From: Acidimicrobiales bacterium
GTDB lineage: Bacteria > Actinomycetota > Acidimicrobiia > Acidimicrobiales > JACDCH01
Reading direction: 5' to 3'
DNA: 64,000 nt
Assembly: GCA_051000215.1 (NCBI GenBank)
Contig: JBPCON010000051.1
Span: 9,097 to 73,096 of the forward strand
Shown: positions 1 to 64,000 of the stretch, piece by piece
How positions within the stretch are numbered: position 1 is the stretch's first letter
Layout: each line of letters starts with the position of its first letter
Notes under the pieces: model-generated
Seen by the model: only the letters and a program-made list of their open reading frames with translations
Databases searched by the model: none
Told to the model about the DNA's origin: nothing
Translations under genes and position numbers: made by a program

Positions 1-1
1 G

Positions 2-904
2 AGCGCACCCCTACCGCCTGAGCTGACCGATCCAGCTCACCCGGAAGGCGCACCCGCCGAGCCCTCGACAGATGTCTTTGGTCTCGGGGCAGTCCTTCGG
101 GTCTTGGTGAGCGACGGGGCCTCAGAGCCCGAACCCATCCCTGAGCGCCGACTGTCCTTGGCTCGGATCCTCCATCCGTGGTCTGGCTACCACCAGCGAG
201 CACTGCTCAACGTGGCCGACCAAGCGACCGCTGACGATCCGGCACAGCGGCCCTCGGCGCGAGAGTTGGCCGCTGCCGTGCGAGCGATCGTCCCCGAGGC
301 CACTTCGACGGGACGCTCCCATCACGCTCACGACACGAGCGATCGCGAGTTGCCAATCGAGCCTCGCGACCTACTTCGGGAACGAGGGGGGCCGATCGCA
401 GCAGCGATCATCGGTTTGGCGCTTCTGTTCTTCGGTGTGTCAAGCCTTCTCGGCCAATCGCCGGGATCGAGCGCGCGAGCTCCTGGCGACCCGGGCGCAG
501 CAACTGCACCCGATGTGCAACCCACCCCGACATCCGCGTCGATGATCTGTTCGCCGATCGGCGGGCTTCCCGCGGCCGACCTCGACGGTGATGGATGCCC
601 GGACGACGCCGCTGTGATCGGCTGGGGCGTCGTCTCCGTCGGCTCGGTGCGGTTCGCAGTCGGCGAACATGACGACGCCGTGGCGCTCGGCGACTGGGAC
701 TGCGACGGGCTCGCCACGCCGGCCGTTCTCCAAGCAAGCTCCAAGGCGATCTATGAGTTCGCGAGTTGGGCGACGCCCGGTCAGGACTCGAGCGGAACGC
801 TCGTCGGGATTGCGCCCGACGCCGTCGAGCTTCGCGCTTCGCCCGACCTGTGCCCAACGCTTCAGGCGATAGGCGCCGACGGCTTGGTCGTACCACGCAC
901 ATGA
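2..904 (+). CDS. Ser/Thr protein kinase, C-terminal part (5' end outside window) with TM helix and FG-GAP-like ectodomain
   Basis: The frame is open from the window edge. Upstream of the listed TTG it reads ...STDVFGLGAVLRVLVSDG (Hanks subdomain IX-like) and RPSARELAAAV (subdomain XI-like). A TM helix (IAAAIIGLALLFFGVSSLL) follows, then an ectodomain with DLDGDGCPDD and GDWDCDG Ca-binding-type motifs. Confidence 0.75.
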   Translation, partial: SAPLPPELTDPAHPEGAPAEPSTDVFGLGAVLRVLVSDGASEPEPIPERRLSLARILHPWSGYHQRALLNVADQATADDPAQRPSARELAAAVRAIVPEATSTGRSHHAHDTSDRELPIEPRDLLRERGGPIAAAIIGLALLFFGVSSLLGQSPGSSARAPGDPGAATAPDVQPTPTSASMICSPIGGLPAADLDGDGCPDDAAVIGWGVVSVGSVRFAVGEHDDAVALGDWDCDGLATPAVLQASSKAIYEFASWATPGQDSSGTLVGIAPDAVELRASPDLCPTLQAIGADGLVVPRT

Positions 905-1713
905 GACCCCGAGGCGCCCTCGTTCTCACCTCGGCGGCCGGCCTGGTTTCGCTGCAGGTCACTGGTCGCGGCGAGCTTGCTCCACCCTCGGATCACTCGT
1001 TGGACGGTCTGCGACGCTGGGTCGAGACGAAGGGCGCGATCGTCGCGGCCTTCGGAATGCTGCGCGTCGTCGCCATGGCGGCGGGCTGTTACCTCATCCT
1101 GATAGCGACGCTCGGCGCGGTTGCGCGTCGGGGCAACTTCCGGCGCCTCGCGTTGCTTGTCGACGCATGCACCGTCCCGTCGTTGCGATCAGCGATCGGC
1201 GGCGCCGGGTTCACCACCCTCGTCGTGCTCGCCGGGGTCGGCGCTCCTCCCGCCGGCGCCGACCCCGGCGCCTCGCAACCCGACCGCGTGGTCGAGCTCG
1301 CGCCGCAGACTGCGCCGACGGCCGCGCCGCCCACGATGCGCGCCATCGGGGCGAACGCTGACCTGACGTCGACAACGACACCGACCGAAGCAGCGACAGC
1401 GATTGAGGGGGAGCCGACGCCAACCTCCGTAGCGGTCGCGGCTCCGCCAGCAACCATGCGACGACTCGAAGTGGCTGCTTCCTCTCCCGTTCCAGAACCA
1501 GCGAAGGCCGATGAAACCTGGACGATCGAGCCGGGCGAGAGCTTCTGGTCGGTGGCGCAGTCCCACCTCGACGAGACCCTCGGGCGCGCCGCTGACGATT
1601 CTGAAGTCGAGCGCTATTGGCTCACCCTCATGTCGAGCAACGCCGACGCCTCGCCGACAGGCGACCCGAACCTGCTCTACAGCGGGACGGTGTTGGTGCT
1701 GCCACCGGTCTGA
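901..1713 (+). CDS. membrane protein with C-terminal LysM-like domain
   Basis: ATG at 901 overlaps the kinase stop (ATGA). The protein has a TM segment (VAAFGMLRVVAMAAGCYLILIATLGAV), a Pro/Ala/Thr-rich linker, and a C-terminal WTIEPGESFWSVAQSHL...LLYSGTVLVLP LysM-like signature. The track ORF start at 766 is an over-extension into the kinase gene. Confidence 0.65.
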   Translation: MRPRGALVLTSAAGLVSLQVTGRGELAPPSDHSLDGLRRWVETKGAIVAAFGMLRVVAMAAGCYLILIATLGAVARRGNFRRLALLVDACTVPSLRSAIGGAGFTTLVVLAGVGAPPAGADPGASQPDRVVELAPQTAPTAAPPTMRAIGANADLTSTTTPTEAATAIEGEPTPTSVAVAAPPATMRRLEVAASSPVPEPAKADETWTIEPGESFWSVAQSHLDETLGRAADDSEVERYWLTLMSSNADASPTGDPNLLYSGTVLVLPPV

Positions 1714-2798
1714 TCTGGTGCACTGCGCAGGCGGAGCGCGACCTCGCTGGCGAGGAGCCGACCGCGCAGCGTGAGCACAGCTCGGCCGCCGTCGACCACG
1801 ACGAGGTCGCCGAGCTCCTTGGTGGGCAGCGCCTCGGTGGGCACACCCTGCGTCGTGCGCAACGCGAGCTCGAGGCGTTCGAAGTCACGCGTTGGCTTGT
1901 CGAGCTCCTCGGCACCGCCTTCGGCCGCGGTTCCGGACTCGATGGCGTCGAGGTAGCGCTCGGGCGTGCGCAGGTTCCACCAGCGGCGCCCGGCGCGATG
2001 CGAGTGCGCGGCGCAACCGAAGCCGAGATAGTCGCCCTGCTCCCAGTAGAGGAGGTTGTGGCGACACTCGTGGCCCGGCTTGGCCCAGTTGGAGATCTCG
2101 TACCAGTCGTAGCCGGCAGCGCCGAGCGCCTCAGTGGCCAGGATGTACTTGTCGGCCTGCTCGTCATCGTCGGGATGGCGAGCCTCGTCGGCGGCAAGGG
2201 GAGTGCCGGGCTCGACGGTGAGCGCGTACGCGGAGACGTGCGGCGGGTCGAGGGCGACGACCTCATCGAGGGTGCGGCGCCAGTCGTCGAGCGATTCGCC
2301 GACGGCGCCGTAGATCACGTCGAGGTTGAAGGAGGCGAACCCTGAGTCGCGCGCGCCAACGACCGCCGCGCGCACGTTGGCCGGGTCGTGGGTGCGACCG
2401 AGGGCCGCGAGCACATGCGGGACCATCGACTGCACCCCGAACGACAAGCGGTTGACCCCACCGGCGCGATAGGCAGCGAGCAGCGCGGGGGTCACGGTGT
2501 CGGGGTTGCACTCGATCGTCACCTCGGCGTCGGGCCTGCGCGGGACGCGATCGAGCACGGCAAGCAGTTGCTCGGCCGGCACCAGCGACGGCGTGCCGCC
2601 GCCGACGAACAGCGATGTGGGCTCGGGCATGCCCGCCACGACAGCGCGCTCGACCTCGGCTCGACACGCGCGCAGGTAGCGCTCGACGAGCTCTCCCCTG
2701 TCGGTCCAAGTGGCAAACGCGCAGTAGTCGCAGCGCTTCGCGCAGAACGGCACGTGAAGGTATACGCCGAAAGCGGATTCGACATCGGCTGCGGTCAT
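1677..2798 (-). CDS. hemW: radical SAM heme chaperone HemW (HemN-like, oxygen-independent coproporphyrinogen oxidase family)
   Basis: N-terminus MTAADVESAFGVYLHVPFCAKRCDYCAF carries the CxxxCxxC radical-SAM motif and the rest is HemN/HemW-like. Start moved to the ATG at 2798, which overlaps the rsmE stop (ATGA). Confidence 0.9.
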   Translation of the reverse strand: MTAADVESAFGVYLHVPFCAKRCDYCAFATWTDRGELVERYLRACRAEVERAVVAGMPEPTSLFVGGGTPSLVPAEQLLAVLDRVPRRPDAEVTIECNPDTVTPALLAAYRAGGVNRLSFGVQSMVPHVLAALGRTHDPANVRAAVVGARDSGFASFNLDVIYGAVGESLDDWRRTLDEVVALDPPHVSAYALTVEPGTPLAADEARHPDDDEQADKYILATEALGAAGYDWYEISNWAKPGHECRHNLLYWEQGDYLGFGCAAHSHRAGRRWWNLRTPERYLDAIESGTAAEGGAEELDKPTRDFERLELALRTTQGVPTEALPTKELGDLVVVDGGRAVLTLRGRLLASEVALRLRSAPDQTGGSTNTVPL

Positions 2799-3490
2799 GC
2801 TTCGGCCGGCCCGCTCACGCCAGCAACGATCCCGGCCCGGAGCGCGCCAAGGATGGAAGCTGCAGCGAGCGTCGCTGTCTCCGCCCGCAGGACAGTCGGG
2901 CCGAGCGCGACTGTTGGCAGGCCGACCGCGAGCTCCTCGTGTGCCCACCCGCCTTCCGGGCCGACGAGCACGGACGGCAACGCGAGGGTGGGAGTCGCGC
3001 CGCCGCGCTCGCACAGCGCGGTGCCGCCGACAGCGACCGCCGCGAACGTCAAAACTTGCTCGATTGTCGGAAGCCTCGTGGCGCGGCTCTGCATCGCGGC
3101 CTCGCGCGAGACAACCGTCAGCCGCTCGTGCGCGCGCTCTGCCTTCGCGCCTTCCCAGCGCACGACGGATCGTGCTGCCGTGAAGGGGATGATCCGGTCG
3201 ATGCCCAGCTCCGTCAGCTTCTGCACGACGAGCTCGGGCCGTTCGCCCTTCACGAGCGCGAAGCCGACGGTGAGGCGCGGAGATGGCTCCGGATCAGCCA
3301 ACGCTTCGGCGACGGGCTCGAGCTCGGGCCCGAAGCGACACAGCCGCCAGCTCCCGATGCCGTCGCTCACCGTCATCTCGTCACCGGCGCGCAGGCGCAG
3401 CACCCGCTCGATGTGATGGCGGTCGCGCTGGCTCAGCTCCGGCGCGGCCAGGTCGGTGACGAAGGCGTGCGCCCGACGCGTCATGTCCAC
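2795..3490 (-). CDS. rsmE: 16S rRNA (uracil1498-N3)-methyltransferase RsmE
   Basis: RsmE-like N-terminus (RRAHAFV...HHIERVLRLRAGDEMTVSDG), a C-terminal GPEGG motif (VLVGPEGGWAHEE), and the conserved dnaJ-rsmE context. GTG at 3490; an alternative ATG lies at 3484. Confidence 0.85.
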   Translation of the reverse strand: MDMTRRAHAFVTDLAAPELSQRDRHHIERVLRLRAGDEMTVSDGIGSWRLCRFGPELEPVAEALADPEPSPRLTVGFALVKGERPELVVQKLTELGIDRIIPFTAARSVVRWEGAKAERAHERLTVVSREAAMQSRATRLPTIEQVLTFAAVAVGGTALCERGGATPTLALPSVLVGPEGGWAHEELAVGLPTVALGPTVLRAETATLAAASILGALRAGIVAGVSGPAEA

Positions 3491-3496
3491 GACGCG

Positions 3497-4600
3497 TCAG
3501 CGGAACGCTGAGCGGATCTTCGAGAGGAAGCCCGTGTCGGCCGGGGCGACCTCTTCTCCTCTTGCGACTGCGATCTGGCGCAGGAGATCCTCTTCGTCGC
3601 GGCCGAGCTCGTCGGGTGTGTCGACGACCACCTGCACGAGCAGGTCGCCGCGGCCGCGGCCCTCGAGGTGGGGCACGCCGCGGCCGCGGAGACGAAAGAC
3701 GCGACCCGTCTGGGTGCCGCGCGGGACGACAAGGTCCTCGGTGCCGTCGAGGGTCTCGAAGCGCAGGTGGGCTCCGAGCGCAGCTTGGGTGAAGGGCACG
3801 TGCAGCTCGTGAACGATGTCGTATCCCTGGCGCGCGAAGCGCTGGTGGCTCCGCACCTTGACGTGCACGTAGAGATCGCCGAATCCGCCGCCGCGGATGC
3901 CTGCTGCGCCGCGCCCGCCGAGGCGCAGCGTCGAGCCGGTGTCGACACCAGCCGGGATGTCGACGGTGTAGGTCTTGTCGGTGATCTGACGACCCTCGCC
4001 GCGGCACGTGGGGCACGGTTTGGGGATGATCTGGCCCATGCCGTTGCAGCGCTGGCATGGGCCGGCTGTCACCATCTGACCGAGGATCGACTGGCGCACG
4101 CGCCGCACTTGCCCGGCGCCGCCACAGTCACCACAGGTCGTTGGGTGTGAGCCGGGTTCGGCCCCGCTCGCCTGGCACACCTCACACGCGACGGCCGTAC
4201 GCACGGCGATCGGCTCCTGACCGCCGAACACCGCCACCTCGAAGTCGATCTCGGCGACGACCTCGAGGTCGGTCCCGCGTGGGGGTCCGCCCTGGCGCCC
4301 TCCCCCACCCTGCCCGCCGAAGAACGCGTCGAAGAGATCGCCGAGGCCACCACCCCCGCCAAATCCGAACGGGTCGGCCGCGCCCGCTGCGCCCTCGGGC
4401 CCGTAGCGGTCATAACGTGCCCGACGCTCAGGATCCGACAGCGTCTCGTACGCGACAGCGATCTCCTTGAACTGCGCCGAGGCGCTCGGGTCGGGGTTCG
4501 TGTCGGGGTGCAGCTTCAACGCAAGCGCGCGGTAGGAGCGCTTGATCTCATCGGGCGTCGCGCCCCGATCGACGCCGAGCAGCGCGTAGTAGTCGGCCAT
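3497..4600 (-). CDS. dnaJ: molecular chaperone DnaJ
   Basis: J-domain MADYYALLGVDRGATPDEIKRSYRALALKLHPD, a G/F-rich region, and four CxxCxG zinc-finger repeats (CEVCQASG, CGDCGGAG, CQRCNGMG, CPTCRGEG). Start at the ATG at 4600, sharing 1 nt with the hrcA stop. Confidence 0.95.
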   Translation of the reverse strand: MADYYALLGVDRGATPDEIKRSYRALALKLHPDTNPDPSASAQFKEIAVAYETLSDPERRARYDRYGPEGAAGAADPFGFGGGGGLGDLFDAFFGGQGGGGRQGGPPRGTDLEVVAEIDFEVAVFGGQEPIAVRTAVACEVCQASGAEPGSHPTTCGDCGGAGQVRRVRQSILGQMVTAGPCQRCNGMGQIIPKPCPTCRGEGRQITDKTYTVDIPAGVDTGSTLRLGGRGAAGIRGGGFGDLYVHVKVRSHQRFARQGYDIVHELHVPFTQAALGAHLRFETLDGTEDLVVPRGTQTGRVFRLRGRGVPHLEGRGRGDLLVQVVVDTPDELGRDEEDLLRQIAVARGEEVAPADTGFLSKIRSAFR

Positions 4601-5598
4601 CAGTCGGTGAGGTGGTCGCTCAGCCGCTTCGATACGACAGCGACCGCGGCCAGCGCTTGCGGGTAGTCCATGCGGGTCGGGCCGAGCACACCGATGGATC
4701 CGACCTCGTGCCCTTCGACCTCGTAGGGAGCGACGACGAGTGAGCACTCGGCCAGCGGCTCGAAGCCGGTCTCCGCGCCGATCGCCACGTGCAGGCCGCG
4801 GTCGAGCACGTCGCGCAAGACGGTGACGACCACGTATTGCTGCTCAAGGATGCCGAGCACCTCGCGGACCGTCTCGACAGCATCGAAGGCTGAGGCCATG
4901 CGCGAGGCGCCGCCGACGAAGACATGCTCGGGTTCGCCGGCCGGCGTCGTACGCAGCGCATCGAGGGCGGCGTCGACGATCGAGTCGGTGGCCGCGTCGC
5001 CGGTTGGTCGCGCGCCACTCGTCACGCCATCGCTCAACGCCCGACCGATCAGCTGCGCCGACAGGTGTGCCGTGGCCGCGCCGACGCGCTCGTCGCCCGA
5101 CCCATCGCCGACGGTGATGCTGCGCTTCTCGACCGACCCGTTCGAGAGGACAGCGACCACGAGCGCGACACCGGCAGACAGACCGACGAGCTGAACCGAG
5201 CGCACCTGCGCTGCCTCGTGCTGCGGGCCGATGACGACGGCCGTGTGCGCAGTGAGGTCGGAGAGCAGGCGGCTCGTGTCATGGAGCATCTGCTCGAGCT
5301 CACCGTGCGCCTTGGCGAAGAACGAACGGACCTGTTGCACCTGGCCGCTACCGAGCGGTGTCGGACCAGCCAGGGTGTCGACGAACCACCGGTAGCCCTT
5401 GTCTGTCGGCACCCGACCGGCCGACGTGTGCGGCTGGAGCAGGTAGCCGTCGCTCTCGAGCGCCGCCATCTCGTTGCGCACCGTTGCCGAAGACACGTTG
5501 AGCGGGGGCGCGATGTGACTCGAGCCCACGGGTTGGGCGGTGTCGATGTACTCCTCCACCACAGCTCGGAGGATGGCGGCCTTGCGTTCGTCGAGCAT
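4600..5598 (-). CDS. hrcA: heat-inducible transcription repressor HrcA
   Basis: N-terminal wHTH MLDERKAAILRAVVEEYIDTAQPVGS, full-length HrcA-like sequence, and the hrcA-dnaJ context. Start moved to the ATG at 5598. Confidence 0.9.
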   Translation of the reverse strand: MLDERKAAILRAVVEEYIDTAQPVGSSHIAPPLNVSSATVRNEMAALESDGYLLQPHTSAGRVPTDKGYRWFVDTLAGPTPLGSGQVQQVRSFFAKAHGELEQMLHDTSRLLSDLTAHTAVVIGPQHEAAQVRSVQLVGLSAGVALVVAVLSNGSVEKRSITVGDGSGDERVGAATAHLSAQLIGRALSDGVTSGARPTGDAATDSIVDAALDALRTTPAGEPEHVFVGGASRMASAFDAVETVREVLGILEQQYVVVTVLRDVLDRGLHVAIGAETGFEPLAECSLVVAPYEVEGHEVGSIGVLGPTRMDYPQALAAVAVVSKRLSDHLTD

Positions 5599-5677
5599 CT
5601 CGGTGTTGGCGGGCGAAAGAGCTCCGCCGGCGCCGCCATCGTACCGCCGACAAGCGGCTGTGCCCGCGACGCCGGGC

Positions 5678-7516
5678 TCAGTCCTCCAGGCGCAGCGCGG
5701 AGATGAACGCCTCTTGTGGCACCTCGACACGCCCGATGTTCTTCATCTTCTTCTTGCCCTCCTTCTGCTTCTCGAGCAGCTTGCGCTTGCGGGAGATGTC
5801 GCCGCCGTAGCACTTCGCGATCACGTCCTTGCGCTTCGCCTTGACCGTCTCGCGAGCGATGATGCGCCCGCCGATCGCCGCTTGGATCGGCACGTCGAAC
5901 ATCTGCCTCGGGATCAGCTCCTTGAGCTTCTCGGCCATGCGCCGCCCATAGTCGTACGCCTTGTCCCGGTGCACGATCGAGCTGAACGCGTCGGCGATGA
6001 CGCTGTTGAGCAGGATGTCGACGCGCACGAGCGCGGCCCGCTCGTGCCCGGCCGGCTCGTAGTCGAGGCTGGCGTAACCCTGGGTGCGCGACTTCAGCTG
6101 ATCGAAGAAGTCGATGACGACCTCCGCGAGGGGGACGCGGTAGTGCAGCTCGACACGTTCGGGCGACAGGTACTCGAGCTTGCCCATCTCGCCACGTCGT
6201 TGTTGGCACAGCTCCATAAGCGTGCCCGTGTAGTCGGTGGGCGTGAGGATGCTTATGCCGAGTATCGGCTCTTCGATGTGGTCGATCTCCTGGGCGCTCG
6301 GCATCTCGGCCGGGCTGTGGGCCTCGAAGACGCTGCCGTCGGTCTTGTGCACCAGGTAGGCGACGCTCGGTGCTGTCGCGATGAGGCTCAGGTTGAACTC
6401 CCGCTCGAGGCGCTCGCGCACGATCTCCATGTGCAACAGGCCGAGGAACCCGCAGCGAAAGCCGAAGCCCAACGCCTGACTCGACTCGGGCGCATAGGTG
6501 AACGAGGAGTCGTTGAGGCGCAGCCGCTCGAGCGACTCACGCAGCGTCGAGAACTCGTCGCCGTCGATCGGGTAGAGCCCACAGAACACCATCGGCTTGG
6601 GCTCGCGGTACCCAGACAACGGCTCGGGCGCGCCGCGCAGCGCTGTCGTGACCGTCTCACCGGAGCGCGCCTCGCCTACGTCTTTGATGCTGGCGATGAG
6701 ATAACCGACCTCGCCGGGCCCGAGGCTCGCGACGGGAGTGCTGTCGGGATCGCGCACGCCGATCTCCTCGGCGTCGTGCACAGCCCCGGCCTGCATGAAG
6801 CGCAGCCGCGCTCCGGTCACGAGCCGACCGTTCACGACACGCACGGAGGAGACGACGCCGCGGTACTGGTCGTAGTGCGAGTCGAATATCAGGCCTTGCA
6901 AGGGCGCATCCTCATCGCCTTCGGGTGGGGGTATCCGCTCGACGATGGCATCGAGCAGCTCGGGCACCCCTTCGCCGGTCTTGGCGCTGAGACGGAGGAT
7001 CTGCTCGGCGGGTATGCCGAGCACCTTCTCGATCTCGGCTGCGTACTTGTCCGGCTCGGCGGCGGGGAGGTCGATCTTGTTGAGCGCGGCGACGATCTCG
7101 AGGTCATTCTCGAGAGCCAGGTAGCAGTTGGCCAGCGTCTGCGCCTCGATCCCCTGCGCGGCGTCAACGAGCAGGATCACCCCCTCGCACGCGGCGAGCG
7201 ACCGCGACACCTCGTAGCCGAAGTCGACGTGGCCTGGTGTATCGATGAGGTTGAGCACGTGGCCCTTCCAGTCGAGCCGCACCGACTGGAGCTTGATGGT
7301 GATGCCACGCTCTCGTTCGATGTCCATCGAGTCGAGGTACTGCGCTCGCATGTCGCGCAGGTCGACCGCCCCGCAGATCTCGAGGAAGCGGTCGGCGAGG
7401 GTGCTCTTGCCGTGGTCGACGTGCGCCACGATGGCCAGGTCGCGGTAGCGGTCGAGGGTGCTCACGGCCCTGCGACGGTACCAATACGCACGCGCGGCCC
7501 CGACCGCGTGTGACAT
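5678..7516 (-). CDS. lepA: translation elongation factor 4 (LepA)
   Basis: G1 motif [28 protein letters not shown] and a LepA C-terminal domain. ATG at 7516; an alternative GTG at 7465 gives VSTLDRYR.... Confidence 0.93.
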
Positions 7517-7576
7517 CGAGGGGCGGGCGCCAGTACCATCTCCCGGCTCCCCGAGAACGCAGGTGAGGAACCCGTC

Positions 7577-7855
7577 GTGGCCAACATCAAGAGCCAGATC
7601 AAGCGCAACCGCCAGACCGAGAAGCGCAACGCCCGCAACAAGGCCGTGCGCTCCGAGCTGAAGACGCGTGTCAAGGTGGCGCTCGCCAAGGGTGAAGCCG
7701 GAGCAGAAGACGCCACCGCCGCGGCTCGCCTCGCCACCAAGCGCATCGACAAAGCAGCGGCCAAGGGTGTCATCCACAAGAACGGTGCAGCACGCCGCAA
7801 GTCACGCCTCGCCAAGCGCCTGAACAAGGCTGCAGCGGCGACCGGCGAGACCTGA
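7577..7855 (+). CDS. rpsT: 30S ribosomal protein S20
   Basis: [30 protein letters not shown] is a typical S20 N-terminus. The GTG start is preceded by AGGTGAGGA. Confidence 0.93.
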
Positions 7856-7875
7856 CCCGTCGCACCTCGTTCAGC

Positions 7876-8865
7876 TCAGCGCGCCGCCGCGCTGAGGTTG
7901 GCCAGGCGAGCGACGAGCACCTCCATCACGAGCTCGTCGGGCCAGGCGCGTTCGCCACGCAGATCTCGGTCGGCCCGAGCGAGCAACCCGACTGCAGCGC
8001 CCACCCGTCCCGAGCCGAGCCGGCGAGCCTGCTCCAGCGCCTTCTTGGCCGGGAACGTCGAACCCTTGAGCCCGAGCAGCGAGGCCGCGTCCTTCTCCCC
8101 GCGCACCTCGGCGCCGTCGAGTGCAAGCATGCGGGTGTAGTGCGCCGTGAGGGTGGCCATGAGCTGGAGTGCATGGCGCTCGCCGCCGCCGAGCATGCGG
8201 TGCAGGCGCTCGATCGCGAGCGCGATGTCGCCCCGGTCCAGAGCGTCGGTCAGCTCCCACGGGGCGATGCCTCCGGCCTCGCCCAAGTACGGGGTGATGT
8301 CGTCGATGTCGAGCTTCGCGCCCGGGCCGAATGTGCTCTCGAGCGTGGCGAGGACGCCCGCGACGCGAGCACGGTCCTCGCCCACCGTGTCAGCGAAGGC
8401 CGTCGCCGCGGGCGCGTCGAGCCGCACCGAGGCCGCAGCGAGCTGGTCGTGGAACCATGCTTGCTGGGCCTTGGCGTTGTAGCCGGGCGAGGCGTCGAGC
8501 AGCACGCCGCCGCTCGCCTTGATGACATCCAGCAGCGTCTTGGGCACCCGGCCGCTGGTCCACACCAACACCAACGAGGTCGTCGGCAACGGATCATCGA
8601 GGTAGCCGACGAGCGGTGCGATGGCCTCGACGGTGGCGAATCGATGCACGTCGCGTCCGACCACCACCCGTTTGGCGGTGAGGAAGGGTGGGGTCTGCGC
8701 TGCGTCGACGAGCGCTGCGAGTGGGTAGTCATCGCCCTCGAGCTCTTCGACGGCCAAGCTGCGATCTTCGTCACCGATGAGCTCGTCGACAAGGCTCACA
8801 ACGGCGTCGCGCACCAGCGACTCCTCGTCACCGCGCACGAGGTGGACCGCGACGTGCGCGCTCAT
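7876..8865 (-). CDS. holA: DNA polymerase III subunit delta
   Basis: HolA-like sequence of about 330 aa (VHLVRGDEESLVRDAVVSLVDELIG...) in the conserved position next to rpsT and comEC. ATG at 8865 overlaps the folP stop (ATGA). Confidence 0.85.
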   Translation of the reverse strand: MSAHVAVHLVRGDEESLVRDAVVSLVDELIGDEDRSLAVEELEGDDYPLAALVDAAQTPPFLTAKRVVVGRDVHRFATVEAIAPLVGYLDDPLPTTSLVLVWTSGRVPKTLLDVIKASGGVLLDASPGYNAKAQQAWFHDQLAAASVRLDAPAATAFADTVGEDRARVAGVLATLESTFGPGAKLDIDDITPYLGEAGGIAPWELTDALDRGDIALAIERLHRMLGGGERHALQLMATLTAHYTRMLALDGAEVRGEKDAASLLGLKGSTFPAKKALEQARRLGSGRVGAAVGLLARADRDLRGERAWPDELVMEVLVARLANLSAAAR

Positions 8866-9698
8866 GCCGCGGCCAGGATGCGCGCCATCGTGTCGGCGAT
8901 GCGGCGAGCGGCGCGCACGTCGTGGGCGCGCACGACTCGGCATCCGAGCGCGATGCCCATCGCGTGTGCCGCGTTGGTCGCATCGCGACGGTCGTCGATG
9001 TCGGTGGCGAGCAATGCACCGAGGAAGCGCTTGTTCGACGCCGAGAGGAGCACGGGGTAGCCAAGCTCCACGAGGTCGTCCGATGCGCGCAGCAACCTGA
9101 GCGACTGCGCCTCTGTCTTGCCGAGGTCGAGGCCGGCATCCACCATGATCCGCGAGCGGGCGATGCCAGCAGCCTCAGCGCGCGCTGCACGCTCGCCGAG
9201 GAACTGGCGCACGGTGGCGACGACATCGCCGTACGCCGGGCTCGGGTCGGCGATCCTTGGGCGCAGCCGGATGTGTGTGGCCACCACGGACGCTTCGGCC
9301 GCGGCACACACCGCGAGATAGTCGGGGTCGACGAAACCGCTGATGTCGTTGCCGACGCACGCGCCAGCCTCGAACGATGCTGCGGCGACCGATGCCCGCC
9401 ACGTGTCGACCGACAGCGCCACGTCGAAGCGGCTGTGCAACGCCTCGATGGCCGGGACGACGCGATCGAGCTCTTCACGTTCATCGACCTCGGGGCCCGG
9501 GCCTGCCTTCACGCCGCCGACGTCGAGCACATCGGCACCTTCAGCCACGAGCGCTTCGGCCTTGCGCAAGAAGCCGTCGAAGTCGTAGTAGCTGCCCCGG
9601 TCGTAGAAGGAGTCGGGCGTCCGGTTCAGTATCCCCATCACGATCGCCCGGTTCGCGACGTCAAAGGTGGTTGCGCCCAGCTCCAACTCCGTCGCCAC
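8862..9698 (-). CDS. folP: dihydropteroate synthase family protein (FolP2-like paralog)
   Basis: Pterin-binding DHPS fold motifs MGILNRTPDSFYDRG, DVGGVKAGPG, SVDTW, SNKRFLG and VRAHDV. GTG start at 9698. Confidence 0.85.
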   Translation of the reverse strand: MATELELGATTFDVANRAIVMGILNRTPDSFYDRGSYYDFDGFLRKAEALVAEGADVLDVGGVKAGPGPEVDEREELDRVVPAIEALHSRFDVALSVDTWRASVAAASFEAGACVGNDISGFVDPDYLAVCAAAEASVVATHIRLRPRIADPSPAYGDVVATVRQFLGERAARAEAAGIARSRIMVDAGLDLGKTEAQSLRLLRASDDLVELGYPVLLSASNKRFLGALLATDIDDRRDATNAAHAMGIALGCRVVRAHDVRAARRIADTMARILAAA

Positions 9699-9707
9699 CC
9701 CCGAAAC

Positions 9708-11453
9708 CTACTGGCCGACGCGAACCTCCACTGCGAGCCCGGAGCCGGACGGTTCGACAGCGACAACGAGTTGCCCGACGCGCCGTTCGACCGCGGCGGC
9801 GACGTGCCGCGGCTCGAACACCTCCCCGATCTCCTCTCGGCCCTCGACGGCCTCGGCCACCCCTACCGCAGTCGGCGAGGTGCTGCGCACGACGAGCACG
9901 TCGAGCCGATCGACACCAGCCTCGCGGAGCCCGGCGAGGACGTCATCGGCTCGAGCTCGCCCGTCGATGACGAGGACGGAGGCACCATCGCGCCACAGCA
10001 CCGCCCCCCGACTCAGCGAGGCCTCAGCTGGCCCCGGCGCCGACAACGCGATCGCGGGGGCGACGAGAGCGGCGAGCGCGAGAGCCACTCCGACGATCAC
10101 GATGAAGTGTGCGTGGGCACGTCGCCCCACGGCGATGGTGCCAACGGCCAAGGCCAGCACTGCCAGCTCGCGGAGGCCGAGCGCGCCGAAGGGCAACCGC
10201 GCTGACCAGCGCGCGACGAGCGCGAGCCACCCGACGAGCAAGCGCGTCGGCAGGTGGACGACGGCGGCAGCGGTGGGCCCGAGCCATCCGCCGACGAGCC
10301 CCGCGATCACACCCCACGCCATCACCGGCCCCGCCGCTGGTGCCGCGAGGACGTTGGCGAGCAGCCCGGCGAGCGGGACGCCGCCAAAGGCGACGGCGAG
10401 GATGGGTGCCACGCCGACTTGGGCAGCGACGCTGACGCTCACTGCCTCAGCGAGGGGCCGGGGGCCGGGCAGGTGGTGGGCGAGCGGTCGCGCGAGCACG
10501 AGGATGGCAGCCGATGCTGCGACCGAGAGCTGGAAGCCGATCGACTCGATCAGGAACGGATCGGCGACGAGCAGGCCGGTGACGGCGAGCGAAAGCACCC
10601 GGATGCCCGAAGCCTCGCGTCCGAGTGTCGCAGCGACAGCGGCGATCCCGGCCATGACCGCGGCCCGCAGCACCGATGGCTCAGCCCTCGTTGCGAGCAC
10701 GAACAGGCCGAGCACAGCGATGGTCGTCACCAAGCGAGTCCGAAGGCTCGAACGGCGGAACAAGGGCGTGGCCAAGGCCAGCACGAACGCCACGTTCTGC
10801 CCGGATACCGCGAGCAAGTGTGACAAACCGGCGCCGCGGAAGTCGTCCGCGATGTCGGGGGCCTCGTCGCGGTCGTCGCCGAGGACGAGCCCGAGGTAGA
10901 GGCCGCGCTGACGCTCCGGGAGTGCGGCGGCGCTGCGTTCGAGCGCGTCGCGCGCCACGTTCGCGAGCCGCGCTGGCCAGATCCCCTCCTTCCAACCGCC
11001 GACCTCGGCGACAACGAGCTGCGCTGCGATGTGTCGCCTGGTGAGCCAACTCGAACCTGGGGCCACCGCGCCGAGCGTGCCGTGCAGCTCGAGGCGGTCA
11101 CCGGCCTCACGGTCGAGCACGACGCGCGCCGGCGCCCCGCGTGCCGTCGCCTCGACGTGGCGCGCACCGATGCGCAGCTCCACCGTCACGGCGCCGCTCG
11201 GGCCCGCGACGGGGTCGTTCACGAGGGTCACCCACCCGGCAAAGGGCTCTCTCGGCCTGGCAACAAGCCCGAGCCTGTCGGACTCGCTGCGGGCACCGAC
11301 GAGGAGCACGATCGTGACGCACAGGATCCACGGCCGGTGCAGCAGCAGCGCAACGGCCAGCGCTGCAACAGCGACGAGGAGAGGAGGCCCGATGCCGACC
11401 CATGCGCCGAATGCTGCGCAGACGGCGAGCGCGACAGCCGACCGGTCGCTCAT
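9708..11453 (-). CDS. comEC: ComEC/Rec2 family DNA internalisation channel protein
   Basis: Polytopic membrane protein with the competence-domain signature (FRGAGLSHLLAVSGQNVAFV) located directly downstream of comEA. Start placed at the ATG at 11453 (MSDRSAVALAV...), because the track ORF over-extends into comEA. Confidence 0.8.
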   Translation of the reverse strand: MSDRSAVALAVCAAFGAWVGIGPPLLVAVAALAVALLLHRPWILCVTIVLLVGARSESDRLGLVARPREPFAGWVTLVNDPVAGPSGAVTVELRIGARHVEATARGAPARVVLDREAGDRLELHGTLGAVAPGSSWLTRRHIAAQLVVAEVGGWKEGIWPARLANVARDALERSAAALPERQRGLYLGLVLGDDRDEAPDIADDFRGAGLSHLLAVSGQNVAFVLALATPLFRRSSLRTRLVTTIAVLGLFVLATRAEPSVLRAAVMAGIAAVAATLGREASGIRVLSLAVTGLLVADPFLIESIGFQLSVAASAAILVLARPLAHHLPGPRPLAEAVSVSVAAQVGVAPILAVAFGGVPLAGLLANVLAAPAAGPVMAWGVIAGLVGGWLGPTAAAVVHLPTRLLVGWLALVARWSARLPFGALGLRELAVLALAVGTIAVGRRAHAHFIVIVGVALALAALVAPAIALSAPGPAEASLSRGAVLWRDGASVLVIDGRARADDVLAGLREAGVDRLDVLVVRSTSPTAVGVAEAVEGREEIGEVFEPRHVAAAVERRVGQLVVAVEPSGSGLAVEVRVGQ

Positions 11454-11502
11454 GCGGTCGCCGTTCGGTGCGCGCTTCGGCGCGTCACGCCATGCCAGGA
11501 CA

Positions 11503-12216
11503 TCAGACGCTGACGAGGGCGCGGATCTGTTCGAGCTTGGCCGGCCCGATGCCGCGCACCCGCAGCAACTCGTCGACCGATCTGTAGCTGCCATTTCGCT
11601 CGCGGTCGTCGACGATCGCCTTGGCCGTCGAAGGGCCGACGCCAGGCAACGCTTCGAGCTGCGCCTCTGTTGCCGCGTTGAGGTCGAGGGGCTCTTTCGG
11701 CGCACCGTCCGAGGCCGCGGGAGCATCACCAGGCACAGGTGAGGCCTCGCCGAGCCGAGGAACAGCGATGCGCTCGCCATCGTGGAGCAACGCCGCCAGG
11801 TTCACACGATCGGGGTCGGCGTCCGCTGCGAGCCCGCCAGCGGCCGCGACGAGGTCCGCGATCCTGCTCCCGGTCGCCAGCCGATACACCCCGGGCGCGA
11901 CGAACGCGCCGGCCGCATGCACAACCACTTGAGCCGGTGCTGTGCTGCTCACCTGCTGCCCACTGGATGAGCCAGCAGAGGTCGACGACGACGAAGCCAT
12001 CGGCAGCCCTTGCTCGGTGGGCTGGTGCGTTCCCGGGCGCATCACGACCAGCGCTGCCGCGAGCACGCCGAGGCCGAGCAGTGCAGCGCCGAGCATCTGA
12101 GCCATCGTCCATCGACTGCGCAGCACTTCGAGCCGCTCGCGCCAGTCGCGCGGCGGATCAGGTCGCGCCGGCTCGAGCCGCGGCATGTCGGCGGTGAAGG
12201 TTTGGTCTTCTCCCAT
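11503..12216 (-). CDS. comEA: ComEA family DNA-binding protein (SLBB + tandem helix-hairpin-helix)
   Basis: TM anchor, an SLBB-like segment (GVYRLATGSRIADLVAAAGG), and a C-terminal LDLNAATEAQLEALPGVGPSTAKAIVDDRERNGSYRSVDELLRVRGIGPAKLEQI HhH motif. Confidence 0.85.
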   Translation of the reverse strand: MGEDQTFTADMPRLEPARPDPPRDWRERLEVLRSRWTMAQMLGAALLGLGVLAAALVVMRPGTHQPTEQGLPMASSSSTSAGSSSGQQVSSTAPAQVVVHAAGAFVAPGVYRLATGSRIADLVAAAGGLAADADPDRVNLAALLHDGERIAVPRLGEASPVPGDAPAASDGAPKEPLDLNAATEAQLEALPGVGPSTAKAIVDDRERNGSYRSVDELLRVRGIGPAKLEQIRALVSV

Positions 12217-12279
12217 TGGGCTGCTCCTCGGCGCGCGTGGTCACAACGAGGGGAAGCTCAGGGGGAAGCGACGTGCAGA

Positions 12280-12603
12280 CTAGTGGCCCGACGATTCGAC
12301 GTGCGAGGAACGACGGGCGCGCCACTCGGCCTCGACCTCGAAGGAGATGCGTCGGTACGACGCCCAGTGCCCGTAGCCCCTGACGCGCCAACGGAGGTAC
12401 TCGAGAACGTACCGGGCGAGAAAGCCAGGGATGCCGAGCTCGCGGTACTGGCGGACATGCTCGAGCTCGTGGCGTAGCAGATGCTCGTCGGCGACGGCCG
12501 TTTCACGGATGAAGATGACCCTGCCGACCGTCGTGGCCGCGGCGCCCGGCGCAGCCCTCCCGACGAGCAGGGTGTACCCCGCGCCCCGCTCGAGGCGCAT
12601 CAC
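12280..12603 (-). CDS. small DUF4157-like HExxH metallopeptidase-motif protein
   Basis: 107 aa. TTVGRVIFIRETAVADEHLLRHELEHVRQY resembles the DUF4157 (eCIS core domain) pattern and contains HExxH. GC3 is high. GTG at 12603 or ATG at 12600. Confidence 0.6.
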   Translation of the reverse strand: MMRLERGAGYTLLVGRAAPGAAATTVGRVIFIRETAVADEHLLRHELEHVRQYRELGIPGFLARYVLEYLRWRVRGYGHWASYRRISFEVEAEWRARRSSHVESSGH

Positions 12604-12722
12604 CGGCTAAGAGGCCGAGCGATAGGCGAGGCCGTGGCCCGAGCGGCCCGCCGGCGAAGCCGGCAAGAGCGGAGTAACCGGTTTGACCCTGCGCGGGCGA
12701 CGCTCACCTGTCCGCGCCGGTC

Positions 12723-13439
12723 CTAATAGAGGGCGGAGGTGAGCTTGCGGCGGTACGCGGCGGTGCGCGGGTCGTCCGGCCCGAGCACTTCGAGCAGATC
12801 GACGAGCTCCTGGCGGGCGTCGTCGTCGCCCTTCACTCGAGCCAGCAAATCGTCGAGCTTCGCTGTCATCTCGTCGGTGTCGACGTCCGCCTCGTCTCCT
12901 ACCCGCGCGAGCGCAGCGATCCGTCGCGTGTCGGGTGTCTCCGGGATGCGTTCGAGCAGCGCGAGCGCCTCCCCGCCCTCGCCCTTGCCGACGAGCAACT
13001 CGGCGAGCGCGACGACGGCGCCCTCGTGACCCGCGTCGCGCTCGAGCACCGCGCGCAGTGAGGCCTCGTCGCCGCTGTCGAGCAGCGCGCTCAGCTCGTC
13101 ATCGGCGGCTGTGGGTAGCAGCGACGTCACGAACTCGCGCACGGCCGCTTCGCCCTGCGCACCGATGAAGCCGTTGATCACCTTGCGATCGCGGACAGCG
13201 AAGACAGCGGGGATGCTCTGCACCTGAAAGGTGGAGGAGGCCCGAGGATTGTCGTCGACGTTGATCTTCGCGAGCACCACCTTGCCCTCGGTCTCGTCCA
13301 CGACCTTCTCGATGATCGGACCGAGGGTCTTGCACGGGCCGCACCACGGAGCCCACAGGTCGACCACGACGGGCACATCGTCCGAACGAACGAGGACGTC
13401 GGTCTCGAAGGTGGCGTCGTTGACATCGATGGCGGCCAT
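12723..13439 (-). CDS. thioredoxin-domain + TPR-like co-chaperone (YbbN/CnoX-like)
   Basis: MAAIDVNDATFETDVL...VVDLWAPWCGPCK is a thioredoxin WCGPC motif and is followed by a helical TPR-like C-terminal half. Start moved to the ATG at 13439; the remainder of the 517-aa track ORF is antisense to the next gene. Confidence 0.85.
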   Translation of the reverse strand: MAAIDVNDATFETDVLVRSDDVPVVVDLWAPWCGPCKTLGPIIEKVVDETEGKVVLAKINVDDNPRASSTFQVQSIPAVFAVRDRKVINGFIGAQGEAAVREFVTSLLPTAADDELSALLDSGDEASLRAVLERDAGHEGAVVALAELLVGKGEGGEALALLERIPETPDTRRIAALARVGDEADVDTDEMTAKLDDLLARVKGDDDARQELVDLLEVLGPDDPRTAAYRRKLTSALY

Positions 13440-13496
13440 GACCCAGAGGCTACGCGGCGCCAGCGTCGATCGGAACGCCGGGTACGGTGATCGGCG

Positions 13497-14546
13497 ATGA
13501 CGCAGACCAACGGCGACCCGGACGGCGTTCACGGTGCCGCGGTGACGGCGTGGTTCGCCGAGCATGTGCCAGATGCCGTCGCGCCGTTGGACTTCTCGCT
13601 CATCGCCGGGGGCCATTCGAACCTGACCTATCGCGTCGCTGACGCGGCGGGCGGGCGCTGGGTGTTGCGTCGCCCGCCGCTCGGCCATGTCCTCGCCACC
13701 GCGCACGACATGGGCCGCGAGCACAAGATCATCGCGGCGCTCGGCCCGACCGCGGTGCCGGTCCCACCGATCGCCGGGCTCTGCTCCGACGACTCCGTGA
13801 ACGGTGCGCCCTTCTACGTGATGCGCTTCGTCGAGGGTCACGTCGTGCGCGACGCCGCTACGGCGCACTCCGTGCTCGACGATGCCGGCCGGCGACACGC
13901 CGGCGACTCCATCGCAGACGTGCTCGCCGACATCCACGCCGTTGATGTCGACGCCGTGGGGCTCGGCGACCTCGGCAAGAAGGAGGGCTACATCGCTCGC
14001 CAGCTCAAGCGCTGGTACTCGCAGTTCCAGTCGTCCAACGAGCTGACCGGTCGAGCCGTGCCCCTCGTCCACGACGTGCACGATGCGCTCGCCGCGCGCA
14101 TCCCTGAGCAAGGCGCGCCAGCGATCGTCCACGGCGACTACCGCCTCGACAACTGCCTTGTCGACGACGCAGGGCACATCGCGGCAGTGCTCGACTGGGA
14201 GCTGTGCACCCTCGGTGACCCGCTCGCCGATCTTGGCCTGCTGATCGTCTACTGGACCGAGCCCGGCGACGCGCAACAGGCCCTGCTCGCGGCGCCGACC
14301 GTAGTCGAAGGCTTCCCGTCGAGAGCTGAGGTGGTCGACCGCTACGCCGAACGCTCCGGCCGCGACGTGTCCTCCGTCGACTTCTATGTCGCCTTCGGTT
14401 ACTGGAAGCTCGCGTGCATCATCGAAGGCGTCTTCGCTCGCTACTCCAAGGGAGCCATGGGCAAGGCTTCGGGCTACGAGGGCTTTGAGCGCCAGGTGAG
14501 CGGCTTGGCCGAGCTTGCAGCCGATCGGGTCGCGGCGCTCGCGTGA
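13497..14546 (+). CDS. phosphotransferase (APH/choline-kinase-like) family protein
   Basis: Kinase-like fold motifs IVHGDYRLDNCLV (catalytic loop) and VLDWELCTLGDPLADLG. The N-terminus resembles the actinobacterial acyl-CoA-dehydrogenase-associated APH family. Confidence 0.85.
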   Translation: MTQTNGDPDGVHGAAVTAWFAEHVPDAVAPLDFSLIAGGHSNLTYRVADAAGGRWVLRRPPLGHVLATAHDMGREHKIIAALGPTAVPVPPIAGLCSDDSVNGAPFYVMRFVEGHVVRDAATAHSVLDDAGRRHAGDSIADVLADIHAVDVDAVGLGDLGKKEGYIARQLKRWYSQFQSSNELTGRAVPLVHDVHDALAARIPEQGAPAIVHGDYRLDNCLVDDAGHIAAVLDWELCTLGDPLADLGLLIVYWTEPGDAQQALLAAPTVVEGFPSRAEVVDRYAERSGRDVSSVDFYVAFGYWKLACIIEGVFARYSKGAMGKASGYEGFERQVSGLAELAADRVAALA

Positions 14547-15409
14547 GCCCTCTCTTCGAGCTCGTCGAGCGGCCAGACCTCGACTCGCCTGTCCTCGTCC
14601 TCGCGCTCGACGGATGGATCGACGCCGGCATGGGAGCTACCGGCGCCCGCTCGGCGATCATGGAGCAGCTCGAGACGGTGACGGTGGCCACCTTCGATTG
14701 CGATCTCCTCCTCGACCATCGGGCGCGGCGCCCGACGATGCACCTCGAAGACGGGGTCATGACGGGACTGAGCTGGCCCACCATCGAGCTGCGAGCGGCA
14801 AGCGACACCGAAGGCAACGACTTCCTCCTCCTCGCCGGCGCCGAGCCCGATCACACCTGGCGGGCGTTCAGCCGTGCCGCTATCGACCTCGCCATGGAGT
14901 TCGGCGCTCGACTCGTGGTCGGCCTGGGCGCCTATCCAGCCCCGGTCCCCCACACGCGCCCGGCGCGGCTGGCTGTCTCTGCCAGCGAACCGACTCTCGC
15001 CGCGATCGCGCCGGTGCACACCACCGTCGATGTCCCTGCCGGTGTGCAAGCTGCGATCGAGCATCGCGCGCACGAGCTCGGCATACCGGCGGTCGGGCTC
15101 TGGGCGCAGGTTCCGCACTACGTTTCTGCGATGCCATACCCCGCAGCCAGCGCGGCGCTGCTCGAAGCGCTCGGTTCGGTCGCGTCGTTGCACATCGACG
15201 CGTTGCCGCTCCTCGAGGAGGCGGCGTCGACCCGTCGGCGCCTCGATGCGCTCGTGGCGGACAACCAGGATCACACGTCGATGGTTGGGCAACTCGAGAC
15301 GTCGTACGACGCCGACGGCGAGGCGCCCACCGGCACGCTCGGTGTGGGCCCGTTGCCGAGCGGCGACGAGCTCGCAGCCGAGCTCGAGCAGTTCTTGCGA
15401 GACCAGTGA
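14543..15409 (+). CDS. PAC2 (proteasome assembly chaperone 2-like) family protein
   Basis: PVLVLALDGWIDAGMGATGA... is a PAC2-family N-terminus. The GTG start overlaps the upstream stop (GTGA). Confidence 0.8.
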   Translation: MSPLFELVERPDLDSPVLVLALDGWIDAGMGATGARSAIMEQLETVTVATFDCDLLLDHRARRPTMHLEDGVMTGLSWPTIELRAASDTEGNDFLLLAGAEPDHTWRAFSRAAIDLAMEFGARLVVGLGAYPAPVPHTRPARLAVSASEPTLAAIAPVHTTVDVPAGVQAAIEHRAHELGIPAVGLWAQVPHYVSAMPYPAASAALLEALGSVASLHIDALPLLEEAASTRRRLDALVADNQDHTSMVGQLETSYDADGEAPTGTLGVGPLPSGDELAAELEQFLRDQ

Positions 15410-15428
15410 CGACACGTCGAGCCAGCGC

Positions 15429-16436
15429 ATGAGGGTCGACGGAGGTATCACCTTCGAGCTTTCCGGCGCCGCAGCCGGCGCCGCGGAACAAGAAGCTGCC
15501 GGTTACGACGGCGTCTGGACGGCGGAGACCAGCCACGATCCGTTCCTGCCGCTGCTGCTGGCCGCGGGGTCGACGAGCCGCATCGAGCTCGGCACATCGA
15601 TCGCTGTCGCGTTCGCACGAAGCCCGATGACCATGGCCATGACAGCCAACGATCTGCAGCTGGCGTCGTCGGGCCGGTTCATCCTGGGGCTCGGCAGCCA
15701 GATCAAGCCGCACATCGAGAAGCGCTTCTCGATGCCGTGGTCGCATCCCGCCCCGCGCATGCGCGAGTTCATCCTCGCTATGCGGGCGATCTGGGCGAGT
15801 TGGAACGAGGGGGCCAAGCTCGAGTTCCGCGGCGACTTCTACACCCACACGCTCATGACGCCGTTCTTCAACCCGGGCCCGAATCCGAGCGGTCCTCCCA
15901 AGGTGTTTCTCGCCGGCGTTGGCGAGCGCATGACCGAGGTCGCAGGCGAGGTGTGCGACGGCTTCATCTGCCACGGGTTCACAACGGAGCGCTACCTCCG
16001 AGAGGTCACCATCCCCGCGTTGGAGCGGGGCCGCGCCAAGGCCGGCAAGTCGATGCGAGGCTTCGAGATCGCGGGGCCGAGCTTCGTGGTGACCGGCGGC
16101 TCCGACGAGCAGATGGCGAAGGCTGCAGACGGCACGAAGCAGCAGATCGCGTTCTACGGTTCGACGCCCGCCTACAAGGGGGTGCTCGAGCTCCATGGTT
16201 GGGGTGGTTTGCAGGACGAGCTCAACGCCCTGTCGAAGCAGGGCAAGTGGGTCGAGATGGGCGGGCTCATCGACGACGAGATCCTCAACACGTTCGCCGT
16301 CGTTGGTGAGCCTGAGCAGGTCGCCCCGGAGCTGCAACGCCGCTACGGCGACGTCATAAGCCGCATCAGCCTCTACACCCCCTACGAGACGGACCCGGAT
16401 CGCTGGGCGCAGGTGCTCTCGGCGCTGAAAAGCTGA
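15429..16436 (+). CDS. LLM-class (luciferase-like) F420-dependent oxidoreductase
   Basis: AAGYDGVWTAETSHDPFLPLLLAA...RFILGLGSQIKPHIEKRF is typical of LLM/F420 enzymes. ATG at 15429; the upstream part of the track ORF overlaps the PAC2 gene out of frame. Confidence 0.8.
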   Translation: MRVDGGITFELSGAAAGAAEQEAAGYDGVWTAETSHDPFLPLLLAAGSTSRIELGTSIAVAFARSPMTMAMTANDLQLASSGRFILGLGSQIKPHIEKRFSMPWSHPAPRMREFILAMRAIWASWNEGAKLEFRGDFYTHTLMTPFFNPGPNPSGPPKVFLAGVGERMTEVAGEVCDGFICHGFTTERYLREVTIPALERGRAKAGKSMRGFEIAGPSFVVTGGSDEQMAKAADGTKQQIAFYGSTPAYKGVLELHGWGGLQDELNALSKQGKWVEMGGLIDDEILNTFAVVGEPEQVAPELQRRYGDVISRISLYTPYETDPDRWAQVLSALKS

Positions 16437-16450
16437 TCTCGAGGCCCGCG

Positions 16451-18883
16451 TCAGACGACGATGTTGACGAGTCGCGGGGGGCGGGCGATCACCCTCTTCG
16501 GCTCCGCACCGCCGAGCGCGTCGATCACGTTCGCATCGGCGAGCGCGAGGGCTTCCGCCTTTGCCGCGCTCGTGCCAGCTTCGACCTCGATGCGCGCGCG
16601 CAGCTTGCCGTTCACCTGCACAACCATCGTGACGCTGTCGACCTCGGCCATCGCGGCGTCGGCGACGGGCCAGCCCAGCAGATGGATGTGCTCTCCCGCG
16701 TGACGAAGCTCCCACAGCTCAGCGGTGATGTGGGGTGCGGCCGGCGCGAGCAACCGCAAGAGCGTGTCGACCCCGAAATCGGTCCGGCCCAATTTGTAGA
16801 GCAGGTTGACGAACTCCATGTAGCCAGCGACAGCCGTGTTGTACGACCAGCGCTCGAAGTCGTTGGTGATTCGCACGATGAGTCGATGAGCGCCACGATC
16901 GACCTCGACTGCCTCTGCACCCTGCGCGACGGGAACGGAGCTGCTCGAGGGATCGGCAACACGCCACACGCGCTGCAAGAACCGCCAGCACCCTTCCAGG
17001 CCGACAGATTCCCAATCGACGTCGTCGGCCGGCGGCCCCGCGAAGAGGTGGGCGAGCCGGAGAGCATCAGCCCCCTCGGCGTCGAGGATCTCCTCCGGCG
17101 CGATGAGGTTTCCCTTCGACTTCGACATGCGCGTGCCGCCGAGGCGAACCATCCCTTGCGTGAACAGCCGGGCGAATGGTTCTCGTACCCCGGTCGGCGC
17201 CACGCCGATGTCGGCAAGCGCCTTGGTGAAGAACCGCGCGTACATCAGGTGGAGGATGGCGTGCTCGACCCCGCCGATGTACTGACCGACCGGCATCCAT
17301 TTCGCGACAGCCTCCGGCGCGAACGGTGCAGCATCGTTCCACGGGTCGCAGAAGCGCAGGAAGTACCAGGACGAGTCAACGAAGGTGTCCATGGTGTCTG
17401 TCTCGCGCGTCGCCGGCCCGCCACAGATCGGGCACGTCGTGTGCAAGAAGCCCTCGTGATGACGAAGGGGAGACTCGCCCGTCGGCAGGAACTCGACATC
17501 ATCGGGCGCGACGACCGGCAGCTGCTCGTCTGGCACCGGAACCGCACCGTGAGCGGGGCAATACACGATCGGTATCGGACAACCCCAGAAGCGTTGACGC
17601 GACAACAGCCAGTCGCGCAGACGGAAGTTGACCCGCCCCTCGCCGATGCCCTCGGCCTCGAGCCACTCGATCGACGCGGCGATGGCGTCTTCCTTGCCCA
17701 ACCCGTCGAGCCACGCGCTGTTGATGTGCCGGCCCTCGCCGGTGTATGCCGCGCCCTCCCAACCCTCAGGACGCTCCACGGTGTCGACGATCGCGAGACC
17801 GAACGCGTTCGCGAAGTCCCAGTCGCGCTGATCGCCACCTGGCACCGCCATGATCGCGCCCGTCCCGTAGGTGCCGAGCACGTAGTCGGCGAGGTAGATC
17901 GGCACCGGCTCGCGGTTGAACGGGTTCACCGCGTACGCCCCCGTGAAGCAGCCGCGTCGCTCGATCGGCCCCTCAGACGACAACCGGTCGATCTCCGCCG
18001 ACTTGCTGACGCGTTCGACAAAAGCCTCGACGTCTTCCCGGCGGTCAGGTGTGGTGATGTGCGCGACGAGCTCGTGCTCGGGTGCGAGCACGCAGAACGT
18101 CATGCCGAAGGCTGTGTCGGGACGGGTCGTGTACACGCGGAATGTCGAGCCGCTCGGGCTCCCCGCGGCGTCGCTGACCTCGAGTGTGAACTCTGCGCCC
18201 TCTGATCGCCCGACCCAGTTGCGCTGCATCGTCTTGACCTTCTCCGGCCAATCGAGCTCGTCGAGCCCGTCGAGCAGCTCCTGTGCGTAGTCGGTGATCC
18301 TGAAGAACCACTGCTCGAGGTCGCGCTTTTCGACCAGGTCGCCCGAGCGCTCGCAGGTGCCGTCACCGAGCACCTGCTCGTTGGCCAGCACCGTCTGGCA
18401 GCCCGGGCACCAGTTCACGGGTGCTCGGGCTCGGTACGCCAGTCCCGCCTCGAGGAACCGCAAGAAGATCCATTGGCTCCAATGGATGTAGCTCGAGTCG
18501 TGACTGCGGACCACCCGACGCCAGTCGTAGGAGGCACCGATGCGCTGCAAGCTCGAGCCGAGCTCCTCGATCCGAGCTTCGGTGAACGTTCGCGGATGTT
18601 GGCCGGTCCGTATCGCGGCGTTCTCGGCGGGGAGGCCGAAGCTGTCGAAGCCGATCGGGCTGAGCACACCGAAGCCGCGCATCGTGCGGTAGCGGGTGAT
18701 CAGGTCGCCAAAGGTGTAGTTGCGCACGTGGCCCATGTGGGCCTGACCGGATGGGTACGGGTACATGCACAGCACGTAGTACGGCGGTCGCGGGTCGTCG
18801 TTGTCGATCTCGTACGTGCCTTCGTCGCGCCAGCGCTGCTGCCAATTGCGCTCGATCGTCTGCACGTCGTAGCCGTCGGCCAT
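16451..18883 (-). CDS. leuS: leucine--tRNA ligase
   Basis: Class I HIGH motif ([15 protein letters not shown]), a KMSKS motif (RMSKSKGN), and full-length LeuS similarity. ATG at 18883 ([18 protein letters not shown]). Confidence 0.95.
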
Positions 18884-18975
18884 GGGCGCGGATCGTACCG
18901 GCGCGCCACCGGCGCCCATGCACCAGATCCGATACCGGTGGCCCGGATCCGTGCTGCTAGCTTCGACGTCTCCGC

Positions 18976-19048
18976 GGGGCTATAGCTCAGTTGGTAGAGC
19001 GCTTCCATGGCATGGAAGAGGTCAGGGGTTCGATTCCCCTTAGCTCCA
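18976..19048 (+). tRNA. tRNA-Ala (anticodon GGC)
   Basis: Hand-folded cloverleaf. Acceptor GGGGCUA/UAGCUCC includes the G3:U70 Ala identity pair, the anticodon loop is AUGGCAU, and the T-loop is UUCGAUU. CCA is not encoded. Confidence 0.9.
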
Positions 19049-19094
19049 CTCTTGGAGCGGGAGCGCGGCGGCGTAGGTTCGCTTCCTTGGCGCT

Positions 19095-20159
19095 CTAACC
19101 GGTTCGGGCTCGGCCTCCCGAGTTGGCGTACCGCTCGTGGACCTGCTCGCAGAAAAGAGCAGCACGGTCCGCGAGTTCAACGCTGCGGATGTCGAGCAGG
19201 TTCTCCGCGTTCATCTCGCCTGAGTGCGAGCAGTTGTAGGAACCGGTGAGCACGCGGTCGTCACAGACCACGATCTTGGCGTGCATGTAGTCGTGCACGG
19301 CTCCTGGGGCGTACGGCGTCGACGGTTTGGCGGCCAATTTCCCACTGGCGGCGATCTTCTCGTAGAGCGGTGCCTTCCATGCTGCGCGGCCATCGGCGCG
19401 CCACTGGTGCAGCACCTGGGTCATCTGCGGTCCGTCGACCGTCAACAACAGGTTGCAACTGGCGTCGTCGACGAGCTCTGCGAGCGTGCCGAGGATGGGC
19501 GTCGAGGTGAGAACAGGTGAGCAGATGCGAACTCGGTTGCGGGCCTGACCGATGCGGGTGGCGATCAGCTGGCTCATCTTGCGGCCGCGACCAGGTGAGA
19601 ACATCGCAGTGACGGTGGTGCCATCAGGGAGGGTGGCTGCCTGATCGTCGAAGGTGCCCGTGTTCTCGACGTGACGGCGTTGCCACAGCTGTTCGAAGTC
19701 CTGGGTGTACGCCGCAGCGAGGTCGCCCGATGACACGACCACGATGACGTTCTCCATCTTCGTCCACGCGTCGCCCGTCCAATTCGTCGAACCCGTCCAG
19801 ACGGTGTCACCGTCACGGATCGCGTACTTGTGATGCATGAGATCGGGAATTCCTGCGATGGCCTCGGAAGGCACAGCCCGAGCGAGGCGTTGGAGCATCG
19901 ACGGCCCCTCGGGGGGCGGTGGGACCGGGATCGAACGGCGGTGCACGTCGTTGTACACGGCTCGCACGCTCACGCCTCGCGCCTCTGCATCGTCGAGGGC
20001 TCTGATGAGGCGATCGCCGAAGTCGTCCTCGAAGTGCGCGTCGTAGATCGCGATGTCGAGGCTGACCTTTGCGCTCGCGAGGAACGCCAATAGCCGCGCC
20101 GCGGTATCGCTCGCGGGTTGGCCGCCGTCGGTAAGGAAGTACATGTCCATCGCTGCCAC
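19095..20159 (-). CDS. phospholipase D-like protein with two HKD motifs (no signal peptide)
   Basis: Two HxK(x)4D(x)6GS/T xN motifs: HHKYAIRDGDTVWTGSTNWT and HAKIVVCDDRVLTGSYNCS. The GTG start is preceded by GGAGGA with 5-nt spacing. Confidence 0.85.
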   Translation of the reverse strand: MAAMDMYFLTDGGQPASDTAARLLAFLASAKVSLDIAIYDAHFEDDFGDRLIRALDDAEARGVSVRAVYNDVHRRSIPVPPPPEGPSMLQRLARAVPSEAIAGIPDLMHHKYAIRDGDTVWTGSTNWTGDAWTKMENVIVVVSSGDLAAAYTQDFEQLWQRRHVENTGTFDDQAATLPDGTTVTAMFSPGRGRKMSQLIATRIGQARNRVRICSPVLTSTPILGTLAELVDDASCNLLLTVDGPQMTQVLHQWRADGRAAWKAPLYEKIAASGKLAAKPSTPYAPGAVHDYMHAKIVVCDDRVLTGSYNCSHSGEMNAENLLDIRSVELADRAALFCEQVHERYANSGGRARTG

Positions 20160-20183
20160 TGTCGTCCTCCAATGCTCGGTTGC

Positions 20184-20546
20184 CTACAGCGGATCCGAGC
20201 GCCACTCGACGCGGGGGACGTCGCTCCACAGACGCTCGAGCTCGTAGTACTCACGCGTCTCCTGCAGGAAGACGTGCACCACGAAGTCGCCGTAGTCGAG
20301 GAGGACCCACGTGCGCTCATCTTGGCCCTCGGTGCGCAGGGGTTTGGGGCCGCCCCCCTCAACGATGCGTTCCTGGATCCACTCGGCGATCGTGCGCACC
20401 TGACGTGTGTTCGTGGCGCTGGTGATGACGAAGTAGCCCGTGATCGCCAGCACGTCGCCGACGTCGAGCGCGATCGTGTCGAGCCCTTGCTTCTCGTCGG
20501 CTGCTCGCGCTGCGACGACGGGCCAGCGGTCGTCGCGGTCAACCAA
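20184..20546 (-). CDS. rsfS: ribosome silencing factor RsfS (iojap-like)
   Basis: LDVGDVLAITGYFVITSATNTRQVRTIAEWI...WVLLDYGDFVVHVFLQETREYYELERLW is the RsfS signature, and the gene sits downstream of nadD. Confidence 0.9.
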   Translation of the reverse strand: MVDRDDRWPVVAARAADEKQGLDTIALDVGDVLAITGYFVITSATNTRQVRTIAEWIQERIVEGGGPKPLRTEGQDERTWVLLDYGDFVVHVFLQETREYYELERLWSDVPRVEWRSDPL

Positions 20547-20581
20547 GAAGCGCTCGGGATTCGTCGGCGGGCGTGAGCAGG

Positions 20582-21163
20582 TCAGTCAACATAGAGGCGG
20601 CGGTCGTCGATGCACGAGATGACCGCCGGTGTGAGGAGGTAGTCGAGCGGGCGTCCATCTGCCACCCTCGCTCGCAGGTCGGTGCTCGACACCTCGAGCC
20701 TCGGCGTTTCGACCCGAAGCCATCGCCACCCCCTCGCCGGCGCGCCGTGCTCCGCCCCGGGGCGCGTGACGACCACCACCGTCGCCAGGTCGCGGACCTC
20801 CTCGACGCGCTCCCAAGTGAGCAGGCCGGCAGCGGCGTCGCTCCCCAGAACGAGGTACAACGCAGCCTCGGGCTCGATGACCTGCAGGGCCGCGAGCGTT
20901 TCGGCGGTGTACGACGTCCCGCCTCGCTCGATCTCGATCCGCGAAGCCTCGATGCCCTCGACATCAGCAACCGCGGCAGCGACCATCGCCATTCGGTCCT
21001 CCGCTGGCGAAAGCTCCCTCGTCCCCGTCTTCTGCCAGGGATCGTTCGCGACAACGAGGAGCAGCCGATCGAGCGCGAGCGCATGGCGGACGTTGACCGC
21101 CGTGACGAGGTGCCCGACGTGGGGCGGGTCGAACGTGCCGCCGAAGACGCCGATGCGCCTCAT
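20582..21163 (-). CDS. nadD: nicotinate-nucleotide adenylyltransferase
   Basis: MRRIGVFGGTFDPPHVGHL (the (H/T)xGH nucleotidyltransferase motif) plus a C-terminal SSTDLR motif. Confidence 0.92.
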   Translation of the reverse strand: MRRIGVFGGTFDPPHVGHLVTAVNVRHALALDRLLLVVANDPWQKTGTRELSPAEDRMAMVAAAVADVEGIEASRIEIERGGTSYTAETLAALQVIEPEAALYLVLGSDAAAGLLTWERVEEVRDLATVVVVTRPGAEHGAPARGWRWLRVETPRLEVSSTDLRARVADGRPLDYLLTPAVISCIDDRRLYVD

Positions 21164-21328
21164 GGTCCGGTGACCGAAGTCACAGGACCGTGGGGAAGGT
21201 TCGACGCCAACGGCACGCTGGGGAGTTTGTCAGGCCCAGGCCGGGAAATTGACTTTCGGAACCGCTCAGTATCGAGTTAGGTGGCTTAGGGAATGACATC
21301 CACGTAATCCGCGTCGAGGGCGAGTGCC

Positions 21329-22174
21329 ATGAGTGACTCTGTCGGTCTCTATCTGAACTCCATCGGTCTCGTGCCGTTGCTGACCGCCATGGAGGAGCGC
21401 GAGCTCTCCCAGGTGATCGAGCGCGGTGTCGAGGCCCGCAAGCGCCTTGCCGCCGGCGGATCGGGCCACGACCTCGAGAAGCGTGAGCTCGAGAAGGCAG
21501 CCCGCGACGCTGCAGCCGCGAAGGACCGCTTCATCCGAGCCAACCTTCGCCTCGTCGTCAGCATCGCCCGCCGCTACCCCCTGCCCCAAGGCATGGAGCT
21601 GCTCGACCTCATCCAGGAGGGCAACCTCGGACTCGAGCACGCCGTCGACAAGTTCGACTGGCGCAAGGGCTTCAAGTTCTCCACCTATGCCACCTTCTGG
21701 ATCCGCCAGGCCATCGGCCGCGCGCTCGATCAGAAGGCGAGCCTCGTGCGCCTCCCAGGTGACCGCTCTGCCAGCCTCCGTGCTGCGCTGCGCGCCGTGT
21801 CAGGCGACACGAACGAGCTCGACGACGAGCACGCCGCGCTGCATCGCCTCACCACGCCGACGTCGCTGGATCGTCCGGTCGGTGATGACGATGGCTCCGA
21901 GCTCGTCGACCTCATCGCCGACAACAAGGCCGGTCCAGAGGAGATCGTCGTCGACCGCGAGCAGGATGCGCTGATCACCAACCTGCTCGACGTGCTCGAT
22001 GAGCGAGCTCGGTGGGCGGTCGAGCAGCGCTTCGGGCTCGGAGACGGACGCAAGAAGAGCTACCGCGAGGTCGGCGAGGGGCTCGGCGTCACGGCCGAGG
22101 CTGCCCGTCGCCTCGTCAAGCGAGCGGTCGTTGCCGTGCGCGAAGAGGCTGCGTCGCGGGTGCACGCCGCATAA
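21329..22174 (+). CDS. RNA polymerase sigma-70 family factor (group 2/3-like, no region 1.1)
   Basis: Region 2 (RANLRLVVSIARRY, LIQEGNLGLEHAVDKFDWRKGFKFSTYATFWIRQAI) and the region 4 HTH (SYREVGEGLGVTAEAARRLVKRAV). Confidence 0.9.
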   Translation: MSDSVGLYLNSIGLVPLLTAMEERELSQVIERGVEARKRLAAGGSGHDLEKRELEKAARDAAAAKDRFIRANLRLVVSIARRYPLPQGMELLDLIQEGNLGLEHAVDKFDWRKGFKFSTYATFWIRQAIGRALDQKASLVRLPGDRSASLRAALRAVSGDTNELDDEHAALHRLTTPTSLDRPVGDDDGSELVDLIADNKAGPEEIVVDREQDALITNLLDVLDERARWAVEQRFGLGDGRKKSYREVGEGLGVTAEAARRLVKRAVVAVREEAASRVHAA

Positions 22175-22239
22175 GGATGCCGAGCAGGGGCCGCGAGGGA
22201 GACTTTGCGCCTTCAGCATCCAGCGGCCAGGCTTTTCCC

Positions 22240-23583
22240 GTGAGCGCGCCCTGGTCTCCTGTCTCGTGGCGCGAGAAGACCGCGGCGCAGCAGCCCGACT
22301 GGCCCGACGACGCCGCACTCGAGCGAGCCTTGAAGCAGCTGGCGAGCATGCCGCCGCTCGTCTTCGCCGGTGAGGCCCGCAACCTCGTCGACGAGCTCGC
22401 GCGAGTTGCTGCCGGCGAGGCGTTCCTGCTGCAAGCCGGTGACTGCGCCGAGAGCTTCAACTCGTTCTCGGCCGATGCCATCCGCGACAAGCTCAAGGTC
22501 GTCCTGCAGATGGCGGTCGTGTTGACGTACTCGTCCGGGGTGCCAGCGCTGAAGGTCGGTCGCATCGCCGGGCAATTCGCGAAGCCTCGGACCTCGCCGA
22601 CCGAGACGGTCGACGGCATCGAGCTTCCGGCCTTCCGCGGCCACTTGGTCAACGACATCGCCTTCACTCAAGCCGCCCGCACCCCCGATCCCGACCGGCT
22701 CGTGACGGCCTATCACCAGGCGTCATCGACGCTGAACCTGCTCAGGGCGTTCACCAAAGGGGGCTTCGCCGACCTTTCGCGGGTGCACCAGTGGAACCAG
22801 GACTTCGTCGCGGCAAGCCGCGAAGGCCAGCGCTACGACAACTTGGCCGGCGAGATCGACCGAGCCCTTCGCTTCATGGCGGCCTGCGGGTTCGAGACCG
22901 AGGCTGAGCCCAAGCTCCACGAGGTCGACTTCTACACGAGCCACGAGGCACTCATCCTCGGCTACGAGGAGGCCCTCACGCGTCAGGACTCGCTCACCGG
23001 CGGGTGGTACGACTGCTCGGCCCACATGCTCTGGATCGGTGAGCGCACGCGCCAGCTCGACGGCGCGCACGTCGAGTTCCTTCGTGGCGTCGGCAACCCC
23101 ATCGGCGTCAAACTCGGACCGACGGTCACCGAGGCCGAGGTCGTTGCCCTCTGTGACGCGCTCAACCCCGACGGCATCCCTGGCCGCCTGACCCTTGTTG
23201 TGCGGATGGGCGCGGGCAACGTCAGGGGCGCCCTCCCGCCCATCCTGCGGGCCGTGAGCAGCACAGGCCATCCGGTGGTCTGGGCGTGCGACCCGATGCA
23301 CGGCAACACCTTTGCCAGCGAGACAGGGCGCAAGACGCGTCATCTCGAGGACATCATCGAGGAGATCGCGGGCTTCTTCGCCGCGCACCGCGAGGTTGGC
23401 ACGTGGCCGGGCGGCGTGCACATCGAGCTCACCGGCGACGACGTGACCGAGTGCCTCGGCGGCTCGGAGCAGCTCGGCCACGCGGACCTCGACGACCGCT
23501 ACGAGACCATGTGCGATCCCCGGCTCAACGCCCGCCAGTCCCTCGACCTCGCGTTTCGCGTGGCCGAGCTGCTCCGGCGGTAG
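22240..23583 (+). CDS. aroG: class II 3-deoxy-7-phosphoheptulonate (DAHP) synthase
   Basis: AAQQPDWPD...PPLVFAGEARNL...GEAFLLQAGDCAESF and the rest match plant/actinobacterial class II DAHPS. Start is uncertain: GTG at 22240 is preferred and ATG at 22177 is possible. The track start at 22012 overlaps the sigma gene. Confidence 0.88.
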   Translation: MSAPWSPVSWREKTAAQQPDWPDDAALERALKQLASMPPLVFAGEARNLVDELARVAAGEAFLLQAGDCAESFNSFSADAIRDKLKVVLQMAVVLTYSSGVPALKVGRIAGQFAKPRTSPTETVDGIELPAFRGHLVNDIAFTQAARTPDPDRLVTAYHQASSTLNLLRAFTKGGFADLSRVHQWNQDFVAASREGQRYDNLAGEIDRALRFMAACGFETEAEPKLHEVDFYTSHEALILGYEEALTRQDSLTGGWYDCSAHMLWIGERTRQLDGAHVEFLRGVGNPIGVKLGPTVTEAEVVALCDALNPDGIPGRLTLVVRMGAGNVRGALPPILRAVSSTGHPVVWACDPMHGNTFASETGRKTRHLEDIIEEIAGFFAAHREVGTWPGGVHIELTGDDVTECLGGSEQLGHADLDDRYETMCDPRLNARQSLDLAFRVAELLRR

Positions 23584-23658
23584 CCGGAGCAGCGAGCTGG
23601 GCGAGGCCGCAATCGGCCGAAGCCGCCAAGGAACATGGCCGAGCTGCTCCGGCGTTAG
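23561..23658 (+). repeat. 23-nt direct repeat (22/23 identical): aroG 3' end duplicated in the intergenic region
   Basis: tggccgagctgctccggcgGtag at 23561-23583 and tggccgagctgctccggcgTtag at 23636-23658. The second copy forms a mini-ORF, ATG GCC GAG CTG CTC CGG CGT TAG. Confidence 0.8.
23568..23593 (+). terminator. 10-bp perfect GC-rich hairpin straddling the aroG stop codon (possible intrinsic terminator or attenuator element, no U-tract)
   Basis: gctgctccgg (23568-23577) pairs perfectly with ccggagcagc (23584-23593), leaving a 6-nt loop cggtag that contains the stop codon. Confidence 0.3.
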
Positions 23659-23749
23659 CGCCGTGGGAATGTTGAGGATGTGAGTCGGGTTTGGCAGACT
23701 GGATTCCTGACCTTCACGGTCGCATTTCCCACCAGAGGGCTCGCAAAAA

Positions 23750-25519
23750 ATGCTCCACACCGAGATCGATCCCGCACAGCTCGCCGACATCGCGAAGTTC
23801 GAGGATCAACTCGCGCGCAACGTCTCGGGTGAGCTCGACGACGATGTCTTTCGCGTCTTCCGTCTGAACAACGGGATCTACGGCCAGCGTCAGGGCGGGC
23901 ACAACCAGATGGTGCGGGTGAAGGTCCCCTACGGTCGCGTCGAACCCGAACAGCTCGACCTCCTCGGCCGCATCGCCGATGTCTACTCGCGGGGTTGGGG
24001 GCACATCACCACCCGCCAGAACATCCAATTCCACTTCGTGCAGCTCGAGCAGGTGCCTGCTGTCCTGCGCGAGCTCGCCAGCGTGGGTCTGACGACGCGC
24101 GAAGCGTGCGGCGACACCGTGCGCAACGTGCAGGGCTGCCACCTCGCGGGCGCGTGCCCGCTCGAGCACCTCGACATCACACCGTGGGCCGAGGCCACCT
24201 TCCAACACTTCCTGCGCCACCCGCTCGCGCAGCGCCTGCCCCGCAAGTTCAAGTTCAACTTCTCTGGCTGCGAGACCGACTGCGGCCAAGCGATGTTCAA
24301 CGACGTCGGCGTCATCGCGACGACCCGCAGCAACGACGATGGCACTACCGAGGCCGGCTTCCGGGTCTTCGTGGCCGGCGGCCTCGGGGCGAACCCCCAC
24401 CCTGCGTTGGCGCTCGAGGAGTTCACGGCGCGGGAAGACCTCATGGCCACCCTCGAGGCTGTCCTGCGTGTGTTCTCGAACCACGGCAACCGAGACAACA
24501 AGCTGCGAGCGCGGCTGAAGTGGCTCGTCGACACCATGGGGTGGGAGGAGCTTCAAGCTCGCATTCTCAAGGAGCGCCGCTTCCTCCTCGCCTCGTCGAG
24601 CTGGCCCGGTGGCCTGCCCGAGGCAGTGCGCAAGGCCGGCGACGAGCCTGCGGGCCGCCACGCCACGATCTCGCCGTCGGCGATCGGCCAAGGCGTCGCC
24701 GTGTCGATCCGAGGGACCACGGCGTACGACCGTTGGGAGTCGGTCAACGTCGTACGGGGCAACGCGAACGGCACCGTGTCTGCATACGCGTACGCACGCC
24801 TCGGTGACATCACATCCGACCAGTTCCGCGCGCTCGCATCCATCCAGCGCGAGCTGAGCCTCGACGTGGTCGTGACCAACCGGCAGAACTTCGTGTTCCG
24901 CGGGCTGAGCGAGGAGCAGCTCCCGAAGCTCTTCGACCGTTTGTCGAGCATCGCGATGGCCGAGCCCGGTGCCGAGCTCGCGCGCGACGTCGTCGCATGC
25001 CCGGGGGCGGACACGTGCAACCTCGCCGTCACCCAGAGCCGAGGCCTGGCCGACGCGATCGGCGCGGCGCTCGAAGCCGAGGGCTTGGCCGATGTCGGGG
25101 GCCTCCGCACCAACATCTCCGGGTGCACGAACTCCTGCGGGCAACACCACATCTCCGACATCGGGTTCTTCGGCGCCGAGCGTCGCGCGCACGGGCAACC
25201 CGCGCCCGGTTACCAGATGCTGCTCGGCGGCTACGTCGGGCAGGAGATGGTGCATTTCGGGGAGAAGGCACTGCGCCTACCCGCCAAGAACGCGCCGAAG
25301 GCCGCCGTGCACGTGGTGCGCCGTTTCAACGACGAGCGCGATGCCGGTGAGGCGTTCCGTTCGTGGCTTGATCGGGTCGGGGGCGCCAAGGCCGTCGCGG
25401 AGGATCTCAAGGAGCTCGACGCGTTCCCGTTGCCCGAGGAAGCCCCGGAGTTCTACGTCGACTACGACGAGACCGGGCCTTACGTCGCAGAGACCGGCGA
25501 GTCGGAGTGCGCGACCTGA
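23750..25519 (+). CDS. sirA: ferredoxin-dependent sulfite reductase (nitrite/sulfite reductase family, siroheme/4Fe-4S)
   Basis: NGIYGQRQ...MVRVKVPYGRV...ITTRQNIQFHFV repeats of the NIR_SIR fold and the C-terminal cluster cysteines (CPGADTCNLA...CTNSCGQHH). It is followed immediately by cysH. Confidence 0.9.
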   Translation: MLHTEIDPAQLADIAKFEDQLARNVSGELDDDVFRVFRLNNGIYGQRQGGHNQMVRVKVPYGRVEPEQLDLLGRIADVYSRGWGHITTRQNIQFHFVQLEQVPAVLRELASVGLTTREACGDTVRNVQGCHLAGACPLEHLDITPWAEATFQHFLRHPLAQRLPRKFKFNFSGCETDCGQAMFNDVGVIATTRSNDDGTTEAGFRVFVAGGLGANPHPALALEEFTAREDLMATLEAVLRVFSNHGNRDNKLRARLKWLVDTMGWEELQARILKERRFLLASSSWPGGLPEAVRKAGDEPAGRHATISPSAIGQGVAVSIRGTTAYDRWESVNVVRGNANGTVSAYAYARLGDITSDQFRALASIQRELSLDVVVTNRQNFVFRGLSEEQLPKLFDRLSSIAMAEPGAELARDVVACPGADTCNLAVTQSRGLADAIGAALEAEGLADVGGLRTNISGCTNSCGQHHISDIGFFGAERRAHGQPAPGYQMLLGGYVGQEMVHFGEKALRLPAKNAPKAAVHVVRRFNDERDAGEAFRSWLDRVGGAKAVAEDLKELDAFPLPEEAPEFYVDYDETGPYVAETGESECAT

Positions 25520-25520
25520 C

Positions 25521-26213
25521 ATGTTGCTCGAGCCCGATCCCGTCGCGTCGCTCCCCGTCTACTCCGATGAGGAGTTGGCCGAGCTGAACCGCGAGTTCGA
25601 GGCGAAGCCCGCGTCCGCCGTCATCAAGTGGGCCGTCGAGAGCTTCGCGCCGCATCTGTGCCTCTCGGCCTCGATGACCGACGCCGTGCTCATCGACCTG
25701 GCGACGAAGGTGTATCCGGCCATCGAGGTCGTGTTCATCGACACCGGGTACCACTTCCCCGAGACCCTCGAGACGGTGGAGCAGGTCAGGCGACGCTACG
25801 GGCTCAACCTTCGGATGATGACCGTGCAGCACCACGACGAAGAGCTCTGGAAGATCGATCCCGAGAACTGCTGCTCGGCTGTCAAGGTCGGCCAGCTCGA
25901 CCGAGCGTTGCTCGGCAAGGCTGCCTGGATGAGCGGGCTACGCCGCTCCGAGGCAGCGAGCCGCGGCCAAGCGCCGATCGTCGTGCGCGACCTGCGGGGT
26001 CTCGTCAAGCTCAACCCGATCGCGACGTGGAGCGACAGCGATGTCGCCGGCTACATCGCCGATCACGATGTTCCCGTCAACCCGCTCGTGCTGCAGGGGT
26101 ACCCCTCGATCGGCTGCATGCCGTGCACCGAGAAGCCGAGCGACCCGGGCGATCCCCGCTCAGGCCGTTGGCAAGGCCGCGACAAGACGGAGTGCGGCAT
26201 CCACGCAGAGTGA
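25521..26213 (+). CDS. cysH: adenylyl-sulfate (APS)/PAPS reductase, thioredoxin-dependent, Fe-S type
   Basis: PAPS_reduct fold (VVFIDTGYHFPETL), a CC pair (ENCCSAVKV) plus SIGCMPCT typical of 4Fe-4S APS reductases, and the C-terminal KTECGIH. ATG at 25521, 1 nt after the sir stop. Confidence 0.9.
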   Translation: MLLEPDPVASLPVYSDEELAELNREFEAKPASAVIKWAVESFAPHLCLSASMTDAVLIDLATKVYPAIEVVFIDTGYHFPETLETVEQVRRRYGLNLRMMTVQHHDEELWKIDPENCCSAVKVGQLDRALLGKAAWMSGLRRSEAASRGQAPIVVRDLRGLVKLNPIATWSDSDVAGYIADHDVPVNPLVLQGYPSIGCMPCTEKPSDPGDPRSGRWQGRDKTECGIHAE

Positions 26214-26269
26214 GCTCTCGGGGCGCCTCCACAGCGCTGCGGTTGACGAGCTGAAACCGGTCGGTCAGT

Positions 26270-27166
26270 GTGACGGTCGTGAGCGAAACGGCCGTCGCTG
26301 ATCCGACCCTTCTGACTACGCGGGTGCTCGTGCTGGGCATGGCGCACCACGACGGGACGATCTTGGCGAGCGAGGTTGTGCCGGTCGCTGAGGCGTGCGG
26401 TCAGAGCCCCGAGCAGGTGCGCTCGTGCTTGCGCCGGCTCGTGCACGAAGGCCTCTTCATGCGCCGCGGCGAGGGTCGCGACGCCGGCTTCCTCGCGACC
26501 GAGGCTGGCCTCAAGACGCTCGGTACGACGCTCGAGCGCACACGACTCGCGTACGCGCAGGATCACGCCGGGCGGGGGTGGGACCGCCGTTGGCGCCTCG
26601 TCGCCTTCGCGATCCCCGAGTCGCGGCGCCAAGCCCGCGACGCGCTGCGCCAACGGCTGGTCACCCTTGGCGGCGCTGCGATCGCCAACGGGCTCTACCT
26701 GTCACCGCATCGTTGGGGCAACGACGTCGCAGGCGAGGCCGAACGCCTCGGGGTCACCGCTCACGTCACGCAGGCCTCGAGTGACGATCTCGAAGTGGCC
26801 GGCGTGAAAGACCCGCGTGACATCGCCTCGGCGCTCTGGCCTGTCGAGGACATCGCGGCGCGCTACAGCTCCTTCGTCGCTCGCTATGGCGGTGTGCCCG
26901 ACGCGCTGGAGGGGATGCGCAAGCGCCACGAGCGCCTGGCCGACGCGGTGTTCCTTCCTGGCGCGCTGTCGGTGACCGTGGAGTTCCAGGCCATCTTCGG
27001 CGACGACCCGCTCCTGCCTCCGGAGCTGCTGCCGCGACCGTGGCCGGGGCGTGCCGCTCGCGAGCTGCTCGTGCGCAGCCGCCGGCTGGCCCTGCATCTG
27101 CGCCAGCAGCACGACCGTCCGGCGCTCTTTCGCTCCTTCGACGATCTCATCGAATCGATCCCGTGA
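26270..27166 (+). CDS. PaaX-family transcriptional regulator-like protein
   Basis: An N-terminal wHTH-like region followed by WDRRWRLVAFAIPESRRQARDALRQRLVTLGGAAIANGLYLSPHRW, which is characteristic of the PaaX middle domain. Confidence 0.75.
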   Translation: MTVVSETAVADPTLLTTRVLVLGMAHHDGTILASEVVPVAEACGQSPEQVRSCLRRLVHEGLFMRRGEGRDAGFLATEAGLKTLGTTLERTRLAYAQDHAGRGWDRRWRLVAFAIPESRRQARDALRQRLVTLGGAAIANGLYLSPHRWGNDVAGEAERLGVTAHVTQASSDDLEVAGVKDPRDIASALWPVEDIAARYSSFVARYGGVPDALEGMRKRHERLADAVFLPGALSVTVEFQAIFGDDPLLPPELLPRPWPGRAARELLVRSRRLALHLRQQHDRPALFRSFDDLIESIP

Positions 27167-27182
27167 CCGGAGGGACCAACGC

Positions 27183-28430
27183 GTGAAGTTCGGCATCTTC
27201 TACGAGCACCAGCTGCCCAAGCCGTGGGAGGAGGGCAGCGAGCACAAGCTCTTCAAGGACGCGCTCGACCAGGTCGAGCTCGCTGACCAGCTGGGCATCG
27301 ACTACGTGTGGGAAGTCGAGCACCACTTCCTCGAGGAGTACTCCCACTCATCGGCGCCGGAGGTGTTCCTTGCCGCGTGCTCGCAGCGCACATCGCGCAT
27401 CCGACTCGGGCACGGCATCGTCGCGCTGCCGCCCGGTTACAACCACCCGGCTCGGGTCGCCGAGCGCATCGCGACGCTCGACCTCGTCAGCGACGGGCGA
27501 GTCGAGCTGGGCACGGGCGAGACGTCGTCGGAGGCTGAGCTCGGCGGCTTCAGCGTCGAGCGCTCCCAGAAGCGAGGGCAGTGGGCCGAAGCCCTCGACG
27601 TCGTCACTCGGCTCATGGTCGAAGCGCCCTTCGCCGGCTACGAGGGCGACTACGTGCAGATGCCGGTGCGCAACCTCGTCCCCAAGCCACTGCAGAAGCC
27701 GCACCCGCCGCTGTGGGTGGCGTGCAGCCGCCGCGAGACCATCCACCTCGCGGCAACGAAGGGGATCGGAGCGCTCTCGTTCAGCTTCATCGAGCCCGCC
27801 GAGGCGAAGGCCTGGGTCGACGACTACTACGAGACCATCGCGTCGTCGGAGTGCGTGCCCGCCGGCTTCGCGGTCAACCCCAACGTGGCCGTCGTCCTGC
27901 CGCTCATGTGCCACGAGGACGAAGCGACTGCGATCGAACGCGGCATCGATGGCAGCCACTTCTTCGGCTACTCGCTCGCGCACTACTACATCTTCGGCGA
28001 TCACCACCCGGCCAAGACCGATATCTGGCAGGAGTTCCTCGAGAAACGATCCGATTGGGGCTTCGACCGCGACGTGGCCTCGCAGGTCGGTCAGCCGCTC
28101 GGCGCACAGCTCTTCCAACGAGGGCTCGGCTCGCTGCGCGGCGCGGTGGGCACGCCAGCGCAGATCCGTGAGCTCATGCTCGGCTACGCAGATGCGGGGA
28201 TCGACCAGGTCATCTTCGTCAGCCAAGCCGGACACAACCGACACGAGCACATCTGCGAGTCGATGGAGCTCTTCGCCCGCGAGGTCATGCCCGAGCTGCA
28301 CGAGGGCGAGGAGGCGAGGGAAAAGGCGAAGCTCGATCGGCTCGGTCCTGCCATCGCGGCAGCCATGGCCCGCAAGGAGCCTGCCCGCGTTGCGCTGCCG
28401 ACGTCGATTCGCGCTGCGATGGCGCCTTGA
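27183..28430 (+). CDS. LLM-class flavin-dependent oxidoreductase (luciferase-like monooxygenase)
   Basis: VKFGIFYEHQLPKPW...LGIDYVWEVEHHFLEEYSHSSAPEVFLAA is a typical LLM N-terminus. GTG at 27183. Confidence 0.85.
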   Translation: MKFGIFYEHQLPKPWEEGSEHKLFKDALDQVELADQLGIDYVWEVEHHFLEEYSHSSAPEVFLAACSQRTSRIRLGHGIVALPPGYNHPARVAERIATLDLVSDGRVELGTGETSSEAELGGFSVERSQKRGQWAEALDVVTRLMVEAPFAGYEGDYVQMPVRNLVPKPLQKPHPPLWVACSRRETIHLAATKGIGALSFSFIEPAEAKAWVDDYYETIASSECVPAGFAVNPNVAVVLPLMCHEDEATAIERGIDGSHFFGYSLAHYYIFGDHHPAKTDIWQEFLEKRSDWGFDRDVASQVGQPLGAQLFQRGLGSLRGAVGTPAQIRELMLGYADAGIDQVIFVSQAGHNRHEHICESMELFAREVMPELHEGEEAREKAKLDRLGPAIAAAMARKEPARVALPTSIRAAMAP

Positions 28431-28459
28431 TCTCGCGCCGGGTGGGCTAAGACAGGCAG

Positions 28460-30232
28460 ATGGCTTGCCGGATCGAGGACTATGCGTTCCTCTCCGATCT
28501 CGAGTCAGGTGCGCTCGTCGGGCGTGACGGCTCGATCGACTGGCTGACGTTCCCCCGGTTCGACTCTTCCGCCTGCTTCGCCGCGTTACTGGGCAACCCA
28601 GAGCACGGCCGCTGGCTTCTCGCTCCGACCGCCGAGCCACGATCGACGAAGCGTCGCTACCGCGATGGCTCGTTGGTGCTCGAGACCGTGTACACCACCG
28701 ACGAGGGTGAGGTCGCGGTGATCGACTGCATGCCGCCTCGCGACGAGCACCTACAAGTGGTGCGCCTGGTCGAAGGCCGGCGAGGGCGGGTCGCGATGCG
28801 GATGGAGCTCGTGATCCGCTTCGACAACGGTTCGATCGTGCCCTGGGTGCGCAACGTCGACGGCGATCTCCTGGCGATCGGCGGCCCAGACTCGCTCCGC
28901 TTGAGCACCCCTGTCGAGGTGACCGGGGCGGACATGACGTCGGTGGCGGCGTTCAGCGTCGGTCCAGGTGATGTCGTGCCGTTCATGTTGAGCTGGTTCC
29001 CCTCACACCAGACCATGCGCCCGGTGCGAGACGCCGAGGAACTGGTGCGCCACTCGGAGAGGTGGTGGGCGGACTGGTCGTCGCAGGGCACCTACCGCGG
29101 ACGCTGGTCGGACGAGGTGTGCGGGTCGTTGACGGTGCTGAAGGGGCTCACCTACGCCCCAACGGGTGGCATCGTGGCGGCGGCGACAACATCGCTTCCG
29201 GAGCAGATCGGCGGCGAACGCAATTGGGACTACCGGTTCTGCTGGTTGCGCGACGCCACCTTCAGCCTCATCGCGCTGCTCGCTGCTGGCTACACCGAAG
29301 AGGCGTCCGCGTGGCGCGACTGGCTCCTTCGCGCTGTCGCAGGCGACCCAGCCGACTTGCAGATCATGTACGGGCTCGCCGGCGAGCGCCGTTTGGCCGA
29401 ATCGGAGCTCAGCTGGCTGCCGGGCTACGAAGGCTCCTTCCCTGTCCGCGCCGGGAACGCAGCGCACGAGCAGTTCCAGCTCGACGTGTACGGCGAGATC
29501 CTCGACGCGCTGCACCATGCCGAGCTTGCCGGCATCGACGGCAGCCGCGCAGCCTGGGAGCTGCAAGCGCACCTGCTCGACTTCCTCGAGGGAGCGTGGC
29601 AGATGCCCGACGAAGGGATCTGGGAGGTGCGCGGGCCGCGCCAGCAGTTCACCCATTCGAAGGTCATGGCCTGGGTCGCCTTCGACCGCGCGGTGCGGAC
29701 GGCCGAGCTGACGGGCTTCGAAGCGCCGGTCGCGCGGTGGCGCGAGAAACGCGACGAGGTACGGCGTTGGGTGCTCGACAACGGAGTCGACGACAGAGGC
29801 GTGTTCGTGCAACGCGCCGGATCGAGCGACCTCGACGCCAGCTTGCTGATGGTCCCCCTCGTCGGCTTCCTACCGGCGACCGACGAGCGCGTCGTGCGCA
29901 CGATCGAGGCGATCGAGCGGGAGCTCACGGTCGACGGCTTCGTGCGCCGCTACGACACGAAGGAGCTCGTCGACGGCCTTCCTCCCGGTGAAGGCGCTTT
30001 CCTGCTGTGCACCTTCTGGCTCGCCGACGCGCAGGCGTCGATCGGGCGAGCAGACGATGCTGTCGCAACCTTCGAGCGGCTCCTCGCGCTGCGAAACGAT
30101 GTGGGGTTGCTCGCTGAGCAGGTCGACCCGGCGACCGGCCGGTTCCTCGGAAACGTCCCCCAGGCCTTCAGCCACACCGCACTGATCAACACCGCCATGC
30201 TCCTCGATGGGACAGGGCTGAGAAGGACCTGA
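28460..30232 (+). CDS. glycoside hydrolase family 15 protein (glucoamylase/trehalase-like)
   Basis: IEDYAFLSDLESGALVGRDGSIDWLTFPRFDSSACFAALLG and WDYRFCWLRDA are GH15 signatures. Confidence 0.9.
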   Translation: MACRIEDYAFLSDLESGALVGRDGSIDWLTFPRFDSSACFAALLGNPEHGRWLLAPTAEPRSTKRRYRDGSLVLETVYTTDEGEVAVIDCMPPRDEHLQVVRLVEGRRGRVAMRMELVIRFDNGSIVPWVRNVDGDLLAIGGPDSLRLSTPVEVTGADMTSVAAFSVGPGDVVPFMLSWFPSHQTMRPVRDAEELVRHSERWWADWSSQGTYRGRWSDEVCGSLTVLKGLTYAPTGGIVAAATTSLPEQIGGERNWDYRFCWLRDATFSLIALLAAGYTEEASAWRDWLLRAVAGDPADLQIMYGLAGERRLAESELSWLPGYEGSFPVRAGNAAHEQFQLDVYGEILDALHHAELAGIDGSRAAWELQAHLLDFLEGAWQMPDEGIWEVRGPRQQFTHSKVMAWVAFDRAVRTAELTGFEAPVARWREKRDEVRRWVLDNGVDDRGVFVQRAGSSDLDASLLMVPLVGFLPATDERVVRTIEAIERELTVDGFVRRYDTKELVDGLPPGEGAFLLCTFWLADAQASIGRADDAVATFERLLALRNDVGLLAEQVDPATGRFLGNVPQAFSHTALINTAMLLDGTGLRRT

Positions 30233-30241
30233 CCAAGGTGT

Positions 30242-31720
30242 TCAGGCCAGGTGGTCGACGAACCCTTCGAGCTGGCGGAGGTTGCGGCACTCGAACACAC
30301 CATCGAGGTGCACCCCGTACTCGCCAACGATGGAGTCGCCAGTGTCCCAGTAGGAGCGCGGCTCGGGGTTGAGCCAGTAGACGTGACGCGCGCGGTGACG
30401 CATCTCCTTCATGATCCACGACTGTGAAGCGTGGTAGTTGTTGCGTGCATCGCCGAGGATGAGCACGGTCGACTTGGGCCCGATCTCCTTGCCCCACCGC
30501 TCCCAGAAGACCTCGAACGCGTGGCCGTAGTCGGAGTGTCCGTCGACCCAGACGACATCGGCTTCGCTGTTGACGCGGTGCACCGCCTCGCCGATGTCCT
30601 CGACGCCATCGAAGAACCTCGTCACCTCGTCGATGCCGTCGATGAACACGAACGACCGGACCTTCGAGAACTGCGCGCCGATCGCATAGACGAGGTGGAG
30701 CGTGAAGCGGGCGAAAGCGGCGACCGAACCGGAAATGTCGGCGATGACGACGATCTCGGGCTTCGTCGGCCTCGGGTACTTGAACTTGGGCTCGGCCGGC
30801 ACCCCGCCGTAGCTGAGCGAGTGGCGCACGGTGTTGCGGAAGTCGAGGGGACCCTTGCGCCCATGGCGCCGCTTCCGGGCGAGGCGCACCGCGAGGCGTC
30901 GAGTCAGCGGGTAGAGCGCCCGACGCAAGAGGGCCATCTCCTCACGCGAAGCGTGCATGAAGTCGATGTCCTCGGGCAACGGCTTGCGCAGCGTGCGGGC
31001 CATCGCCTCCACACCGCGGTCGGCCACGAGACGACGACGGATCTCGGCCTCGATCTCCTTCTTCAGCTGATCGATCCGAATCTGGTACTCGTCCTGCTCG
31101 AGGCGCTCCTCGAGCTGCGTCATGCGCGCCTGCTCACGCTTGTGCTGCATGAGCTTGTCGAGCACCCCGTCCAGATCGAGGTTTCGTAGCGTGCGGTAGA
31201 GGTAGTAGGTGCCCCCCACAGGTCGGCCCGGCTCCATGCCGGCGAAGCGCTTCACTGACTGGCGCGCCACCGCGCGCATGATGGCGGCGTTGCCATCGAG
31301 GAGCGCCTTGTAGAGCATCTCGGCGAGCTCCTCGGGCGTCATCGACTCACTACCGCCTGAGCCGTCGTTGCCCTCACCCTTCTGGCGCAGCTTGTCGAGC
31401 TCGTCCTCGAGCTCACCCAGGTCGAGGTCGCTGAGCTCGTCGCCGACAGCGAACTCCTTGCCGCGCAGCGAGAAGTAGATCTCGAAGACAGTCTCGAAGG
31501 CGCGCCAGTGCGAGTTGTTCTTCACGAGCGTGGCCGCCAGCGCGTACTTGAACGCCTCGCGATCCTCGAGCGGTACATGGCGCACGGCGGCCATCGCGTC
31601 GAGGTTCTCGGTGAGGCTCACCGGCAGGCCAGCCTCGCGCAGCTCCTGTATGAACCCGGCAAGGAGATCGACGATCGGTTGACCGGTCGCGGCGAGGACG
31701 ACCTCGCCCGAGCCACTCAC
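30242..31720 (-). CDS. VWA domain protein, CoxE-like (MoxR partner)
   Basis: The C-terminal VWA domain has the MIDAS motif VVIADISGSV and ILGDARNN. The N-terminal half is helical and acidic. GTG at 31720 overlaps the MoxR stop (GTGA). Confidence 0.85.
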   Translation of the reverse strand: MSGSGEVVLAATGQPIVDLLAGFIQELREAGLPVSLTENLDAMAAVRHVPLEDREAFKYALAATLVKNNSHWRAFETVFEIYFSLRGKEFAVGDELSDLDLGELEDELDKLRQKGEGNDGSGGSESMTPEELAEMLYKALLDGNAAIMRAVARQSVKRFAGMEPGRPVGGTYYLYRTLRNLDLDGVLDKLMQHKREQARMTQLEERLEQDEYQIRIDQLKKEIEAEIRRRLVADRGVEAMARTLRKPLPEDIDFMHASREEMALLRRALYPLTRRLAVRLARKRRHGRKGPLDFRNTVRHSLSYGGVPAEPKFKYPRPTKPEIVVIADISGSVAAFARFTLHLVYAIGAQFSKVRSFVFIDGIDEVTRFFDGVEDIGEAVHRVNSEADVVWVDGHSDYGHAFEVFWERWGKEIGPKSTVLILGDARNNYHASQSWIMKEMRHRARHVYWLNPEPRSYWDTGDSIVGEYGVHLDGVFECRNLRQLEGFVDHLA

Positions 31721-32640
31721 GATGTGGCCGCGACCTTCCACGGCTTGTCGGCCGTGCCCGGACCGTTCGCGCTGAACTCCTTGACAGCCTTGGTGATGTC
31801 GCTCTGGTACTTCAACAAAATGTTGATCGTCTCTGTCGCGTTTTCGGCATCGACCTGTTCGATCCCGAGCAGCATGAGCGTGCGGGCCCAGTCGAGGGTC
31901 TCGGACACGGAGGGCGACTTCTTCAACTCGAGCTGGCGGATGGAGCGCACGATGCGCGCCACCTGCTCGGCGAGGTTCTCGGTGATGTCGGGCACCTTGG
32001 TGAGGACGATCTGCTTCTCGCGCTCGAGATCGGGGTAATCGATGTGCAGGTAGAGGCAACGGCGCTTGAGGGCCTCGCTCAGCTCGCGGGTGTTATTCGA
32101 TGTGAGGAACACGAGCGGGATCTGCTTGGCCGTGACGGTGCCGAGCTCGGGGATCGAGACCTGGTAGTCCGAGAGGATCTCGAGCAGCAAGGCCTCGGTC
32201 TCGACCTCCACGCGGTCGACCTCGTCGATCAGCAACACGACCGGATCCTCCGCTGTGATCGCCTCGAGCAGCGGACGGGTGAGCAGGAACTCGTCGGAGA
32301 AGATGTCGTCCTCGATCTCCTTCCACGTGCCGTCGGCTTCGGCGTTGCGCTGCGCTTGGATGCGCAGGAGCTGCTTCTTGTAGTTCCACTCGTAGAGCGC
32401 CTTCGACTCGTCGAGCCCCTCGTAGCACTGCAGCCGGATGAGTCGAGCTCCGGTCATCTCCGCGACGGACTTCGCCAACTGGGTCTTGCCCGTTCCTGCC
32501 GGGCCCTCGACGAGGATCGGCTTTCCCAGCCGGTCGGCGAGGTAGACGATGCCTGCGATGCCCTCGTCGGAGAGGTAGTCGGCCTTGCGGAGCGAGTCCC
32601 GTACGGCAGGGACGGACTCGAAGCGATAGCTCGTCGGCAT
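31717..32640 (-). CDS. MoxR-family AAA+ ATPase
   Basis: Walker A VEGPAGTGKTQLAK, Walker B VLLIDEVDR, and overall MoxR/CoxD-like sequence of about 307 aa. Confidence 0.9.
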   Translation of the reverse strand: MPTSYRFESVPAVRDSLRKADYLSDEGIAGIVYLADRLGKPILVEGPAGTGKTQLAKSVAEMTGARLIRLQCYEGLDESKALYEWNYKKQLLRIQAQRNAEADGTWKEIEDDIFSDEFLLTRPLLEAITAEDPVVLLIDEVDRVEVETEALLLEILSDYQVSIPELGTVTAKQIPLVFLTSNNTRELSEALKRRCLYLHIDYPDLEREKQIVLTKVPDITENLAEQVARIVRSIRQLELKKSPSVSETLDWARTLMLLGIEQVDAENATETINILLKYQSDITKAVKEFSANGPGTADKPWKVAATS

Positions 32641-32720
32641 CGGCGCAGGCTACCTGCGCGCTTGACCGGGCGGTCAAGATGGTTCGAGCCCGCTCCCGGC
32701 TGGATCGGTACGCTCCGCGG

Positions 32721-33980
<1,260 letters not shown>

Positions 33981-34010
33981 GCGCCCAGGTCTTTCGTTCT
34001 CGTCGAGCGA

Positions 34011-35258
34011 TCAGGGGCGGGTTTGGCCGGTGCCATGGATGACGTACTTCAGGGTGGTGAGCTCGCGAAGCCCCATCGGGCCGCGGGCATGCAGCTTCTG
34101 GGTCGAGATGCCGATCTCGGCGCCCAAGCCGAGCTCCTCGCCGTCGACGAAACGCGTGGAAGCGTTGACCAACACTGCAGCAGCGTCGACCTCGAGGCAG
34201 AAGCGCTCGGCGTTCGCGAGGTCGCTCGTGACGATCGCCTCGGAGTGCCCGGTGCCGTAGCGCGTGATGTGCGCGACGGCCTCGTCGAGTGAATCGACGA
34301 CGCCGACCGCCAGCTTCATGTCGAGGAACTCGCTCGACCAGTCGCCGGCTGCCGCTGCGGAAGCGTCAGGGAGCAGCTTGACGGCACGCTCGTCGCCGAC
34401 GAGCTCGACCCCGGCGAGTGGTTCGCGTAGCCGACCGAGCAGGGCGGCGGCGATGTCGGCGTGCACGAGGAGGGTCTCGGCCGCGTTGCACACCGACGGG
34501 CGTTGGGTTTTCGCGTTGACCACGATCGCGACGGCCATGTCGAGATCGGCGGACGAGTCGACGTAGACGTGACAGTTGCCGTCGCCGTCGATGACATAGG
34601 GCACTGTCGCGTTGTCGAGGACGGAGCGGATGAGCGACGAGCCGCCCCTCGGGATGAGGCAGTCGATGAACTCGCGCTGACGCATGAACTCGACGGCCGC
34701 TTCGTGTGTCACGTCCTCGATCAGCAAGACGGCATCGTCGGGCATCCCGACCTTCGCCAACGCCTCGCGCAGCACCCCGACGATGGCGACGTTGGAGTTG
34801 ATTGCAGCAGAGGAGCCGCGCAGGAACGCCGCGTTCCCCGACTTCAGGCACAAGCCGAACGCGTCGGAGGTCACGTTGGGTCGGTTCTCGTAGATGACCC
34901 CGACGACGCCGAGCGGCACGCGCACTCGCTGCACGCGCAAACCGTTCGGGCGCGTCCAATCGTCGGTGACCTCACCGAGCGGATCCGCGAGGTCGGCGAC
35001 CTTGCGCAGCCCGCCTGCCATGGCGGCGATCCGGCCCGGGTCGAGGCGCAACCGGTCGACGACGGTGGTGGCTGCGCGGAGAGCCTCGGCCCTCGCAACA
35101 TCGACCCGATTCGCGGCAAGAACGTCATCGCTGCGCTCGACGAGCAGCCCAGCCGCTGCGAGCAGAGCCGCATCCTTCACGTCGGTCGCGGCCGTGGCCA
35201 GCACGCGCGACGCACCCTTTGCCCGCCGGCCGAGCTCGGGGATGGAGGCGTCTGCCAC
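34011..35258 (-). CDS. proA: glutamate-5-semialdehyde dehydrogenase
   Basis: Full-length ProA similarity (ANRVDVARAE, VIYENRPNVT, CNAAETLLVH with the catalytic Cys). GTG at 35258. Confidence 0.92.
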   Translation of the reverse strand: MADASIPELGRRAKGASRVLATAATDVKDAALLAAAGLLVERSDDVLAANRVDVARAEALRAATTVVDRLRLDPGRIAAMAGGLRKVADLADPLGEVTDDWTRPNGLRVQRVRVPLGVVGVIYENRPNVTSDAFGLCLKSGNAAFLRGSSAAINSNVAIVGVLREALAKVGMPDDAVLLIEDVTHEAAVEFMRQREFIDCLIPRGGSSLIRSVLDNATVPYVIDGDGNCHVYVDSSADLDMAVAIVVNAKTQRPSVCNAAETLLVHADIAAALLGRLREPLAGVELVGDERAVKLLPDASAAAAGDWSSEFLDMKLAVGVVDSLDEAVAHITRYGTGHSEAIVTSDLANAERFCLEVDAAAVLVNASTRFVDGEELGLGAEIGISTQKLHARGPMGLRELTTLKYVIHGTGQTRP

Positions 35259-35290
35259 GAGCAGAGGGTAATCGGGCAGACTTCGCCTCC

Positions 35291-35881
35291 ATGCCGGCAG
35301 TGCGAGAAGCGGAGAAGACAGATGTGCGCGCCGTGGCGGATGCCCTGACGCTCGCGTTCGCCGACGATCCGCTGATGGGTTACATGCTGCCGCGCGCAGC
35401 AAAGCGCCCGAAACAGATGACATCGTTCTTCCGCAACGACATCCGACGGGCCCTGAGCAAAGGCATCGTCTACACGACCCGAGCCGACGAGATAGCAGGA
35501 GGGGCCATCTGGATCTCGCCTGGCCGGTGGAAGACCGGCGGCGTGGAGCTCATCGGCCAAGTGCCCGTCTTGCTCGCCTTCGGCCGCGACACGCGGCGAG
35601 CGCTCGACGTGCTCGGGCGAGTCGAGAAGATCCACCCGAAGGAGCCGCACTGGTACCTCGCCGTGCTCGGCACGCGGCCGGCGCAGCAGGGCCACGGCAT
35701 CGGCTCCGCGCTCATGCACCCGGTGCTCGACCTCTGCGACAAGGACGGGATCGCTGCCTACCTCGAGTCATCGAAGGAGGCGAACATCCCGTTCTATCGC
35801 CGCCACGGCTTCGAGGTCACCGGCGAGGTCGCGATGAAAGACGGCCCCAGCGTGTGGCCGATGTGGCGCGATCCACGTTGA
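35291..35881 (+). CDS. GNAT family N-acetyltransferase
   Basis: MPAVREAEKTDVRAVADALTLAFADDP..., the acetyl-CoA motif RPAQQGHGIGSALM, and the C-terminal FYRRHGFEV. Confidence 0.8.
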   Translation: MPAVREAEKTDVRAVADALTLAFADDPLMGYMLPRAAKRPKQMTSFFRNDIRRALSKGIVYTTRADEIAGGAIWISPGRWKTGGVELIGQVPVLLAFGRDTRRALDVLGRVEKIHPKEPHWYLAVLGTRPAQQGHGIGSALMHPVLDLCDKDGIAAYLESSKEANIPFYRRHGFEVTGEVAMKDGPSVWPMWRDPR

Positions 35882-37272
35882 GCCCTGGCCTGACCGATCC
35901 GGTCACCGGGTTCATCGACGACGTCGCCGCGGCTCTTGCTGCTGTCGGTGCGGGTGAGCTCAGGTCAGAGGTGGTCCTCGACGCGTTCAACCTCGCGTGC
36001 GGGTTCATCGACGCAGACGATCGCCAGACCGACGACGAGCTGTGGTCACTCGCCGCCGCCTTCGGGGCCGAGCTCGACACGCCGCTCGCAGGCGCGACGC
36101 CAGCGGCACTCCGGACCTCCGGCATCGTCGCCGGTCAGCGCGCCTCGCTCGCGCAGCCCTCACCCCTTTGTCAGCTGCTCGTCGACGCTGACTGCAAGGA
36201 CCGCACGGTGCACAGCCACGTGTACTACCGGGCCGCGATCGACCTCGCGTTCGCGGTTGCCGCGACCGACGCGCACACCTCGACGGACGAGCTCGACACC
36301 ATCGAGCGGTACCGAGGCGTGCTGCTCACCGCAATGGACTCGGCCGGCGTGCCGCGCCCGGGCCAGCTCGACGCCCGGCCGGCGGCTGCGCTGACTGCAC
36401 CCCTGCGGACCGCGACGGCAGTGGGCACGCCGACGGCCACCCCCGATGCTCTGGCCGAGGATCTCGACGTTGTCTTGGCCGAGCTCGACGCGCTCATCGG
36501 CATGGCGAGCGTCAAACGCGAGGTGCGCCGCACGACAGACTTGGCTCGGATCGAGCAGTTGCGAGCGTCGCGCGGCCTGCCTGTCGCGGAGCGCAGTCGC
36601 CATCTGGTCTTCACGGGCAACCCGGGCACAGGCAAGACAACGGTTGCGCGCCTCCTCGCACGCATCTACCACTCCCTGGGCATCGTGCACAGGGGCCACC
36701 TCGTGGAGAGCGACAGGTCGCAGCTCGTGGCTGGTTACGTCGGTCAAACAGCGCCGCTCGTCCGCAAGGCCTTCGACGCCGCCGACGGCGGTGTGCTGCT
36801 CATCGACGAGGCCTATGCCCTCATCCGCGGCGGTCCCAACGACTTCGGCATCGAAGCCATCGACACGATCGTGAAGCTGGTCGAGGACCGGCGCGGCAGC
36901 ATAGTCGTGATCGTCGCTGGCTATCCCGACGAGATGGTCGAGTTCGTCGACGCGAATCCAGGGCTGCGTTCCCGGTTCCCGACGACGATCGAGTTCCCTG
37001 ACTACACCACCGGTGAGCTGGTGGAGATCCTGGACACGCTCGGCACCAGGCCGAGGTATCGATGCGACGGCGACGCTCGCGCCAAGGTCACTGCGTTCTT
37101 CGACGCCCAAGCCCGCGCGAAGGGCTTCGGCAACGGCCGCCTCGCGCGCAACCTGTTCGAGGCTGCCGTCGCGCGTCAGGCCGAGCGCCTGGCTGGCGTG
37201 AAGGATCCGAGCGACGACGAGCTCTGCACGTTGGTGGCCGCCGACATACCGGAAGCAGACGGCGCCCGGTGA
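35878..37272 (+). CDS. AAA+ ATPase of the CbxX/CfxQ-SpoVK type with a TerB-like helical N-terminal domain
   Basis: Walker A FTGNPGTGKTTVAR, Walker B VLLIDEAYAL, and PGLRSRFP. The N-terminal 200 aa carry two acidic D..D....DEL repeats (IDADDRQTDDELWSL and TDAHTSTDELDTI). Start is uncertain: TTG at 35878 overlaps the GNAT stop (TTGA) and an alternative GTG lies at 35971. Confidence 0.85.
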   Translation: MSPGLTDPVTGFIDDVAAALAAVGAGELRSEVVLDAFNLACGFIDADDRQTDDELWSLAAAFGAELDTPLAGATPAALRTSGIVAGQRASLAQPSPLCQLLVDADCKDRTVHSHVYYRAAIDLAFAVAATDAHTSTDELDTIERYRGVLLTAMDSAGVPRPGQLDARPAAALTAPLRTATAVGTPTATPDALAEDLDVVLAELDALIGMASVKREVRRTTDLARIEQLRASRGLPVAERSRHLVFTGNPGTGKTTVARLLARIYHSLGIVHRGHLVESDRSQLVAGYVGQTAPLVRKAFDAADGGVLLIDEAYALIRGGPNDFGIEAIDTIVKLVEDRRGSIVVIVAGYPDEMVEFVDANPGLRSRFPTTIEFPDYTTGELVEILDTLGTRPRYRCDGDARAKVTAFFDAQARAKGFGNGRLARNLFEAAVARQAERLAGVKDPSDDELCTLVAADIPEADGAR

Positions 37273-38183
37273 AGCGGTTCATCGCGCTCGTAGTGGCCGT
37301 GGCGCTCATCGGCGTGTCGCTCTTCATCCGCTCGCGAGTCGACAGCGGCGGCAACGACGCCGGCGGTGGATCCGTCGACCACAACGGGCGCCAGGTCGTC
37401 GTCTGCATCAACGAGTTGGCCGACGCCTGCCAGCGGGCATATGGGGCCACAGCAGACGTGCGCATCGAAGATGCCACGAGCACTGCGCGGACCTTGGCGA
37501 TGGGCGGCGCCGACATCGAAGCGTGGGTCACGTTGCGGGGATGGCCGGAGCTGCTCAGCGCCAAGGGGACGGGCTCCGCGCTCGACGCCTCGGCTGTCGC
37601 CTCCACCCCGCTGGTCATCGCCGGTGTCAAGGAGCGGCTCGCGGCGCTCAGCTGTGCCCCTTCGGGATGGTCGTGCCTGCTGCGCGCTGCCGGCAAGCAG
37701 TGGGGCGAGCTCGGAGGCGATGCTGGCTGGGGCACGGTGAAGATCGGCATCCCGCGAAGCAGCTCAGCTTCTGGGCTGCTGCTCGAGGCGAGCGCGGTCA
37801 CGGGCCTGGCCGGCAGCACCGAGGTCGGCACGAATGACCCCTCCTACACCGAGGCCACAACCTTGCTCCATGGGTCGGCCGTCACGGAGGACGCCGACGC
37901 GTTCGGCGCCTTCGCAGTCCAGCTCCCGGCTCGCTTCTCCGCCGTAGGCGCCCTGCAGGCCGACGTCGCCAACCGATCGGGCACCAAGGCCGACCAGATC
38001 ACGACGCTCACCCTGACGCCAGCAGCCACCGCTACCGCTGTCGTCGTGCGGATCGGCACCGGCCGGCGCATCGACGCGTCGAAACTGGCGAAGCTCCTCA
38101 CCGGCTCGGGGTGGACAAGCCCGGCAGCAGACAGCTCCGGTCTGCCAGACGGCGGCGTGCTGCTCGCGCTCGCTGGGATCTAG
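37269..38183 (+). CDS. TM-anchored extracytoplasmic protein, periplasmic-binding-protein-like, paralogous to the N-terminal half of the next gene
   Basis: GTG at 37269 overlaps the AAA+ stop (GTGA). It has an N-terminal anchor (FIALVVAVALIGVSLFI). By eye it aligns with the downstream protein, for example GWGTVKIGIPRSSSASGLLL against EWGAFRLGKTNPNFSTSGLN. GC3 is high. Confidence 0.65.
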   Translation: MKRFIALVVAVALIGVSLFIRSRVDSGGNDAGGGSVDHNGRQVVVCINELADACQRAYGATADVRIEDATSTARTLAMGGADIEAWVTLRGWPELLSAKGTGSALDASAVASTPLVIAGVKERLAALSCAPSGWSCLLRAAGKQWGELGGDAGWGTVKIGIPRSSSASGLLLEASAVTGLAGSTEVGTNDPSYTEATTLLHGSAVTEDADAFGAFAVQLPARFSAVGALQADVANRSGTKADQITTLTLTPAATATAVVVRIGTGRRIDASKLAKLLTGSGWTSPAADSSGLPDGGVLLALAGI

Positions 38184-38189
38184 ACGAAG

Positions 38190-40028
38190 ATGTCATCCAT
38201 GCGCGCCGCGGTTCGCCACCTCGCCCTTTCGGTCGTCATCATCGTCGTCGCAACCGCGTGCTCCTCGAGCACGTCGAACAGCGATGCATCGAACTCCTCC
38301 GCCTTCGGTGATCCCGGTAGCTGCGTCGTCGTCGACGTTGCCACGTCCCCGGAGAAGAACGATCTGATGTTGGCGCTCGCCAAGTCGTTCAACGCCAGTT
38401 CGGATGCCAAGCTCGGCGGTGACTGCATCTTCGTGCGCCCGCAGAAGAAGGCATCCGGTGCCGCTGCGACGTTGTTGTCGAGCAGCTGGGACGAGTCGAC
38501 CGACGGTCCCCGGCCAGTGATCTGGACTCCCGCCGCGAGCAGCTGGGGGACCATCGTCAACTCTCGGCTCACCAAGGCCGGCCAACAGCCCATCGTCAGT
38601 GCCGGCGAGCCGTTCATGGTGACGCCTCTCACGATCGCGATGCCCAAACCCATGGCCGACGCCCTCGGCTACCCCGCCAAGGCGATCGGATGGTCCGACA
38701 TACTCAGCCTCGCGACCAACAAGCAGGGCTGGGCGGCGTTCGGGCATCCTGAGTGGGGCGCGTTCAGGCTCGGCAAGACCAATCCGAACTTCTCGACCAG
38801 CGGGTTGAACTCCCTCATCGCTCAGGCCTACGCGGCGACCGGGAAGACCTCGGGCCTCTCGCTCGAGGACCTCGCGGCTCCCAACGTCGCCTCGTTCGCA
38901 ATCGGCGTCGAGTCATCGGTGGTGCACTACGGCGACACCACGCTCACCTTCCTCAACAACCTGTACAAGGCGGACCAGCGCGGAACGGCGCTCTCCTACG
39001 TCTCGGCCATCGCCGTCGAGGAGAAGTCGGTCATCGACTACAACCTGGGCAATCCCGACGGAATCCTCGACGCGGGTGAGAAGCCGCGGGCGCCTCGGAC
39101 GCCGCTCGTCGCGATCTACCCGAAGGAGGGAACGCTGTTCTCCGACAGCCCGCTCTACGTCCTTGACGCGTCCTGGGTGAGTCAGAAGCAGAAGGACGCG
39201 GCGAAGGCGTTCATCGAGTACGTGAAGCGCCCCGAGAACCAGACGCAAGTGCTGAAGTACAACTTCCGTCCGGGGAACACAGCGGTCCCCATCGCCGACC
39301 CGATCGTCGCGGCCAACGGAGTCAACCCCGACCAGCCCCAGACACTTTTCGAGGTGCCCCAGGCAGCAGTGCTGACGAAGCTCCTCGAGGCTTGGAGCGA
39401 TCAACGCAAGAAGGCGAGGGTGTCGCTCGTGCTCGACGTTTCGGGCTCGATGGGCGACCCGGCCGACCCGTCGAACGAGGAGGCGGGCACCAAGCTCGAC
39501 CTCGCAAAACAAGCTGCCATCGGCTCGATCGATCAGTTCTCCCCCGACGACGAAGTGTCGCTCACGATCTTCTCGACTGGGCTCGGCGACGGTTCGAAGG
39601 AGTTCGTCGAGCTCGTGCCGACGGGTCGCGTCGCCGACATCGGCGAGCAGCTGCGCACGAAGATCCGCGATCTGACACCGCAGAACGGCACACCTCTCTA
39701 CGACTTGACCAAAGCTTCCTACGATTCGGCGCTCGCCAGCTTCGACGCGACACGCATCAATGCCGTCGTGCTGCTCACCGACGGCCGCAACGACGACGGC
39801 AAGCCCGAAGACGACGACAAGCAGCTGCAGGACCTGGTCACCTCGTTGCGCTCCGGGAGCGAAGGCCAGGCGAACCAGCCCGTGCGTGTCTTCGCGATCG
39901 CGTACGGCACGGATGCAGACGAGTCCGCGCTCAAGACGATCGCCGACGCTGCCAGCAGCCTCGAGTACAGCGCCAAGGATCCGAAGACGATCACCAACGT
40001 CCTCAACGCGGTGATCTCGAACTTCTAG
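38190..40028 (+). CDS. substrate-binding (PBP-like) + VWA domain lipoprotein
   Basis: Signal peptide with a lipobox-like ...IIVVATA|C, an N-terminal solute-binding-like domain, and a C-terminal VWA domain with the MIDAS motif LVLDVSGSMGD plus VVLLTDGRNDDG. Confidence 0.85.
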   Translation: MSSMRAAVRHLALSVVIIVVATACSSSTSNSDASNSSAFGDPGSCVVVDVATSPEKNDLMLALAKSFNASSDAKLGGDCIFVRPQKKASGAAATLLSSSWDESTDGPRPVIWTPAASSWGTIVNSRLTKAGQQPIVSAGEPFMVTPLTIAMPKPMADALGYPAKAIGWSDILSLATNKQGWAAFGHPEWGAFRLGKTNPNFSTSGLNSLIAQAYAATGKTSGLSLEDLAAPNVASFAIGVESSVVHYGDTTLTFLNNLYKADQRGTALSYVSAIAVEEKSVIDYNLGNPDGILDAGEKPRAPRTPLVAIYPKEGTLFSDSPLYVLDASWVSQKQKDAAKAFIEYVKRPENQTQVLKYNFRPGNTAVPIADPIVAANGVNPDQPQTLFEVPQAAVLTKLLEAWSDQRKKARVSLVLDVSGSMGDPADPSNEEAGTKLDLAKQAAIGSIDQFSPDDEVSLTIFSTGLGDGSKEFVELVPTGRVADIGEQLRTKIRDLTPQNGTPLYDLTKASYDSALASFDATRINAVVLLTDGRNDDGKPEDDDKQLQDLVTSLRSGSEGQANQPVRVFAIAYGTDADESALKTIADAASSLEYSAKDPKTITNVLNAVISNF

Positions 40029-40039
40029 TGGTCCGCTAG

Positions 40040-40804
40040 ATGGCGCGCCTCACCCTCCGCGATCGGTTCTTCACGCCACCAGTGGCCCGCGCCATCACGT
40101 CGCCATCTGGGATCGTTCTGGCCGGCGTCGGCGCGTCGATCGGCATCCTTGCCGGGCTCCCCATTGTGGGTTGGGCCGCGCTCGGCGCCATCGCGTTCGC
40201 GGGTCGGGTTGCGACGGCTGTACCGCGGGGCGCGACATCCGGACGTATCGACCCGTTCGCGCTCGGCGAGCCATGGCGCCACTTCGTCTCGGCTGCCGTC
40301 CAGGCGGGCCGCAGGTTCGACGCTGCTGTGCAGGGAGCCAAGGAGGGCCCGTTGCGCGATCGCCTGCAGGAGATCGCGGGTGGCGTCGACGATGCCGTGC
40401 AGGAGTCCTGGCGCATCGCCCGCCAGGGCCAGGCGCTGTCCGACGCCCGTACCCACCTCGATGCGACAGCGGTGCAACAGGAGCTCGACGAGCTCGAGCG
40501 CTCCATCGGAAACGCGATCCCGGATCCGTCGAGCGCAACCGCAGGGACACTCAAGGCGCTCCAGGCGCAGCTCGCTTCGGCACGACGCATGGACCGGACC
40601 ATCAACGACGTCCACGACAAGCTCCGCCTGCTCGACGCGCGCCTCGACGAGTCGGTGGCCCGGGCGATCGAGCTGTCGGTCGACGCCCAGGATCCGAGCG
40701 AGCTCGGCGGTCTCGGCGACGACGTGCAAGGCATCGTGGTCGACCTCGAGGCGCTGCGCCAGGGCCTGGAGGAGACGGACCACCCCACGCCCGGGCTGGC
40801 GTGA
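40040..40804 (+). CDS. hypothetical membrane protein: N-terminal TM hairpin + cytoplasmic coiled-coil
   Basis: Two hydrophobic helices (GIVLAGVGASIGILAGL and IVGWAALGAIAFAGRVA) are followed by about 170 aa rich in heptad-like helical sequence (LDATAVQQELDELERSIG..., LRLLDARLDESVARAIELS). The codon bias is coding-like. Confidence 0.65.
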   Translation: MARLTLRDRFFTPPVARAITSPSGIVLAGVGASIGILAGLPIVGWAALGAIAFAGRVATAVPRGATSGRIDPFALGEPWRHFVSAAVQAGRRFDAAVQGAKEGPLRDRLQEIAGGVDDAVQESWRIARQGQALSDARTHLDATAVQQELDELERSIGNAIPDPSSATAGTLKALQAQLASARRMDRTINDVHDKLRLLDARLDESVARAIELSVDAQDPSELGGLGDDVQGIVVDLEALRQGLEETDHPTPGLA

Positions 40805-42507
40805 CCGTGCCGGCCCGGGCCCGGTGGGTGCACCTCAAGGGCCACAACCCGCACCTGGTCGAAGGAGCCGGGCTCACCGAGCCCGACGTGACTCGCCGCG
40901 TCGCGGTCGCCGACGCTGACCGGCGAGACGAAGCCACGAGCACGCAACGGTTGGTGCGCTCCTCTGCGGTCGTTGGCCTGGGCACTGCCCTGTCGCGAGT
41001 CACCGGGTTGCTGCGCACGATCGCGCTCGCGTACGCGCTCGGTGCCACCGCCGTCGCCGAGGGATACAACCTCGCGAACACGACGCCCAACATGGTCTAC
41101 GACCTACTGCTCGGAGGCATCCTTTCCGCGACGCTCGTCCCGGTCTTCGTCGATCGCTTCGACAACGAGGACGACGATGGGGTGTCGGCGATCATGAGCG
41201 TTGCCGCGGTTTGCCTCGTCGCGCTGACCGTGGCCGCCGTGATCGCGGCCCCGCTGATCTTCAAGCTCTACACCTGGCAGAAGCACGGTACCGATGCCGC
41301 GGAGGCGAGCCGGATCGGGGTGCCGCTGCTTCGCTTCTTCCTCCCCCAGATCTTCTTCTACGGCCTCACCGCTCTTGGCACAGCGCTGCTCAACGCGCGG
41401 CGCCGCTTCGCCGCGCCCGCGTTCGCGCCGGTGCTGAACAACCTCGTCGTGATCGCCGTGCTCGTCGCCTTCGCCCGCGTCGCTGGACGCTCGCCGAGCG
41501 TTGGGAGCGTGACCGGGAGCAGCGGACAGCTGTGGCTCCTCGGGTTGGGCACCACCGTTGGCATCGTGGTCATGGCTGTCACCCTCGGACCGGCGGTGCG
41601 AGCCGCCGGCATGCGGCTGCGGTGGCGGCCACGGCTACGCGACCCAGCCGTGCGCAAGGTGGCGTCGCTGTCGGGGTGGACCTTCGGCTACGTCCTCGCA
41701 AACCAGGTGGCCCTGGTGGTGAGCTTGGCCCTCGCCGGACGCGAGCCGGGAGGGGTCAGCTGGTACACGTACGCGTTCATCTTCTTCCAGCTCCCTTACG
41801 GCTTGTTCGCCGTCTCCGTCATGACAACGGTGACGCCTGACCTCTCCGCCGCTGCATCGGCAGGCGACCAGTCGAGCTTCCGCGAGCGCTTCGCGCTCGG
41901 CGGGCGGCTCATGACCCTGGTCGTGCTGCCATCCTCGATCGGCATGGTCGTCCTAGCGCGGCCACTCGTGAACGTGCTGCTCGGCCGGGGCTCGTTCACC
42001 GCAGCCGACGCCACGGGCACCGCGCAGACCTTGGCGTGGTTCGCGGCCGGTCTCGTCTTCTTCTCCCTGTACCTCTTCGCGCTGCGAGGCTTCTATGCCC
42101 TGCACGACACGAAGACGCCCTTTCTCATCAACCTGGGCGAGAACGCGCTCAACATCGTGCTGGCGTTCGCTCTGGTGGGGCGCTACGGGGTGCCCGGGCT
42201 GGCGGCCGCCTACTCCGTGTCCTACCTCGTCGCCTGTGTCGTCGCGCTCGGCGCGTTGCGCCACCGCGCCGGCGGGCTCGGCGGCCGCGCGCTCCTCGCG
42301 CCGATCGCGAGGATGGTCGCCGGCGGTGTCGCCATGGGTGCTGTGATCGTTGGGGTCGGTCACACCATCGGAGGGAGCACCGGGGTTGGGGGCATTGTTC
42401 GCATCTCGGTCTCGGTCGTGCTCGGCGCCGCGGTGTACTTCGGCGCCGCGTTCGTGCTGCGCATCGACGATGTCCGCGCGGGCGCCAACCGCCTCGCTCG
42501 GCGATAG
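40801..42507 (+). CDS. murJ: lipid II flippase MurJ (MviN)
   Basis: LVRSSAVVGLGTALSRVTGLLRTIALAYALGAT...YNLANTTPNMVYDLLLGGILSATLVPVF is the MurJ N-terminal signature and the protein is polytopic. Start is uncertain: GTG at 40801 (GTGA overlap), or 40828 or 40888. Confidence 0.88.
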   Translation: MTVPARARWVHLKGHNPHLVEGAGLTEPDVTRRVAVADADRRDEATSTQRLVRSSAVVGLGTALSRVTGLLRTIALAYALGATAVAEGYNLANTTPNMVYDLLLGGILSATLVPVFVDRFDNEDDDGVSAIMSVAAVCLVALTVAAVIAAPLIFKLYTWQKHGTDAAEASRIGVPLLRFFLPQIFFYGLTALGTALLNARRRFAAPAFAPVLNNLVVIAVLVAFARVAGRSPSVGSVTGSSGQLWLLGLGTTVGIVVMAVTLGPAVRAAGMRLRWRPRLRDPAVRKVASLSGWTFGYVLANQVALVVSLALAGREPGGVSWYTYAFIFFQLPYGLFAVSVMTTVTPDLSAAASAGDQSSFRERFALGGRLMTLVVLPSSIGMVVLARPLVNVLLGRGSFTAADATGTAQTLAWFAAGLVFFSLYLFALRGFYALHDTKTPFLINLGENALNIVLAFALVGRYGVPGLAAAYSVSYLVACVVALGALRHRAGGLGGRALLAPIARMVAGGVAMGAVIVGVGHTIGGSTGVGGIVRISVSVVLGAAVYFGAAFVLRIDDVRAGANRLARR

Positions 42508-42516
42508 TGTCCGCGC

Positions 42517-43341
42517 ATGTTCAAGGCCCTCCGGCGGATGTGGAAGTACATGGCAGCGAAGCTCAGCGGCGACTTCGAGGCGCGCGCTGACCCCAAGGTG
42601 CAGCTCGAGCAAGCGATCCTCGAAGCGCACGACCAGCATCGCCGCCTCAGGGAGCAAGCCGCGAACCTCATCGCCATGCAGAAGCAGAGCGAGATGCGCT
42701 TGAACCGCGACATGGAGCAGCTCGAGCGGCTGAACGGCAACGCCCGTCAAGCCGTGCTCATGGCCGACGATGCCGACAAGAAGGGCGACAAGGCGCGCAT
42801 GGAGGAGCTGACGCGGGCCGCTGAGGCCATCGCCCAGCAGCTGATCGCGCTCGAGGCCACCATCGACAAGGAGAAGACCGACCTCCTCAGCGCCACCTCG
42901 GCTTCTGAGCAGGCGAAGGCCTCGGTGCAGCAGAACTCTTCAGCGCTGCAGAAGAAGCTGACCGAGCGCAACCAGCTGCTCGGCCAGCTCGAGCAGGCGA
43001 AGATGCAAGAGCAGATGAACAGGGCCATGGCGTCGCTCTCCGAGGCCGTCGGCGAGGACGTGCCCACGCTCGACGAGGTCCGCAACAAGATCGAGGCGCG
43101 CTACGCCAAGGCCAAGGGGATGCAGGAGCTCTCCGGCTCATCGGTCGAGAACCACATGCTCGAGATCGAGCAAGCTGCCCGCAGCTCGGAGGCCCAGGGC
43201 CGCCTCGCCGAGATACGAGCACAGCTCGGGCTCGCGCCGGCTGCCGCTGAAACGCCAGCCGTCGGGACCCCCGCCAGCGACCCCGCCAGCCAACAGGTGG
43301 CCGAACCCACCCCCCAAGAGGGCACGACGCCCAGCGTCTGA
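42517..43341 (+). CDS. pspA: PspA/IM30 (Vipp1) family membrane-stress protein
   Basis: MFKALRRMWKYMAAKLSGDFEARADPKVQLEQAILEAHDQHRRL is a typical PspA/IM30 N-terminus and the protein is coiled-coil throughout. Confidence 0.9.
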   Translation: MFKALRRMWKYMAAKLSGDFEARADPKVQLEQAILEAHDQHRRLREQAANLIAMQKQSEMRLNRDMEQLERLNGNARQAVLMADDADKKGDKARMEELTRAAEAIAQQLIALEATIDKEKTDLLSATSASEQAKASVQQNSSALQKKLTERNQLLGQLEQAKMQEQMNRAMASLSEAVGEDVPTLDEVRNKIEARYAKAKGMQELSGSSVENHMLEIEQAARSSEAQGRLAEIRAQLGLAPAAAETPAVGTPASDPASQQVAEPTPQEGTTPSV

Positions 43342-43342
43342 G

Positions 43343-46881
<3,539 letters not shown>

Positions 46882-47136
46882 TCAGTCGAGCGGGAGGACG
46901 TCGACGACGCGTCGGCCCTTGCGCTGACCGAACTTCACCGAGCCATCGGCGAGCGCGAAGAGCGTGTCGTCGCCGCCCCGCCCGACGTTGTCACCGGGGT
47001 GGAAGCGCGTGCCGCGCTGGCGCATGATGATGGCGCCGGGCTTCACGATGGTCCCGTCGAACACCTTGACGCCGAGGCGCTGCGCGTTGGAGTCGCGGCC
47101 GTTCTTGGTTGAGCCTGCGCCCTTCGTCTTCGACAT
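46882..47136 (-). CDS. rpmA: 50S ribosomal protein L27
   Basis: [24 protein letters not shown]...[13 protein letters not shown] is the L27 signature. Confidence 0.93.
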
Positions 47137-47145
47137 GACGCTCTC

Positions 47146-47460
47146 CTAGATCCCGGCCGAGATCGCGGTGATCTCGATGGTGTCGTACTTCTGACGGTGG
47201 CCCCAGCGCACTCGAGACCGCGACTTGTTCTTGTACTTGAAGCCCGTGATCTTTGGGCCCTTGGTCTCCGCGACGACGCGGGCGGTGACCGAAGCCCCCG
47301 AGAGCTCATCGGGGGTCGAGAGGACGCTGTCGCCATCGACGACCAGGATGGGCGTCAGCGTGATGTCGCTGCCGACGGCCTGGCCGAGCAGCTCGACGTC
47401 GAGCCGCTGGCCCTCGGCCACTCGGGCCTGCTTCCCACCGGTCTTGATGACTGCGTACAT
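47146..47460 (-). CDS. rplU: 50S ribosomal protein L21
   Basis: MYAVIKTGGKQARVAEGQRLDVE is the L21 N-terminus. Confidence 0.93.
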   Translation of the reverse strand: MYAVIKTGGKQARVAEGQRLDVELLGQAVGSDITLTPILVVDGDSVLSTPDELSGASVTARVVAETKGPKITGFKYKNKSRSRVRWGHRQKYDTIEITAISAGI

Positions 47461-47507
47461 AGGGGGTCGACCTTACCGGATGAGGTGCGCGGTCAGCGAA
47501 GCAGGCT

Positions 47508-49406
47508 TCAGTCCTTGGGCAGGATCTCCTCGTCGAAGACGAGCCCACGGCCCTCGCACATCGGGCACATCGACGTGAACGACTCGAGCAGGCCCTCGCC
47601 GATGCGCTTGCGGGTCATCTCCACCAAGCCGAGGTCGGAGATGTCGAACACCTGCGTTCGGGTCTTGTCGCGGGCAAGGGCATCACGGAACACCTTGATG
47701 ACCCTGTCGCGGTTCGCCCTGACCTCCATGTCGATGAAGTCGATGACGACGATCCCGCCGATGTCGCGCAACCGCAACTGCCGGGCGACCTCGACTGCAG
47801 CCTCCAAGTTGTTCTTGTAGACCGTCTCCTCGAGGCTCGACGTACCCACGTTCTTGCCCGTGTTGACGTCGATGACGGTGAGCGCCTCGGTGTGCTCGAT
47901 GATCAGGGAGCCCCCGGACGGCAACCACACCTTCCGGTCGAGAGCCTTGTGGAGCTGCTCATGGACGTGATGACGCTCGAAGAGCGGGAGCGGCTCGACG
48001 GAGGTGTCGAAGTACTCGACGCGGTCGGCAAGGGCAGGGGAGATCGAAGCGACGTAGTCACGGACCTCGTCGTAGAGCGCCGGGTCGTCGATGACGACGC
48101 CGCGGTATTCAGCGTTGAACTCCTCGCGGATCACGCGGACCGCCATGTCGGGTTCGCGGTAGAGCAGGTTCGGGGCTTGCGAACGCTTCGCCAGACCCTC
48201 GATCTGCTCCCATTGGCGCAAGAGGCGCAGCACGTCGCGCTCGATCTCCTCCGATGTGACGTTCTCTGCTGCGGTGCGCACGATGACACCGTGGTGTGCG
48301 GGCTTGACCCGGTCGAGGATCGAGCGCAGCCGCTTTCGCTCCTCGTCTGGCAGACGCTTGGAGATCCCGTACGTGGCGCTGTTGGGGATCAGGACGACGA
48401 ACCGCCCGGGGAGTGAGACCTCCTGGGTCAGGCGCGCGCCCTTGTGGGCAATCGGGTTCTTCGTGACCTGACACACGATCGTCTGCTTGGCGCGCAGGAT
48501 GTGCTCGATGCGCACGTCGTTGCCCTTCTCGACGACATCCTCAGGGTCGTATTGCACGTCGCCCCGGTAGAGGACGGCGTTCTTGGGTGTGCCGATGTCG
48601 ATGAAGGCTGCCTCCATGCCCGGCAGCACGTTCTGTACCTTGCCGACGTAGACGTTGCCGTGGATCTGGCTGATGTCGTCGGCCGGGCGCGAGACGTAGT
48701 GCTCGAGCAGCGCACGACCCTCGAGCACGGCGATCTGGGTGGAGCCGGGCTGGACGTGGACGGCCATGAGGTAGCGCCCGACGGGACGGCCGTTGCGTTC
48801 GCGGCCGCGGCGACCCTCGAGTGCAGAGTCGTCGAGCTCGAGCGGGTCGTCGTCGACGAGCAGTGCCCGCACCGGATCGACCGCACCACGCCCTGTCCTC
48901 TTGTCGCCGCCTCCGCCTTGGGTCCTCTGGCCTTGGCCGCCGCCCGAACGGCCCCGACCACCGCGGCGGCGGCGGCGCTTGGGGCCAGTCCCGCCATCGC
49001 CTGCTTCCTCGCCGCTGCCTGGCTGGCGCGCCGGTGGCGAGGGTGATTCGCCGGCTGGCGCTGGCCGGCTGTCGCCGATCTGTGGCTTGCGAACGAGCGC
49101 GCGCGCGGCCACCTCGGGATCCTGCGCCCGACCCTCGATCGGGCGGTCGGGCAAGTCATCGGGTTGGCGAGCCGGGTCGGGCGCGCCGAGCTCATCGCCC
49201 TCTGAGCCCTCCTCGACCGGCCGGGTCGCTCGGGTGCGGTTGCGCCCGCCTCTCGAGCCGCGGCGGCGCCGGTTGGCCGACGATGCTGTCGCGTCGTCCT
49301 CCTGGGGGCCTTCGTTGGCCTCGGTGCTCGGTGGCTCAGGGACGCTCGACGTCGATGCCGGACGTTCTGGTGGGGTTGGCTGACCCTCGGTGACGGGCTC
49401 GGACAT
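47508..49406 (-). CDS. rne: ribonuclease E/G family (Rne) with Arg/Pro/Gly-rich disordered N-terminal extension
   Basis: S1 domain (GNVYVGKVQNVLPGMEAAFIDIG), a catalytic core (VIDVNTGK, IVVIDFIDM), and a Zn-link CPMCEGRG. Confidence 0.9.
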   Translation of the reverse strand: MSEPVTEGQPTPPERPASTSSVPEPPSTEANEGPQEDDATASSANRRRRGSRGGRNRTRATRPVEEGSEGDELGAPDPARQPDDLPDRPIEGRAQDPEVAARALVRKPQIGDSRPAPAGESPSPPARQPGSGEEAGDGGTGPKRRRRRGGRGRSGGGQGQRTQGGGGDKRTGRGAVDPVRALLVDDDPLELDDSALEGRRGRERNGRPVGRYLMAVHVQPGSTQIAVLEGRALLEHYVSRPADDISQIHGNVYVGKVQNVLPGMEAAFIDIGTPKNAVLYRGDVQYDPEDVVEKGNDVRIEHILRAKQTIVCQVTKNPIAHKGARLTQEVSLPGRFVVLIPNSATYGISKRLPDEERKRLRSILDRVKPAHHGVIVRTAAENVTSEEIERDVLRLLRQWEQIEGLAKRSQAPNLLYREPDMAVRVIREEFNAEYRGVVIDDPALYDEVRDYVASISPALADRVEYFDTSVEPLPLFERHHVHEQLHKALDRKVWLPSGGSLIIEHTEALTVIDVNTGKNVGTSSLEETVYKNNLEAAVEVARQLRLRDIGGIVVIDFIDMEVRANRDRVIKVFRDALARDKTRTQVFDISDLGLVEMTRKRIGEGLLESFTSMCPMCEGRGLVFDEEILPKD

Positions 49407-49421
49407 TCGGAAGTTCCCTTC

Positions 49422-50180
49422 TCACGACGCGCACTCCTCGAGTGCACGGAGCGACGTCGCGGGGGTTGCGAGCGCAAGTGGCTCGGTCAGCGCGCCGTCG
49501 GTCGAGATCCATTGGTGCAACCTGCAGGTGCGCAACTCGATCGCCTCGGGGCCGATGAGGCCCACCAGCTCGGAGGGGCGCAGGCCCCGAGCCTGGGTCG
49601 CCAAGTCGGCGATCAGCTCGATGCCGTCTTCGAATCCATCGTCTTCGCAACGATCCCTGTCGTCACCGACGGTGAGGCTGACGATGGCGGGACGCACGTC
49701 GTCGACGACCGCATGGCCTTTGCGCTCGCGGGAAGCGACGAGCGTCTCGGCAGCGACGACCCTCGCCACCTGCTCGGTGAGCTCGGCGCGGCTGAGCCCA
49801 CCGACGATTATGCGCCACGTTGAGCGCTCGACAGCTTGCTGCAACGACGGCGTGCCCGGCGCGATCTCGATCGCGCCCTGAACCGCGATGCCGACGGGCA
49901 GGACGGGACCGAGGCGAGCGACGAGGTCGTCGATGCCCATGCGGGCTGCCAGATCGATGTCGAGGTACTCCCCCACCGACTCGTGGCTGGTCGAGAGGGC
50001 AAGCCCGAAGCTGAGGCGCGCGTGCGGGTTGAACCCCAGGGTGAGCGCAACTGGCACCTCGGCCCGGCGCAACACCCGCTCCCACACGCGAGCGATGTCG
50101 CGGTGGCTGGTGAAGCGGATCTTGCCGAGCTTCGAGTAGCGCAACCGCACGGTCATGACGACGTTCGAGACGCCGCTCAT
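49422..50180 (-). CDS. DUF2344 / TIGR03936-type radical-SAM-associated protein
   Basis: RLRYSKLGKIRFTSHRDIARVWERVLRRAEVPVALTLGFNPHARLSF is typical of this family as I recall it. ATG at 50180 overlaps the upstream radical-SAM stop (ATGA). Confidence 0.85.
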   Translation of the reverse strand: MSGVSNVVMTVRLRYSKLGKIRFTSHRDIARVWERVLRRAEVPVALTLGFNPHARLSFGLALSTSHESVGEYLDIDLAARMGIDDLVARLGPVLPVGIAVQGAIEIAPGTPSLQQAVERSTWRIIVGGLSRAELTEQVARVVAAETLVASRERKGHAVVDDVRPAIVSLTVGDDRDRCEDDGFEDGIELIADLATQARGLRPSELVGLIGPEAIELRTCRLHQWISTDGALTEPLALATPATSLRALEECAS

Positions 50181-52099
50181 CGTCGCGATCCGAGCAGGAC
50201 GGGGACCTCGTGGCCGCGGCCGAGATCCTGGCCCGTTCCCTGGCTCCCACCGGCCGGCGGTGTGGCCGACGCGACGATGTGCTCGATGCCGTACCCCGTG
50301 CACGCGCCGCAGTCGTAGCACGGTGTCCAACGGCAGTCGGGCAGACCGAGCTCGTGGAGCGCGTCTTGCCAGTCCTGCCACAAGAAATCCTTGTGGAGCC
50401 CCGCCGAGAGGTGGTCCCAGGGCAGCACCTCGTCTTCGCGACGGTGCCGATGGACGTACCAGTCGATGGAGAGGCCGTTGACGGCCATGGCCTCTTCCCA
50501 GAGGCGCAGCTCGAAGTGCTCGCTCCACTCCTGAAAGACGCCACCGTTGCGCCAGACGTGCTCGATGACCTTGCCGAGCCTGCGGTCGCCGCGCGACGCG
50601 ATGCCCTCGGCGAGGGTGGCCTTGGGGTCGTGCCACTTCAAGTTGAGCCCGCGGTCGCGCTTGGTGGCGTCGCGGAGGAGACCGACCTTGCGCTGCAGCT
50701 CAGCCGGGGTGTTCTGCCCGAACCACTGGAACGGGGTGAACGGCTTGGGGACGAAGCCGCCCACCGAAACCGTGACGGAAGCGGACTTCGTGTGCTGGCG
50801 GCCGAGCTCGGCGCAGCGTCGACCCAACTCGGCGATGCCGAGCGTGTCGTCGTCGGTCTCCGAAGGCAGGCCGGTCAGGAAGTAGAGCTTGACCCGCCGC
50901 CAACCCTGGGAGAACGCGGACTCGACAGCTGCGTAGAGGTCCTCCTCGGAGATCAGTTTGTTGATCACTTGACGCATGCGCCACGTGCCGGCCTCGGGGG
51001 CAAACGTGAGCCCGGTGCGGCGCGCCCGTTGGATCTGCGCCGCCAGACCGACTGTGAAGGCGTCGACGCGCAAGGACGGCAGCGAGACCGACACGTCGCC
51101 ACATCCCATCGCGGACTCGACGACGTCTTCGATGCCGGAGAAGTCGGCCGTCGACAGCGACGTGAGCGCGACCTCGTCGTACCCTGTGCGCTTCAGGCCC
51201 TCGCTGATCATCGTGCGCACCTGGTCGATGGGTCGCTCGCGCACGGGCCGGGTGATCATGCCGGCCTGGCAGAACCGACAGCCGCGGGTGCAGCCGCGGA
51301 ACACCTCGACGTTGAGCCGGTCGTGCACGACCTCGGTGAGGGGCACGAGCTGTTGCTTCGGGTATGGCCACGCGCCGAGATCGGCGATCGTGCGCTTCTC
51401 CACCCGTTCGGGCACGTCAGGGTGTCGAGGGGTGACGCCCACGAGCCGGTCACCGTCGTAGTGCGCCTCGTACATCGACGGCACGTAGACGCCATCGACC
51501 TGGGCGAGAGCGCGCAGCACCGTCTCCCGCGACGCGCGCCCGCCTTTCTTCCAGGTGGCCACCACCTCGGTGATCTCGCCGACGACCTCCTCGCCATCGC
51601 CGAGGACGACGACGTCGAGGAAGTCGGCCAGGGGCTCAGGGTTGTAGGTGCAGTGCCCGCCTGCGACCACGAGCGGGTGCTCGGGCCGGCGCTCCGCTGC
51701 GCGCACCGGTACACCGGCGAGGTCGATGCACTCGAGGACGTTGGTGTAGACGAGCTCGGCCGACAGGTTGAACGCGAGCAAGTCGAACCCAGCGGCGCCG
51801 CGGTGCCCGTCGACCGAGAACAACGGCACGCCCTGCTGGCGTAGCAGTCCGGCCAGGTCGCTCCAGGGCGCGTAGGCCCGTTCCGCGACCGCGTCGGGGC
51901 GCTCGTTGAGGATCTCGTAGAGGATCTGCAGGCCCTGGTTCGGCAGGCCGATCTCGTAGGTGTCGGGGTAGGTGAGGAGCCATGACACCTTGTGTGGCGC
52001 ATGGACCGGGGTGCGGGCGCCGTCTTCGCAGCCGATGTAACGCGCCGGCTTCTGCACGCGGGAGAGCAACGGCTCGAGCTGGGGCCAGACGGTGCTCAT
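50177..52099 (-). CDS. B12-binding-domain radical SAM protein (TIGR03960-type)
   Basis: N-terminus LLSRVQKPARYIG and the radical-SAM cluster motif FRGCTRGCRFCQAG. About 640 aa. Confidence 0.9.
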   Translation of the reverse strand: MSTVWPQLEPLLSRVQKPARYIGCEDGARTPVHAPHKVSWLLTYPDTYEIGLPNQGLQILYEILNERPDAVAERAYAPWSDLAGLLRQQGVPLFSVDGHRGAAGFDLLAFNLSAELVYTNVLECIDLAGVPVRAAERRPEHPLVVAGGHCTYNPEPLADFLDVVVLGDGEEVVGEITEVVATWKKGGRASRETVLRALAQVDGVYVPSMYEAHYDGDRLVGVTPRHPDVPERVEKRTIADLGAWPYPKQQLVPLTEVVHDRLNVEVFRGCTRGCRFCQAGMITRPVRERPIDQVRTMISEGLKRTGYDEVALTSLSTADFSGIEDVVESAMGCGDVSVSLPSLRVDAFTVGLAAQIQRARRTGLTFAPEAGTWRMRQVINKLISEEDLYAAVESAFSQGWRRVKLYFLTGLPSETDDDTLGIAELGRRCAELGRQHTKSASVTVSVGGFVPKPFTPFQWFGQNTPAELQRKVGLLRDATKRDRGLNLKWHDPKATLAEGIASRGDRRLGKVIEHVWRNGGVFQEWSEHFELRLWEEAMAVNGLSIDWYVHRHRREDEVLPWDHLSAGLHKDFLWQDWQDALHELGLPDCRWTPCYDCGACTGYGIEHIVASATPPAGGSQGTGQDLGRGHEVPVLLGSRR

Positions 52100-52163
52100 G
52101 TCGAGGCCAGGCTACAGGGCACCCCGTCGCCCGGACCGCCAGCTGGGGGCGGCCCGAGGAGCG

Positions 52164-53336
52164 TCATGAGAAGCGTCGTGAATGGATGTTGAGCACGAGC
52201 CCGATGGCCACGAACTCGGCCAACGTCGAGGAGCCACCGTAGGAGACGAACGGGAGGGGGATGCCGGTGACCGGCATGATCCCCATCGTCATCCCGACGT
52301 TTTCGAAGATTTGGAACATCAGCAGACACAGCACGCCCACGCACACGAGCGAGCCGAACGGGTCGCGGGCGAGCTGCGCTGTGCGCCAGATGCGCCAGGC
52401 GACGATGGCGAAGAGGGAGAGAAGCGTTGCGCCACCCATGAAGCCGAGCTGTTCGCCGACGGCCGTGAAGATGAAGTCGGTGTGCTGCTCCGGCACGTTG
52501 CCGAGCCGCGTCTGGGACCCGTTGAACAACCCCTCACCGCCCCACCCGCCGGCCCCGATCGTGATCTTCGACTGGTCGACGTTGTACTTCGCGCGTGCCA
52601 GCTCCGGGTTGTCCTTGGCCGAGACGTCCTGCGCGGTGAAAGAGGTCAAACGGGCCTGCTGGTACTCCTTCAGCACGTGCAGGTGAAAGACGCCGACGAC
52701 CCCGATGGCCCCGACGACGAAGAGCCCGACCAGGTAGCGCCCTGGCACCCCGGCGACGAGCATGATGCCGGCGAGGATGGCCACGAGCACGAGCCCGGTC
52801 CCGAGGTCGGGCTGCAGCATGATCAGCGCGAGGGGCGCTGCGCCGATCGCCAAGAGCGCGGCGAGGCGGCGCAAGTCGATCTCGCCGTGGAACTGCGACG
52901 CCGCCGCGCTCAGGAGGAAGATGAGGCCGAGCTTTGCGAACTCCGACGGCTGCAGCTGGAAGCTGCCGATCTGGAACCACCCCTGGGTGCCTTTGCTCGA
53001 AGAGCCCAGGGGCGAGACCACGACGAGCAGCGTTGCGCACGCCGCGCCGTACAGGATGAGCGCGAAATCGCGAAACACCCGGTAGTCGACGAGGGAGACG
53101 ACAGCCAGGAGGACCATTCCGATGACGACGAAGGCGAGCTGCTTCGTGAAGAACCCGGTTTGATACGGCGAGCTCGGCCCTCGGGTCGCGCTCCAGACCA
53201 TGAGCGTGCCGAGCAACCCGATCGCCACGACTGCACCGATGAGCACGACATCGAGATGCCGCCAGGCCGCAGCCGGGTTGCGGTTCAGTCGCGTCGTCGA
53301 ACCTCGGCGCAACGAGCGGCTCACTGTGGCGGCCAT
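52164..53336 (-). CDS. rodA: peptidoglycan glycosyltransferase RodA (SEDS family)
   Basis: FtsW/RodA/SpoVE polytopic protein (PSEFAKL, TDFIFTAVGEQLGF, GIPLPFVSYGGSS) directly downstream of mrdA. ATG at 53336. Confidence 0.9.
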   Translation of the reverse strand: MAATVSRSLRRGSTTRLNRNPAAAWRHLDVVLIGAVVAIGLLGTLMVWSATRGPSSPYQTGFFTKQLAFVVIGMVLLAVVSLVDYRVFRDFALILYGAACATLLVVVSPLGSSSKGTQGWFQIGSFQLQPSEFAKLGLIFLLSAAASQFHGEIDLRRLAALLAIGAAPLALIMLQPDLGTGLVLVAILAGIMLVAGVPGRYLVGLFVVGAIGVVGVFHLHVLKEYQQARLTSFTAQDVSAKDNPELARAKYNVDQSKITIGAGGWGGEGLFNGSQTRLGNVPEQHTDFIFTAVGEQLGFMGGATLLSLFAIVAWRIWRTAQLARDPFGSLVCVGVLCLLMFQIFENVGMTMGIMPVTGIPLPFVSYGGSSTLAEFVAIGLVLNIHSRRFS

Positions 53337-55348
53337 CAATCGCGCACCGATGTCTGCGCCTGGCCCGGCCCCGGCACCGACCGGTCGAGAGCGCCGCCGG
53401 GACCGACGTGGGGTTGCTGGGCCGGGTCGGCGATGCCCTGGAACACGCGGCGGATCACCGGGGCCGCGGCCACGGCGCCGAACCCGGAGTTCTCGAGCAC
53501 GGCCGCGCCGACGTACTGCGCACCCGCTGCGGGCCCGAAGCCAACGAAGAGCGCGTTGTTGCTCTCCTTGTTGTTGTGCACCTCTGCCGTCCCCGTCTTG
53601 CCGGCGACGGCCCACCCGGGAAAGTCGCGGAAAGCTGCGTAGGCCGTGCCGCTCGCGTTTGCAGTGACACCCTCGAAGCCCTGCAACATCGCGTCGCGCT
53701 GCTCGGGGAGGATCGCCACGGTCTTCAGTTGGCGTGGAGAGATGATGCGTACGATCTCGCCGGTGGTCCCCCGGTGCACCTCACGCGCGACGTTTGGCGA
53801 GAAGAGAGCGCCTTGCGCGTTTGCGAACGCCGCGTATGCGTTTGCCAGCTGCAACGGTGTGACGAGCATGTCGCCCTGACCGATCGCGATGTTGACGTTG
53901 TCGCCCGTGAACCAACTGGCGGTTGGGAAGGCCCCCGGGTTCGCGTCGTGTCGCTGCTTTTGGTTTTCGGGAGTGGGGACCCATCCCGACTGCTCGCCGG
54001 TGAGCGGCACACCCGTCTCCGCGCCGAGCCCGAACGCGTCAGCCGCTTTCTGGATGCCATCGCCGAGCCTCGAGCGGTCTGACCAGAAGTCGGCGCCGAG
54101 CTTGTAGAAGTACGTGTCGGACGACACGGTCAGCGCCCTCGTGAGGTTCACCGTCCCGTGCGCGGTGCCACCCGAGTTCGTCCGCGTGCAGCCCGCCGGG
54201 TCGCCGGTGCACCCCGGGATCTTGTACACGCCGGTGTCGACGTACGGCGTCTCGGGCGTGATGAGCCCTGCTTGGAGGGCCGCATACGCGGTGATGAGCT
54301 TGAAGGTGGAGCCCGGCGCGTACTGACCCTGCAGCGCTCTGTTGTTGAGCGGGAACTGATTTGCGGGGTCGTTCAGCTGGTTCCACAGATCGGTGGGTAT
54401 GGGCTTGGTGAAGGTGCTCGGATCGAAATCGGGGTAGCTCGCCATGGCGATCACCTCCCCGGTGTTCGGGTCGAGGACGACAGCCGATCCGGCGGGCGAG
54501 GCGTTGTAGGAGCCGTCGGAGTTCCGCGTCCCCCTCGCGATGTCGAGCTGCTCGCGAAGTGTTGCCTCGGTCGTCGCCTGGATGTCGGCATCGATGGAGA
54601 GCACGAGGTCGTCACCTGGGATGGGTGCGTCGTTGGTGATCTGGCGGACGGTGTCGCCCTTGGCATCGACCTCGAGCACCCGCTTGCCCGGCGTGCCGCG
54701 GAGGTCGGCCTCGTAGGTCTGCTCGACGCCCGTCTTGCCGATCTGATCGTCGAGCTCGTAGGTCTTCGGGTCGGCACCGCGCGCCTTGAACTCGCTCTCG
54801 GTGATGGATCCGACGTAGCCGAGGATGTGGGAGGCCGTGCGTCCGAGCGGGTAGTTGCGGATCGTGGCCGCCGTGACCGCGACGGCGCCATCCAGGTCGG
54901 GCGAATGCTCCTCGAGGAAGAGCTCGAGGTCCTTCGACACGTCTTCGGCGACGGGCACCGGGGTGTAGGGGCTGTAGCGCACGTCGGCGAGGCGTTTCTC
55001 GATGTCGTCGACCGTCCTTGCTTCGCCCGTGTAGCGGGTGAGCTCATCGGCGAGCCGACCGAGCAACGCGCTGCGCTCGGGCTTACCTGGCTTCGCCAGC
55101 CGCTGCCGGTCGACGGTGACAACGGTCGACACTCGATTGTCGACGAGGATCTTCCCATGGCGGTCGAGGACACGACCGCGCGGGGCGGGCTCGAGCACGG
55201 TGCGAGTGCTGTTCGCCGAGGCCTGGAGCTTGAACTGGTCGCTCGCGAGTATCTGCAAGTACCACAGGCGCGAGAACAGCGTCGCGAACAGCGACAGCAC
55301 GACGAGCCCGAGCACGCCAAGGCGCAGGCGGGGGTTCTCCGGGTTCAC
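53336..55348 (-). CDS. mrdA: penicillin-binding protein 2 (elongasome transpeptidase)
   Basis: N-terminal anchor RLRLGVLGLVVLSLFATLFSRLWYLQI, an SxxK motif (PGSTFK), and KTGTAE. GTG at 55348 overlaps the mreD stop (GTGA). Confidence 0.9.
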   Translation of the reverse strand: MNPENPRLRLGVLGLVVLSLFATLFSRLWYLQILASDQFKLQASANSTRTVLEPAPRGRVLDRHGKILVDNRVSTVVTVDRQRLAKPGKPERSALLGRLADELTRYTGEARTVDDIEKRLADVRYSPYTPVPVAEDVSKDLELFLEEHSPDLDGAVAVTAATIRNYPLGRTASHILGYVGSITESEFKARGADPKTYELDDQIGKTGVEQTYEADLRGTPGKRVLEVDAKGDTVRQITNDAPIPGDDLVLSIDADIQATTEATLREQLDIARGTRNSDGSYNASPAGSAVVLDPNTGEVIAMASYPDFDPSTFTKPIPTDLWNQLNDPANQFPLNNRALQGQYAPGSTFKLITAYAALQAGLITPETPYVDTGVYKIPGCTGDPAGCTRTNSGGTAHGTVNLTRALTVSSDTYFYKLGADFWSDRSRLGDGIQKAADAFGLGAETGVPLTGEQSGWVPTPENQKQRHDANPGAFPTASWFTGDNVNIAIGQGDMLVTPLQLANAYAAFANAQGALFSPNVAREVHRGTTGEIVRIISPRQLKTVAILPEQRDAMLQGFEGVTANASGTAYAAFRDFPGWAVAGKTGTAEVHNNKESNNALFVGFGPAAGAQYVGAAVLENSGFGAVAAAPVIRRVFQGIADPAQQPHVGPGGALDRSVPGPGQAQTSVRD

Positions 55349-55848
55349 AGGGCCAACCTGGTGTGACGCTCCGCGGGAACCGCCCAGCGGGCGATGCGCA
55401 GGGCGGGGAGCACCAGGGCGCCGTTGATGATGGCGACCACGGCCGCGATCTGCAGGAGGCGCGCCTCGAAGTAGCCCTCCTGGCCGAGCACCGTCCCGAT
55501 GACGGCGAACAACACGACGCCGAGCACGCTCGCCCCCATGGCCGAAGCAACAGGTATCCACCACGAGGCCCGCAGGACGCCGCCCTGCAACGTGCCGACC
55601 ACGAAACCCGTGATGCAGTACGCCAGCGCGTACAACCCGACCGGCGTGCCGACGACGAGTAGGTCGTAGCCGAGGCCGGCGGCGAATCCCGCCATCGCGC
55701 CACGATCGGGCCCCCCGACGATCCCCGCTGCAATAGCGAAGAGCAGCACCACGTCGGCGCGCACCCCGAAGACGGCGAGATCGGCGAAGAGCGTCGTCTG
55801 CAGCACCAGGGTGAAGAACAGCACGAACGAGGCGCGCGCTGTCGTCAC
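55345..55848 (-). CDS. mreD: rod shape-determining protein MreD
   Basis: Small polytopic membrane protein between mreC and mrdA. GTG at 55848 overlaps the mreC stop (GTGA); an alternative ATG lies at 55863. Confidence 0.8.
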   Translation of the reverse strand: MTTARASFVLFFTLVLQTTLFADLAVFGVRADVVLLFAIAAGIVGGPDRGAMAGFAAGLGYDLLVVGTPVGLYALAYCITGFVVGTLQGGVLRASWWIPVASAMGASVLGVVLFAVIGTVLGQEGYFEARLLQIAAVVAIINGALVLPALRIARWAVPAERHTRLAL

Positions 55849-56681
55849 CTCGTTGGCTCCCACAGCAGGACGGTGACGTAGGCGAGGCGAGCCAGATCGG
55901 CCAGCGGGTCGATGGTGACCACCTTGCTGAGCTGATCGGGCGACAGCTCAGCTGCTCGTGCGGTCCCCACCGGTATCAGGGGCGGGAAGATCGCGCGGTC
56001 GAGCCCGCTCGTCGTCACCGCTTCGCCGATCGGGACGTCGGCCTTGGGGTTGATGCCCGACTCGACGCGCAGCGGGCCCCCCTCACCCGTCCCTCGCGCG
56101 ACGCCGATCTCCTGCGAGCTCGTCAGGCGGATGCCGATCGCGAAGTCGGGATCGGTGATGAGCTTCACCACCGAGTGCCCGCTCGTGACCTGGACCACAC
56201 GTCCAACCAGCCCGGCACCGGTGACCACGGGGTTGCCGACCGCGACGTGGTCGCTGCTTCCGTGGTCGAGCTCGATCGTGTGGGCAAAGTTGCTCACCGC
56301 GCCCGAGCTGACCTGCGCCAGCACCTGGGGGATGTCGCTGACCGACGCGAGGCCGACCGATTTGCGCAGCTGCTCGGCGTCCTTGCTCGCGGCCTCACCT
56401 TCGGCGTTGTTTCCGCGCAGCACGTCGTTCTCCTTGCGCAGCGCTTCGTTCTCCTTGCGCACGTCGTCGTAGTGCCACGCACCGTTCCACGCGTCGGCGA
56501 CAGGGCTGAACACCCGATCGGCTGCGCCTCGGACCGGGCTGAAGACGGTCGCTGCGCCATCGCGCACCGGCTCGAGCGCCCCGGAGCCGCCGCGGAAGTC
56601 GATGGTGAGGATCGTGATCGAGCTGAGGACGAGCAGGATCAGCGTGAGCCGAGAGCGCCCGCCGCGCCGGGACATCGCCAT
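55845..56681 (-). CDS. mreC: rod shape-determining protein MreC
   Basis: N-terminal anchor (LTLILLVLSSITILTIDF), a coiled-coil (ENEALRKENDVLR), and beta-barrel domains (PVVTGAGLVGRVVQVT). Confidence 0.88.
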   Translation of the reverse strand: MAMSRRGGRSRLTLILLVLSSITILTIDFRGGSGALEPVRDGAATVFSPVRGAADRVFSPVADAWNGAWHYDDVRKENEALRKENDVLRGNNAEGEAASKDAEQLRKSVGLASVSDIPQVLAQVSSGAVSNFAHTIELDHGSSDHVAVGNPVVTGAGLVGRVVQVTSGHSVVKLITDPDFAIGIRLTSSQEIGVARGTGEGGPLRVESGINPKADVPIGEAVTTSGLDRAIFPPLIPVGTARAAELSPDQLSKVVTIDPLADLARLAYVTVLLWEPTR

Positions 56682-56698
56682 GAGCGCGTCCTACAGCG

Positions 56699-57742
56699 TC
56701 AACGGTCGGGCGTCTCGGAGAACAGCACGTCCTTGAGGGCGGCGTAGTCCTCCAGGGCCTGACCAGATCCGATCGCGACCGAGTGCAACGGATCGGGAGC
56801 GATCACGATCGGCATGCCCGTCTCATGTTGGAGCCGAGCGTCGAGCCCATGCAGCAGCGCGCCGCCACCGGAGAGGACGATTCCCTGCTCCATGATGTCT
56901 GCGGCGAGCTCGGGCGGGGTCTTGTCGAGGGTCACCTTCACGGCGTCGACGACCGCGCCGACGGGCTCTTCGATCGCGTCGCGGATCTCCTCTGTCGAGA
57001 CCACCACCGTCTTGGGCAACCCGGTCACGAGATCGCGCCCGCGTATCTCGGCGTGGACCTCCTCCATCAGCGGCAACGCCGAGCAGAGGGCGATCTTGAT
57101 CTCTTCGGCCATGCGCTCGCCGAGTGCGAGGCTGTACTCCTTCTTGATGTACTGGATGATCGCCTCGTCGAGCTCGTCGCCGCCGATGCGGACCGACTGG
57201 CTGGCGACGATGCCACCGAGGGAGATCACAGCCACCTCGGTGGTGCCGCCCCCGATGTCGACGATCATGTTGCCCGACGGCTCGTGGACCGGCAGGCCGG
57301 CACCGATCGCTGCCGCCATGGGCTCTTCGATGATGACGGGATCCTTGCGGGCACCGGCGTAGACAGCAGCCTCTTGCACGGCGCGCTTCTCGACCCCTGT
57401 CACGCCGGACGGGACACAGATGATCATCCGCGGGCGCATCGTCACCTTGCGGGGATGCACCTTCTGGATGAAGTACTTCAACATCTTCTCGCAGATCTCG
57501 AAGTCGGCGATCACGCCGTCTTTGAGCGGGCGGATCGCGGTGATGTGTGCCGGCGTGCGCCCGATCATCCGCTTAGCCTCGGTGCCCACGGACAACGGTC
57601 TCCCATCGCGGGCGTTCACCGCGACGACGGAGGGCTCGTCGAGGACGATGCCGCGACCGCGCACGTAGATCACGGTGTTGGCCGTGCCGAGGTCGACGGC
57701 CATGTCACGGCCCATCAACGAGGAGAACAGGTTTTCGGACAT
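56699..57742 (-). CDS. mreB: rod shape-determining actin homolog MreB
   Basis: DMAVDLGTANTVIYVRGRGIVLDEPSVVAV and DIGGGTTEVAVISLGG are MreB signatures. Confidence 0.95.
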   Translation of the reverse strand: MSENLFSSLMGRDMAVDLGTANTVIYVRGRGIVLDEPSVVAVNARDGRPLSVGTEAKRMIGRTPAHITAIRPLKDGVIADFEICEKMLKYFIQKVHPRKVTMRPRMIICVPSGVTGVEKRAVQEAAVYAGARKDPVIIEEPMAAAIGAGLPVHEPSGNMIVDIGGGTTEVAVISLGGIVASQSVRIGGDELDEAIIQYIKKEYSLALGERMAEEIKIALCSALPLMEEVHAEIRGRDLVTGLPKTVVVSTEEIRDAIEEPVGAVVDAVKVTLDKTPPELAADIMEQGIVLSGGGALLHGLDARLQHETGMPIVIAPDPLHSVAIGSGQALEDYAALKDVLFSETPDR

Positions 57743-57871
57743 CCGAAGGGCTCCCGAGGGCGGGGGAGGTTGTTGGCGAAAGCTACTCGGGATCGGGCGC
57801 GGCGCGCCTGGCCCCTACTCAGGCGCGTCACGCTACAGGTCGTAACGCTTTCGCAACAATCGCCCGTCGCC

Positions 57872-58282
57872 TCAGGCGGAGGGGAACCAGAGCGCGATCT
57901 CTCGCGCAGCAGCGTCGTGGCCGTCGCTCGCGTGCACGAGGTTCTCGGTCGTGACGGTGGCGAGATCGCCTCGGATCGTGCCTGGCTCGGCATCGTCGAC
58001 CTTCGTCGCGCCGACCAGCTTGCGCACCAAGGAGTAGGTGTTGTCGCCAGGCCCCTCGACGATCATCGCGAACACCGGCGAGCGGGTCAGGAAGGCGACG
58101 AGCTCACCGAAGAACGGCTTCTCGCGGTGCTCGGCGTAGTGCGCCTCGGCGAGGGTGCGGTCCGCGGTCCGGAGCTCGGCTGCGACGAGAACGAGGCCCT
58201 TTCGCTCGAGCCGGCTCACGATCTCCCCGACGAGGCCGCGCTCGACAGCGTCGGGCTTGGCCATCACGAAGGTGCGGTTCAT
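57872..58282 (-). CDS. ndk: nucleoside-diphosphate kinase
   Basis: [29 protein letters not shown] and NLVHASD (catalytic His). Confidence 0.95.
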
Positions 58283-58336
58283 TGGGGCGAAGGTAGGGGA
58301 CGCCTGCCGGTGTTCACCAGCCGATCGGGCGGCGCC

Positions 58337-59650
58337 TCATCGCGCCAGGAGCCCGGTCCGAGCTTCGCCGACGACGTAAAGGCTGCCCGTCACGAGCACG
58401 GCGTCGTCGTTCCCGGCGAGGGCGATGGCGCGTTCGACAGCCGTCGCCACGTCGGGCTCAGCGATGGCTCGCGTGCCGATCGCCTCGGCAGCGGCAGCGA
58501 TGTCGTCGGCTGGGATGGCGCGAGGCGATCGTGGTGTGCACGCAACGACGAGCGAGGCCTGGTCGGCCTCGAGAGCGTCGAGCAGGTCGCTCGGATCCCG
58601 CGGCGCGAGCACGCCGAGCACGATGATGCGCTCGCCGTGCACGGCGAAGTCGTCGTCAAGGGTGGCGATGGCGCCGCGCGCACCTTCGACGTTGTGTGCC
58701 CCGTCGAGCACCACGAGCGGCTGATGCCCGACGACCTCGAAGCGTCCTGGCGCCCGCGACGCGGCGAACCCTTCGGCGACGACCTCGTCGTCGACTCGCT
58801 GCCCGAAGAACGCTTCGACCGCTGCCAGCGCGCAAGCTGCGTTGTCACCTTGATGCGCACCGTGCAGTGGCAAGAAGAGCTCCTCGTACAGGCCCGAGGG
58901 TGTGCGCAGGTCGAGGACCCGCCCACCAACGGCCATCTCGTTGCGTTCCGCGCCGAAGTCGAAGTCGCGAAACCAGGTCGCCTCTGCCCCCGCCCGCTCG
59001 AAGGTGGGCAGCAGATCCTGATCTGTCTCGCCGACGACGAACGTCGCGCCGGGCTTCACAATGCCGGCTTTCTCCTGCGCGATGCGCTCACGCCAGTCAC
59101 CCGTGAAGTCGCTGTGGTCGTGGCCGACGTTGGTGAGCACCGCCACCACCCCATCGGCGACGTTCGTCGCGTCGTAACGGCCGAGGAGCCCGACCTCGAC
59201 CACAGCGACGTCGACGGCGACGTCTGCGAACCAACGAAACGCTGCGGCGGTGAGGAGCTCGAAGTACGAGGGTCGTTGCGCGACAAGGGGTTCGAGCCGC
59301 TCCAAGTCTGCGAGGACCGCTACGAGCTCGTCATCGTCGATGGGCTCGCCGTTGCGGACGATGCGCTCGTTGAGCTTCTCGAGGTGCGGGCTGGTGTACG
59401 TGCCGACAGTCAGCCCGCCGGCAGCGAGGACGGCTGAGGCGATCCGCGCGACGGAACCCTTGCCGTTCGTACCCGTGATGTGGATCACCGGATAGCTCCG
59501 CTGGGGCTCACCGAGAACATCGACGAGACCATGCATGCGCTCGAGCGAGAGCCCACCAGTCGATCCCGCCTTGGGCGCGCCGCCCTTTGCCGACTCGTAG
59601 TTGATGTGCGTGTCGAGCCAGCGCAGCGCGGCGCTGAGGTCTTCGGCCAT
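58337..59650 (-). CDS. folC: bifunctional folylpolyglutamate synthase / dihydrofolate synthase
   Basis: Mur-ligase P-loop HITGTNGKGS and FolC-like N- and C-terminal domains. Confidence 0.9.
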   Translation of the reverse strand: MAEDLSAALRWLDTHINYESAKGGAPKAGSTGGLSLERMHGLVDVLGEPQRSYPVIHITGTNGKGSVARIASAVLAAGGLTVGTYTSPHLEKLNERIVRNGEPIDDDELVAVLADLERLEPLVAQRPSYFELLTAAAFRWFADVAVDVAVVEVGLLGRYDATNVADGVVAVLTNVGHDHSDFTGDWRERIAQEKAGIVKPGATFVVGETDQDLLPTFERAGAEATWFRDFDFGAERNEMAVGGRVLDLRTPSGLYEELFLPLHGAHQGDNAACALAAVEAFFGQRVDDEVVAEGFAASRAPGRFEVVGHQPLVVLDGAHNVEGARGAIATLDDDFAVHGERIIVLGVLAPRDPSDLLDALEADQASLVVACTPRSPRAIPADDIAAAAEAIGTRAIAEPDVATAVERAIALAGNDDAVLVTGSLYVVGEARTGLLAR

Positions 59651-59676
59651 GGCCGACCAACGCTACCGGCGTCGAT

Positions 59677-59793
59677 TCAGGCGGCCAGCGATGCGCGCGC
59701 CACCCTCGGTGCCACACCGAGGTTCGCTCGCCTCGCCTTGCGCAACACGACCTCGAGCTCCTCGTCGCTCGAGAACACGAGGCCGTCGATCAT
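59677..59793 (-). CDS. candidate small protein (38 aa), function unknown
   Basis: ATG is preceded by GAGGGG with 4-nt spacing. About 33 of 37 codons end in G/C, consistent with coding in this genome. Translation: MIDGLVFSSDEELEVVLRKARRANLGVAPRVARASLAA. It is below the ORF-track length cut-off and I recognise no homology. Confidence 0.3.
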   Translation of the reverse strand: MIDGLVFSSDEELEVVLRKARRANLGVAPRVARASLAA

Positions 59794-59852
59794 GTCGCCC
59801 CTCTACCCAGGGACGCTCCGGCCCATCCGTCGCTGTTTCGGTAGCGGCGCGT

Positions 59853-61130
<1,278 letters not shown>

Positions 61131-61157
61131 CGAAGTCTCCCCCTTCGCCTTGGTTGT

Positions 61158-61790
61158 TCAGCTCGCCCGGATGGCGCCAGAGTTGTCGGCCAGCTCTCGA
61201 GTCGAGATGACCTCGTCAACGATGCCGTACGCCTTGGCCTCCATGGCCTCGAGCACGAAGTCGCGATCGGTGTCCTTCGCGATTCTCTCCACGGGCTGGC
61301 CGGTGTGATCGGAGAGGATCTGGTTCAAGAGGTCGCGCATGCGCAGGATCTCCTTCGCCTGGATCTCGATGTCGGTGGCCTGGCCCCCGCCGCTCCCCCA
61401 CGGCTGGTGCAGCAAGATGCGCGAGTGCGGCAACGCGAGGCGTTTGCCCGGTGCACCGGCAGCGAGCAGCACAGCGGCGGCCGAAGCGGCTTGCCCGAAG
61501 CAGATCGTGGCGATGTCGGGCTTGATGTACTGGATGGTGTCGTAGATCGCGAACAGCGCGGTGATGTCGCCACCCGGGCTGTTGATGTAGATGTTGATGT
61601 CCTTGTCGGGGTTCTCCGACTCGAGGTGCAGCAGTTGGGCGCAGACCAGGTTGGCGATCGTGTCGTCGATCGGCGTCCCGAGGAAGATGATGTGCTCCTT
61701 GAGGAGCCGGCTGTAGAGGTCGTAGCTCCGCTCACCGCGATTCGTCTGCTCGACGACCATCGGCACCATGTAGTTGTACGCGGGCTCCAT
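61158..61790 (-). CDS. clpP: ATP-dependent Clp protease proteolytic subunit ClpP
   Basis: [36 protein letters not shown], the catalytic Ser context GQAASAA, and His in LLHQP. ATG at 61790 is preceded by GAGGAG; alternative in-frame ATGs lie at 61769 and 61760. Confidence 0.93.
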
Positions 61791-63231
61791 CAGGGTTCGT
61801 CTCCTCTTCGGCTTGGTCGGTTGCGGGAACGTCGTCGTCGGCGGGCTCGGCTTCGCGCTCCTCGGCCATGAGCGCTGCCTCGATCAGCTCGTCTTCGTCG
61901 AGCTCGTCATCGTCGGCATCGGGCAGGGCGAGGGCGGCGCGGTCGATCGGTTGGCCGTCCTCGTCGACCAGCTCGACCTGCTCCGCGAGCCAGTCGACCG
62001 CCTTGCGTTTTCGTACGTCGGAGCGTACCGCCTGCATCTGCTCGGCGCGTTCCAGCTCCTTGCGAACCTTCTCGGGTTTCTGCTCGACCCGTGCCGCGAG
62101 TGCGCCGATCTCCGCATCGAGATCGTCGTCGTCGCATTCGATGCCCTCGGCCTCAGCGAGCGCGCGCAGCGCCATGTCCGCCTTGACCGCTTGGACGGCC
62201 GATTCGCGCATCCCGGCGACCATCTCCTCTGCACTCTGGCCCGTCGCGGCCAAGTACTGCTCAGGGTTCACGCCTTGCGCGTTGAGCCGCATCGAGAGGT
62301 CCTGGAGACGGTTCTGCACCTCGGTGCTCACCATCGCCTCGGGAGCCTCCTCCTGGACCAGTTGCACGAGCGCGAGGACCGCCTTGTCGCGCATCGCCAT
62401 CTGGGCCTGGATCTTGCGAACCTTCGAGATGCGCTCGTTCAGGTCCGCGCGGAGCTCATCGACGGAGTCGAACTCCGAAACGTCGTTCGCCCAGGCGTCG
62501 TCGACCTCGGGGAGCATCTTTTCCTTGATGCTCTTGACGATGACCTCGAACTGCACCGCGTCCTCGTCGTCGCCCTCGGGCTGCGCGTCGAATCGCAGGA
62601 TGTCGCCGACCTTGGCCCCCCGGAGATTCTCGTCGAGCTCGGGCGCGACAGCGGCGCTGCCGAGCTCGTAGAGGTAGTCGTCGGCCTGCAGACCGGGGAG
62701 AACGTCGCCGTCGCGCGAGCCGGTGATCCCGATCGACACGTGGTCGCCGTCGTGCGCCGGGCGCTCGACGCTCGCCAACTCGGCGAACTGTTGGCGCAGC
62801 TTGTCGATCTGGATGTCGATCTCCTCATCGGTGGCCTCGATGCGGGGTAGCTCGACCCTCAGGCCCTCGTAGCCGCCGATCGTGATGACGGGGCGAACCT
62901 CGACCACTGCGTCGAAGGTGACGGGCCCGACCTCTTGCCCTTCGGTGATGTCGATCTCCGGCGCCGCGATGACGTCGACGTCGTGCTCCTTGACGGCCTG
63001 CACGTAGTACGACGGCAACGCCTCCCGCAACGCCTCCTCACGCCCGACCTCCGCGCCCAGCTTGGCCTCGAGCAGCCGCCGGGGGGCCTTCCCCGGTCGA
63101 AAGCCAGGCAGGCGAACTTCGCGAGCGATGCGCCGAAACGCGGCGTCGATGTCCTTTTCGAACTCCGCAGCTTCGACCTCGACCGAGAGCTTGACCTTGT
63201 TGCCCTCGAGGGGCTCGACGGTGGACCTCAC
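61732..63231 (-). CDS. tig: trigger factor
   Basis: [51 protein letters not shown] is the trigger factor N-terminal signature. The C-terminal tail is acidic. GTG start. Confidence 0.93.
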
Positions 63232-63291
63232 AGGGGCGGGAGTGTACCGGCGCCGATCTGCGCACCTGAACCACGTATCGTCCGACCCACA

Positions 63292-63363
63292 CGGGGAGTG
63301 GCGCAGTGGTAGCGCTCCAGCTTTGGGAGCTGGAGGTCGGGGGTTCGAATCCCCCCTCCCCGA
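63292..63363 (+). tRNA. tRNA-Pro (anticodon UGG)
   Basis: Hand-folded cloverleaf: acceptor CGGGGAG/CUCCCCG, anticodon loop UUUGGGA, T-arm GGGGG-UUCGAAU-CCCCC, discriminator A. Confidence 0.9.
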
Positions 63364-63447
63364 CGAGGGTCCACCACTACAGCGCTCGGAGCGACGACCA
63401 TTGGGTTGCCCGTTCGGCGCGGTCGCCCGTACCGTCGACAGCAGCGC

Positions 63448-63521
63448 GCGGGCGTAGCTCAGTGGTAGAGCACCTGCCTTCCAAGCAGGCTACGCGGGTC
63501 CGATTCCCGTCGCCCGCTCCA
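63448..63521 (+). tRNA. tRNA-Gly (anticodon UCC), CCA encoded, atypical T-loop (C55)
   Basis: Acceptor GCGGGCG/CGCCCGC, discriminator U73, anticodon loop CUUCCAA. The T-arm is GCGGG-UCCGAUU-CCCGU, so position 55 is C instead of the near-invariant U. Confidence 0.85.
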
Positions 63522-63543
63522 GATCCCGAAGGACCCGAGACCC

Positions 63544-64000
63544 CTGAAGAAGACGACAACGCTCCTCGGTGCAGCATTGATCCTGCTCATCGTCGGCGGG
63601 ATCACCTTGGCGATCTTGCAGCCGGGCAACCTCGCGGATGACACCAAGACGAACGAGTCCGCTTCGACGCCGACGACGAGGTCCGGCGCGTCCTCGAGCA
63701 CGACCTCGACGCTCATCGCGCTGCCTAGCACGACGGCCGCGTCGAGCGCGTCGGCGTCGAGCGCGTCCTCCTCGACTGCGTCGTCGTCAACTGCGACCTC
63801 GGGCATTCCGACCACGAGCACGGCGAGCACGATCGCGCCGCCGACCACTCAATCGGCAGGCGGCGGCCTCGGGCAGACGGGCTCGTCGAAGGCTGATGCG
63901 AACGGCGAGACGGCCAACACCGGCGGTGAATCCATGTTGGGGCTCGGGCTTTTGCTCAGCGCGCTCGCGCTAGCGGCGCACTACGCCCGCCGCCGCGCTC
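63544..64000 (+). CDS. Ser/Thr/Ala-rich secreted/surface protein with sorting-signal-like C-terminus (3' end beyond window; start codon uncertain, possibly CTG)
   Basis: The frame is open from 63544 to the window end with very high GC3. Translation: LKKTTTLLGAALILLIVGGITLAIL (signal/anchor), a long S/T/A-rich tract, then ETANTGGES-MLGLGLLLSALALAAHYA-RRRA. GAAGGA lies 10 nt upstream of the CTG at 63544, and the first in-frame TTG is at 63577. Not in the ORF track because it has no stop in the window. Confidence 0.5.
   Translation, partial: MKKTTTLLGAALILLIVGGITLAILQPGNLADDTKTNESASTPTTRSGASSSTTSTLIALPSTTAASSASASSASSSTASSSTATSGIPTTSTASTIAPPTTQSAGGGLGQTGSSKADANGETANTGGESMLGLGLLLSALALAAHYARRRA

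Follow-up and report, generated by a model that had tools for sequence, protein, structure and literature searches.

A conserved gene block of Acidimicrobiia and related Actinomycetota unites PspA with its own AAA+ ATPase and a putative cell-surface sensor of three proteins

[quoted passage not shown] In the window analysed here, 64,000 nucleotides of an Acidimicrobiales genome, these genes form part of a block of seven plus-strand genes lying between a divergent proA and a convergent proB (Table 1). The block comprises two separable conserved sub-modules, AAA with PspA and SBP1 with SBP-VWA and CC2TM, each of which is also found without the other. MurJ and GNAT are lineage-specific passengers outside the portable core. 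The gene context is best read as that of a PSP-type envelope system: a sensor and anchor outside the membrane would recruit PspA, and the AAA+ protein would remodel it. The wider proposal of a composite, vertically inherited, PspA-centred envelope-maintenance locus, made of the two sub-modules and the two passengers, is tentative and stands somewhat short of an even chance. The first-pass annotation knew of no characterised system of this composition, and none is described in the PSP surveys (PMC11237479, PMC9239133) or in the SpoVK-clade paper (PMC11513918).

Table 1. Coordinates and supporting matches of the seven-gene block and its flanks (positions in the window)
Feature	Position	Strand	Support
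proA, glutamate-5-semialdehyde dehydrogenase	34011..35258	-	NCBIfam NF001221 E 1.2e-169; left flank, outside module
GNAT acetyltransferase, 196 aa	35291..35881	+	Pfam Acetyltransf_10/1/7/9, E 1.8e-10 to 2.7e-6
AAA+ ATPase	35878..37272	+	Pfam/NCBIfam: AAA E 7e-15, AAA_lid_6 E 4e-17
SBP1 (ORF3), 304 aa	37269..38183	+	SBP_bac_11 21.7 bits, sub-threshold
SBP-VWA lipoprotein, 612 aa	38190..40028	+	Pfam SBP_bac_11 E 5e-12, VWA E 4e-8
CC2TM, 254 aa	40040..40804	+	Pfam/NCBIfam: no match
MurJ, lipid II flippase family, 568 aa as called	40801..42507	+	TIGR01695 330 bits, cut-off 235.55
PspA/IM30, 274 aa	42517..43341	+	PF04012 (PspA_IM30) 98.6 bits, cut-off 33.9
proB, glutamate 5-kinase	43343..44437	-	TIGR01027 E 2.5e-114; right flank, outside module
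obg, next after proB	44434 to ~45750	-	NF008955 E 2.4e-139

Inspection of the open reading frames and of the sequence itself bears out the layout given by the first-pass annotation, including the seven co-directional frames, their coordinates and all six junctions: -4 nt (TTGA at 35878), -4 nt (GTGA at 37269), +6 nt, +11 nt, -4 nt (GTGA at 40801) and +9 nt in gene order. The distances of 32 nt between the starts of proA (35258) and GNAT (35291), and of 1 nt between the stops of PspA (43341) and proB (43343), are likewise correct. The MurJ profile match begins only at residue 51-76 of the reading frame, so the MurJ start, and with it the overlap between CC2TM and MurJ, is uncertain. Since the estimated median intergenic distance in the loci of relatives is 12-58 nt at every junction, tight spacing is not unique to the source genome. 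The flanking proA, proB and obg are confirmed NCBIfam equivalogs, with the housekeeping run of rplU, rne and PBP2 farther downstream; GC content is uniform over the region. No Rfam element was found in the region, and the seven-gene block encodes no regulator of the PspF, LiaRS or ClgR type. Among the gene calls, GNAT, AAA+, SBP-VWA, MurJ and PspA are supported by Pfam and NCBIfam, while the PBP-like call for ORF3 is weak (21.7 bits against a cut-off of 25).

Conservation was followed in two sets of loci: 80 GTDB species loci anchored on the SBP-VWA gene, with denominators that vary with the assessable flank, and 80 loci from metagenomes collected with the ATPase N-domain as anchor. The order AAA-SBP1-SBPVWA-CC2TM-(MurJ)-PspA is repeated in dozens of species-level Acidimicrobiia genomes, and recurs without MurJ or pro genes in Nitriliruptorales and Egibacteraceae MAGs, as well as in MAGs labelled only Actinomycetes or Actinomycetota; the neighbourhood is thus not confined to the source genome. 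The reciprocal search, anchored on the ATPase N-domain, retrieves the same block. With the SBP-VWA anchor, CC2TM is co-located in 44/44 loci with sufficient flank and immediately adjacent in 64 of 74, and SBP1 lies upstream in 62 of 75, at just 23-41% identity. AAA is present at the locus in 57 of 69 genomes (absent in 12/69), and PspA lies <=3.3 kb downstream of CC2TM in 44 of 50 loci (absent in 6/50). The Nitriliruptoria-type loci have unrelated flanks, yet gene order and close packing within the five-gene core are unchanged there, which indicates that these genes travel together. A distant CC2TM, with 37% identity, is still found within AAA-SBP1-SBPVWA-CC2TM-PspA.

The first-pass annotation took the seven genes for one operon-scale module, which proves too strong. 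MurJ occurs only in loci flanked by proA/proB (35 vs 12, none discordant) and is absent from the Nitriliruptoria-type loci; it is found inside the block in 37/50 loci, and a proA flank in 39 of 59 assessable loci, all of Acidimicrobiia type. Its slot between CC2TM and PspA holds two sequence types, both PF03023, and MurJ is a lineage-specific insertion at this position. The link to cell-wall precursor export that had been proposed is a lineage feature and not a property of the conserved core. GNAT, present in 23/59 loci (39%), is a lineage-specific accessory gene that is operonic with the ATPase where present (median gap ~12 nt in 24 loci).

Nor is the remainder indivisible. With the ATPase N-domain anchor, AAA-MurJ-PspA|proB is found without the sensor trio in two loci (L155, L168), a shorter locus (L165) shows AAA-MurJ-PspA and another (L167) reaches its contig end inside MurJ; PspA thus remains next to the ATPase where the trio is missing. 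Conversely, the trio occurs without ATPase and PspA in L011, L033 and L055. In L146 and others SBP-VWA is swapped for an ABC transporter and AAA...CC2TM-MurJ-PspA is kept. The SBPVWA|CC2TM junction of relatives carries kilobase-scale insertions, either an enoyl-CoA-hydratase-like gene or an entire sugar ABC transporter, and the block may therefore comprise at least two transcription units. The presence of AAA and that of PspA are associated (36/1/7/3, Fisher p = 0.026, with phylogeny not corrected for).

Residues 1-160 of the ATPase form a private all-helical N-domain, which a disordered linker (164-189) joins to an AAA+ module with AAA_lid_6 (196-458); the AF2 model of the protein has a pLDDT of 83. 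Its best Foldseek match is CbbX (3syk, 42% identity over the AAA+ module, E 1.7e-18). Walker A GNPGTGKT, Walker B DEAY, the pore loop [YF]-[VIL]-G and the GY sensor-1 are invariant, as are N360, four residues ahead of R364, and the sensor-2 residues R421/R424; arginine fingers are present. These motifs agree with the signatures given for the SpoVK-EccA-like clade (PMC11513918), and the protein belongs to the CbbX/SpoVK/EccA clade and not to the MoxR-type ATPases. Its scores fall far under the equivalog cut-offs of CbbX (218 vs 459), SpoVK (270 vs 423) and EccA (225 vs 467). Like these relatives it combines the AAA+ module with a variable recruiting domain at the N-terminus and lacks an associated peptidase, and it shares the cell-envelope context of SpoVK and EccA. 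In contrast, its gene neighbours are different, and its N-domain is unrelated to the described TPR, beta-helix, beta-prism and SpoVK N-domains. The "TerB-like" label first given to this domain was not reproduced: Pfam gives no signal (0/15 members), a PDB profile search none, and hhalign against annotated TerB a probability of 0.2%. The sole hint of a Vps4-type MIT domain is non-significant (E = 0.73). Two DxDG..(D/E)EL-type repeats can be seen by eye in the N-domain.

The sensor trio begins with SBP1, which, to judge from its sequence, is a degenerate, membrane-anchored periplasmic-binding-protein-like domain. Hydropathy marks residues 1-24 as a hydrophobic anchor or signal, which places the protein outside the cytoplasm, and a weak paralogy (E 0.023) extends across the signature loops to the SBP part of SBP-VWA. 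The latter, with >5600 homologues, has a signal peptide with a lipobox and an invariant Cys24, a type-2 PBP domain (~49-370) and a VWA domain (413-604). Its MIDAS is intact and invariant (D416-x-S418-x-S420, T501, D531), the loop LGKTNPNFSTSGL is also invariant, and the nearest structures of the VWA domain are those of BatA-like membrane VWA proteins (4rck, 4jdu). CC2TM starts with the conserved peptide RDRFFTPPVARA, predicted to be cytoplasmic, followed by a TM hairpin (~21-58) and then by ~180 aa that form a helical bundle in the cytoplasm, and it closes with a short tail ending in PG[TVL]A; the AF2 model shows five long helices with pLDDT ~90 over residues 70-247. It has no match in Pfam or NCBIfam and no significant match among PDB folds, and by hhalign it is not PspA-like. 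Its 921 homologues are mostly "hypothetical protein" or unnamed, and 1094 clusters at 50% identity occur among 1.84 billion representatives. In Streptomyces and in Thermoleophilia (Miltoncostaea) the gene after SBP-VWA encodes a 2TM/coiled-coil protein with the architecture of CC2TM, whose homology to CC2TM is not significant.

Several known systems resemble the block in part. As in PSP systems, a bona fide PspA/IM30 gene, whose product here has an amphipathic helix at its N-terminus and a C-terminal tail rich in Pro/Ala/Thr, lies beside a small 2-TM membrane protein with a cytoplasmic domain, and CC2TM may recruit PspA to the membrane. Lineage-specific partners are the general pattern of PSP systems (PMC11237479, PMC9239133) and are found here too. 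The block differs from these systems in that no homology of CC2TM to PspB/C, LiaI/LiaF or PspM was detected, that it encodes no transcription factor or two-component system, and that a CbbX-clade AAA+ protein and two extracytoplasmic SBP/VWA proteins are added, none of which is listed in the searched texts and supplements of the two surveys. PspA operons with a double AAA+ protein, also with ABC and PBPB-OmpA genes, were described by Ravi et al. 2024 (PMC11237479), whereas a single AAA+ domain and SBP-VWA are found here. The pairing also recalls ESCRT-III/Vps4 of archaea and eukaryotes: an ESCRT-III-superfamily polymer is genomically coupled to a classical-assemblage AAA+ protein whose pore loop is intact and whose helical N-terminal domain is separate, and the coupling outlasts the loss of the genes in between. 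In contrast, the ATPase falls outside the Vps4/katanin/spastin family.

Beyond what is observed of the block, its genes and their domains, the features that bear on topology, its conservation and its separability, we infer protein contacts, a ligand, an ATPase client and a direction of signalling as follows. The cytoplasmic sub-module would pair PspA with its dedicated classical AAA+ ATPase, helical N-terminal domain included. Those members of the CbbX/SpoVK/EccA clade that have been characterised are narrow-substrate chaperones (CbbX for RuBisCO, SpoVK for MurG, EccA for T7SS substrates), which suggests that a product of the locus itself is the client that the ATPase threads or remodels. The likeliest client would be PspA assemblies, with the ATPase as a functional counterpart of Vps4; alternatively, it could be the cytoplasmic part of CC2TM. 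In the transmembrane sub-module, SBP-VWA and SBP1 could bind a small, probably anionic, ligand outside the membrane, and the MIDAS could bind an acidic group of a protein or wall polymer. CC2TM, as a putative N-in/C-in hairpin, may relay the outside state through its cytoplasmic bundle, which would also dock PspA at the membrane, the role of PspB/C, LiaI and PspM elsewhere. In Acidimicrobiia, MurJ would have been captured between CC2TM and PspA, and GNAT often stands ahead of the ATPase; both would thus be co-expressed with the block, yet neither is part of the portable core.

It is unlikely that the block merely reflects inherited synteny without a common mechanism, in which GNAT, the ATPase, a surface SBP/VWA pair plus its membrane partner, and the housekeeping genes MurJ and PspA would each be an independent unit kept in place by a very stable Actinomycetota region (mre...rne-rplU-obg-proB...proA). 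The perfect co-variation of MurJ with the pro-gene flank is consistent with such inheritance, as are the insertions at SBPVWA|CC2TM, the sub-modules occurring apart and the housekeeping neighbours. However, order and spacing persist amid the unrelated flanks of the Nitriliruptoria-type loci and in the locus where CC2TM is only 37% identical, and AAA and PspA are still adjacent once the three intervening genes are lost. A locus that mainly tunes peptidoglycan precursor export, with MurJ or a cytoplasmic Mur enzyme as ATPase client and PspA protecting the membrane around export, is improbable. MurJ is polytopic with little cytoplasmic mass, and would offer an AAA+ protein little to engage. The presence of MurJ within most blocks and the tight AAA-MurJ-PspA operons without the trio (L155, L165, L168) point towards this explanation, as does the analogy with SpoVK, which belongs to the same AAA+ clade and promotes MurG function (PMC11513918). 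Nevertheless, MurJ follows chromosomal location and not ATPase presence, and the Nitriliruptoria-type loci and L084 hold AAA-SBP1-SBPVWA-CC2TM-PspA with no MurJ within 10 kb.

Very improbable is a tellurite-resistance-type metal/Ca2+ stress system built from a TerB-like ATPase N-domain, a TerY-like VWA protein and a membrane coiled-coil protein. TerY proteins are cytoplasmic, whereas the VWA domain here is extracytoplasmic; TerB signal is lacking in the searches given above, and no TerD, TerC or TelA occurs in the window or in any of 80 loci. In its favour are the by-eye repeats and the genuine TerD-linker-CC2TM fusions (P0395, P0422), one of which adjoins a second TerD gene; on plasmids, the fusion's TerD domain is most closely related to TerD-VWA fusions that lie next to a ter cluster. 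The least credible explanation is that the AAA+/VWA pair, a combination that the first-pass annotation had linked with sensing and conflict systems, makes the block an NTP-driven conflict or anti-phage system, or else that the two SBPs serve solute uptake; the co-occurrence of AAA+, VWA and SBP domains is all that speaks for either. AAA+ and VWA/MIDAS genes do cluster in MoxR-VWA pairs (the Bat aerotolerance operon, CoxD/CoxE, Aravind-type ternary conflict systems, Esr pathways), and the VWA domain resembles BatA-like VWA structures, but the ATPase is CbbX-type. Its VWA neighbour is fused to an SBP on a secreted lipoprotein outside the membrane, so that the two lie in different compartments, on opposite membrane sides, and topology rules out that the AAA+ protein acts directly as a chaperone of the VWA protein. 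No defence-system match was found in the region, where PADLOC returned generic P-loop matches only (19-27 bits); the locus encodes no effector, belongs to the vertically inherited core and has an even GC content. With regard to uptake, the core lacks a permease and an ABC ATPase, and the ABC genes of some relatives are sugar-type insertions carrying their own SBPs.

Of the envelope-system interpretation first advanced, the conserved and undescribed composition is retained, and the single module, the AAA+/VWA analogy and the precursor-export link are given up. According to a 2025 review (PMC7619361), bacterial PspA has no known Vps4-like ATPase, and the PspA-paired AAA+ protein described here bears on that point.

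The seven ORFs of the block are all encoded on the + strand and follow one another, from the GNAT gene to pspA, through a TTGA overlap, a GTGA overlap, gaps of 6 and 11 nt, a second GTGA overlap and a final gap of 9 nt. The window sequence bears out both the block and these junctions as described in the first-pass annotation, with caveats for the MurJ start, which is uncertain, the SBP call for ORF3, which is weak, and the "TerB-like" label of the ATPase. Profile searches confirm the identities of proA, proB and obg; the long N-terminal extension of the obg ORF probably results from a start codon called too far upstream in this GC-rich genome. The GC content is even throughout the block region, and no Rfam family is found between 33000 and 48000. 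A consensus scan of the block, uninformative for an actinobacterium of 68% GC, detected no promoter-like sites; terminator-like sites numbered two, where 3.6 would be expected. Pfam and NCBIfam searches of the seven genes and their immediate flanks gave no HTH or bEBP protein and no dedicated regulator (PspF, LiaRS or ClgR). The housekeeping run 3' of the block (47146-55564) places it in a stable region linked to cell-elongation genes. The VWA_CoxE-type gene, about 2 kb past the 3' end of proA, is a second VWA gene, unrelated to SBP-VWA.

Coordinates of the features in the window and in related loci
Feature	Sequence	Position	Strand	Remark
VWA_CoxE-type protein, 605 aa	window	30242-32059	-	Pfam E 2.9e-45
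PLP-decarboxylase-like gene	window	32679-33980	+	between VWA_CoxE-type gene and proA
proA start	window	35258		32 nt from GNAT start
Seven-ORF block	window	35291-43341	+	ends at PspA stop (43341)
TTGA overlap	window	35878	+
Segment of ATPase N-domain with sub-threshold MIT match	window	36163-36270	+	residues 96-131
GTGA overlap	window	37269	+
CC2TM C-terminus	window	40787-40801	+
GTGA overlap	window	40801	+
proB stop	window	43343		convergent; 1 nt from PspA stop
obg ORF, 752 aa	window	44434-46692	-	Obg profile begins at residue 314
rplU	window	47146-47460	-	housekeeping run
RNase E/G	window	47508-49406	-	housekeeping run
Radical SAM/B12 protein	window	50177-52099	-	housekeeping run
Class B penicillin-binding protein	window	53336-55564	-	housekeeping run
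Enoyl-CoA-hydratase-like insert	L002	11845-12657
Enoyl-CoA-hydratase-like insert	L004	11835-12737
Sugar ABC transporter insert	L015	11929-19069
Sugar ABC transporter insert	L146	12083-16978
AAA-MurJ-PspA without the trio	L168	10001-14097
TerD-CC2TM fusions P0395, P0422	L081; L083	900-2444 (L081)
CC2TM-SARP fusion P0475	L085	5861-7420
TerD-VWA genes and TerD/TerC/TerB cluster	L086	9001-10260, 13595-18137
SBP-VWA and hairpin protein, Streptomyces	L088	7905-10545
SBP-VWA and hairpin protein, Miltoncostaea	L089	7851-10356

The neighbourhood on which the first-pass annotation staked its reading is conserved outside this genome, as seen in 80 loci anchored on SBP-VWA (one genome per GTDB species), onto which ten window proteins were mapped by tblastn and counted only where the flanks suffice. 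CC2TM, the 254-aa hairpin protein, is present in 44/44 loci and lies directly beside SBP-VWA in 64 of 74. SBP1 is found in 62/75 loci and the ATPase in 57/69; PspA lies within 3.3 kb of CC2TM in 44 of 50, MurJ stands between these two in 37 of 50, and the GNAT gene occurs in 23/59. Twelve loci carry the order AAA-SBP1-SBPVWA-CC2TM-PspA without MurJ or the pro genes. Their sources are MAGs of Nitriliruptorales and Egibacteraceae, or MAGs with no finer label than Actinomycetes, Actinomycetota or Acidimicrobiia, and the flanks show no conservation from one of these loci to the next. A distant CC2TM, at 37% identity, lies in this five-gene order too. Median intergenic distances, estimated from related loci, are 12-58 nt at every junction. 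One locus, titled "Acidobacteria bacterium ATN2" (L027), keeps the whole Acidimicrobiia gene order (proA ... proB-obg), with proteins 57-67% identical, and this bin is probably mislabelled or contaminated.

The block is separable. The presence of MurJ matches the location between proA and proB perfectly (35 versus 12 loci, none discordant). Among relatives, the junction between SBP-VWA and CC2TM is a hot spot for insertions: an enoyl-CoA-hydratase-like gene is inserted there in the closest ones, and in another clade a complete sugar ABC transporter with a MalK-type ATPase, two permeases and its own SBP_bac_8 proteins. SBP1 and SBP-VWA are lost in one clade with the ABC insert. SBP1-SBPVWA-CC2TM occurs alone, in unrelated contexts, at three loci. 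A second anchor, the ATPase N-domain, recovered the full block again from metagenomes, together with loci that lack this trio and keep AAA-MurJ-PspA|proB-obg, complete in L155 and L168; shorter contigs show AAA-MurJ-PspA (L165) or AAA-MurJ only (L167). The trio-less AAA-MurJ-PspA lineage is seen in metagenomes only, some of them marine. The same anchor also returned AAA-[ABC transporter]-CC2TM-MurJ-PspA without SBP-VWA, in L146 and others. Loci with the ATPase tend to have PspA as well (36/1/7/3, p = 0.026, uncorrected for phylogeny). Collectively, the simplest summary is that of two separable sub-modules, {AAA+, PspA} and {SBP1, SBP-VWA, CC2TM}, usually interleaved in one tight cluster, with MurJ and GNAT as Acidimicrobiia passengers. 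The initial proposal of seven genes forming one operon-scale module goes too far, given the sub-modules that occur apart, the junction insertions and the coincidence of MurJ with the proA/proB location.

In the AF2 model of the ATPase (pLDDT 83), residues 1-160 form an N-domain of eight helices and residues 164-189 a disordered linker, followed by a canonical AAA+ module. Searched with Foldseek, the model comes closest to CbbX, the red-type RuBisCO activase (3syk, 42% identity, E 1.7e-18). In Foldseek the module is CbbX-like, not Vps4-like, and Pfam places AAA_lid_6 on it (E 4e-17). GNPGTGKT, DEAY, AGYP (the GY sensor-1), N360-x3-R364 and the sensor-2 arginines R421/R424 are invariant in an alignment of 27 sequences, in which the pore loop is aromatic-hydrophobic-Gly. 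[quoted passage not shown] The top NCBIfam models are CbbX, SpoVK and EccA, with every score far under the equivalog cut-off (218/459, 270/423 and 225/467 bits, respectively), which rejects identity with any of these proteins proper; there are no RuBisCO, sporulation or T7SS genes near the ATPase. The N-domain has no Pfam match in 15 orthologues and no PDB sequence relative in a profile search. TerB (PF05099) matches 0/15 N-domains at E <= 10, the PDB profile search returned no TerB structure, and a TerB of a Pseudomonas plasmid, annotated by PGAP, aligned in hhalign with a probability of 0.2%. These sequence and profile comparisons give the "TerB-like" label no support, and at that level only a resemblance of motifs is left. 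The sole sub-threshold match (E 0.73) is to 2v6y, the MIT domain of Vps4/CdvC from Sulfolobus, centred on the helix-turn-helix "AD.K.G...A..YY..A.E.AF", and it is treated as a lead, not as evidence.

On the extracytoplasmic side, SBP-VWA matches the SBP_bac_11 and VWA profiles. Its sequence is shared, at 100% identity, with an NCBI MAG protein from Acidimicrobiales (Actinomycetota), the order to which the genome of the window belongs. It has a signal peptide, and Cys24 of its AAAC-type lipobox is invariant, so the protein is an extracytoplasmic lipoprotein. The PBP signature loop LGKTNPNFSTSGL is invariant, as are the residues D416, S418, S420, T501 and D531 in 21 sequences, and the VWA domain, closest to BatA-like membrane VWA structures, carries by sequence the DxSxS...T...D pattern of a MIDAS site. 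SBP1 (ORF3) matches SBP_bac_11 weakly, below threshold, and has one hydrophobic segment, at the N-terminus; its alignment to SBP-VWA is weak and falls on the signature loops of the SBP domain there. With orthologues only 23-41% identical, it is apparently a paralogue of that SBP domain that has degenerated and evolves fast. Genes for a cognate permease and ABC ATPase are lacking in the window and in most of the loci.

CC2TM begins with a conserved cytoplasmic N-peptide, followed by the TM hairpin (about 21-58) and a cytoplasmic bundle of five long helices (AF2, pLDDT about 90). No Pfam or NCBIfam model matches it, and Foldseek against the PDB returns generic or designed helical bundles only, none at E <= 0.001; neither result supports homology to PspB/PspC, LiaI/LiaF or PspM. 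A PspA/ESCRT-III paralogue was also rejected (hhalign against a 13-sequence PspA alignment, probability 0.7%). At 50% identity, the family falls into about 1100 clusters. Two members, P0395 and P0422, join TerD through a Pro-rich linker to CC2TM, hairpin included, and a second TerD gene adjoins one of these fusions; in P0475 the cytoplasmic domain alone is joined to a SARP regulator (Trans_reg_C + BTAD). To judge by these fusions, the helical bundle acts as a movable adaptor or signalling module. The TerD domain of the fusions is most similar (~30% identity) to TerD-VWA fusion proteins of Pseudomonas megaplasmids, whose genes lie ~3-4 kb from a TerD/TerC/TerB cluster. A 384-aa "TerD family" protein of Deinococcus, considered as a further fusion, has no similarity to CC2TM. 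On a Streptomyces linear plasmid and an 816-kb replicon of Miltoncostaea oceani (Thermoleophilia), SBP-VWA (40% identity) is followed immediately by a hairpin/coiled-coil protein of 264-271 aa, annotated as "hypothetical protein", with no ATPase or PspA nearby. Homology of these proteins to CC2TM was not accepted, hhalign against single sequences being non-significant (E 0.01-0.04); they share its architecture and are taken as analogues or, possibly, remote homologues.

PspA is assigned by a full-length match to PspA_IM30 (PF04012; 98.6 bits, cut-off 33.9, residues 5-236) and MurJ by MurJ/MviN TIGR01695 (330.1 bits against an equivalog cut-off of 235.55). Two MurJ sequence types, 40-65% and 28-33% identical to the window protein and both clearing PF03023, occupy the same slot (L008, L015, L016, L026, L027, L030 and others), which means either that MurJ has diverged deeply or that a paralogue has taken its place there. 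Pro/Ala/Thr-rich C-terminal tails are common to CC2TM and PspA orthologues in the SBP-VWA-anchored loci. PG[TVIA] falls within the last eight residues of 15/70 CC2TM and 12/51 PspA orthologues, against ~1.5 expected from shuffled tails, kinship being ignored. The shared feature may act as a tag for recognition of both proteins, or may come from compositional drift. The window PspA ends in ...TTPSV.

The protein contacts and the mechanism considered here are drawn entirely from comparative evidence. Given that characterised members of the ATPase clade act on single dedicated clients and that PspA is the only constant companion of the ATPase, remodelling of PspA assemblies would rank first among its candidate activities, and action on the cytoplasmic domain of CC2TM second. 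CC2TM, because its entire soluble mass is cytoplasmic, may serve as a membrane dock for PspA. Outside the membrane, SBP1 and SBP-VWA with its MIDAS site could sense a ligand or contact with the wall and pass this on by way of the SBP1 anchor or the CC2TM hairpin. An unlikely proposal as it stands, put forward tentatively, is that the CbbX-clade AAA+ protein is a dedicated ATP-driven remodeller of PspA polymers, a functional counterpart of Vps4 from another AAA+ lineage, coupled to an "integrin-like" outside-in device. This device would run from an extracellular MIDAS/SBP receptor pair through the TM hairpin to the cytoplasmic helical-bundle adaptor, and would tell PspA where the wall-membrane interface is compromised.

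Pure synteny without a shared mechanism is a fairly unlikely account of the locus, since the block is conserved amid unrelated flanks and the AAA-PspA adjacency outlasts deletions. A client of the ATPase in the lipid II pathway has a precedent in SpoVK-MurG and is attractive in Acidimicrobiia, but it fails in the carriers that lack MurJ, and is decidedly unlikely. The TerD-CC2TM fusions speak for a Ter-like metal-stress system; however, with no detectable TerB, and with ter genes absent from the window and from all 80 loci, this reading deserves little credence. Least probable of all is a conflict/defence or solute-uptake system. It is opposed by the topology, the ATPase type, the lack of permeases in the core and a negative PADLOC search of the seven proteins, in which the ATPase gave only generic P-loop matches (19-27 bits) and the other six none. 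The ABC genes of the L015 and L146 clades are insertions with their own SBP_bac_8 proteins. The likeness to AAA+/VWA conflict systems drawn in the first-pass annotation fails as well: the ATPase is not of the MoxR type (AAA_5 scores merely 17 bits, over the P-loop), and the VWA protein has a signal peptide and a lipobox Cys. In MoxR-VWA systems, the MoxR AAA+ protein (AAA_3/AAA_5) and the VWA protein share a compartment, unlike the ATPase and VWA protein of this locus.

Among known systems, the locus in its working most resembles a PSP system whose partners are lineage-specific. It shares PspA with the classical PspABC-F, Lia and ClgR-PspAMN systems but has no homologous membrane partner or regulator gene. 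A VWA protein, MurJ or CbbX-type ATPase beside PspA is unmentioned in broad PSP surveys (PMC11237479, PMC9239133) and in the SpoVK-clade paper (PMC11513918). Ravi et al. (PMC11237479) described PspA together with a double-AAA+ protein, ABC genes and PBPB-OmpA genes; the PspA-plus-AAA+ theme is therefore not new, although the double-AAA+ protein differs from the ATPase found here. The domains of the locus are all known except CC2TM and the ATPase N-domain.

The locus defines an unannotated membrane-protein family, CC2TM. This protein, or one of the same architecture, trails the SBP-VWA gene from Acidimicrobiia to Streptomyces, and the pairing is a candidate transmembrane sensing dyad of the Gram-positive envelope. 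Even if the proposed mechanism is wrong, the "seven-gene envelope system" has been resolved into separable pieces, with MurJ a passenger. PspA and Vipp1 are bacterial ESCRT-III proteins. According to a review (PMC7619361), no Vps4-like ATPase is known to govern the dynamics of PspA/Vipp1 polymers in bacteria. The ATPase, a classical AAA+ protein whose pore loop is intact and whose substrate-recruiting domain is private to it, is a testable candidate remodeller of PspA polymers, kept with pspA across two or more Actinomycetota classes even after loss of the intervening trio. The locus makes the question of what remodels bacterial ESCRT-III polymers directly testable.
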